From Euglena gracilis (taxonomy: Eukaryota): a stretch of DNA of 64,000 nucleotides. Below the pieces are notes generated by a model that saw only the letters and a list, made by a program, of their open reading frames with translations, was not told where the DNA came from and did no database searches. The stretch spans positions 7,265,425 to 7,329,424 of the forward strand of contig CP154954.1 in the NCBI GenBank assembly GCA_039621445.1, given 5' to 3'. Shown here piece by piece: positions 1 through 64,000 of this stretch; the first letter of the stretch is position 1; every line of letters starts with the position of its first letter. The translations under genes and the position numbers were made by a program.

Positions 1-12093: not shown

Positions 12094-15073
12094 TCGGTAA
12101 TGTTGTTGCGGTTGAGCATTTTGCCACACTCACTACTTCTTTCCAAGAAGCCCAACAACGTATTTTGCATCTTGGCTCGGAAATCGAGCATTTGAAGCAG
12201 TTTCAGGCGAAAGTGCAAGAAAATTTTGTTCCCCGTTCGCAAATCCAGATTTTGGAGGAACGCATCCTATACTTGGAGCAGAAATCCTGCCATTGTGCCG
12301 CAAATCAGGATGGATTAACCACCTTGAACGCTAAAATCGCGGATTGCGCACAACGGTTGGATTTCGCGCAACAACAAATGCAAACGGACATTGGCGGTAT
12401 GAATGCCACCGTTGTCGGTTTGCAGGAGCATGTTTCCGCACTTTCCAAGCGAATTCCCGACATTAGTGGTATCCAAGCCGCTATTGGGGAATTACAAATC
12501 CGTTGCACCTTGTTGTCCACCACAGTAGTGGAAATCCGCCACTGCCCCCCATTTCGCGTGCTCGGATATCCGAGTCACCGGAATTTCGCTCATTTTACAA
12601 CAAACTGCTTGGTGACAACAAGGAAACCTTGCAAGCATTTTGCACGAGTTTGATTCAACTTGAGGAATCGGTGAATCGGAATGCCCGGTCCATGCAAGAT
12701 GAGGTTTCACGGTTGGATGGACGAATTTCCGCGTTGTTGGAAAAGCCAACCGCGGAAAATTCGCGCACCATCGCGGAAACCCCCACAAAGTCACCCCACC
12801 AATTGCAAATTGTCTCAAATGCAATAAAAGCGCTTGCGGGTCAACTCCGGAATGTGGAGGAGTCCCAAAGACAACTTGTCCAAGACCTACACTTGGTTTC
12901 TGAAAAGTTACCACTCTTGGACGACTTTTCCCGTTACCGCAAACGCATTAGGCATTTGGAGACTGAGGTTGACCGTATTTGCGGCCAACTCCAGTTGGTG
13001 GAACATTTGTAAGAAACGGTGCATGACTTGTCCGCGATTTTGGATAAAATGTCCACTCCGGTACCAGTTATGTCACCACCCACCGCGGTAAGCGCTGCGG
13101 TTGGTATTCCAAATGTCCCGGAATCGCGTTCTCAAATTACCATTGCTGGAGTAGGAATCCCTACATCCACCGCGAATTTGGTACAACCACCCGCGAAAAC
13201 GGGAATTGTACCACCTTTGCATTTGCCCACACCACAAACTCACTTTTCGCAACACATTTCCGATGAGGAAATTGACCCCCCGCTCGAAAATCCGAGTCTC
13301 CACCAAGAAATTCAACATCTCAACCTGGTACGAGGAATGAGCCAACACCCCACACCCGGTATTGGTCATGTGTCGCATTCGCGATCATAACAACCACCAA
13401 CGGGTTCTGGATTACCAGACCACCCGTCGGGTTTTCGGCGGGAAACCGGCCCCACAGGGAGAATTTCACCAAAATTTTCGCAAATCCCGCAGGAAAATCC
13501 TGCCAACCTTGCACTTGGTGCGGAAAATCCTGCACGGGATACACATGGAGCGGAAAATCCGCGAAACGCGTTTGGTGTTAGGCATTACCCTGACCCAAAC
13601 CCCTGGAATACCACCGAGGGTCAGCGGGTTACTCAGAGAGACTTCAAGGGCACCATCGCAATTGCGAACAAGGTGAAACCCCAATGGGACGGGGATCCAA
13701 CCACATGGAGACAATTTTTTCGGGACTGGGAGTACTATTGGGCACTAAAGGGACCCACCCAAGACCCGAATCCCGAGGTAGTCAAGATGGAATTCATCGA
13801 TTGCCTACCCAGGGAGGAGCGAGAACGCGCACGCAATTTAGTGATACGTAATGACGTATCATTTGATGACCTGGTTGAGCAATACGCTTCAACCAACTCA
13901 AGTCTGGTCACCAGGATTACCCTGGAGAAGAAATGGCGACAATTCGCGCCATCGGATCGCAAATGGAAATCCATTGACCTTTGGTATGCCAAATGGTTAG
14001 CACTTGCTTCCGAAGTTGATGAACTTAGCGAGAAGCAAATGCGCGAACAATTCGATGCGGTTTTGTTGCATTTCACACCATCCCTCGTGAAGGATATCCA
14101 TCGCGAGGAGTTGGCAGGGCATGAGATGACTCTTGCCCAACTTTGGAATTATGTGTCAAAGCAACTCAAGCTCACACAAGTTTTGGGACAAATACAGTCC
14201 GCTTTCCAAACGCATCCCACCGCGGGAATCCCTGCGGGTGCGGTTAACGCGTTGCAAAAATCACCCATGTCACCAAGATCACCCACCACGGGACCGAAAA
14301 CGCGGAATCAGCGTTCTTCGGACCAAGGCACGGATAAACTGTGCTTTTTGTGCAACAAATCTGGTCACATGTCTCGGGAATGCCCGAATCCCGATGCGCG
14401 AAAGCGTATTGGAAGCCCAAGGGGCTCGACCTCCTCACGGGGATCGGGTTCCTCAGCGTTTTCACGTCAATCGGGAGTTTCACGTTCTTCGGAGAACCGC
14501 TTTAGCGGTAGTAGGCCCAAGTCACCATCGCGTGATGGTCAGGAAACCCGTCACTCTCGCGGTCGGTCACCTGGACCCCCTACCCGAAAACGGGATTTCA
14601 ATCGCGACCCTTCACGATCTCGTTCGCGAAGTGGATCATCCTCTTCGCGCGAGTCACCGGGGAAACCCCGGTACACCGGTCATGGTCGACGGGAAACCCG
14701 TTCGCCACGACGGTTTGACGGAAGAACGGAATACCGTTCCCCCCGTTATGCGGAATCCCGCCACAAATCCCGTTGTTCACTTTGCGGTTCCAAAGACCAC
14801 CACTCATCCAAATGTCCCAGATCTCGTTCCCCCCGGCCCGGCTACGGAAATCGCGGTAAGCGCCGCGATGACCGTGGTTACTCCTCCAACCGGCAAAATG
14901 TCGGTTTTAAGATATCTTGTTTGGAGGAGGACACCCCGGCTTCGGGCAGGGAGGGGGATGAGACCTCGGACGGGGAATTTAATGAGGCCCGAATGGCGGT
15001 GCGCTCATTAAATTCCATCTATTCCACCAAAAAGTCCGTTGCCGGCTATGCGGCCGGTTCGGACTTGGAGTAG
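12094..15073 (+). pseudogene. gag: Family A gag, 5'-truncated, with frameshifts/stop; coiled-coil region, capsid-like region, two CCHC knuckles, RS-rich tract
   Basis: ORFs 11706-12653, 12503-13012, 13019-13390, 13673-15073; CFLCNKSGHMSREC and CSLCGSKDHHSSKC. Confidence 0.88.
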
Positions 15074-15109
15074 GGGAGCCCGAGGTCCGAGGGCACGGAC
15101 CTCTGGGCT
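15071..15109 (+). promoter_or_regulatory. Putative gag-pol UAG readthrough signal (stop followed by hairpin)
   Basis: TAG GGG AGCCC-GAGGTCCG-agggca-CGGACCTC-t-GGGCT; pol continues in the gag frame; identical in A and B. Confidence 0.7.
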
Positions 15110-16799
15110 GATGAACAGATGGAGGTAAGACCTGATCAACCTTACCCCCCCTGCCCATCCGCCTTCACGGTCAGTACCCGGAATTATTTCGGCACCCACT
15201 CCACATTTCCGCTCGGAATGCTGAGCAAAGTAGGAAAGGGTTCATGGGAGAGCTGGCATGCAAACGTATTTCAGCCAGACCCTTCACTTTGCGTACCACC
15301 AATGGAATTACTCGTCCAAGCGGAAATTTCTCCACTAAAGTTAAAATTCTCATTGACACTGGTTGTCGCATTGCACTGCTCTTTCGGTTGGGGTTGATAC
15401 CGACCCCGCTCTTGGTAAGCGCCAAGAAACCGATCAAAATTACAACCGCGGATAACACCCCCATGTGTGGTGGTGATTTGGGATGTGTGCTCGAGATACT
15501 CTTGCCCATCATTCCGAAGCATCACTCACAACCCCCACAATTACAACATTTCACCAATATTTGGGGTTACGAGTCCGGAATTCACGGGTCTGACGTAATT
15601 TTGGGATACCCATTTTTACGCCAGTACCGATTGGTTGTGGATTGCCACTCCCACGGTTTGCGCACAGCACCCACCACTTCATTGACACCCAAACCACCAT
15701 CACCGTTGACATCCACCATGGTGACCACCACTTTTCCAACACCGTTACCCACAATGGCAACACCGTTATCCACCACACCAACAACCGTTTTCCACACCCG
15801 GGGTACGGAGAAGGCCTCCCCCCTGCCCAATGACACGCCAACATGCGTTCCACATGAGGCAGGGCAAGCAAGTAGCGGTACCCCCGCCGTTTCACTGGGT
15901 TACAAGACGAAAGCCCAAAGGCCTGAAGATATATCGGTGTCGAGTAGTCGCCCAGCCACACCACCACTCCGTTACCCACCAGTTGTGCCGAATCCAGGCA
16001 CACCTGTACAAGACTCACCGGCTAATGCCATCGACACCCACGTACACGCACACCCGTCACACCACTACACTTCCTTCCAATGTGTGCACTGCAGGAGAAT
16101 TTCCACCCAATCGGATTTCGATTGTGGATGTTTAGCTGAAAATCCGACACTAATCGCAATTCCGAATACGGAATCCACACCCCAGGATACACTTGGTTGT
16201 AACCCGCAATGCGCGGAGATACACCGAGTACTCCAACAACGCGGAATAACCTCGTTGTTCGGAAACGCGAAAAGCGTCATGCCTAATCACCATCCCAAGT
16301 ACACTTGGTATGAATTTGATGCGGGATGGGGAAATCCCCAACCTGTCCAAACTCCCTTGGGATTACCCCTTGAGGTAGTGGAAGACAACCCGCATGTTTG
16401 TGGATCCATTCATTGTGTTTCTTCTCTCCAACCCAGAAATCGGGTGCATGAATACGTGAAACGCGTATGGAATGCTTTCAATTTTGGTCAATATCGCATT
16501 TTGGAACGATGGTTTTCCAAAATCGCGACATTGGCTGATTCTTTTGATTTGGCATTGGAAATCGATGCCTTTTCATCCAATGCACGCCCGTTGCCACGTC
16601 ATTGGTCACAACACTCCAACGCATTTGATAAATTTTGGGGTGACACGGTGTTATGGATGCACCCTCCCCCAAAACTTATCGAATGTGCGGTTGAGAAAAT
16701 TCTGCGGGATGAAGCCCGTGGAGTTATTCTCATACCCATCATTCCGGAAGCGCAATGGTGCACCCAACTATCGTATGTGTGTTTTCATTGGTGGGATTT
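15074..16799 (+). pseudogene. pol: Family A pol 5' part: aspartic protease plus adenine-methyltransferase-like domain, interrupted by element B (resumes 31511-31595)
   Basis: ILIDTG...ILGYPFL protease motifs; EIDAFS..AFDKFW..LWMHPPPKLI..VEKI..ARGVILIP..W. Confidence 0.85.
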
Positions 16800-17114
16800 T
16801 GTGTACCAGGCGTATGCTTCTGTCCCCTTCCGTTGAGGAAGTTAGGATGGAAGCAGATCCTATTAGGATCTCCTAATGGGTGCCCCTTCTCTCTCCACAG
16901 GTGGTATTCTTCTTTATACCTTTTCCTTCCTTTCCATCGGACCGGACTTGGATTTCCAGTCCGTCCTCCCCGCATTGCTTCGTGCTTTGCTTCTTGGGAA
17001 GTGGGAAAAGGGTTTTTACTGTTACTCTGATTTTCAGTTCCCAAGTAGGTGCGCCAAGGCGAAAGCGAAGGCTTTTGGGATTGGGACAGGGGAATTGGGA
17101 ATCAGACGCACACT
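16800..17114 (+). repeat. Family B 5' LTR (TGTGTACC...GCACACT)
   Basis: Direct repeat with 31184-31510; followed immediately by the PBS. Confidence 0.92.
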
Positions 17115-17282
17115 TGGTAGCAGATTAGGTCACGATCCTACACATGCAGCCCATACAGAAAGAAAACGCTATCAAGTATTACACTTGGTAGCAGATTAGG
17201 TCACGATCCTACACATACAGCCCATACAGAAAGAAAACGCTATCAAGTATTACACTTGGTAGCAGATTTGTTCGATCCTACG
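17115..17282 (+). promoter_or_regulatory. Triplicated primer-binding site (TGGTAGCAGA, tRNA-iMet-like), 71-bp period
   Basis: PBS copies at 17115, 17186 and 17257. Confidence 0.85.
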
Positions 17283-17470
17283 CTGACTGGCAGCGGAGGG
17301 CCCCTGCACCGTTATTACACGGTCGCAGCGTCAGCTCCCGGCTTCTAGTCAACGTCTAAGCAGACGAGCAGGCTCCGGAAGGTTCTGTACGGTATTACCC
17401 GTTACAGCCCCTCTGGTGCCAGCACAACTGCTTAGTTTTGTGGGTTTTTGCTGTTTTTGTCATCAGAAAG

Positions 17471-20400
17471 ATGCAAAGCACAGGCCCCAACCATCAATTC
17501 AATTATGCCTTATTACAGGCATCATTGCAAGACATTGATCAAGAAAATGGGGATTGGAAGCTTTTATGTGAAAGTGCTTCCAGTTCCCACGCCGATGAGG
17601 CACAATTGATTCAATTGTCAAGATTGCAACATTTGTCATCATTGACAGTGGTCGGCGATGAGCCCTCCACATTATTGGCTTCAGAGGCTAATGCGGCCTC
17701 TTCCGCACTCACCTTGCCACAACGGGGGTATTCGCCTCTGTCTGCGGCAATGGTGCAGCTGCACACACCGGAGAGACCCGTGGTGATTCCGCCACCGGGC
17801 TTCTCTGGTGATGGTGGGCTAGAAACCCCGTGTTTCTTTCAACCCCCACCGGCTCTTCCACCGGCAAGCCCTTACAGAGCTTTGCCACCACCCCCCGATA
17901 TCGGGTGCTATCCCGCACTACCTTGGCAACCGGAGACTCGCCTCGTGGTGCCGGAATTCTCCGGTACATCCCAACCCATGGATGACTATGGGAAGGGCAC
18001 TGGTGAGCTCCTCACTGCTGAGGATGTGCAGGATATTGTTGCTCGGCTTCCAGGGGATCACCCCCTTGTGAGGCAGTTCAACCATGTGCAACAATGCGTT
18101 GCAGAGTGTGCAACCGCATTGAACAAAGTGCTTCAGTTTGATGAGGACAACCAGAAACATGTCTTCACCAAGCTGGAACACTGCTGGAATTACTTGCAGG
18201 AAGTTGGCAGATATTGCCAGAGGAATTTCGAAAGTGCGGGTATTGACCTTGCAAACTTTCGGGAAACCTTTGACAGAATATGCCAACAGCTCCCGCAAAA
18301 CTTCCGGCAAATTAGTGAATGCATGCATGAAGCGGAAACGCGGAATGACTCCAAGTTTCTGCACTTGCATGGCTCACTACAACAGTTATCGGGACAAATG
18401 GAGTCCTGTTCATCTGCGTTGTTGCATTTGCAACAACAGTTGCATGCACGAGATTCCTCGTCTGCAACATCCAGCAGTGGTGGATTTGTGTCTATGGACC
18501 ATTTCACCACATTGTCCGCAACTTTCCATGAATCGCAACACCGCATTATGCAGTTGTGCGATGAAACGGAAAAGTTTCGGCAATTCCAGTCACAAGCCAA
18601 CGAGAATTTTGCTCCCCACACGTATGTGCGGCAGTTGGAGGAGCGACTTTCCCGTTTGGAGCAGAAAACCTGCTATTGTGACGCGAATCAGGTTGGATTA
18701 TCCAATCTGAGCGCGAAAGTCGCGGAAATGGCACAACGGCAGGATTCCCTGCAGTTGCAGTTGCAATCCGACATTGGCGGGATTAACTCGGCCATTGCGG
18801 GTTTGCAACAAAGCTATTCCGCACTTTCCCACCGAGTTCCGGACATTAGCGGTATTCAGACTGCTATTGGGGAACTCCAGACCCGGTATGCATCGGTGTC
18901 TACCAAAGTAACGGAAATGCAGTCTCTACCTGCAGGTTCCAGTTCTCGGATTACCGAGAACCCTGATTTCAAGGCATTTTATGACAAAATGCTCACTAAC
19001 AATCAGGAAACCTTGCAAGATTTCTGCAACAGCCTATTACGGCTTGAGGAATCGGTGAATCGGAATGCCCGATCCACGCAAAGTGAGATTACCAGGTTGG
19101 ATGAGCGAATTTCCGCGTTGTTGGATAACCCACAACCTGGAAATTTGCCCATGGGTACCACAACCGCGTTCTCGGATAACCCTGCACCGGTTGCACCCAC
19201 CACCACACCAACCAAGGTGACATCACCTTTGCAGATTCTCTCAAATGCTGTAAAAGCATTAATGGGACAACTCCAATTATTGGATAAGTCTCACGGGAAA
19301 CTTGTCCAAGACGTTAACCAGAATTTCCGAAAGGATTCCGCACTTGGATGACTTTTCCCGTTACCGCAAGCGTATTCGCGCTTTGGAGGATGAAGTTGAC
19401 CGTATTTGCGGCCAACTCCAACTCGTTGAGCATTTGGAGCAAAGTGTGCATGACTTGTCTGTGGGTTTGGATAATGTGTCCAACCAACAGCGGGTTTCAC
19501 ACCGCAATTCGGCAGTATGCATTGCCGAAGATGCGCCAGATGCTCCAGATTCGCGTTTCCACAACCCGAATCTGGGTGCACATGCACCACCACCACCCGT
19601 GTCCCGAGTGTCACAATCCGCGATTCCGCGAATTGTGCCACCATTGGCCTTGCCTACAACTCAAAACCAGTTTTCGGATGAATTTCCCATTACGGGAACC
19701 GAATTTTCGGAAAACACGGCGATTCCGCCAAGTCTCCACCAAGAAATCCATCATTCCATGCTTGTGCGTGGAATGAGCCAAACCCGTACACCGGGAGTGG
19801 GTCTCACGTTGCATGCGAGACATACCCCCACACCGGAGTGTCCCCCTATTACGGGTGACCAACAGGGTTTGCGACCGGATTTCCGGTACCAGGATTCACC
19901 TTCACCAGAAATTTCGCGATTCCGACAAGAATCCGGAAAGGATACGCTTGGTGCTCGAGCGTACCCGGGCCCGAATCCACGGAATACCACCGAGGGCCAA
20001 CGGGTTTTTCAGAAAGACTTCAAGGGCACCATCGCAATCGCGAATAAGGTGAAGCCCCAATGGGACGGTGACCCAACCACATGGAGACAGTTTTTCCGGG
20101 ACTGGGAGTACTACTGGGCATTGAAAGGGCCAACCCAGGACACAAACCCGGAGGTGATCAAGATGGAATTCATTGATTGCCTCCCTAGGGATGAGAAGGA
20201 GCGCGCGCGACAACTCGTCATTCGCTACCGCGTTTCCTTTGATGACCTGGTGGAGCAATACGCTTCCACCAGTTCAAGTTTGGTCGCTAGGATTACCCTG
20301 GAGACCAAGTGGCGGCAATGCGCCCCACCCGATCGCAAATGGAAGTCCATTGACCTTTGGTATGCCAAATGGTTAGGACTTGCCGCTGAAGTGGATGAAC

Positions 20401-20797
20401 TCAGTGAAAAGCAAATGCGCGAACAGTTTGACGCTGTTCTAATGCATTTCACGACTAGCCTCATTAAGGATATCCATCGTGAGGAGTTGGCGGGTAATGC
20501 AATGACTCTTGACCAACGCTGGAACTACGTTTCCAAGCAATTGAAGCTATCACAGCTTCTTGGTCAGATTCAATCCGCGTATACCGCACACCCAACCGCT
20601 GGATTACCGGCTGGTTCGGTAAACGCATTGCAAAAATCACCGGTTTCACCTACTTCACCCACCACGGGATCGAAAACGCGATACCCGCGTTCTTCGGACC
20701 AAGCCACGGATAAAGTGTGCTTTTTGTGCAACAAATCGGGACATATGTCTCGGGAATGTCCTAATCCTGAAGCGCGTAAGCGTATTCAGAGTCCGCG
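17471..20797 (+). pseudogene. gag: Family B gag, 3'-truncated after the first CCHC knuckle, frameshift near 19320
   Basis: ORFs 17438-19351 and 19302-20888; homologous to 41457-45431. Confidence 0.88.
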
Positions 20798-21240
20798 TAT
20801 TCAGACTGCAGAATTGTGTACCAGGCAGCATGAACATGGCACTGTGCATAGCAGCAGACTGCAGAATGTACAATGTCATGCCAGATAGTACTATTCCAAG
20901 TTCTGCAATACAAGTTGCAGAATTAGGAATAGCCTATCCTGTCTCGGATCTGCCTTCTCTTTTCACAGGTGGTATTGTTATTCTGTTTCACATTTCATTA
21001 GCCCAAAAGGGCAAACCAAGATTTCAAGTTCAACACTCCGATAGGAGAACATTGGAGGAACGAGTTTTCCAAACAAATACCTCTCTTTGCCTTGTGCTCT
21101 GCATAAGCCAAAAGGCAATAAAAACTAATAGTTAAGTGAAAGATTTTCTTTTTTGTTACTCTCCTGGTTCTGTTCCCACGGGAGGGTGTAAGTAGGCCGA
21201 CAGGCAGTGGGAATAGAGTCAGGGGACGTACACTTGGTAG

Positions 21241-24067
21241 GTGTTTGATTTAGGCGATAACCCCGCTGCGCCATGGGTGCAACGCCTATCGGCGTGTGGC
21301 TCTATTGAGCAACCCATCGCCCAGTGTGACTATCAAAGTCAGGCATCTTGTTGTACTTCTATGCAACCAGATGTCGCAACGGTGCCTACAGGCACAATTG
21401 ACAAATGTCCTCCAAAGGAAGACACACCCGCACAAAACTCTCAGGCACCGAGCAAAACTTTGTGTGAGATGCAATCCAGCAATGATGCGGCATTTTTGCA
21501 CATGCAACATAGTTTGCAAAATTTGTTTGCAAAAGTGGAGCCAATAACGGCACTTTTTGAGCACAAAAATTCTAATATGGGAGCTTTTGTTACCTTGAAG
21601 CAGTTCAATGCATTCCAGGAAGCGCAACAGCGCATTATGCAACTGATCCGTGAATCGGCAAGTTTTCACCATATGCATACCCAACCTGGTGAAGCTTTCG
21701 CTTCCAGCACTTATGTGCAGCAATTGGAGGAAAGACTTTCCCGGTTGGAGCGAAAGTCATGTAGGTGTGGTGAAAATTCTGCTGAAATAACAAGTTTTTA
21801 CTCCCATATTGCGAAGATCGCAAGCAGACAGGATGCGTACCACCAACGGTGGCAGAACAATATTGTTGACATCCAGACCGCAATTGCGGAGTTGCAGAAC
21901 CGCACTGCGGTACCATGTTCACATAATTTAGAATTTCAGCGACTTTCTGCAGATATGTGTGATGAAAATCACCAAGTGATAAAAGAAAATTGTGACGGTC
22001 CGATACGGACCGAGGAAACAGTGAATCAGCAAGTCAAAAACTTGCAGAAAGATTTCGCAGCGCTATCCGCGCAAGTTTCGGTGTTTTTGGAACAGCCAAT
22101 GGCTGAAAACGTGCGGAATCCGCAAAATACCCCTCCTTCCAAACCACCTCCACAACTGGAGCCTATTTCCGAAGCGGTGCACACTCTAGCTGTGCGATTA
22201 CGGGAATTGGAAAGTGGTTTTGGAAAAATTGCGCAAGATTTCCGGTCTTTTTCTGACAAAATCCCTCTTCTGGACGATATGTCCAAACACGGCAGGCGTA
22301 TTAAGCGTTTGCAGGAAGATATTGGTGCAATCACCGATCATCTGAAAATTCTCGATGATTTGGAGAAAAATTTTGGTGACTTTACAGAAAATTTGGATCA
22401 AGTACACGCACAATTGCGTTTATTACAACAAAAACCCGATACGGGTGTTGTAGGCACACTTGCCGCAGATTCCAGCTCCAAAAGCGCCAATAGCGCACCT
22501 GTGGCGGAGCCTATTGGCACATTGCCACAAAATTACGATTCTGCTCATGCAGTGGTCCCTCCCCCAGCGGTACCAGTCCCAATGGACCATTTTTTGGATG
22601 ATGGGGTTGGTTTTCAAGAGAAAGCCAAGTGAAACCCTCAAAGAAATCGAAAAATTTAGGAATATGAACTTTGCCGCACTCCCGCACATGGTATTGATCC
22701 TCAGATGCATCAGCATCACCATTCGCGCATTCGCGATTCACCAAGTTTTCGCATTCGCGAGTACACCAAGTGGAATATTGAATACGCATTCGCAAAATAC
22801 ACCCAAAAGTACACTTGGTGCAACCACCGAGGTACCCGCGCATGGTGCGGTTTTGCGCCCAGGCCCATCCTCCTTGAATACCACCGAAGGGCCATGGGAG
22901 TCTCAGAAAGATATCAAAGGAATCATCGCTATCGCGAAAAAGGTAAAGCCCCAATGGGACGGTGACCCAACAACATGGAAACAGTTTTTCCGTGATTGGG
23001 AATATTATTGGGATCTGAAAGGATCAACTTACAACGGAAACCCAGAGGTGATCAAAATGGAATTCGTAGATTGTCTCCCAAAAGATGAAAAGGAACGCGG
23101 CAGACAATTGGTCATTCGCGGGCGCATTTCTTTTCAGGATTTGGTTGAGCAATATGCTTCTTCATGTTCCAGTTTGGTTACCAGAATAACTCTGGAGAAA
23201 AAATGGCGGCAATATGCCCCCCATGACCGAAAATGGAGGTCGATAGACCTGTGGTACTCAAAATGGCTTTCTTTGGCAGCCGAAGTAGACGAGTTAGGTG
23301 AAACCCAAATGAAAGAGCAATTTGACGCAGTATTGCTGCACTTTATACCCAAACTCATCAAAGATATTCACCGCGAGGAACTCGCAGGACATATTTTGAC
23401 GCTCGATGAGCGATGGAACTATGTTTCCAAACAGTTGAAGCTATCACAGCTTCTGGGACAAATCAAGTCGGCTTATACGAGCCACCCCATAGCAGGAATA
23501 CCCGCTATCCAAGTCAGTTCTGTGAAAAAAGTGACACACTTACCAATTACCGCTATGGCGGAATCCAAATCGCGCAATTCGCGCTCTTCAGAAGGAGTTT
23601 CGGACAAATTGTGCTTTTTGTGTAACAAAAAGGTTCATATATCTTGCCATTGTCCAAATCCCGCAGCGCGAAAGCGCAACCCAAGTCCAAGAGGATCAGC
23701 CTCATCATGCAGTTCTCGTTTTTCACAAAATGCGCATTCGCAAAAATCAAAATACCAATCACGATCAACATGTTCACTGTGCGGATCAATCAACCACCCC
23801 TCACCCAAATGTCGCTATGCGACTCCTCCCCACCCAAGCCATCGCGATATGACTCGCAGTTCAAAAGATCATACTTCAGCCAAAAGGCATAAGGTAGGTC
23901 AAAGAGCAACCTCTATCGAGGATTATCGCCCGGCTTCGGGCAGGGAGGGGGATGATACCCCATGTAACCAAAGGGATCATCCCTGCATTAGCACTCGTAA
24001 ATTCAGAGACGTATATGCGTCAAGAAAGTCAATGGCTGATATGGCCACCGGTTCAGTTTTTGAGTGA
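21241..24067 (+). pseudogene. gag: Family C gag (5'-deleted, frameshift near 22630)
   Basis: ORFs 21241-22632 and 22460-24067; KVKPQWDGDPTTW and CCHC motifs shared with A and B. Confidence 0.85.
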
Positions 24068-27000
24068 AGGTACCAAAAATCCAAGGACACGGACTACAGA
24101 GGCTACTAGAAAGGAGGTGACAGGAGTCGCGACCCTAGTCATCCCCTGCCCAGTATCCTGTCTGGTCAGTGTGCAAGGATTTTCTGGTGTCCCCGCTCAA
24201 AATTTACATGAACCTTTGACATATAGACCGTTTTGTGTTTCCGGTTGTGGTTCATCATGGGATAGCCCATGAATGTCCATGTGGTTGAGTGGATTCCCGC
24301 TCCAAGAATGCACACAACACCGCAAAATTCCCCCCCCTCAAACTTCCACTAATCATCATTTTTACATACCGTTTTCGATGACAGCAACACCGTTTTCCAC
24401 AACACCAACACCGTTATCAACCCGGGGTAAAGAGAAAGTGCCCCCCCCCCTACCCACTGCATATCCACAAACGTTCCACATGCGGTAGGGGTAACAAGTA
24501 GCTTAACCCCCATTCGTTCCACTGGGTTCCAAGACGAAAGCCCTAAGGCCTGAAGTTTAAACGGTGTCGAGTAGTCGCCCAGCTGCTTTCAACTTTCCGT
24601 TTTCCACCAGGTTTGTCGATTCAGACAATCCTGTACACCCCCAGCAGCTCCAAAATTCGCTTGCTTCAATTTTTTTCCCCACACTCACCCCCGCAGACCG
24701 ACATGCGCGACCAGGACAACTACTCCGCACCTTCCCCCCATGGTGTGCACTCTGGGAGAACTTTCCACACAATCACCAACCAAACACAAAGGTGAATATA
24801 TACATCAAAACTAATCCCCCCACACTCTATCTCCAACGGAGAGCTCTATTCATTGACAAATTTTTGTCAAGTGCAAGACAAATTCAGCACTATGTGCACA
24901 CTCCCCCCGAAGCGCATAGCGCACATCAATGCCGATGCGCATAGCTCACATTCCTCCGCAAGCGCTAATTGCGCACACCACGCGTCGCGCGAATCCTGCG
25001 CATATCGCGCTTCCAAGCCTACCCCCCACGCACATGTTGCGCAGTGTAGCAACTGTCCCCCCCCCACGCGTATCGCGCCATATCATGCGCGTATCGCGCT
25101 AGACCCCGCGCGTATCGCGCCACCCACCTTAGCAACCCCCCTTTCTCATAATGTCGTGTGAGCACTATCGTGCATTTATGACATATGGGTATACGCCCAA
25201 ACCACCCATATTCTTTTGGGAATCATTCCCAAAGATATATGTGTGGAAATCCGCAACTCTGTTCGTGGATGTTTGTTTCTGTACCACATGATCAAATTGC
25301 AGATTTTGTTTGATGACAGCAAACAAGAAGTGAAGTTTTATGTGAATACGGTTCTTTGCCCAATCCATTCCCACACCCAAAATATTTTGGTGTTCCCAAA
25401 GCTCTATAGAGCAACACAAGACATGTGATAAAGTTTTTGGGATGTATTGCAAATACTGCATTTTTCCCGAAAACTTATCCAACTTGTGCTTAAATAGCAG
25501 TTTTGTGCCTAAATGGCTTATACTTTGGCAAAATGCAATCCCGATATGGGAAAATGCTCACAATTTCATTTCTTTTATGTGCAACATAGTTTCCCACCCC
25601 AAAAGAAAATGAAGAAAATTCATTCAAACATGAATGGATTTTGTGGACTTGACCACTTGCCTTAGGTCTATGTGACCAATACACCCTATGATGTGCAAGG
25701 TCTATGGGCCATTACCCATGTGGTCCATGGGTCCATAGGACCAATTTGCACAAAATGCAAGGACCAAAAGGACCAAAGGCCCACAAATACATATTTTAGA
25801 GTGAAAAGTCCATAGGACCTCAAAAAATGGCACAAAAAGCCATATTACATGGCTGAAAGTGGCTAAATTGGCCAAAACAAGCCAAATAGGCTAGTTTTAT
25901 GCAGATTTGCATAAGTGTCACTTTGGCATAGCCTCAAAACCACCACAAAAGCTTCAAAATTTCTGGCACCTCGTGCCATGAGGTTTTGACAGTATGTAGT
26001 AGTGCCTATGAGATAGAAACCAAAAGTTGTCTTTGTAGAATAAATTATGGGAGCTTATAGCAAAAGCTCACTCACACAGGCAAAAGATCAAAGACGTATC
26101 TCAGCGCCTGTAGCTGGCCGATAGGCCATGTTACCCCTCATTCGAAAGCTCGTTAGATGAGCCGTCCGGCGGTGCAATCAGATCGCTGTAACTCCACACG
26201 GTACTCTTATTTGAGGAGATCGTGAAAAATTGAATTAAGCCAAGCCAATCCGGCCAAAAGCCAAATTTTGAGCCAGATCTTGTACGATCGTGTACCAGAC
26301 TGGCAAATCAGCCTGTAAGGCTTCTATACTGTTCCCTACATCGTTTCTGATGGCTAATTACCATTGGTTACCAGATTGGCTAATGGCCATTTTTTTAGTA
26401 CCTTTGGCAGCATTCTGCCCATTGCCCCATCTGTATGGGCTATCATGCCTGGTACAGTTCAGAGGGCTATAGCCCACAATTTGGAGTCATTTCGACTCAC
26501 TAGAATCATTTTTAGGAGCACTTATGTGCAAATTTTCATTTAAATCATTGATTTTCTGCAATTTTTGGTGACTTTTCCCTATTCTGGCACTCATATCCCT
26601 AATGGGAGTGACCATGAGGCACTATGCCAGAGTGGAATGCAAAGGGATATGCTGATAATCGCAATTTTTCCTTTGCTCAAGATGTCATAGACATGTTTTA
26701 CTTGTATTTTCAAGCGTATTTTTGCTTTTTGCGATATTTTTGCACAATTTTACAGCTTTTTGGGTGATGCGGTGTTATTAGACACCCAAATCCCAAAATC
26801 TGTAAAACAACAGCAAACATGCAGTGTTGTTGGACACTCTCAACAAGCACTATGTGCACTTGGCAAATATGCAGTCTTAAAAGACTCAAAATGCAACAAA
26901 GTTGCACTTTTGGTTGCAAAAATGCCATACTCGACGCAGAATCTGCATTTCTGCCCTAAATCCTGATAGGGATTTCCCTAAAAATCTGATATAAGTCAGT

Positions 27001-27088
27001 ATATCTCAGTGACATAGTCACTAATGATGAGATTTTGTCATATTTGCAGTGTTTTTTTTTCCAGCTTACCACACTAACGGCATTCTTG

Positions 27089-27185
27089 CCCCCCCCCCAC
27101 TTTATTAGTGGGACCCCCTTACCGATATAATTCGGACCCCCCCCCCACTTTATTCAGTGGGACCCCCTTACCGATATAATTCGGA
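27089..27185. repeat. Two-copy ~49-bp tandem repeat in the C internal region (also ~54126-54229)
   Basis: poly-C-actttatt(c)agtgggacccccttaccgatataattcgga x2. Confidence 0.8.
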
Positions 27186-28414
27186 GGACCCAATGGTCAT
27201 CATGTGCAACACCAATGGTGTCATTCTGCAAGGTTTATAAGAACCATAGCTCAAAAATGGTGAAATCCAGCTTTTTGTGATGAATTTCACCGCACGGGAA
27301 CAATGTTCCATCCTTTTATGTGCATTCACAGTTCATTTGCGGTTTTTCAAAGTGGTATAAGCCACACCAACCACAGTTGTTTTCTGTGAATTGGCAGCAG
27401 CCTGCCACATTTCCGCATTTTTTCCGCGGTTGTACACATCAGTATGACCTTTTTGGCAATCTGCCGAAATTTTTGATTCGGGTATACACCCATTAGTATT
27501 TTTGTGCCATGCATATACCGCAAGGCAATGTTTCTGGGCGATAAAGCCTACCCCCTTCCCCATTATTTTTGGCTAATGCCAACCATTCAGCCTACAGGCT
27601 GCACACCCAAGGCACAAATGCCAAATCTACAGTTTTTAGGGCTACTGCCCGCTATTCTGAGGTATAAGCCACTGGGGATACCCCATCGACAACATTGTGC
27701 TCGCGCTGCACTGTGAAGACTTCACGGCGGTATATGCCGCAGTAAGAAGACGCACAGCGTACAGCGCGCACACCGTAATAATAGGGCCAACTTGTTACTT
27801 TTCGGCCTTAAGGCCCCCATAAGACTGCCAGACAGCAAAAATTCTTTGTAAGGTCTTTAGACCAGCCCCCCACCTCTCTCCCCTTTCCCCCCCGGGCAAA
27901 ATCGCTGTCGCCGGCAGTTGGTTTTGTAAATAGGCTTTCCTCCCTGGTCAGGTATGACTGGCCAGGTGCCCCTCCTTCCACACCCTACCCTTCAATCTTT
28001 TCTGATTATGGAATGAGACCTCCCCGCGTGTCATAGACACACCCCAAACCGGGTGGATGGGACTTTCTGGAATGGAAACCTTCCAGCCCCATTTTCCAAT
28101 GGGCTCTTCCACTTCCACCCCTTTACCGCAATAAGTAGTTAGCCGCATAACCTGATAACCTCTTTTGCGCGTTTTGGGTTGTTGGGTTCCCCTCTCTTCC
28201 TTCCCTTTCTGGTTTATCAACCTTGTGATGGAGAAGCAGACCCAAGATATGCTTTCCTGGTGTACCTTCCTCATTCTTAGAGCTACGCTTGAATCCTTGC
28301 TGGCCTGGTCCAGTAAGGAAATCGGGCAAAGCCCTGGGAGGGGGATGTGTACCAGGCAGCATGAACATGGCACTGTGCATAGCAGCAGACTGCAGAATTG
28401 TGTAGGTAGATATT

Positions 28415-30361
28415 GTATGGTCGTCGAGGATATCCTCGAAGAACCTGCCAGTCCCACAGCACGCACCTCGTTAGGAGGCCGTGTGCTCGGCGCCGTAGTC
28501 ACCGGCATTACTGCCGTGGCTGCTGCACTAACGCCACGAGGTGGAGGCGTAGCATCAAGCTCCGCCGCCGAGGTTGTGGAGACACCAGATGTCGGTGTCC
28601 CCGCACCCCCATCTCCGGCGGCAATCGGAAACACCGATTCCGGTGACGACCACAGTGCCACGCATCGTCGGACAGGATGAACCTGCTCGGCGACGGCCGG
28701 CTGAACAACCCCAGGAACGAGCGCCGACCCCTCGGAGCGTCATGCGCGACCCAGCGGTCAGTATGCCCGTTTCGCCCAGACGGCAAACGTCTACTCCGGC
28801 ACCATCGGCTCCTGATACCAGGAGTAAGCCGCAGGCGTCGTCTCCTGATTCCAGGAGTGCGAAGCCGAAAGGAGGCAAACCAGGTGCTGCACCCTGTAAG
28901 CCCCCTTCCAAAGGCGGTGATGGGAAACCACCACCGAAAAGGTGGCGCTGGAGGTCAGCCTGGCGGACAGCCGAAAGGCCCTACGACAATGCACGACTAT
29001 TCGGCCGTTGCATCGTCCGGGTACGGCCAGAGCAAACCGAAAGGTAAGGCTCGTGGTCGACAGGCCCAATCCTCCGCCGGATCGACGGATGAGGAGCAGG
29101 ATGAACCTGCTTCACCTCCTGTGTCTGCGGATGCCCAGCGCTGGACCCAGGATATCCTGACCAGACTAGGCACCGTGGAAGAGAGGACGAAGAAACTGGC
29201 TGCTATTAGGCACCAGAAAGGGTCACTGAATCAATGGATTCAGCCCCTCTTCGTCCGAGGAGAACCATTCCACTATGTCCCGGAACATACCTGGACATTC
29301 TGGAACAGGCGCTCACCCAGAGTACTGGCACAGTACTTTGGCGAGGACTGCGTGTTGGATTTCCAGCACGGCACGTCCTTTGCCTGGACGTGCACCGTGT
29401 GCCACCATGTGCGGCACAACCAACCGCTTGTGCATGTGTGCAAGCGGCAGGTGCAATCCTCGTGGTTCCATCACAGGGCATATGTGCCGAACTGTGTGGC
29501 GCTCGTATGTGGCGAGTGCCTGAATGCCTGGAAGCACAGCTTGAACTACTCCTACAGTGAGAATGCTCACGACAGGGATATCCCTGCCTTGTGCATCAAC
29601 TGTATAGGAGGCAAGTTCGTGCAGACTGATGGAGCAGTCACCACCATTGTGTCCCCCAGCACTGGGAGACACTGGAGAAGTGGAAGAAGGAGTACAAGCA
29701 GGTGGAAGGCCGCGTGAAGCACTCCGACTATCGATAGGTAGAAAGCTACCGCCACACGGGAATGGCCCGTGAGTTCCAGATCGACGCTGGGGCAATGCGC
29801 CTCGCCGTCGAGGAACACGCCAAGGTAAGAATGCCTTACCTCTGGACTGATGGCGACTGGGAGACACAGGTTTACCCCCTGTTCTCCAAGCGTCAGCATG
29901 GCGGATACGCCTTGCCACTGTGGCCTCCTGAAGAACACGATTTGGTGGACTTCAGAGGTTGGTTGGCGGCTGTATTACGGCCCCATACCGCAAGAGCTCG
30001 GACAGCGAGGTGGATGTATGACATCAACTTCAAGCAGACCCCGGGGATGCCCCCGCAGGTGCCTGCGAATCACCCCCGGATGAATTACATCATCTGGCCG
30101 GTGATGCTGCCCAGAATTTTCTGGGAGCAACTCCAACGGTATCTTCAGCATCATGCTGAACGTACCAGGGAGAAGCTGCCGGATAATTGGATCAAGGACT
30201 GGGAGACCCCTTCCTTTGATGTCAACGATCCGGAGCTCAACACCATTCGGAGTGAATCAGCTCCGCCGCGTTCCCCACGCCAACTGGAGTTGGTTGAGGA
30301 CCCATTAGGGGACCCCCAACACGACTACTGGCGTGAAGGTCCGCGAACGTCCAGCCGATAA
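28415..30361 (+). pseudogene. 3' part of the family B extra ORF (unknown protein), left-arm copy
   Basis: Reverse-complement homolog of 33368-35551 with indels. Confidence 0.7.
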
Positions 30362-31183
30362 AGGCAGGTGAGGTGTCTGTCAGCGCCAATGCGGCGTCTT
30401 TCAGCACCCTCGTCAGGTATTCGCCTGACACCCTGTTTGGGTATTCGCCCGAACAGCCCCTTCGAAGACCCTTTGCGGTATTCGCCGCTAGTAAGTTCCC
30501 ACCGGGATGCTGCCATGTGCAGGATTCCGTGCGCATGCATGCACACCCCTCTCCCCTCTCCCCTCTCGCGGGCGTGCGACACGCAGCGCACAGGGCCGAC
30601 GGCCTTTCTTTTCTTTTCGGCCGTTTGAGGCCTTAAGGCTGCCAGACAGCACAACTTTTTGGCCTAAGCCAACCCCCCACTCCTCTCTACTTTCCCCCCG
30701 GGGCAAATGCTGTCGCCGGCAGTTGGTTTTGTAGAGTAGGATTTCCTTTTGCGTGGTCAGGTTTGACTGGCCATGCGCCCTGCCCAGGTTTGACTGGTCA
30801 GAGGCCCCCTCCTTCCACACCCTCCCCATGGGTTTTCCTGGAATGCCCATGGACCCAACCCCAAGTGCCTTGGGCACACCCAAACTGGGTGGATGGGTTT
30901 GCTTGGCAAGGAAACCCGCCAGCCCCATTTTCCCCAGTGGGCTATAATATACTATATACCCATAAGCCACCGCAGAATAGGTGAAACGATTTTGCGCGTT
31001 TTAGGCTTTTTGGGTCCCCTCCTTTCCGCCCCCCCCCCCCGTTTGAGTGGACCCCTGTGCGACGGAAAGGGCCCCTGTGGATGCGCCAAGGTGCACCTCC
31101 CACAGACCAGGTCTGTGTCCGAAATCCCTGTGGCCAGAATGCCTGGTCCAAAGGGGAAATCGGGCATAGCCCTGGGAGGGGGA

Positions 31184-31510
31184 TGTGTACCAGGCGTATG
31201 CTTCTGTCCCCTTCCGTTGAGGAAGTTAGGATGGAAGCAGATCCTATTAGGATCTCCTAATGGGTGCCCCTTCTCTCTCTCAGTTTTTATTGTCTTCTGT
31301 TATCTTCTTTATACCTTTTCCTTCCTTTCCATCGGACCGGACTTGGATTTCCAGTCCGTCCTCCCCGCATTGCTTCGTGCTTTGCTTCTTGGGAAGTGGG
31401 AAAAGGGTATTTACTGTTACTCTGATTTTCAGTTCCCAAGTAGGTGCGCCAAGGCGAAAGCGAAGGCTTTTGGGAATTGGGACAGGGGAATTGGGAATCA
31501 GACGTACACT
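31184..31510 (+). repeat. Family B 3' LTR (left arm)
   Basis: Preceded by the PPT, followed by TSD GATTT. Confidence 0.92.
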
Positions 31511-31594
31511 GATTTACCCACTAATGTACCGATTTTTGAAGACTTTTGTGGTAAAATATTACCACCCTTGCAAGAAATCATTTTTCGTGTATGT

Positions 31595-32227
31595 TGAAAA
31601 CCGTCCTCTAGATCGAAAATTGACCACAACCGGTTTTCCGATTGTTTGGTGATCAAATCCTCGATCAGGGGGAGCGGGAAGGGATCATCCCTTGTTTGGG
31701 AGTTCAGGTACCGGTAATCCAGCACCAGTCTCCATTTCTTCTGACCTGAGGGGTCTGGGGGTTTAGGAACAACGAATGCCTGGGATGTCCACTCGCTTTT
31801 CGAGGGTACAATCCACTTGCGCTGGATGAGCTTCTCAATCATCTCGTTGAGAGCTTGTTCGCGTTCTCCCGAACAACGAAAAAATTTCCGGTGCATTGGC
31901 TTGGCTCCATCCTTAAGCTCGATCTTACAAACACCGAAATACCGCGATCGCGGGGTCGATGTCGCACGCGTATACTGGATTTTCCAGCACACCGTGAAAT
32001 TCGCGGGTAATCCGCGAACAGAATTCGGCTGACTTAGGATGCTGACCTGCACTCTCGATGACTGCGGAAACCACCAGGGTATCCATGGGGCTACCGAGCT
32101 TCCTCGGCACCGAAAATTCGGACATTCCGAATGCATCGAAGAAACATACGCGAAAAATGATTTCTTGCAAGGGTGGTAATATTTTACCACAAAAGTCTTC
32201 AAAAATCGGTACATTAGTGGGTAAATC
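31595..32227 (-). pseudogene. pol: Family A pol continuation: end of the MTase-like domain and RT N-terminal part, broken at the inversion junction
   Basis: KIELKDGAKP..PSKSEWTSQAFVVPKP..KWRLVLDYRYLN..FPLPLIEDL..FDLEDGF. Confidence 0.9.
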
Positions 32228-33367
32228 AGTGTACGTCTGATTCCCAATTCCCCTGTCCCAATTCCCAAAAGCCTTCGGTTTCGCCTTGGCGCACCTACTT
32301 GGGAACTGAAAATCAGAGTAACAGTAAAAACCCTTTTCCCACTTCCCAAGAAGCAAAGCACGGAGCAATGCGGGGAGGACGGACTGGAAATCCAAGTCCG
32401 GTCCGATGGAAAGGAAGGAAAAGGTATAAAGAAGAATACCACCTGTGGAGAGAGAAGGGGCACCCATTAGGAGATCCTAATAGGATCTGCTTCCATCCTA
32501 ACTTCCTCAACGGAAGGGGACAGAAGCATACGCCTGGTACACATCCCCCTCCCAGGGCTATGCCAGATTTCCCCTTTGGACCAGGCATTATGGCCACAGG
32601 GATTTCGGACACAGACCTGGTCTGTGGGAGGTGCACCCTGGCGCATCCACAGGGGCCCTTTCCGTCGCACAGGGGTCCACTCAAAGGTGGGGGGGCGGAA
32701 AGGAGGGGACTCAAAAAGTCTAAAACGCTCAAAATGGTTTCACCTATTCTGCGGTGGCTTATGGGTATATAGTATATTATAGCCCACTGGGGAAAATGGG
32801 GCTGGCAGGTTTCCTTGCCAAGCAAACCCATCCACCCAGTTTGGGTGTGCCCAAGGCACTTGGGGTTGGGTCCATGGGCATTCCAGGAAAACCCATGGGG
32901 AGGGTGTGGAAGGAGGGGGCCTCTGACCAGTCAAACCTGGGCAGGGCGCATGGCCAGTCAAACCTGACCACGCAAAAGGAAATCCTACTCTACAAAACCA
33001 ACTGCCGGCGACAGCATTTGCCCCGGGGGGAAAGTAGAGAGGAGTGGGGGGTTGGCTTAGGCCAGAAAAGTTGTGCTGCCTGGCAGCCTTAAGGCCTCAA
33101 ACGGCCGAAAAGAAAAGAAAGGGAAAGGAAAAGAGGCCGTCGGCCCTGTGCGCTGCGTGTCGCACGCCCGCGAGAGGGGAGAGGGGAGAGGGGTGTGCAT
33201 GCATGCGCACGGAATCCTGCACATGGCAGCATCCCGGTGGGAACTTACTAGCGGCGAATACCGCAAAGGGTCTTCGAAGGGGCTGTTCGGGCGAATACCC
33301 AAACAGGGTGTCAGGCGAATACCTGACGAGGGTGCTGAAAGACGCCGCATTGGCGCTGACAGACACC

Positions 33368-36300
33368 TCACCTGCCTTTATCGGCTGGACGTTCGCGGAC
33401 CTCACGCCAGTAGTCGTGTTGGGGGTCCCCTAATGGGTCCTCAACCAACTCCAGTTGGCGTGGGGAACGCGGCGGAGCTGATTCACTCCGAATGGTGTTG
33501 AGCTCCGGATCGTTGACATCAAAGGAAGGGGTCTCCCAGTCCTTGATCCAATTATCCGGCAGCTTCTCCCTGGTACGTTCAGCATGATGCTGAAGATACC
33601 GTTGGAGTTGCTCCCAGAAAATTCTGGGCAGCATCACCGGCCAGATGATGTAATTCATCCGGGGGTGATTCGCAGGCACCTGCGGGGGCATCCCCGGGGT
33701 CTGCTTGAAGTTGATGTCATACATCCACCTCGCTGTCCGAGCTCTTGCGGTATGGGGCCGTAATACAGCCGCCAACCAACCTCTGAAGTCCACCAAATCG
33801 TGTTCTTCAGGAGGCCACAGTGGCAAGGCGTATCCGCCATGCTGACGCTTGGAGAACAGGGGGTAAACCTGTGTCTCCCAGTCGCCATCAGTCCAGAGGT
33901 AAGGCATTCTTACCTTGGCGTGTTCCTCGACGGCGAGGCGCATTGCCCCAGCGTCGATCTGGAACTCACGGGCCATTCCCGTGTGGCGGTAGCTTTCTAC
34001 AAATAGGAAGTCGGAGTGCTTCAGGCGGCCTTCCACCTGCTTGTACTCCTTCTTCCACTTCTCCAGTGTCTCCCAGTGCTGGGGGACAATGGTGGTGACT
34101 GCTCCATCAGCAGTCTGCACGAACTTGCCTCCTATACAGTTGATGCACAAGGCAGGGATATCCCTGTCGTGAGCATTCTCACTGTAGGAGTAGTTCAAGC
34201 TGTGCTTCCAGGCATTCAGGCACTCGCCACATACGAGCGCCACACAGTTCGGCACATATGCCCTGTGATGGAACCACGAGGGATTGCACCTGCCGCTTGC
34301 ACACATGCCAAGCGGTTGGTTGTGCCGCACATGGTGGCACACGGTGCACGTCCAGGCAAAGGACGTGCCGTGCTGGAAATCCAACACGCAGTCCTCGCCA
34401 AAGTACTGTGCCAGTACTCTGGGTGAGCGCCTGTTCCAGAATGTCCAGGTATGTTCCGGGACATAGTGGAAAGGTTCTCCTCGGACGAAGAGGGGCTGAA
34501 TCCATCGATTCAGTGACCCTTTCTGGTGCCTAATAGCAGCCAGTTTCTTCGTCCTCTCTTCCACGGTGCCTAGTCTGGTCAGGATATCCTGGGTCCAGAG
34601 CTGGGCATCCGCAGACACAGGAGGTGAAGCAGGTTCATCCTGCTCCTCATCCGTCGATCCGGCGGAAGATTGGGCCTGTCGACCACGAGCCTTACCTTTC
34701 GGTTTGCTCTGGCCGTACCCGGACGATGCAACGGCCGAATAGTCGTGCATTGTCGTAGGGCCTTTCGGCTGTCCGCCAGTCTGACCTCCAGCGCCACCTT
34801 TCGGTGGTGGTTTCCCATCACCGCCTTTGGAAGGGGGCTTACAGGGTGCAGCACCCGGTTTGCCTCCTTTCGGCTTCGCACTCCCGGAATCAGGAGACGA
34901 CGCCTGCGGCTTACTCCTGGTATCAGGAGCCGATGGTGCCGGAGTAGACGTTTGCCGTCTGGGCGAAGCGGGCATACTGACCGCTGGGTCGCGCATGACG
35001 CTCCGAGGGGTCGGCACTCGTTCCTGGTGTTGTTCAGCCGGCCGTCGCCGAGCAGGTTCATCCTGTCCGACGATGCGTGGCACTGTGGTCGTCACCGGAA
35101 TCGGTGTTTCCACAGGCGCTGGCGCTCCCAGAAACTCTGCCACTGTTCCTCCGGACGGCAGGGACCCTGCGCGGTGTCGGTGGTCGTGGGGGTATCTCCT
35201 CCACTTCAATTTCGACATCCGGTCTGGGAGGTTGATCCTCCACAACCGCTGGCGCAGGTGCTACGGGAGGTTGATCCTCCGCTGTAGCCGGTGCGACAGA
35301 TGGCTCTGTCGGCTGGGGTTCATCCCCTGATGGTGGTTGCACTGCTGCCGGAGATGGGGGTGTGGGGACACCGACATCTGGTGTCTCCACGACCTCAGCG
35401 GCGGAGCTTGATGCGACGCCTCCACCTCGTGGCGTTAGTGCAGCAGCCACGGCAGTAATACCAGTGACTACGGCGCCGAGCACACGGCCTTCTAACGAGG
35501 TGCGTGCTGTGGGACTGGCAGGTTCTTCGAGGATATCCTCGACGACCATACCAGTCACCTCGGCTGGAGGCTCAGCCGTTGGAACAGGCGTAGCAGCCAC
35601 AGGTATATCCCCTGCGGGTGCTTCGTCTGGCCTAGGCTGTGCCGGAGCATGCAGAGCAGCGTAGAGGATATCCTCCACGTTCTCACCTTCCTCCTCAGGA
35701 AGTTCCTGGTCTCCACCTACCGGTGGACAGACGGGAGCCGTCGCTGGGGCCGGGGAAACCGATCGTTCCCCTGCCGCTCGCGGGGCAGAGACGAATGATA
35801 CAGCCGTTCCTGTCGGAGACGGCGGCGCTGCCTCCAGTATGGTGACGGAGGGGCTGCGGTCGCGTTCCTCCCGCCGCGGAATCGCGGAGGTGGAAGCGAC
35901 TGACGCCTCACGTCTCCTTCGCGCCAGAGGTTCATCCTCTGGGGCGATGAAGGCGCGCAGATCCTCGGGCGAACGAGGATCGTCGGGGTGCCATCGGCAT
36001 CCCTGGGCATCCGCCAGCCTGTACAAGGCCAGCGTACTGCTACTGGCACTGTTGGGCCAGGGTGGCGGCCATGATGGCTGCACCCAAGCGTTTGCAGGCC
36101 TGTTCGGGCCCAGGAAGCCGCGGTAACGCGTGTCTTCCCAGACCTCGAAAAACCCGTCCTCGAACTCCTGCACGCATGCCAGAATCTATATTACCCAGGT
36201 CGAGGATGGCCTTCGGGTAATTCATCAGCTGGAGGAATACCTCCCTGTCGAGGGTACCGCCAAACTGTCACCTCAAATGTTCCTCCAGGTCTATCCCGGC

Positions 36301-38895
36301 AAGGTGCCAGTTGGGGCGCAGGTCGGCGATAACCCGACGACGACGAGGTCCCTCAACGGGGTCGCCGTAGTCTGGTGGCAAGCTTTCCATACCAGGCCTG
36401 TCGTCCTGGGGGTCACGGAGATGTATATACACCTCCATGACGTAGGTGGTCCAGGCTCGCCACCAGAACTGTTGCAGCATAAAAATACGCTGCTTATGGA
36501 CGCGGCGACTTTTGCCCTGGACATCCGGGGCGTCGCGGCACACATGCATAAGCATGCGGCGTCCCATCTCCAGGCCCGGGTATCCCGAAGCGGTGGAGGA
36601 CTTCCGCGTACGCCGAAACCCCAGAAGTCGACAGGAAACTCCTGCCGGCAATACTTACAACAGAGGTCACACCTCTGTGGGTAAGCCAGGGAAACGCGCT
36701 TAACGCGGAAGGTGGAGCCGTAATGGCTCACCAGCCACACCTGGAGGTTGTTGCACCACAACAGCTCGATCAGGCGTTCGATGTCGGGGTTCAGTGGGTA
36801 GTATTTCCACTGCACACCGAGGGGCCCGACTGTGTGAATACAGTCGAAGATTGCCTTCAGCCCTCGGGCCAACATATGCTGGTCCCGAAATCCTAACTGG
36901 TGCAGGTAACTGCGGCCAGTGGAGTCGCTGAAGAGACCCCAGTTTTGGCAGGGGTATCCCAGCCAAAACCAGAGTTCCCAGAAACCTGGCTGGGCATCCA
37001 GCAAGGGTCTGCCACCTTCACCTTCGAAGGCATACAGATCTATTCCGTAATGGAATAGTCTGACTCGGTTCTCGGTGTGGCGTAATACCACGTCGATGAC
37101 TCGATGCCTCGCTTGAACGGGGTGACGGGGCGGTTTCCTGCAACATGGTAATCATGCTGCATTCGCCAGCCTTCGTCCTCCAGCTCCTCCTTGAACCTGA
37201 GCATATGCTCAAAGTCTGAGAGGACTTCTGCTGGTTCTTCTTCCTCCTCACGTGCTGTTCCCTTACCTTTACCCTCACCCTTCCCTTTGCCGGCCACGCC
37301 TTTGCCTTCTCCTTGCCTTTGCCCTCGGCCTTGCCTGTCTCCTTTCCCGTCTGGCGAATACCAGAGGGTCGGGCGCTCGGTGCCGCAGGAGTCGGTTCGG
37401 TTCCTTCCCATTCCATCTCTGGGGAGGGACCTGGCCGCTCTGCTGCAAGTCGCGGTGATGGCGTGGCTGGGCGCTTGCTAGGAGCCTGGCGTGGGCTTGG
37501 CTTCGACGCAGGGGGTCGCGGCTCCTTCCATACCGGAGGTATCGGCGGTGGCATTACGGCAACAGGACGGCTCATCGCCACCTGTGCCTCTGCCGGTGGT
37601 CGTCCAGCCGGGGTATCCTGGCTAGTTTCCACTTGCATTGCCATATCGCCTTCCGCGTCCCGTGGGCTGGGTCGCCTGGGCTGTGGGGTAAGGTTCTCCG
37701 TAGTCCTGTCGCGCTTCAGGGTGGCAGGTGATACTGCCACACCTGCCGGGGGCTCACCGGGTAATACCGGGGTTGCCACCCGCAGCTGCGGCTGGTACGG
37801 ATGGTGGGGGGTGTATCCACGACACTGAAGGGCAGCCAGAGAGGCGTAATACCTCGTCCGGTGCTCTTCAGACGCGAATACTGGCTCCTGCAGGAAGTGC
37901 CGAGCAAGCTCATCCTGCTCGGTTCCCGAAGGTGCCATATGATAGTACGGAGTCTCCTGCCGACGGGGGATATCCCCAGTCTGGACAGGGGCTGCACTCG
38001 GCGGTCGGGCTGCCTCACGGTGGGGAGGTTCATCCTCCACCACCATGGGCTCCGCCTGCCTTCGTGGCTCAACGCCAGGGACAGGGGCGACCGGTGATGC
38101 TTGTGGCATCCAGTGCATGAACATGTGTTGGACGTATGCCTCAGGGGGCACGTCCGATTGTCCGGCTGCGAGCACGCGTGCGCCGCGCGGGTAATCCGCG
38201 TGCGTCGCGTACCGCGAGACAAATTGCTCCGCTGGCGGCTCGCGCGGCGGCATTCGCTGCGGCGAGGGCGGGCGAGCAAAAATTCTCGTCATCCCAGGTG
38301 GGACATGCACAGCCTCACCTACCGATGCGGGCGTGTGCTCACGCATATGCACGGTGTGGGATCCCACCGGCGTCTGCGTTTGCAGCATGGGCGGTACATA
38401 CACGCCCAGGTCCATCATGGTCTCGCCGGGTTCGAAGCCGGAATCGGCTGCGGACGAGAAATACCGTCTCCCTGTCATCAGGGCCTGACCACAGGGACAC
38501 CACTGAGCCACAGGGGTGTTGGCTACCACCAACAACTGAGCACAGTATGCATCCCAAAGGGCTTGCATAAAGGGCTCCGTTGGGGGGTGTGCGCACATAC
38601 GCATCGCCCGCTCCAACGTCTCCGTAGTGCGGAAGATCATCTCTCCCGCCTACGGGGGCAGGCGCGATCTGCGCTGCGCTGGTGGCTGAGGTGCCGGCTG
38701 CTGGACGGCAGATGGATCTGGTACCGCATATGCGGACCGGCTGCTGGTAGCCGCGGCGAATACCGGGGCTGAAACCCTCTCAGCATGTGGGGCACCCGGA
38801 ATCGGGGCCTCTGCATACTGAGGGTACTGGGGGTATGGCGCGCCAGAAGGCTGCGGCCATGGTGGACCTGGTCCAGGTCCGCGCCCAGGCAGCAT
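33368..38895 (-). pseudogene. Family B extra 3' coding region (Pro-rich linkers, Cys/His-rich motifs), function unknown, broken into several frames
   Basis: Successive same-strand ORFs from ATG 38895, then 38640-37018, 37091-36291, 36173-35058, 35245-33368; GC-rich coding-like composition. Confidence 0.65.
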
Positions 38896-38967
38896 GATGC
38901 TACCCGAACGACGACGACAACGAAGGGTAACCTTGTTGTCAGTCGCTTTGAGTGCTGGTGCACTGAA

Positions 38968-41456
38968 TCCTAAAAATCCCTTTAAGTGTGTTAAAGTCTT
39001 AATGACCTCAGGAGTCCATTTCTTAATGGCCTCCATCTTACTGGGTGCGGCTTTACGCTGCCCGTTGCTCAGGATGTGTCCACAAAACTTAATAATTTTG
39101 CGAAACAGGTGCATTTTGGAACCCTTCACAAAAAGCACATGCTTTTGGAACGCGGATAATACCGCGCGCACATCGCGATAATGCGGGTCGAGGATATCCT
39201 CGCCCGATTTCGCGGATAGCGGTTGGGTTCCCACCAGTACATCATCGATGTACACCAGAGCAAACGGTAAATCGCGCAAAACCCACTGGATCATGCGTTG
39301 AAACATGGCTGGGCCATTCTTAACACCCATGGGGAGTACCGTCCATTGGTACACACCCTTGGATGTCACGAATGCCGTGTACGGTTGCGAATCAGGATGC
39401 AAATGCATCTGATGGAAACCGTCTTCCAGATCAAAGATTGACCACAACCGGTTATCCGATTGTTTTGTGATCAAATCCTCGATCAGCGGTAACGGGAAGG
39501 GGTCATCCTTCGTTTGGGAGTTCAGGTACCGGTAATCCAGCACCAGTCTCCACTTCTTCTGACCAGACTGGTCAGCGGGTTTGGGCACCACAAAAGCTTT
39601 TGATGTCCACTCGCTCTTGGAAGGGAGATTCCGCTTCCGCTGGATGAGCTTCTCAATCATCTCGTTGAGAGCCTGTTCGCGTTCACCCGAACAACGGAAG
39701 AATTTCCGGTGCATGGGTTTAGCGCCATCCTTGAGCTCGATTTTGCAAACACCGAACGGACCGCGAATCGCGGGGTCGATGTCGCAGGCGTAAACTGGAT
39801 TATCCAGTACACCATGAAATTCGCGAGTAATTCGCGAACAATAATCAGCAGACTTGGGATGTTGGTCCGCACTCTCAATGACCGCAGAAATCTGCGTTGA
39901 GGGTGTGGCATCCCCATTGGTGCCAAGGTATCTTGGCACACGCACATCGGATATTCCGAATGCGTCAAAGAAACAAACGCGAAAAATGATTTCTTTAACA
40001 GGTGGTAATAATATACCACAAAAATCCTCAAATAGTGGTACATCAGCGGGTAAATCCCACCAATGAAAACACACATTGGATAGCTGGTGAAACCAATCCG
40101 CATTCGGATTGACGGGTATGAGGAGTGCTCCTCGCGCTTCATCGCGGAGGATTTTCTCCACAACATCCAGAATAAGTTTTGGGGGAGGGTGCATCCATAG
40201 CACCGTATCACCCCAGAATTTAAGAAATGCGTTGGTATGTTGCGACCAATATCGCGACAATCGCGCATGCGCTTTTGATGAGAACGCATCAATTTCCAAC
40301 GACAAATCGAAGGAATCAGCCAAAGCCGCGATTTTGGAGAACCATTCCTCCAAAATACTGTATTGACCAAAATTAAATGCGTTCCATACGCGCATCGCGT
40401 AGGTGTCGACCTGGTTCGCGGGTTGAAGAGCGGTAACACAATTCAGGGATCCGCAAACATAGGTCAAGGGTGTGTCATCCACACTCCCAAGGGGCATTCC
40501 CAAGTGTTGATGGGTTGGCTGGGTGCATACCCAGTCCATATCATGCCAGATGGAGGTGGGGGAGGTGTGTGACACGGATTTCGCGGTCCCAAACAACAAG
40601 GCAATACCTCGTTGTTGGAGCACTTGATGTACGGTCGCGCTTGCCCTGCCTCATGGGGAACGAAAGTTGGTGTGTCAACGGGCAGGGGGTGAACTTTCTC
40701 GGTACACCCGGTGTGGAAAACGTTGGTTGGTGTGGTTGGTAACGGGGTAAAAGTTTTCGAAAACGGTGTGGAAAAATTGGTGGCTATCGCGGTTGACGCC
40801 ACAGGTGATGAGGGTTTGGGGGGCAATGAGGAGAATGGTGATGTGCGCAAACCGTGGGAGTGGCAATCCACTACCAGCCGGTGCTGACGTAAAAAGGGGT
40901 ATCCCAGGATTACGTCAGAACCATGGATTCCGGATTCATATCCCCAGGTATCCGGAAAATTTTGCGGTTGGGGGGGGTGTGAGTGGTGCTTGGGGATGAG
41001 GGGTAGGACAATTTCCAAAAAGCATCCCAAGTCACCACCGCACATGGGGGTGTTGTCAGCCGTCGTAATTTTGATCGGCTTCTTGGCTTTCACCAAGAGG
41101 GGGGTTGGTATCAACCCGAACCGAAAAAGTAGTGCAATGCGACAACCAGTGTCAATGAGAATTTTGACTTTTGCGCAAAAATTTTGGATTTTGATTTCCG
41201 CTTGGACCAAAAGTTCCATGGGGGGTAAGCAAAGTGAAGGGTCTGGCGAAAATACGTTTTCTTGCCAGCTTTCCCATGAACCCTTTCCTACTTTGCACAA
41301 CATTCCGAGCGGAAAGTTGGAGTGGGGGGTGGGGGACCCGAAAATTTTCCGGGTACCGACCAGAAAGGCAGATGGGCAGGGGGGGCAGGGTTGATCAGGT
41401 CCTACCTCCATCTGTTCATCAGCCCAGAGGTCCGTGCCCTCGGACCTCGGGCTCCC
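38968..41456 (-). pseudogene. pol: Family B pol: protease, adenine-MTase-like domain (~39955-40370), RT (YIDD 39241-39252), truncated after GFLG
   Basis: ORFs 41411-40464 and 40623-38650; ILIDTG; LPMGVKNGP; YIDD; KFCGH; LKGFLG. Confidence 0.92.
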
Positions 41457-44400
41457 CTACTCCAGGTCCGAACCGGCCGAATAGCCGGCTATGGGCCTTT
41501 TAGAGGTATAAACGGATTTCAACGTGCGCACCGCCATGCGGGCCTCGTCGAAATCGGTATCCGTGGTCTCATCCCCCTCCCTGCCCGAAGCCGGGGTGTC
41601 ATCCTCCAAACAAGATATCTTGAAACCGACTTTATGGCGGTTGGAGGAGTGACCCTTGTCACCGCGATTCATACCGCGATGACGTTGGCCAGGGCGGGGA
41701 GAACGAGAACGCGGACATTTGGATGAGTGGTGATCACTCGATCCACAAAGCGAACACCGAGATTTGTGTCGCGAGTCTGGGTAACGGGGGGATCGGTTTC
41801 CCGATCTCCCGTCAAACCGTGGTGGTGACTGGGTATCCCGTCGACCATGACCGGTGTATCGGGGTTTTCCCGATGAGGATCGCGAAGAAGAGGATCCGCT
41901 TCGCGAACGCGATCGCGATGTCTCGCGATGAGAATCACGCTTCTTGGCCGGGGCACCGGGTGACCTACCCCGAGGGGGACCGTGTTTCCGCTCATCGCGG
42001 AACGGGATCCGGGGGCTAATACCACCGGAACGGGGACCCGATGACCGTGAATTGCCCGATTGGCGTGAAAACACGGAGGAACCCGAACCTCGTGATGAGG
42101 TCGAGCCTCGCGGACTCTGAATACGCTTACGCGCTTCAGGATTAGGACATTCCCGAGACATATGTCCCGATTTGTTGCACAAAAAGCACACTTTATCCGT
42201 GGCTTGGTCCGAAGAACGCGGGTATCGCGTTTTCGATCCCGTGGTGGGTGAAGTAGGTGAAACCGGTGATTTTTGCAATGCGTTTACCGAACCAGCCGGT
42301 AATCCAGCGGTAGGGTGTGCGGTATACGCGGATTGAATCTGACCAAGAAGCTGTGATAGCTTCAATTGCTTGGAAACGTAGTTCCAGCGTTGGTCAAGAG
42401 TCATTGCATTACCCGCCAACTCCTCACGATGGATATCCTTGATGAGGCTAGGCGTGAAATGCATTAGAACAGCGTCAAACTGTTCGCGCATTTGCTTTTC
42501 ACTGAGTTCATCCACTTCAGCGGCAAGTCCTAACCATTTGGCATACCAAAGGTCAATGGACTTCCATTTGCGATCGGGTGGGGCGCATTGCCGCCACTTG
42601 GTCTCCAGGGTAATCCTAGCGACCAAACTTGAACTGGTGGAAGCGTATTGCTCCACCAGGTCATCAAAGGAAACGCGGTAGCGAATGACGAGTTGTCGCG
42701 CGCGCTCCTTCTCATCCCTAGGGAGGCAATCAATGAATTCCATCTTGATCACCTCCGGGTTTGTGTCCTGGGTTGGCCCTTTCAATGCCCAGTAGTACTC
42801 CCAGTCCCGGAAAAACTGTCTCCATGTGGTTGGGTCACCGTCCCATTGGGGCTTCACCTTATTCGCGATTGCGATGGTGCCCTTGAAGTCTTTCTGAAAA
42901 ACCCGTTGGCCCTCGGTGGTATTCCGTGGATTCGGGCCCGGGTACGCTCGAGCACCAAGCGTATCCTTTCCGGATTCTTGTCGGAATCGCGAAATTTCTG
43001 GTGAAGGTGAATCCTGGTACCGGAAATCCGGTCGCAAACCCTGTTGGTCACCCGTAATAGGGGGACACTCCGGTGTGGGGGTATGTCGCGCATGCAACGT
43101 GAGACCCACTCCCGGTGTACGGGTTTGGCTCATTCCACGCACAAGCACAGAATGATGGATTTCTTGGTGGAGACTTGGCGGAATCGCCGTGTTTTCCGAA
43201 AATTCGGTTCCCGTAATGGGAAATTCATCCGAAAACTGGTTTTGAGTTGTAGGCAGGGCCAATGGTGGCACAATTCGCGGAATCGCGGATTGTGACACTC
43301 GGGACACGGGTGGTGGTGGTGCATGTGCACCCAGATTCGGGTTGTGGAAACGCGAATCTGGAGCATCTGGCGCATCTTCGGTAATGCATACTGCCGAATT
43401 GCGGTGTGAAACCCGCTGTTGGTTGGACACATTATCCAAACCCACAGACAAGTCATGCACACTTTGCTCCAAATGCTCAACTAGTTGGAGTTGGCCGCAA
43501 ATACGGTCAACTTCATCCTCCAAAGCGCGAATACGCTTGCGGTAACGGGAAAAGTCATCCAAGTGCGGAATCCTTTCGGAAATTCCGGTAACATCTTGGA
43601 CAAGTTTCCCGTGAGACTTATCCAATAATTGGAGTTGTCCCATTAATGCTTTTACAGCATTTGAGAGAATCTGCAAAGGTGATGTTACCTTGGTTGGTGT
43701 GGTGGTGGGTGCAACCGGTGCAGGGTTATCCGAGAACGCGGTTGTGGTACCCATGGGCAAATTTCCAGGTTGTGGGTTATCCAACAACGCGGAAATTCGC
43801 TCATCCAACCTGGTAATCTCACTTTGCGTGGATCGGGCATTCCGATTCACCGATTCCTCAAGTCGTAATAGGCTGTTGCAGAAATCTTGCAAGGTTTGCT
43901 GATTGTTAGTGAGCATTTTGTCATAAAATGCCTTGAAATCAGGGTTCTCGGTAATCCGAGAACTGGAACCTGCAGGTAGAGACTGCATTTCCGTTACTTT
44001 GGTAGACACCGATGCATACCGGGTCTGGAGTTCCCCAATAGCAGTCTGAATACCGCTAATGTCCGGAACTCGGTGGGACAGTGCGGAATAGTTTGTTGCA
44101 AACCCGCAATGGCCGAGTTAATCCCGCCAATGTCGGACTGCAACTGCAACTGCAGGGAATCCTGCCGTTGTGCCATTTCCGCGACTTTTGCGCTCAGATT
44201 GGATAATCCAACCTGATTCGCGTCACAATAGCAGGTTTTCAGCTCCAAACGGGAAATTCGCTCCTCCAACTGCCGCACATATGTGTGGGGAGCAAAATTC
44301 TCGTTGGCGTGTGACTGGAATTGCCGAAACTTTTCCGTTTCGTCGCACAACTGCATAATGCGGTGTTGCGATTCATGGAAAGTTGCGGACAATGTGGTGA

Positions 44401-45431
44401 AATGGTCCATAGACACAAATCCACCACTGCTGGATGTTGCAGACGAGGAATCTCGTGCATGCAACTGTTGTTGCAAATGCAACAAGGCGGATGAACAGGA
44501 CTCCATTTGTCACGATAACCGTTGTAGTGAGTCATGCAAGTGCAGAAACTTGGAGTCATTCCGCGTTTCCGCTTCATGCATGCATTCACTAATTTGCCGG
44601 AAGTGTTGCGGGAGTTGTTGGCACATTCTGTCAAAGGTTTCCCGAAAGTTTGCAAGGTCAATACCCGCACTTTCGAAATTCCTCTGGTAATATCTGCCAA
44701 CTTCCTGCAAGTAATTCCAGCAGTGTTCCAGCTTGGTGAAGACATGTTTCTGGTTGTCCTCATCAAACTGAAGCACTTTGTTCAATGCGGTTGCACACTC
44801 TGCAACGCATTGTTGCACATGATTGAACTGCCTCACAAGGGGGTGATCCCCTGGAAGCCGAGCAACAATATCCTGCACATCCTCAGCAGTGAGGAGCTCA
44901 CCAGTGCCCTTCCCATAGTCATCCATGTTGGGATGTACCGGAGAATTCCGGCACCACGAGGCGAGTCTCCGGTTGCCAAGGTAGTGCGGGATAGCACCTG
45001 ATATCGGGGGGTGGTGGCAAAGCTCTGTAAGGGCTTGCCGGTGGAAGAGCCGGTGGGGGTTGAAAGAAACACGGGGTTTCTAGCCCACCACCACCAGAGA
45101 AGCCCGGTGGCGGAATCACCACGGGTCTCTCCGGTGTGTGCAGCTGCACCATTGCCGCAGACAGAGGCGAATACCCCCGTTGTGGCAAGGTGAGTGCGGA
45201 AGAGGCCGCATTAGCCTCTGAAGCCAATAATGTGGAGGGCTCATCGCCGACCACTGTCAATGATGACAAATGTTGCAATCTTGACAATTGAATCAATTGT
45301 GCCTCATCGGCATGGGAACTGGAAGCACTTTCACATAAAAGCTTCCAATCCCCATTTTCTTGATCAATGTCTTGCAATGATGCCTGTAATAAGGCATAAT
45401 TGAATTGATGGTTGGGGCCTGTGCTTTGCAT
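41457..45431 (-). pseudogene. gag: Family B gag, full span (~1320 codons), several frameshifts/stop
   Basis: ORFs 45464-44919, 44926-44510, 44506-43994, 44009-41457; two CCHC knuckles. Confidence 0.9.
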
Positions 45432-45635
45432 CTTTCTGATGACAAAAACAGCAAAAACCCACAAAACTAAGCAGTTGTGCTGGCACCAGAGGGGCTGTAA
45501 CGGGTAATACCGTACAGAACCTTCCAGAGCCTGCTCGTCTGCTTAGACGTTGACTAGAAGCCGGGAGCTGACGCTGCGACCGTGTAATAACGGTGCAGGG
45601 GCCCTCCGCTGCCAGTCAGCGTAGGATCGAACAAA

Positions 45636-45787
45636 TCTGCTACCAAGTGTAATACTTGATAGCGTTTTCTTTCTGTATGGGCTGTATGTGTAGGATCGTG
45701 ACCTAATCTGCTACCAAGTGTAATACTTGATAGCGTTTTCTTTCTGTATGGGCTGTATGTGTAGGATCGTGACCTAATCTGCTACCA
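45636..45787 (-). promoter_or_regulatory. Triplicated PBS, 71-bp period (family B, right arm)
   Basis: tctgctacca at 45636, 45707 and 45778. Confidence 0.85.
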
Positions 45788-46103
45788 AGTGTGCGTCTGA
45801 TTCCCAATTCCCCTGTCCCAATTCCCAAAAGCCTTCGCTTTCGCCTTGGCGCACCTACTTGGGAACTGAAAATCAGAGTAACAGTAAAAACCCTTTTCCC
45901 ACTTCCCAAGAAGCAAAGCACGGAGCAATGCGGGGAGGACGGACTGGAAATCCAAGTCCGGTCCGATGGAAAGGAAGGAAAAGGTATAAAGAAGAATACC
46001 ACCTGTGGAGAGAGAAGGGGCACCCATTAGGAGATCCTAATAGGATCTGCTTCCATCCTAACTTCCTCAACGGAAGGGGACAGAAGCATACGCCTGGTAC
46101 ACA

Positions 46104-47829
46104 AAATCCCACCAATGAAAACACACATACGATAGTTGGGTGAACCATTGCGCTTCCGGAATGATGGGTATGAGAATAACTCAACGGGCTTCATCCCGCA
46201 GAATTTTCGCAACCGCACATTCGATAATTTTTGGGGGAGGGTGCATCCATAACACCGTGTCACCCCAAAATTTATCAATGACGTGGCAAACGGGCTTGTG
46301 CATTGGATGAAAAGGCATCGATTTCCAATGCCAAATCAAAAGAATCAGCCAATGTCGCGATTTTGGAAAACCATCGTTCCAAAATGCGATATTGACCAAA
46401 ATTGAAAGCATTCCATACGCGTTTCACGTATTAATGCACCCGATTTCCGGGTTGGAGAGAAGAAACACAATGAATGGATCCACAAACATGCGGGTTGTCT
46501 TCCACTACCTCAAGGGGTAATCCCAAGGGAGTTTGGACAGGTTGGGGACTTCCCCATCCCGCATCAAATTCATACCAAGTGTACTTGGGATGGTGATTAG
46601 GCATGACGCTTTTCGCGTTTCCGAACAACGAGGTTATTCCGCGTTGTTGGAGTACTCGGTGTATCTCCGCGCATTGCGGGTTACAACCAAGTGTATCCTG
46701 GGGTGTGGATTCCGTATTCGGAATTGCAATTAGTGTCGGATTTTCAGCTAAACATCCACAATCGAAATCCGATTGGGTGGAAATTCTCCTGCAGTGCACA
46801 CATTGGAAGGAAGTGTAGTGGTGTGACGGGTGTGCGTACGTGGGTGTCGATGGCATTAGCCGGTGAGTCTTGTACAGGTGTGCCTGGATTCGGCACAACT
46901 GGTGGGTAACGGAGTGGTGGTGTGGCTGGGCGACTACTCGACACCGATATATCTTCAGGCCTTTGGGCTTTCGTCTTGTAACCCAGTGAAACGGCGGGGG
47001 TACCGCTACTCGCTTGCCCTGCCTCATGTGGAACGCATGTTGGTGTGTAATTGGGCAGGGGGGAGGCTTTCTCCGTACCCCGGGTGTGGAAAACGGTTGT
47101 TGGTGTGGTGGATAACGGTGTTGCCATTGTGGGTAACGGTGTTGGAAAAGTGGTGGTCACCATGGTGGATGTCAACGGTGATGGTGGTTTGGGTGTCAAT
47201 GAAGTGGTGGGTGCTGTGCGCAAACCGTGGGAGTGGCAATACACAACCAATCGGTACTGGCGTAAAAATGGGTATCCCAAAATTACGTCAGACCCGTGAA
47301 TTCCGGACTCGTAACCCCAAATATTGGTGAAATGTTGTAATTGTGGGGGTTGTGAGTGATGCTTCGGAATGATGGGCAAGAGTATCTCGAGCACACATCC
47401 CAAATCACCACCACACATGGGGGTGTTATCCGCGGTTGTAATTTTGATCGGTTTCTTGGCGCTTACCAAGAGCGGGGTCGGTATCAACCCCAACCAAAAG
47501 AGCAGTGCAATGCGACAACCAGTGTCAATGAGAATTTTAACTTTAGTGCAGAAATTTTGGATGCGGATTTCCGCTTGGACGAGTAATTCCATTGGTGGTA
47601 CGCAAAGTGAAGGGTCTGGCGGAAATACGTTTGCATGCCAGCTCTCCCATGAACCCTTTCCTACTTTGCTCAGCATTCCGAGCGGAAATGTGGAGTGGGT
47701 GGTAGGGGACCCGAAATAATTCCGGGTACTGACCGTGAAGGCAGATGGGCAGGGGGGGTTAGGTTGATCAGGTCTTACCTCCATCTGTTCATCAGCCCAG
47801 AGGTCCGTGCCCTCGGACCTCGGGCTCCC
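46104..47829 (-). pseudogene. pol: Family A pol 5' part (protease plus MTase-like domain), right arm
   Basis: ORFs 47784-46744, 47027-46431, 46411-46181; ILIDTG; LWMHPPPK. Confidence 0.85.
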
Positions 47830-50800
47830 CTACTCCAAGTCCGAACCGGCCGCATAGCCGGCAACGGACTTTTTGGTGGAATAGATGGAATTTAATGAGC
47901 GCACCGCCATTCGGGCCTCATTAAATTCCCCGTCCGAGGTCTCATCCCCCTCCCTGCCCGAAGCCGGGGTGTCCTCCTCCAAACAAGATATCTTGAAACC
48001 GACCTTTTGCCGGTTGGAGGAGTAACCACGGTCATCGCGGCGCTTACCGCGATTTCCGTAGCCGGGCCGGGGGGAACGAGATCTGGGACATTTGGATGAG
48101 TGGTGGTCTTTGGAACCGCAAAGTGAAAAACGGGATTTGTGGCGGGATTCCGCATAACGGGGGGAACGGTATTCCGTTCTTCCGTCAAACCGTCGTGGCG
48201 AACGGGTTTCCCGTCGACCATGACCGGTGTACCGGGGTTTCCCCGGTGACTCGCGCGAAGAGGATGATCCACTTCGCGAACGAGATCGTGAAGGGTCGCG
48301 ATTGAAATCCCGTTTTCGGGTAGGGGGTCCAGGTGACCGACCGCGAGAGGGACGGGTTTCCCGACCATCACGCGATGGTGACTTGGGCCTACTACCGCTA
48401 AAGCGGTTCTCCGAAGAACGTGAAACTCCCGATTGACGTGAAAACGCCGAGGAACCCGATCCCCGTGAGGAGGTCGAGCCCCTTGGGCTTCCAATACGCT
48501 TTCGCGCATCGGGATTCGGGCATTCCCGAGACATGTGACCAGATTTGTTGCACAAAAAGCACAGTTTATCCGTGCCTTGGTCCGAAGAACGCTGATTCCG
48601 CGTTTTCGGTCCCGTGGTGGGTGATCTTGGTGACATGGGTGATTTTTGCAACGCGTTAACCGCACCCGCAGGGATTCCCGCGGTGGGATGCGTTTGGAAA
48701 GCGGACTGTATTTGTCCCAAAACTTGTGTGAGCTTGAGTTGCTTTGACACATAATTCCAAAGTTGGGCAAGAGTCATCTCATGCCCTGCCAACTCCTCGC
48801 GATGGATATCCTTCACGAGGGATGGTGTGAAATGCAACAAAACCGCATCGAATTGTTCGCGCATTTGCTTCTCGCTAAGTTCATCAACTTCGGAAGCAAG
48901 TGCTAACCATTTGGCATACCAAAGGTCAATGGATTTCCATTTGCGATCCGATGGCGCGAATTGTCGCCATTTCTTCTCCAGGGTAATCCTGGTGACCAGA
49001 CTTGAGTTGGTTGAAGCGTATTGCTCAACCAGGTCATCAAATGATACGCCATTACGTATCACCAACTGCGTGCGCGTTCTCGCTCCTCCCTCGGTAGGCA
49101 ATCGATGAATTCCATCTTGACTACCTCGGGATTCGGGTCTTGGGTGGGTCCCTTTAGTGCCCAATAGTACTCCCAGTCCCGAAAAAATTGTCTCCATGTG
49201 GTTGGATCCCCGTCCCATTGGGGTTTCACCTTGTTCGCAATTGCGATGGTGCCCTTGAAGTCTCTCTGAGTAACCCGCTGACCCTCGGTGGTATTCCAGG
49301 GGTTTGGGTCAGGGTAATGCCTAACACCAAACGCGTTTCGCGGATTTTCCGCTCCATGTGTATCCCGTGCAGGATTTTCCGCACCAAGTGCAAGGTTGGC
49401 AGGATTTTCCTGCGGGATTTGCGAAAATTTTGGTGAAATTCTCCCTGTGGGGCCGGTTTCCCGCCGAAAACCCGACGGGTGGTCTGGTAATCCAGAACCC
49501 GTTGGTGGTTGGTATGATCGCGAATGCGACACATGACCAATACCGGGTGTGGGGTGTTGGCTCATTCCTCGTACCAGGTTGGAATGTTGAATTTCTTGGT
49601 GGAGACTCGGATTTTCGAGCGGGGGGTCAATTTCCTCATCGGAAATGTGTTGCGAAAAGTGAGTTTGTGGTGTGGGCAAATGCAAAGGTGGTACAATTCG
49701 CGTTTTCGCGCGGGTGGTTGTACCAAATTCGCGGTGGATGTAGGGATTCCTACTCCAGCAATGGTAATTTGAGAACGCGATTCCGGGACATTTGGAATAC
49801 CAACCGCAGCGCTTACCGCGGTGGGTGGTGACATAACTGGTACCGGAGTGGACATTGTATCCAAAATCGCGGACAAGTCATGCACCGTTTCTTCCAAATG
49901 TTCCACCAACTGGAGTTGGCCGCAAATACGGTCAACCTCAGTCTCCAAATGCCTAATGCGTTTGCGGTAACGGGAAAAGTCGTCCAAGAGTGGTAACTTT
50001 TCAGAAACCAAGTGTAGGTCTTGGACAAGTTGTCTTTGGGACTCCTCCACATTCCGGAGTTGACCCGCAAGCGCTTTTACTGCATTTGAGACAATTTGCA
50101 ATTGGTGGGGTGACTTGGTGGGGGTTTCCGCGGTGGTGCGCGAATTTTCCGCGGTTGGCTTTTCCAACAACGCGGAAATTCGTCCATCCAACCGTGAAAC
50201 CTCATCTTGCATGGACCGGGCATTCCGATTCACCGATTCCTCAAGTTGAATCAAACTCGTGCAAAATGCTTGCAAGGTTTCCTTGTTGTCACCAAGCAGT
50301 TTGTTGTAAAATGAGCGAAATTCCGGTGACTCGGATATCCGAGCACGCGAAATGGGGGGCAGTGGCGGATTTCCGCTACTGTGGTGGACAACAAGGTGCA
50401 ACGGATTTGTAATTCCCCAATAGCGGCTTGGATACCACTAATGTCGGGAATTCGCTTGGAAAGTGCGGAAACATGCTCCTGCAAACCGACAACGGTGGCA
50501 TTCATACCGCCAATGTCCGTTTGCATTTGTTGTTGCGCGAAATCCAACCGTTGTGCGCAATCCGCGATTTTAGCGTTCAAGGTGGTTAATCCATCCTGAT
50601 TTGCGGCACAATGGCAGGATTTCTGCTCCAAGTATAGGATGTGTTCCTCCAAAATCTGGATTTGCGAACGGGGAACAAAATTGTCTTGCACTTTCGCCTG
50701 AAACTGCTTCAAATGCTCGATTTCCGAGCCAAGATGCAAAATACGTTGTTGGGCTTCTTGGAAAGAAGTAGTGAGTGTGGCAAAATGCTCAACCGCAACA

Positions 50801-51901
50801 AAATTACCGATTTCCGGCATTTTGGGGGTGGCAATTTGCGCTTGTAACTGGTGCTGCAATTGCAGTAGCATGGTTGAACAGGATTCCACTTTGGCAAAAA
50901 GATGGCTCATACCATCTTGCACATGCAGAAACTTGGAATCATTCCGCGTTTCCGCTTCATGCAGCATTTCGCTGATTTGTTGGAAATTTTGTGGAAGTTG
51001 GATGCGCAAAATACTGTCAACACTTTCTCGAAAATGCTGAAGGTCTTTCCCCGCATTTTCAAAATTGTGTTGGCAATATTTGCCGATTTCCTGCAAACAA
51101 TTCCAGCAACATTCCAGTTTGGTGTTGACAACCCTTTGATTGTCCTCATCGAACTGCAAAACTTTGTTGAACATGGTTGCACATTCCGCAACGCATTGGT
51201 GGACATGCAAAATTAAGCGGTGATCCGCTGGGAGCTGACCGAGAATTCGGTAAACATCACCGGGGGTGAGGTTATCCCTCAAATCTTCCTCATAGTCCTC
51301 CACAATGGAAACGGCACCAGAGATTTCCGGTACCACCAGACGCGTATCTGGGTTCCATGGCAATGCAGGGAAAACCGCAGCTTCCGCGGGAAATCCCGGC
51401 AATGCGCCAAATGGTGTGGGGGGTGGTAATTGAGGGGGGGGGGGGGTGGAAAAAACACGGTGTTTCCACCGAGTGACATTCCAAAAGGCCCACCGGTGCT
51501 TCCACCGGGGATCTTTTGGGTGTGAACAGAGCAAAGGGCAAATACCCCTCACTTTGTTCATGGGTAACATGAGTAACCAAGTGTGAAGGTGTAAGGGGTT
51601 CATCCCCTCGCCGTATCAATGATGGGTGAATCGGGATGGAGGAAGGCATTTTGCCACCTACATCCCGCACAATCAATGACACTGATGATGAAGAGGGTTC
51701 ATTACCCCCATGCAACAATGAAGGCGTTTCGCCTTTTGACAATGAAAAATGAGTCAAATTGCCTTCTTCTTGCTTGGGGGGTCGGGAATTGGAACTTGTT
51801 TCATTCAAACCGTTCCAATCCCCGCAATCTTCATCACAATTGCTCAATGAACTCATCAACAAGTCATAATCAAATTTGGCGTTGGGGCTTGTGCTCTGCA
51901 T
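47830..51901 (-). pseudogene. gag: Family A gag, full span (~1350 codons), frameshifted
   Basis: Starts MQSTSP (51901), ends GSDLE-TAG; homologous to B gag. Confidence 0.88.
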
Positions 51902-52155
51902 CTTTTGAGATGGGTAAAAAGGCAAAAACCCAAAAATTCACACAAATAAGCAGAGAAACAGGGACCAGAAAGGTTGTATCGGCGATTACCGAACAGAGCC
52001 TTCTGAGACCTGTATCCTTGCTTAAATGTTGGCTAGGGGCCAGGAACAGTACTTTCACCGTGTTTCACGGTTCAGTACGATCCTCACCACCAGTCAACCA
52101 CAGAGTTTCTCTGTGTGGAACGCCTGTGTAGGATCGTTGCCTAAATCTGCTACCA

Positions 52156-52555
52156 AGTGTACGTCCAAGGACTTCCCTTTGACCCCTTTTGCCACGGAAA
52201 AGCCTGTTTCGCTTTCTCCTGGTGCGCACCTACTTAGGTGACTAAAAATCCTTGGAGTAACAAAGCACTTTTTCCTAATTCCCCTATGCTAAGGCAGAGC
52301 ACAAAGCAAGTCGCTGTGTAAGGATTTTCCTTCACAGTCGTGTTCAGTCCTTTTCAGAGGTTGATCCTCTTACTTCAAAACAATCAGAATGTGAAGAATA
52401 GAATACCACCTGTGAGGAAAAGAGATCACGCGAGCACTTGTGATACGTGTCGCTAATTCCCATAGGATCTGCCACGATCGTCAGGCTGTGTTCATCACAG
52501 CAGTCAGATTGTGACGGATCCAGACTCTGCAGGTTTCCTACAGAGCTGGGATCGT
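52156..52555 (-). repeat. Family A 5' LTR (major part; its first 12 bp lie at 61317-61328)
   Basis: Ends GGACGTACACT followed by the PBS; shares the CACAGGTGGTATT motif with the B and C LTRs. Confidence 0.82.
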
Positions 52556-55500
52556 AGTGTACGTCCCCTGACTCTATTCCCACTGCCTGTCGGCCAACTT
52601 ACACCCTCCCGTGGGAACAGAACCAGGAGAGTAACAAAAAAGAAAATCTTTCACTTAAATATTAGTTTTTATTGCCTTTGGGCTTATGCAGAGCACAAGG
52701 CAAAGAGAGGGATTTGTTTGGAAACTCGTTCCTCCAATGTTCTCCTATCGGAGTGTTGAACTTGAAATCTTGGTTTGCCCTTTTGGGCTAATGAAATGTG
52801 AAACAGAATAACAATACCACCTGTGAAAAGAGAAGGCAGATCCGAGATAGGATAGTCTATTCCTAATTCTGCAACTTGTATTGCAGAACTTGGAATAGTA
52901 CTATCTGGCATAACATTGTACATTCTGCAGTCTGCTGCTTTGCACAGTGCCATGTTCATGCTGCCTGGTACACATCCCCCTCCCAGGGCTTTGCCCGATT
53001 TCCTTACTGGACCAGGCCAGCAAGGATTCAAGCATAGCTCTGAGACTGAGGAATGTACACCAGGACCGCATGTCTTGGGTCTGCTTCTCCATCACAAGGT
53101 CAAAAACCAGAAAGGGAAGGAAGAGAGGGGAACCCAAAAATCCCAAAACGCGCAAAAGAGGTTATCCGCTTATGCGGCTAACTACTTATTGCGGTAAAGG
53201 GGTGGAAGTGGAAGAGCCCATTGGAAAATGGGGCTGGAAGGTTTCCGTTCCAGAAAGTCCCATCCGCCCGGTTTGGGGTGTGCCTACGGCACTTGTGGTG
53301 GTCTCATTCCATGATCGGAAAAGATTGTAGAGGTAGGGTGTGGTAGGAGGGGCACCTGGCCAGTCATACCTGACCAGGGAAGAAGACCTATTTACAAAAC
53401 CAACTGCCGGCGACAGCGATTTTACCCGGGGGGGGAAACGGGAGAGGAGTGGGGGGCTGGTCAAAAGACCTTAGGCAGAATTTTTGCTGTCTGGCAGTCT
53501 TATGGGGGCCTTAAGGCCGAAAAGTAACAAGTTGGCCTAATTATTACGTTGTGCGCGCTGTGTGCTGTGCGTCTTCTTACTGGCGGCATATACCGCTGTG
53601 AAGTCTTCACAGTGCAGCGCGAACACGGTGTTGTCGATGGGGTATCCCCAGAGGCGTATACCTCAGAATAGCGGGCAGTAGCCCTAAAAACTGTAGATTT
53701 GGCATTTGTGCCTTGGGTGTGCAGCCTGTAGGCTGAAGGGTTGGCATTAACCAAAAATAATGGGGGGGGTAGGCTTTATCGCCAAGAAACCTTGCCTTGC
53801 GGAATATGCATGGCACAAAAATTCTACTGGGTGTATACCCGAATCAAAAAAATTCGGCAGATTGCCAAAAAATCATAGTGAGGTGTACAACCGCAGAAAA
53901 AATGCGGAATTGTTGCAGGCTGCTGCCATTTCACAACTGTGGTTGGTGTGGCTTATACCACTTTGAAAAACCGCAAATGAACTGTGAATGCACATAAAAG
54001 GATGGAACATTGTTCCAGTGCGGTGAAATTCATCACAAAAAGCTGGATTTCACCATTTTTGAGCTATGGTTCTTATAAACCTTGCGGAATGACACCATTG
54101 GTGTTGCACATGATGACCATTGGGTCCTCCGAATTATATCGGTAAGGTGGTCCCACTGAATAAAGTGGGGGGGGGGGTCCGAATTATATCGGTAAGGGGG
54201 TCCCACGGAATAAAGTGAGGGGGGGGGGCAAGAATGCCGTTAGTGTGGTAAGCAGGAAAAAATACTGCAAATATGATAAAATCTCATCATTTGTGACTAT
54301 GCCACTGAGAAATACTGACTTTTGTCAGATTTTTAGGGAAATCCCTGTCAGGATTTAGGGCAGAAAAGCAGATTCTGCGTCGAGAATTGCATTTTTGTAA
54401 CCGAAAGTGCAACTTTGTTGCATTTTGAGTCATTTAAGACTGCAAATTTGCCAAGTGCACATAGTGCTTGTTGAGAGTGTCCAATAACACTGCATGTTTG
54501 TTTTTTTACAGATTTTGGGATTTGGGTGTCTAATAACACCACATCACCCCAAAAGCTGTAAAATTGTACAAAAATATTGCAAAAAAAGCAAAAATACGCT
54601 TAAAAATACAAGTAAAACATGTCTATGACATCTTGAGCAAAGGAAAAATTGCGATTATCAGCATATCCCTTTGCATTCCACTCTGGCATAGTGCCTCATG
54701 GTCACTCCCATTAGGGATATGAGTGCCAGAATAGGGAAAAATCACCAAAAATTGCAAAAAATCAATGATTTAAATGAAAATTTGCACATAAGTGCTCCTA
54801 AAAATGATACTAGTGAGTCGAAATGACTCCAAATTGTGGGCTATAGCCCTCTGAACTGTACCAGGCCTAATAGCCCATACAGAGGGGGCAATGGGCAGAA
54901 TGCTGCCAAAGGAGCTTAAAAATGGCCATTAGCCAAACTGGTAACCAATGGTAATTAGCCATCAGAAACGATGTAGGGTACAGTATAGAAGCCTTTCAGG
55001 CTGATTTGCCAGTCTGGTACACGATCGTACAAGATCTGGCTGAAATAATTCGGTTTGGCCAAATTGGCTGGGCTTAATTCAAAATTTCACGATCTCCTCA
55101 AATAAGAGCACCGTGTGGAGTTACAGCGATCTGATTGCACCGCCGGACGGCTCATCTAACGAGCTTTCGAATGAGGGGTAACATGGCCTATCGGCCAGCT
55201 ACAGGCGCTGAGATACGTCTTTGATCTTTTGCCTGTGTGAGTGAGCTTTTGCTATAAGCTCCCATAATTTATTCTACAAAGACAACTTTTGGTTCCTATC
55301 TCATAGGCACTACTACATACAGTCAAAACCTCATGGCACGAGGTGCCAGAAATTTTGAAGCTTTTGTGGTGGTTTTGAGGCTATGCCAAAGTGACACTTA
55401 TGCAAATCTGCATAAAACTAGCCTATTTGGCTTGTTTTGGCCAGTTCAGCCACTTTCAGCCACGTAATATGGCTTTTTGTGCCATTTTTTGAGGTCCTAT

Positions 55501-57257
55501 GGACTTTAAACTTTATATTATGGATTTGTGGACTTTTGGTCCTTTTGGTCCTTGCAATTTGTGCAAATTGGTCCTATGGACCCATGGACCACATGGGCAA
55601 TGGCCTAAAAGCCTTGCACATCATAGGGTGTATTGGTCACATAGACCTAAGGCTAAGTGGTCAAGTCCACAAAAATGCATGTTTGAATGAATTTTCTTCA
55701 TTTTCTTTTTTTTTTGGGGGGGGAGGGGCAACTATGTTGCACATAAAAGAAATGAAATTGTGAGCATTTTCCCATATCGGGATTGCATTTTGCCAAAGTA
55801 TAAGCCATTTAGGCACAAAACTGCTATTTAAGCACAAGTTGGATAAGTTTTCGGGAAAAATGCAGTATTTGCAATACATCCCAAAAAAGTTTATCACATG
55901 ACTTGTGTTGCTCTATAGAGCTTTGGGAACACCAAAATATTTTTGGTGTGGGAGTGGATTGTGCAAAAAACCGTATTCACATAAAACTTCACTTCTTGTT
56001 TGCTGTCATCAAACAAAATCTGCAATTTGAGCATGTGGTACAGAAACAAACATCCATGAACAGAATTGCGGATTTCCACACATATATCTTTGGGAATGAC
56101 TCCCAAAAGAATATGGGTGGTTTGGGCGTATACCCATGTGTCATAAATGCACGATAGTGCTCACACCACATTGTGAGAAAGGGGGGTTGCCAAGGTGGGT
56201 GGCGCGATATGCGCGGGGTCTAGCGCGATACGCGCATGATATGGCGCGATACGCGTGGGGGGGGGACAGTTGCTACACTGCACAATATGTGCGTGGGGGG
56301 TAAGCTTGGAAGCGCGATATGCGCAGAATTCGCGCGACGCGCGGTGTGCGCAATTAGCGCTTGGGGGGGGGGAATGTGAGCTATGCGCATCGGCATTGAT
56401 GTGCGCTATGCGCTTCGGGGGGAATGTGCACATAGTGCTGAATTTGTCTTGCACTTGACAAAAATCGGTCAATGAATAGAGCTCTCCGTTGGAGATAGAG
56501 TGTGGGGGGATTAGTTTTGATGTATATATTCACCTTTGTGTTTGGTTGGTGATTGTGTGGAAAGTTCTCCCAGAGTGCACACCATGGGGGGAAGGTGCGG
56601 AGTAGTTGTCCTGGTCGCGCATGTCGGTCTGCGGGGGTGAGTGTGTATTAAAAATTTGAGCATGCGAATTTTGGAGCTGCTTGGGGTGTACAGGATTGTC
56701 TGCAATCGACAAACCTGGTGGAAAACGAAAAGTTGAAAGCAGCTGGGCGACTACTCGACACCGTTTAAACTTCAGGCCTTAGGGCTTTCGTCTTGGAACC
56801 CAGTGGAACGATCGGGGGTTAAGCTACTTGTTACCCCTACCGCATGTGGAACGTTTGTGGATATGCGGTGGGTAGGGGGGGCACTTTCTCTTTACCCCTG
56901 GGTTGATAACGGTGTTGGTGTTGTTGAAAACGGTGTTGCTGTCATCGAAAACGGTATGTAAAAGTGATGATTAGTAGAAGTTTGAGGGGGGGAAGAATTT
57001 TGCGGAGTTGTGTGCATTCTTGGAGCGGGAATCCACTCAACCACATGGTCATTCATGGGCTATCCCATGATAAACCACAACCGGAAACACAAAAGTGTCC
57101 ATACGTCAAAGGTTCATGTAAATTTTGAGCGGGGACACCAGAAAATCCTTGCACACTGACCAGAAAGGATACTGGGCAGGGGATGACTAGGGTCGCGACT
57201 CCTGTCACCTCCTTTCTAGTAGCCTCTGTAGTCCGCATCCTTGGATTTTTGGTTCCT

Positions 57258-60200
57258 TCACTCAAAAACCGAACCGGTGACCATATCAGCCGTTGACTTT
57301 CTTGACGCATTTACGTCTCTGACTATATGAGCGCTAAAGCGGGGATGATCCCTTTGGTTACATGGGGTATCATCCCCCTCCCTGCCCGAAGCCGGGCGAT
57401 AATCCTCGATAGAGGTTGCTCTTTGACCTACCTTATGCCTTTTGGCTGAAGTATGATCTTTTGAACTGCGAGTCATATCGCGATGGCTTGGGTGGGGAGG
57501 AGTCGCATAGCGACATTTGGGTGAGGGGTGGTTGATTGATCCGCACAGTGAACATGTTGATCGTGATTGGTATTTTGATTTTTGCGAATGCGCATTTTGT
57601 GAAAAACGAGAACTGCATGATGAGGCTGATCCTCTTGGACTTGGGTTGCGCTTTCGCGCTGCGGGACTTGGACAATGGCAAGATATATGACCCTTTTTGT
57701 TACACAAAAAGCACAATTTGTCCGAAAATTCTTCTGAAGAGCACGAATTGCGCAATTTGGATTCCGCTATAGCGGTATGTGATAAGCGTGACACTTTTTT
57801 CACAGAACTGACTTGTATAGCGGGTATTTCTGCTGTGGGGTGGCTCGTATAAGCCGACTGGATTTGTCCCAGAAGCTGTGATAGCTTCAGTTGTTTGGAA
57901 ACATAGTTCCATCGCTCATCGAGCGTCAAAATATGTCCTGCGAGTTCCTCGCGGTGAATTTCTTTGATAAGTTTGGGTATAAAGTGCAGTAATACTGCGT
58001 CAAATTGCTCTTTCATTTGGATTTCGCCTAACTCGTCTACTTCGGCTGCCAAACAAAGCCATTTTGAGTACCATAGGTCTATCGACCTCCATTTTCGGTC
58101 ATGGGGGGCATATTGCCGCCATTTTTTCTCCAGAGTGATTCTGGAAACCAAACTTGAACATGAAGAAGCATATTGCTCTACCAAATCCGGAAAAGAAATG
58201 CGCCCGCGTATGACCAATTGTCTGGCGCGTTCCTTTTCGTCTTTTGGTAAACAGTCTATGAATTCCATTTTGATTACTTCTGGGTTTCCGTCTTGGGTTG
58301 GACCCTTCAAGGCCCAGAAGTACTCCCAGTCACGGAAAAATTGTTTCCATGTGGTGGGGTCACCGTCCCATTGGGGCTTCACCTTATTCGCGATTGCGAT
58401 GGTGTTTGTGAAATCTTTCTGAGTAACCCGTGGCCCTTCGGTGGTATTCATGGTGGGTGGGCCCGGGCGCGGTATCGCACCATGTGTGGATACACCGGTG
58501 GCTGCACCAAGTGTGTTGTTGTGGAAATTATGCGAATGCGCATGGAACATACCACCAAGTGTACCATAGGTACCATGTACATTTGGGGTGTCGCGAATGC
58601 GCGAATGGTGATGCGAATGCGCATGGGGGGGTGACGTGTCACATGGTTGTACTGTTGGAGATTCCAAGCGTATTTGCGAGGAATGACCAGAAACTGGTGT
58701 GGGATTGCGGCCCATACCGCTAATTAGTTCGGACTGCCGAATCTCTTGACTTAAGAGGTGGGTTGGTCTGGTTCTTGATGGAGAACCTGACTCATCATCT
58801 GAAAACTTGTCCATTGGGACTGGTAACGCCACGGGGGGAACTTCCACATGAGCGGAAATGTGGTTTGGTGGCAATGTGCCAGGAGGCTCTTCAATGGTTG
58901 CGCGAATAGCACTTTCTGAGGTGAAGGATGTGGCAAGTGTGCCAACCATACCCGAATGCGGGATTTTTTGTACAGAACGCAATTGCGTGTACTTGGTCCA
59001 AATTGGTTGCCAACTCGTGCACACGTTGCTCCAAATTGTCAACAACTTGCAAATTGTCGTTTATCCGACTCACATCATCCTGTAAGCGCCTAATTCGCTT
59101 TCGGTGTGAGGGTAGTTTATCCAAAAGCAGTGTTTTGTCAGAGATCGACTGAAAGTCCTTTGCAATTGCACCAAACCCAGTGTCTAATTCTTGAACTCGT
59201 ACCGCTAAAGTGCGTATCGCACTGGAAATGGCCTCCAATTGTGGAGATGGTTGGTCCGAATGCGGACTTTTGACTATTTCAGCCTTTGGCTGTTCCATCA
59301 AAACCGAAACTTGCGCGGATAGCGCGGTAATGTCATTTTGTAGTTTTGTGACATCCTGCTTCACCGTTTTCTCGGTGTTCATGAGACTATCACAAAATCC
59401 TTGCATAATTTCGTGATTTTCCGCGCGCATTTCAGCGCAAAACTGCTCCAAGTGTAGGGATGTGAGTGTGGGAATGGGTGTGGTCGACGGCAATGCGTCT
59501 GGGGTTGGTGATTGCACCTGAAGCAATTTTGTGCTTAATTCTTGCATGCATATCTGCAAATCCGCTATCGCGGTTTGAATTACGGTTACATCCGTAATTT
59601 TGCCATTTGTTTCCGCACAGCGGGCATGAAACTTAGCCATAGCGGCTTCAATTTCTACCATGTCACTTTGCCGCTGTTGTTGCAAATCCTCAAACCTACT
59701 CGCAATATTTGCGATTTGGGTGTGAAAACTTGCAACTTCAGCAGGAAATTCACCAGAATGACGAGATTTCTGCTCCAATCGAGAAAGTCTCTCCTCCAAT
59801 TGTTGCACATAAGTGCGGGAGCCAAAACTTTCATGTGCTTGGGCAGAAACTTGTGCAAAATTCGCGGAAACACCGCTCAATTGGAGAATGCGCTGTTGCG
59901 CTTTCTGGAAATCAGTTGCAAGGTTGGAAAACTGCTCCAGTGTGATAAATTGTCCGATAGGACTTGGACATGGGAGCACATGGGGGGGGCGGGAAAAAAT
60001 TTGGTATTTCTAACCCAACCTCAACAAAAAGTGGATGTGGCGCAACCGCCTCAGAATCAAATGTGCCTATCGGCATTGGTGCGATATCTCGCTGGGCGGT
60101 AAAACTGTCAGCCAATCGGCTTTCCACCAAAAGTGGTTGAGCCTGTTGGGCTATGGGCAGCTCGATAGAGCTGGACACCGATAGGTGTGGGGGAGCCCAT

Positions 60201-60514
60201 TGGGCGGGGGGATGAGGCACCATTAGGTTTGCACCCCGTTGGGGTTGGGAATGCTCGATAGAGCTGGACAATTGGGTGGGGGGGTGCTCAATAGAGCTGC
60301 TAATTTGGGTGGGGGGATGCTCAATGGAGCTGGGGATTTGTGTGGGGGGATGCTCAATAGAGCTGAGGACTTGTGTGGGGGGATGCTCAATAGAGCTGGG
60401 GGTATACCTTGATTGGAGCGTATACTCCTCTTGTGACAATTCATGTGAAGTGCTTCTCAAAGAACCAATCAATTCTTGGTAATCAATGAGTGTGTTGGTG
60501 CTTGAGCTCTGCAT
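57258..60514 (-). pseudogene. gag: Family C gag (two frameshifts), ends GSVFE-TGA; no pol follows
   Basis: ORFs 60694-59912, 59979-58891, 59045-57258; CCHC knuckles. Confidence 0.88.
60250..60400 (-). repeat. 33-bp coding minisatellite (SSIEHPPTQxx, ~5 copies) in the C Gag N-terminus
   Basis: Repeated ggggatgctcaatagagctg units. Confidence 0.85.
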
Positions 60515-60750
60515 ATTTATATTTGCAGGGGAAAAAAAACACAAGCAAACCACAAAAGGTAAGCAAAGGAACAAACTTAGAAGGATGTGGCAGCTTATAC
60601 TGTCCAGAGCCTCCTGAAGCTCGTACCTGTGCTTAGAAGTTGGCTCCAAACAGCTCGTGGACGCTTTGTGGCCTATAGGCTCAGCACCACCCACTGTTTG
60701 AAGTCACCTGATAAGATGGGGGGGAGAAGGGGCGTAGGAAAGAAACCAAA

Positions 60751-60892
60751 TCTGCTACCAAGTGTACGCCTTGGTAGTCTTTCTGTTTGTGAAGTATGTG
60801 TAGGTTCGTAACCTATTCTGCTACCAAGTGTATTCCTTGGTAGTCTTTCTGTTTGTGAAGTATGTGTAGGTTCGTAACCTATTCTGCTACCA
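60751..60892 (-). promoter_or_regulatory. Triplicated PBS, 66-bp period (family C)
   Basis: tctgctacca at 60751, 60817 and 60883. Confidence 0.85.
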
Positions 60893-61328
60893 AGTGTACG
60901 TCCCCTGACTCTATTCCCACTGCCTGTCGGCCTACTTACACCCTCCCGTGGGAACAGAACCAGGAGAGTAACAAAAAAGAAAATCTTTCACTTAACTATT
61001 AGTTTTTATTGCCTTTGGGCTTATGCAGAGCACAAGGCAAAGAGAGGGATTTGTTTGGAAACTCGTTCCTCCAATGTTCTCCTATCGGAGTGTTGAACTT
61101 GAAATCTTGGTTTGCCCTTTTGGGCTAATGAAATGTGAAACAGAATAACAATACCACCTGTGAAAAGAGAAGGCAGATCCGAGATAGGATAGTCTATTCC
61201 TAATTCTGCAACTTGTATTGCAGAACTTGGAATAGTACTATCTGGCATAACATTGTACATTCTGCAGTCTGCTGCTATGCACAGTGCCATGTTCATGCTG
61301 CCTGGTACACAATCGTGCCTGGTACACA

Positions 61329-64000
61329 AAGCACCTGCGAAGAAGGAGAAGAAATATCTGGTGAAGAAGGCGGCGAAGGAAGAGAAGGAAAGATGGGCGC
61401 TGGACCTGTTCACCGGAACTGGCAGTGTCAGAAGAGCGCTGGAGAAGATGGGCTTCAAGGTGATCAGCGTGGACTGGGACAGAAGTGGAAGCCGGACATC
61501 GTGGCCGACGTGAGGAAGTGGAGGTACTGGGAACAGTACGCTCCCGACTACTTCGAGGTCATCGCGGCGTCCCCGCCCTGTACCGAGTACTCCACAGCCC
61601 TCACCACCCGCTAGAGGAGGCTCCGTATGGCGGACGCGGTGCTGAAGGCCACGAGGGAGCTGGAGGAGTACTTGGCGCCTACGCGGTGGTGGACTGAAAA
61701 CCCGAGGTTCGGCTTGCTGCGGTGGCGACGAGTCCTGCGCGGAGTGCGGTACGTGGATATCGACTACTGCCGCTTCGCGGAGTACGGGTATCGCAAGCCG
61801 ACCCGCTTCTGGGTCAGCGACGCGATGGCGAAGGAGCTGGAAGACGTCATCTGTGGTGGAAGGTGCGGCAGTATGGTGAAAGGACCAGACGGCGTACGAC
61901 GACATCGCCTGCAGCTGGGAGGCAGTGGCGGCGAGCGCAGGTGCACAAGGGAGGAGGCTTACCGCATCCCGGAGGGGGTGGTGCGGTACCTGTGCCTGGG
62001 GGAGAAAGCACGGGAAGAAGTGGCGGCGGCAGAGGAGGCGAAGAAGGTGCGGAAGGTGGTGGTGCGGCCGTGGCAGCACCTCCCGAACCGGCCGTTCACG
62101 GTCGGCCGGATGGAGCACCGTGGGGGGTGCTACCAGCTGCTGATGGACGTGGAGGTGGAGGCAGGCGGGATGAAGGTCCAGACGAAGGCGTTGATCGATC
62201 CGGGGGGGCAGACCTCCCTCGTGAAGAAGGAGCTGTTCCCGGAGTCGGTGTTCCACGCGGCAACAAGACCCTTGGTGCTGCGCACGGTGAGCGTAGAAGC
62301 ACTACCCGGAGGACAACGAGAAGCAGAGCTGAAGCTGTCCTTCGCGGCCCAGACTGATGACGAGGAGCGGAGACCGAGGACGTGGACGACGAAGGTGGTG
62401 GCGTACGACGGCTGCATCAGCACGGATATGATCCTGGGGTATCCGTGGCTGCGGGAGAACCGGCTGGAGGTCCAGCCATGGCGCGACACCTTGCAGCTCC
62501 ACGCGGACCCAAAGTGGATCCTGAGGCGGCGTGGAGACGAAGAGAAGAAGGAGGAAGATGATGATGAAGACGAAGACGAGCTGGACGGCTACCTCTCCAC
62601 GGTGAAGAAGATGCGGCAGCTGACCACGGACGAGGGCACAGACCGAGTAGTGGCGATGATGCTGAAGGAGGCCGAAGAAGCGGCGAAGGCGGTGCGAGGG
62701 GTGGTGGAGACGGAAGATGATGTCGACCATCCCTTGGCGCGGCAGCTGCGGGACGAGATCATCAACGAGTTCGAAGGCCGGGTGTTCCGTGAGCGGGTCT
62801 GGCCGTGTCCCCCGGCGCGGGGCACCCATGGGAAGGCAGTGCTGAGGCTGAAGCCGGGAGCAACCCCGGTGGTGGGCCGGATCATCAACCTCAAGGGCGA
62901 GCGGCTGGAGGCCCTGAGGGAGATGGAGCGGGAGTGCCTGGCGGACGGCAAGCTGGAGGCGGGGCGGGGGCCGTGGAGGGCGGCCGCCTTCCCCATCCGC
63001 AAGAAGTCGGGCAAGTGGAGGCTGGTGTGCGACTACAGCTTGACCAACAAGATGCTGCAGATGGACTCCTACCCCCTACCGCTGACGGAGGACATCGTGA
63101 GCGAGCAGGCGAAGTGCGAGATCTTCTCGACGGTGGACCTGCGGGACGCCTTCCACCAGGTGGCCATGGCGGAGGAAAGCCGACCCATCACCAACATCCA
63201 CCTGCCCGGCGGCCTCTGGCAGTGGACCGTGGTGCCCCAGGGCATCAACGTCGGTCCGGCGCTGCTCCAGAGGGACATCGACGCGACCTGCCGCAACGTC
63301 TCCGCCCACACCCCACCCCTACTTTGACGACATCCTGGTGAGCACGAGGCGGCTGCCGGGGTGGAGCGACGAGGAGCTGATCAGGCGGCACGCGGGGGAT
63401 CTGCGCGAGACCCTGCGGGCGCTGGAGGCGGATCGGTGGGTGGCGGATAAGAAGAAGGCGCAGCTGTTCCGCAAGAGGGCGGAGTTCGTGGGGCACGTGC
63501 TGGTGGAGGGCAAGCGCGTGCCCGCGAGCGGCAAGCTGGCGGCGGTGCAGCGGTGGCAACCCCCGGCCAATGTGATGAGTTTGCGCGCTTTTCTCGGCCT
63601 CTGCAATTATTATTCAGGGTATGTACGTATGTACTCGGAGCTGGTCGCCCCCCTGCAGGAGAAACTGAAGCTACCGCGGGATTTGTCCCGGGCAGGCAGC
63701 AAGCACCCCATCGGGTGGTCCGCGGCCGAGCTGGAGGCATTCGAGAAGCTGAAGGCAGCGCTGGTGGCGGACCTGGAGCTGTGGCACGTGGACATGAACA
63801 AACCGTTCGTGTTGCGCACGGACGCCTCTGACTATGCGGTGGGCGCTGTGCTGGAGCAGCTACCGAAGGTGGAGGGCATCCCCTCGGTGGAGGAGCTCCT
63901 GAAGCCCGGGGCGACGGTGGCGCTGCGCTTCATGAGAAGGAAGCTGACGGAGGGGCAGCGGCTGCGGTGGGACACCCGCGAAAAGGAGACGTACGCGGTG
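61329..64000 (+). mobile_element. pol: Family D Ty3/Gypsy pol: DNMT-protease-RT-RNase H, running off the window, degenerate
   Basis: ALIDPGG..ILGYPWL; WRLVCDY; YPLP; VDLRDAFHQV; YFDD at 63320-63331 after a frameshift; LRTDASDYAVGAVLEQ ~63810-63860; GC-rich, unlike A-C. Confidence 0.92.
61390..61995 (+). pseudogene. C5-cytosine DNA methyltransferase domain at the N-terminal side of family D pol (frameshift near 61480, stop at 61612)
   Basis: Motif I DLFTGTGS, II VISVD, III ADV, IV ASPPCTEYS, VI WWTENP, VIII-like DYC..YGYRKPTRFW, C-terminal YRIP. Confidence 0.85.

Follow-up and report, generated by a model that had tools for sequence, protein, structure and literature searches.

The primer-binding site (PBS) of a retroelement is normally present in a single copy, and its position is critical because it sets the right end of the cDNA. 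In the stretch of DNA analysed here, 64,000 nucleotides long and referred to in its entirety as the window, a leader carries what appears to be the same PBS three times in tandem. The locus thereby raises the questions of how such an array came about, which of its sites starts cDNA synthesis, and whether the additional sites do anything for the element that carries them.

The array lies in a nest of Ty3/gypsy-type retrotransposons

The window is a chromosome end. TRF detected (ACCCTA)n up to position 6348, followed by a 219-bp satellite and two further short telomere-repeat blocks; behind the telomere, a nest of retroelements occupies the window from position 12094 on. The segment 12094-20797 is an inverted duplicate of 50810-42109, with 98.5% identity over 8.7 kb. 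Since the array at 17115-17282 and the array at 45636-45787 both lie inside this one inverted segmental duplication, they constitute a single observation, and the latter, which an earlier note on this DNA had counted as a further copy, is not independent. The window thus holds four independent leaders, belonging to the elements A, B, C and C′. The minus-strand copy of C (61311-52556) is inserted 12 nt inside the 5′ LTR of the minus-strand copy of A, and the minus-strand copy of B (46103-32228) is inserted in the Dam-like region of A, which continues at 32227-31591. The LTRs and elements that bear on the argument are as follows.

16800..17114, plus strand: 5′ LTR of element B(+), starting TGTGTACC and ending GACGCACACT
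20815..21260, plus strand: C′ element, an LTR 98.6% identical to the C LTR, then one degenerate site (TGGTAGGTGT...) and an unrelated leader
32228..32543, minus strand: 3′ LTR of B(-), ending GACGTACACT, with the target duplication GATTT directly after and no 71-bp extension
52556..52974, minus strand: 3′ LTR of C(-), ending GACGTACACT, with the target duplication ACGAT directly after and no 66-bp extension

The elements are LTR retrotransposons of the Ty3/gypsy type. The LTRs of the nested elements start with TGTGTACC and end with GAC-G-(C/T)-ACACT (GTACACT); at position 17109, within the B LTR end, nearly all of the depth in the public run X1 carries T, giving GTACACT. A polypurine tract (PPT), GGGAGGGGGA, precedes the 3′ LTRs and stands directly before TGTGTACC at four LTR starts, every 5′ LTR end is directly followed by TGGTAG..., and the target duplications are 5 bp long (GATTT for B, ACGAT for C). 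Further copies of the B(+) 5′ LTR lie at 31184-31510 (94%) and, inverted, at 32228-32543 and 45788-46103. The 3′ and 5′ LTRs are 99.4% identical over 316 nt in B and 99.3% identical over 419 nt in C, from which it follows that RNAs bearing the array transposed recently. The C′ leader possesses only TGGTAG, at 21235, without an array.

Pfam searches of the open reading frames in the window returned gag zinc knuckles (CCHC) and a reverse transcriptase (RVT_1, E = 5e-27). The open reading frame holding the reverse transcriptase (RT) also contains a Dam-like match (PF05869; E = 1.6e-5, 25.1 bits, under the Pfam cut-off of 28.1), and tblastn with relatives located a protease-like region ahead of it, placing the Dam-like domain between protease and RT. 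No copy in the window is complete: the B pol ends inside the RT at 38962, and C is without a pol match. We found 97 relatives, the closest of which are proteins from metagenome and run assemblies that carry RT, RNase H, integrase and a chromodomain; the last three were seen only in the relatives P0002, P0006 and P0007, not in the window copies, and PF05869 is also annotated on P0005-P0008 and others. The gag resembles Ty3 gag clusters, mostly of Basidiomycota (Atlas look-alikes). LTR retrotransposons with a Dam-like adenine methyltransferase, termed DAM-LTRs, are described in a 2026 preprint (bioRxiv 10.64898/2026.05.21.726589); the present elements likewise have a putative Dam-like domain next to a Ty3/gypsy RT, and their relatives possess a chromodomain. 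Neither "primer binding" nor "PBS" occurs in that preprint.

Each array repeats a primer-binding module together with its own complement

The PBS 10-mer TGGTAGCAGA has ten matches in the window against 0.12 expected, a number reached by 0 of 100 shuffles. The matches lie at 17115, 17186 and 17257 on the plus strand, and at 45636, 45707 and 45778, at 60751, 60817 and 60883, and at 52146 on the minus strand. Each arm of the inverted duplication thus carries three at a 71-bp period in the B leader, the C leader has three at a 66-bp period, and the A leader has one, as the earlier note had described. TRF delineated the same arrays, with a period of 71 and 2.2 copies at 17110-17268 (98%) and at 45634-45792 (100%), and a period of 66 and 2.4 copies at 60744-60900 (93%). 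Every occurrence of TGGTAGCAGA abuts, without a gap, either the LTR end or a TACACT copy of that end.

The order of elements within a unit is PBS, small hairpin, A/C-rich linker, inverted copy of the U5-end/PBS junction, a loop of 5-7 nt, and the next TACACT with its PBS. In B and A, the small hairpin takes the form TAGG-7 nt-CCTA; in C its stem is lengthened to 6 bp (TAGGTT-ACG-AACCTA). The inverted junction copy, which we call the anti-PBS, reads GCTATCAAGT in B and CTACCAAG in C; it is present solely ahead of internal sites and is absent from the LTRs and from family A. The small hairpins, the anti-PBS and the TACACT copy of the LTR end were all found where the earlier note had placed them, in both B and C. 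The U5-end copy ahead of the third site of C reads CGTACACT.

17115..17126, plus strand: PBS1 of B (TGGTAGCAGATT), abutting the LTR end directly; the most open site as predicted
17126..17140, plus strand: T-arm-like hairpin of B unit 1 (TAGG-TCACGAT-CCTA); second copy at 17197-17211
17141..17167, plus strand: A/C-rich linker of B (CCTACACA..., ACAGAAAGA), with blocks common to C and A; second copy at 17212-17238
17168..17192, plus strand: anti-PBS hairpin 1 of B (GCTATCAAGT, loop ATTAC, ACTTGGTAGC), predicted to mask the first 7 nt of PBS2 together with the U5-end copy
17186..17197, plus strand: PBS2 of B, with the LTR-end copy TTACACT directly before
17239..17263, plus strand: predicted anti-PBS hairpin 2 of B, masking PBS3
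17257..17282, plus strand: B terminal unit, consisting of PBS3 and a decayed T-arm-like stretch (TTTGTTCGATCCTACG) that continues into unique leader
45634..45794, minus strand: second occurrence of the B array, in the opposite arm of the duplication and thus not independent
52129..52161, minus strand: family A leader, with a single PBS at 52155-52144, an in-register T-arm-like hairpin at 52143-52129 and no anti-PBS
60744..60900, minus strand: C array, with PBS sites at 60892-60881, 60826-60815 and 60760-60749
60843-60836 and 60777-60770, minus strand: C anti-PBS CTACCAAG
60881-60867 and 60815-60801, minus strand: C hairpins TAGGTTACGAACCTA

A reading of the junctions as "micro-LTRs" (purine run, U3 start and U5 end) was rejected: among nine local alignments, three junctions against three PPT/U3 starts, eight scored at chance, and 41 of 2000 shuffles attained the score of the remaining one (uncorrected).

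The B and C arrays are related by descent

The earlier note had held that the spacers of B and C differ in sequence and that structure is kept while sequence changes. Alignment shows the spacers to be related, and it gives no support to the second statement. The B and C units align end to end, anti-PBS included, at 55 of 71 positions (77%); the blocks CCTACACATAC and ACAGAAAGA are common to B and C and partly to A, with ACAGAAAGA and CCTACACA conserved in all three. Among 16 stem pairs, 12 are invariant, one has changed on one side (C-G to U-G) and in three pairing was gained or lost, leaving none with a change on both sides. The covariation proposed as a check thus came back without a compensatory change (0/16), in a comparison that has low power either way because the PBS side is fixed by the tRNA.

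As the units are homologous along their full length, the shared architecture is, on the evidence of these alignments, a matter of common descent and not of convergence. What stands of the claim that an architecture is conserved between two families is that an array with a built-in complement is present in both; the conservation itself is owed to inheritance, and the stems do not covary. The repeated, first-type units (u-units) are more conserved between B and C than the neighbouring U5 (55% identity) or the leader (59%). All six PBS sites of the two arrays, four of them internal, keep the 10-mer, and TACACT is kept ahead of 4/4 internal sites.

Within each family, units 1 and 2 are 98-100% identical, and would be either recent duplicates or homogenised copies. 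The terminal unit is unlike the first two in both B and C: its tRNA-like part has decayed (TTTG--TTCGATCC in B, TTTGGTTTCTTTCC in C) and continues into ...CCTACGC. Counted from TACACT, the terminal units of B and C do not differ over their first 20 nt; because these 20 nt are shared while the flanks are only 55-59% alike, the array predates the split between B and C, with at least a u-type and a terminal unit already in place.

The repeated site resembles the complement of an initiator tRNA

The 10-mer TGGTAGCAGA equals the first 10/10 nt of the 18-nt PBS that was built for human tRNA-Met(i) in work on HIV (PMC1797187), with the 11th base differing. The candidate primer would thus be the initiator tRNA-Met, a comparison made with a human design from which the host may differ. 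In family A, with standard tRNA numbering, the antisense strand fits positions 49-76 in register over 28 nt, with a 4-bp T stem enclosing a 7-nt loop that begins ATCG, then a 7-nt acceptor strand, A and CCA. The units of B and C lack one base for this register, and CGATCC, which in A is the in-register complement of positions 52-57, is one base off register in B. The earlier observation that the antisense strand reads like a tRNA 3′ half ending in CCA is thus borne out in A and falls one base short in B and C. A58 is universally conserved in tRNA; the base at its site in the tRNA-like stretch is T. The T-arm-like part may be either extended complementarity to the primer or a decayed read-through copy of the primer from plus-strand synthesis.

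A tRNA gene or tRNA-derived element was also considered as a source and rejected, as neither ARAGORN nor Rfam yielded a cloverleaf. ARAGORN reported 0 tRNA genes in the window, Rfam had 0 matches at gathering score across the whole window, and relaxing the Rfam threshold to E = 10 in the surroundings of B and A brought up no tRNA match, only chance-level hits to unrelated families.

The number of sites varies from one to three

The stretch 16800-17900 was found in 20 public runs, four of which (X1, X15, X16 and X18) were compared in detail; short-read contigs cannot count identical units, and the results are therefore presences, not frequencies. The family is very abundant in X1, with 5568 contigs matching the stretch. 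Two unbranched contigs, X15 record 13 (582 nt) and X18 record 24 (716 nt), contain the LTR, one u-unit and the terminal unit, that is, two sites. In X16, records 16 and 17 connect the LTR end with the second unit and continue through PBS3, again a two-site form. Two joints in X1 fit a one-site form: at 17126>17273 the LTR-PBS continues into a terminal-type context, and at 17232>17304 an A-like leader lacks the terminal unit. A loose end in X1 carries a perfect GCTACCAAGT. Array forms occur in runs labelled as three organisms. X18 is the only run recorded as RNA, and one of its contigs starts at the first LTR base; this contig may derive from DNA or from read-through.

PBS copy number therefore ranges from one to three, with one site in A, one degenerate site in C′, three in B and C, and two in contigs of other runs; the one-site forms in runs are only possible ones. 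Repeat number, which the earlier note had proposed to survey, is not fixed at three: two-site contigs occur in three other runs and a possible one-site form in a fourth. Variable copy number and the lack of covariation, outcomes that the note had itself named as telling against its idea, weaken the strong form of that idea. Contig depth was rejected as a measure of copy number, as the dip at 17133-17169 and the uncovered bins in X15, X16 and X18 are not interpretable in that way. Among the relatives, the pattern ACACTTGGTAGCAGA N{10,13} CCTAC had 0 loci in metagenome, genome or viral contigs; a narrow gag alignment search gave 89 pattern matches in metagenome contigs and an RT alignment search gave 90 in genome contigs and 59 in viral contigs, none of them confirmed.

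The LTR-adjacent site appears to have primed the last transpositions

In the standard model of reverse transcription, priming at an internal site yields cDNA whose end is the base immediately preceding it. From this model it follows that priming at PBS2 or PBS3 would extend the 3′ LTR by 66/71 or by 132/142 bp. Both independent 3′ LTRs in the window, those of B and C (2/2), end in GTACACT and run directly into the target duplication with no extension. As both end cleanly, the last transposition of B and of C, a sample of two insertions, was presumably primed at PBS1, the site adjacent to the LTR.

To what extent could RNA folding favour that site? Folding was performed in silico with an assumed transcript start. 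The anti-PBS/PBS hairpins are predicted in the minimum-energy and the centroid structures of both arrays, and comparison with shuffles gives z = -3.2 and -4.6 for the two arrays, 0/200 shuffles folding as well. The predicted cost of opening 12 nt is 3.0-4.7 kcal/mol at PBS1 (3.5-4.7 in B) and 8.3-10.6 kcal/mol at PBS2 (10.4-10.6 in B); at PBS3 it is 12.2-13.6 kcal/mol in B and 4.0-6.2 in C, where the site is predicted to be weakly masked. For the single site of A, the corresponding cost is 2.5-3.1 kcal/mol. Because there are n sites but n-1 complements, one site would always be free. These calculations suggest that the internal sites may also be masked in vivo.

A proposed heritable duplication of the primer module

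Taking these observations as a whole, we incline, somewhat beyond an even balance, to regard the array as a primer module duplicated in heritable form and variable in copy number, with a functional first site and with hairpins masking the internal ones. The module in this Ty3/gypsy-type lineage would comprise the U5 end, a 10-12-nt site for initiator tRNA-Met, a T-arm-like stretch and the linker. The near-palindrome at each junction would point to an origin by a fold-back or strand-switch error of reverse transcription; at least two units would have been in place before B and C split, followed by expansion and contraction between one and three units, most likely via template switching of the RT between repeats. 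Minus-strand synthesis would start at PBS1, abutting the real U5, with each internal PBS locked by the preceding inverted copy of the U5-end/PBS junction in a hairpin of 8-10 bp and exactly one site left open (n sites, n-1 complements), which in the favoured fold is PBS1. Since such locking would leave only PBS1 open, the internal units could persist as masked copies harmless to replication. The tandem module is an unusual variant of an ordinary retrotransposon leader, probably either tolerated or kept as a spare part.

Against this explanation stand the intact internal PBS and TACACT at 4/4 sites, the conservation of the units beyond their flanks and the weak masking predicted for PBS3 of C. 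Direct repeats are prone to deletion in reverse transcription, and the survival of the array in both families, and in runs that carry the labels of three organisms, therefore hints at selection. Recombination between families could also have moved the array, given that C and C′ agree in their LTR and differ in their leader; such movement would in addition explain the high similarity between B and C. Taken in total, a selected role, be it spare priming sites with an integrase-like cDNA terminus or a structural leader device, strikes us as possible though on the unlikely side.

In one form of a selected role, the array would be a redundant priming platform, with two or three sites all in use and cDNA from the internal sites still ending in a form usable by integrase, which would raise initiation or guard against the loss of a site. 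The linkers have indeed diverged between B and C, yet TACACT and the 10-mer are intact at all four internal sites; the two families also agree fully in the first 20 nt of their terminal units, ahead of a leader at 59%, and the array has persisted in both of them as well as in runs of other organisms. The extension that such priming predicts is, however, absent from 2/2 independent 3′ LTRs, the internal sites are the very ones predicted to be masked, a single-site family, A, resides in the same genome, and the conservation has another possible cause, as the ACT of TACACT also lies in the hairpin stem of B; we regard this platform as rather unlikely. We hold a similarly doubtful view of its more elaborate version, a selected multi-module platform in which each unit would be a full docking site for the initiator tRNA (PBS and T-arm complement) with a U5 end of its own and the n-1 inverted copies would expose one site at a time; if true, any site could start a cDNA with an integrase-competent end, and the element would be robust to mutation, cleavage or small-RNA attack on one site. 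The hairpins might, alternatively, have nothing to do with priming as such. In pairs they could bind Gag/NC, direct packaging or dimerisation, or form a register switch that times tRNA annealing, each anti-PBS being able to pair with the site before it or the one after. Such a device would fit the folding of the arrays beyond that of shuffles (z = -3.2 and -4.6, 0/200), the n-1 complements that always leave one site free, and the conservation of the linker blocks ACAGAAAGA and CCTACACA in A, B and C; yet a tandem repeat containing a palindrome folds well by construction, 0/16 stem pairs covary and family A manages without it, and we judge a leader device improbable.

The array could equally be read as a neutral minisatellite, in which a slip of reverse transcription made both the duplication and the palindromic junction and the copies, young or homogenised, have no role. 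The 98-100% identity of units 1 and 2 within a family, the range of one to three copies and the lack of covariation are all as expected for a minisatellite, but the terminal unit has retained its identity (TTTG...CCTACGC) in B and C together with a perfect PBS and U5-end copy, and the units are more conserved than their flanks, so that we find a minisatellite quite improbable. It overlaps with the explanation that we favour, the difference being whether masking matters. The earlier note had also raised a Tf1-like self-priming device, in which the anti-PBS would be cut and serve as primer instead of a tRNA. An intramolecular complement of the PBS does exist, and the relatives carry a chromodomain, as elements of the Tf1/sushi group do. 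The defining feature is nevertheless missing: a complement at the 5′ end of the transcript must lie within the LTR, and GCTACCAAGT with at most one mismatch has 15 matches, all of them PBS sites or inter-unit anti-PBS copies and none inside an LTR. The geometry is wrong as well, since the complement lies 5-7 nt upstream of the site with which it pairs, so that a cut there leaves the loop alone as template; it stands on the wrong side to copy U5-R, and pairing with the upstream site would delete one unit per cycle. The site moreover corresponds to the 3′ end of a tRNA, with a T-arm-like stretch behind it, and self-priming is very improbable in our estimation. Hardly more credible is a decoy, or sponge, for tRNA 3′-end small RNAs or other small RNAs that target the PBS: each RNA would offer several identical target sites, but the extra sites are those predicted to be masked. 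None of the functions that the earlier note had suggested for the array, a priming switch and multi-tRNA packaging among them, gained support from the analyses made here.

Relation to known priming systems

Ty1 and Ty3 are primed by initiator tRNA-Met and possess a short PBS together with extra stretches complementary to the T and D arms of the tRNA. The present leaders share with them a short PBS that abuts U5 and would match the 3′ end of an initiator tRNA, followed by a stretch resembling a T-arm complement; Ty1 and Ty3 have one PBS, whereas here the module forms a tandem of two or three copies, and a U5-end copy and an inverted junction accompany each repeat. The nearest known cases, by analogy, would be engineered MLV and HIV-1 vectors with two primer-binding sites, reportedly constructed by Voronin and Pathak in 2004. 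Those vectors likewise place more than one PBS for one tRNA on one genomic RNA, and the standard model likewise predicts an effect of downstream priming on the right cDNA end. They are artificial, however, with sites far apart and neither a U5-end copy nor a masking hairpin, while the present arrays are natural, have sites 66-71 bp apart and are inherited in at least two families.

In Tf1, the primer is the 5′-terminal 11 nt of the transcript, a complement of the PBS. As in Tf1/sushi elements, the RNA here carries a complement of its own PBS; there the complement lies at the transcript start, whereas here it lies between PBS copies, with none in the LTR, and the site matches a tRNA. In retroviral leaders, U5-leader and PBS-domain stems occlude the PBS. 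Part of the PBS is predicted to be base-paired in the present leaders too, such that annealing would need refolding, but here only the duplicated sites are predicted to be occluded, by a local near-palindrome, and the working site to be open. The "two PBSs" of a copia cluster in Anopheles serve two different tRNAs and do not form a tandem array. We found no natural tandem or duplicated PBS array in the literature searched, which leaves out most subscription journals; for the 10-mer motif itself, the only useful source was the HIV tRNA-Met(i) paper (PMC1797187), with no tandem PBS.

Programs that annotate LTRs and PBSs can be misled by such arrays, and extensions of the 3′ LTR would be the diagnostic footprint of internal priming. 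For the biology of the family, a lineage that has carried two or three PBS copies through active transposition is a natural experiment on the choice of primer placement, on the tolerance of direct repeats in reverse transcription and on the silencing of a perfect PBS by the leader. If the extra sites are unused, the arrays would be an example of how such duplications become harmless; if they are used, they would represent a new way for a retroelement to secure initiation.

Element class

Within pol, the order of the elements' coding regions is a protease-like region, a Dam-like domain and reverse transcriptase (RT). The features concerned are as follows.

38962-41219 (-), and also 15310-16800 (+): Dam-like methyltransferase domain (Pfam PF05869)
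61627-64000 (+): distinct Ty3/gypsy-type RT, continuing beyond the right end of the window

Judged from sequence, the elements are probably of the DAM-LTR type, with a Dam-like match that scores under Pfam's cut-off in the window; the domain is found in the precomputed annotation of several relatives. Elements of this type are described in a bioRxiv preprint (10.64898/2026.05.21.726589). The RT at the right end has just 35-37% identity to P0002, a related protein found by search, and is adjoined by the 5' LTR of A.

Probable non-autonomous transposition of B and C

The pol of B (-) ends within RT, at 38962, and the 6.4 kb between this point and the 3' LTR (32544-38961, -) holds four ORFs of 266-625 aa, none of which matches a Pfam family at E up to 0.01. 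The LTR pair is nonetheless 99.4% identical, so B probably transposed as a non-autonomous element. Element C (52556-61311, -) is a second such mover: it has no match to the relatives' protease, RT or integrase, its content is limited to coiled-coil gag-like ORFs and repeats, and its LTRs are 99.3% identical. The first ORF of C bears an in-frame repeat that translates to a repeated short peptide, SSIEHPPTQ-like.

60247-60401 (-): 33-bp in-frame tandem repeat, 4.7 copies

An additional leader hairpin is common to B and A, and the ATTAC loop of B's anti-PBS hairpins recurs in its loop in B. Both positions are approximate, read by eye from the printed sequence.

~17306-17325 (+): leader hairpin of B, ACCGT-TATTAC-ACGGT
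~52063-52077 (-): leader hairpin of A, CCGTG-AAA-CACGG

Chromosome end and signs of rearrangement between families

The window holds a repeat-rich chromosome end and a large inverted duplication.

1-12093 (within): (ACCCTA)n telomere repeat, 6.3 kb at the chromosome end, then a 219-bp satellite (18 copies, 99% alike)
10292-10366: first short telomere-repeat block
11789-12090: second short telomere-repeat block
12094-31510 and 32228-50810: arms of the inverted duplication, centre ~31511-32227

A 5'-truncated element A begins at 12094, capped directly by the second short block; together they look like an old healed break, since buried under further subtelomeric DNA. The duplication consists of A carrying its B insert, its arms being 97.6-98.5% identical over alignable parts, and in the + arm a C-like element takes the place of B's middle (~20800-28600).

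When C' (20815-22713, +) is compared with C (61311-58614, -), the LTR is common to both (98.6%) and the region from 22713 on is alike again (93.6%), whereas leaders, PBS and gag starts are unrelated. This combination points to recombination between families. Such recombination could carry PBS arrays from lineage to lineage too.
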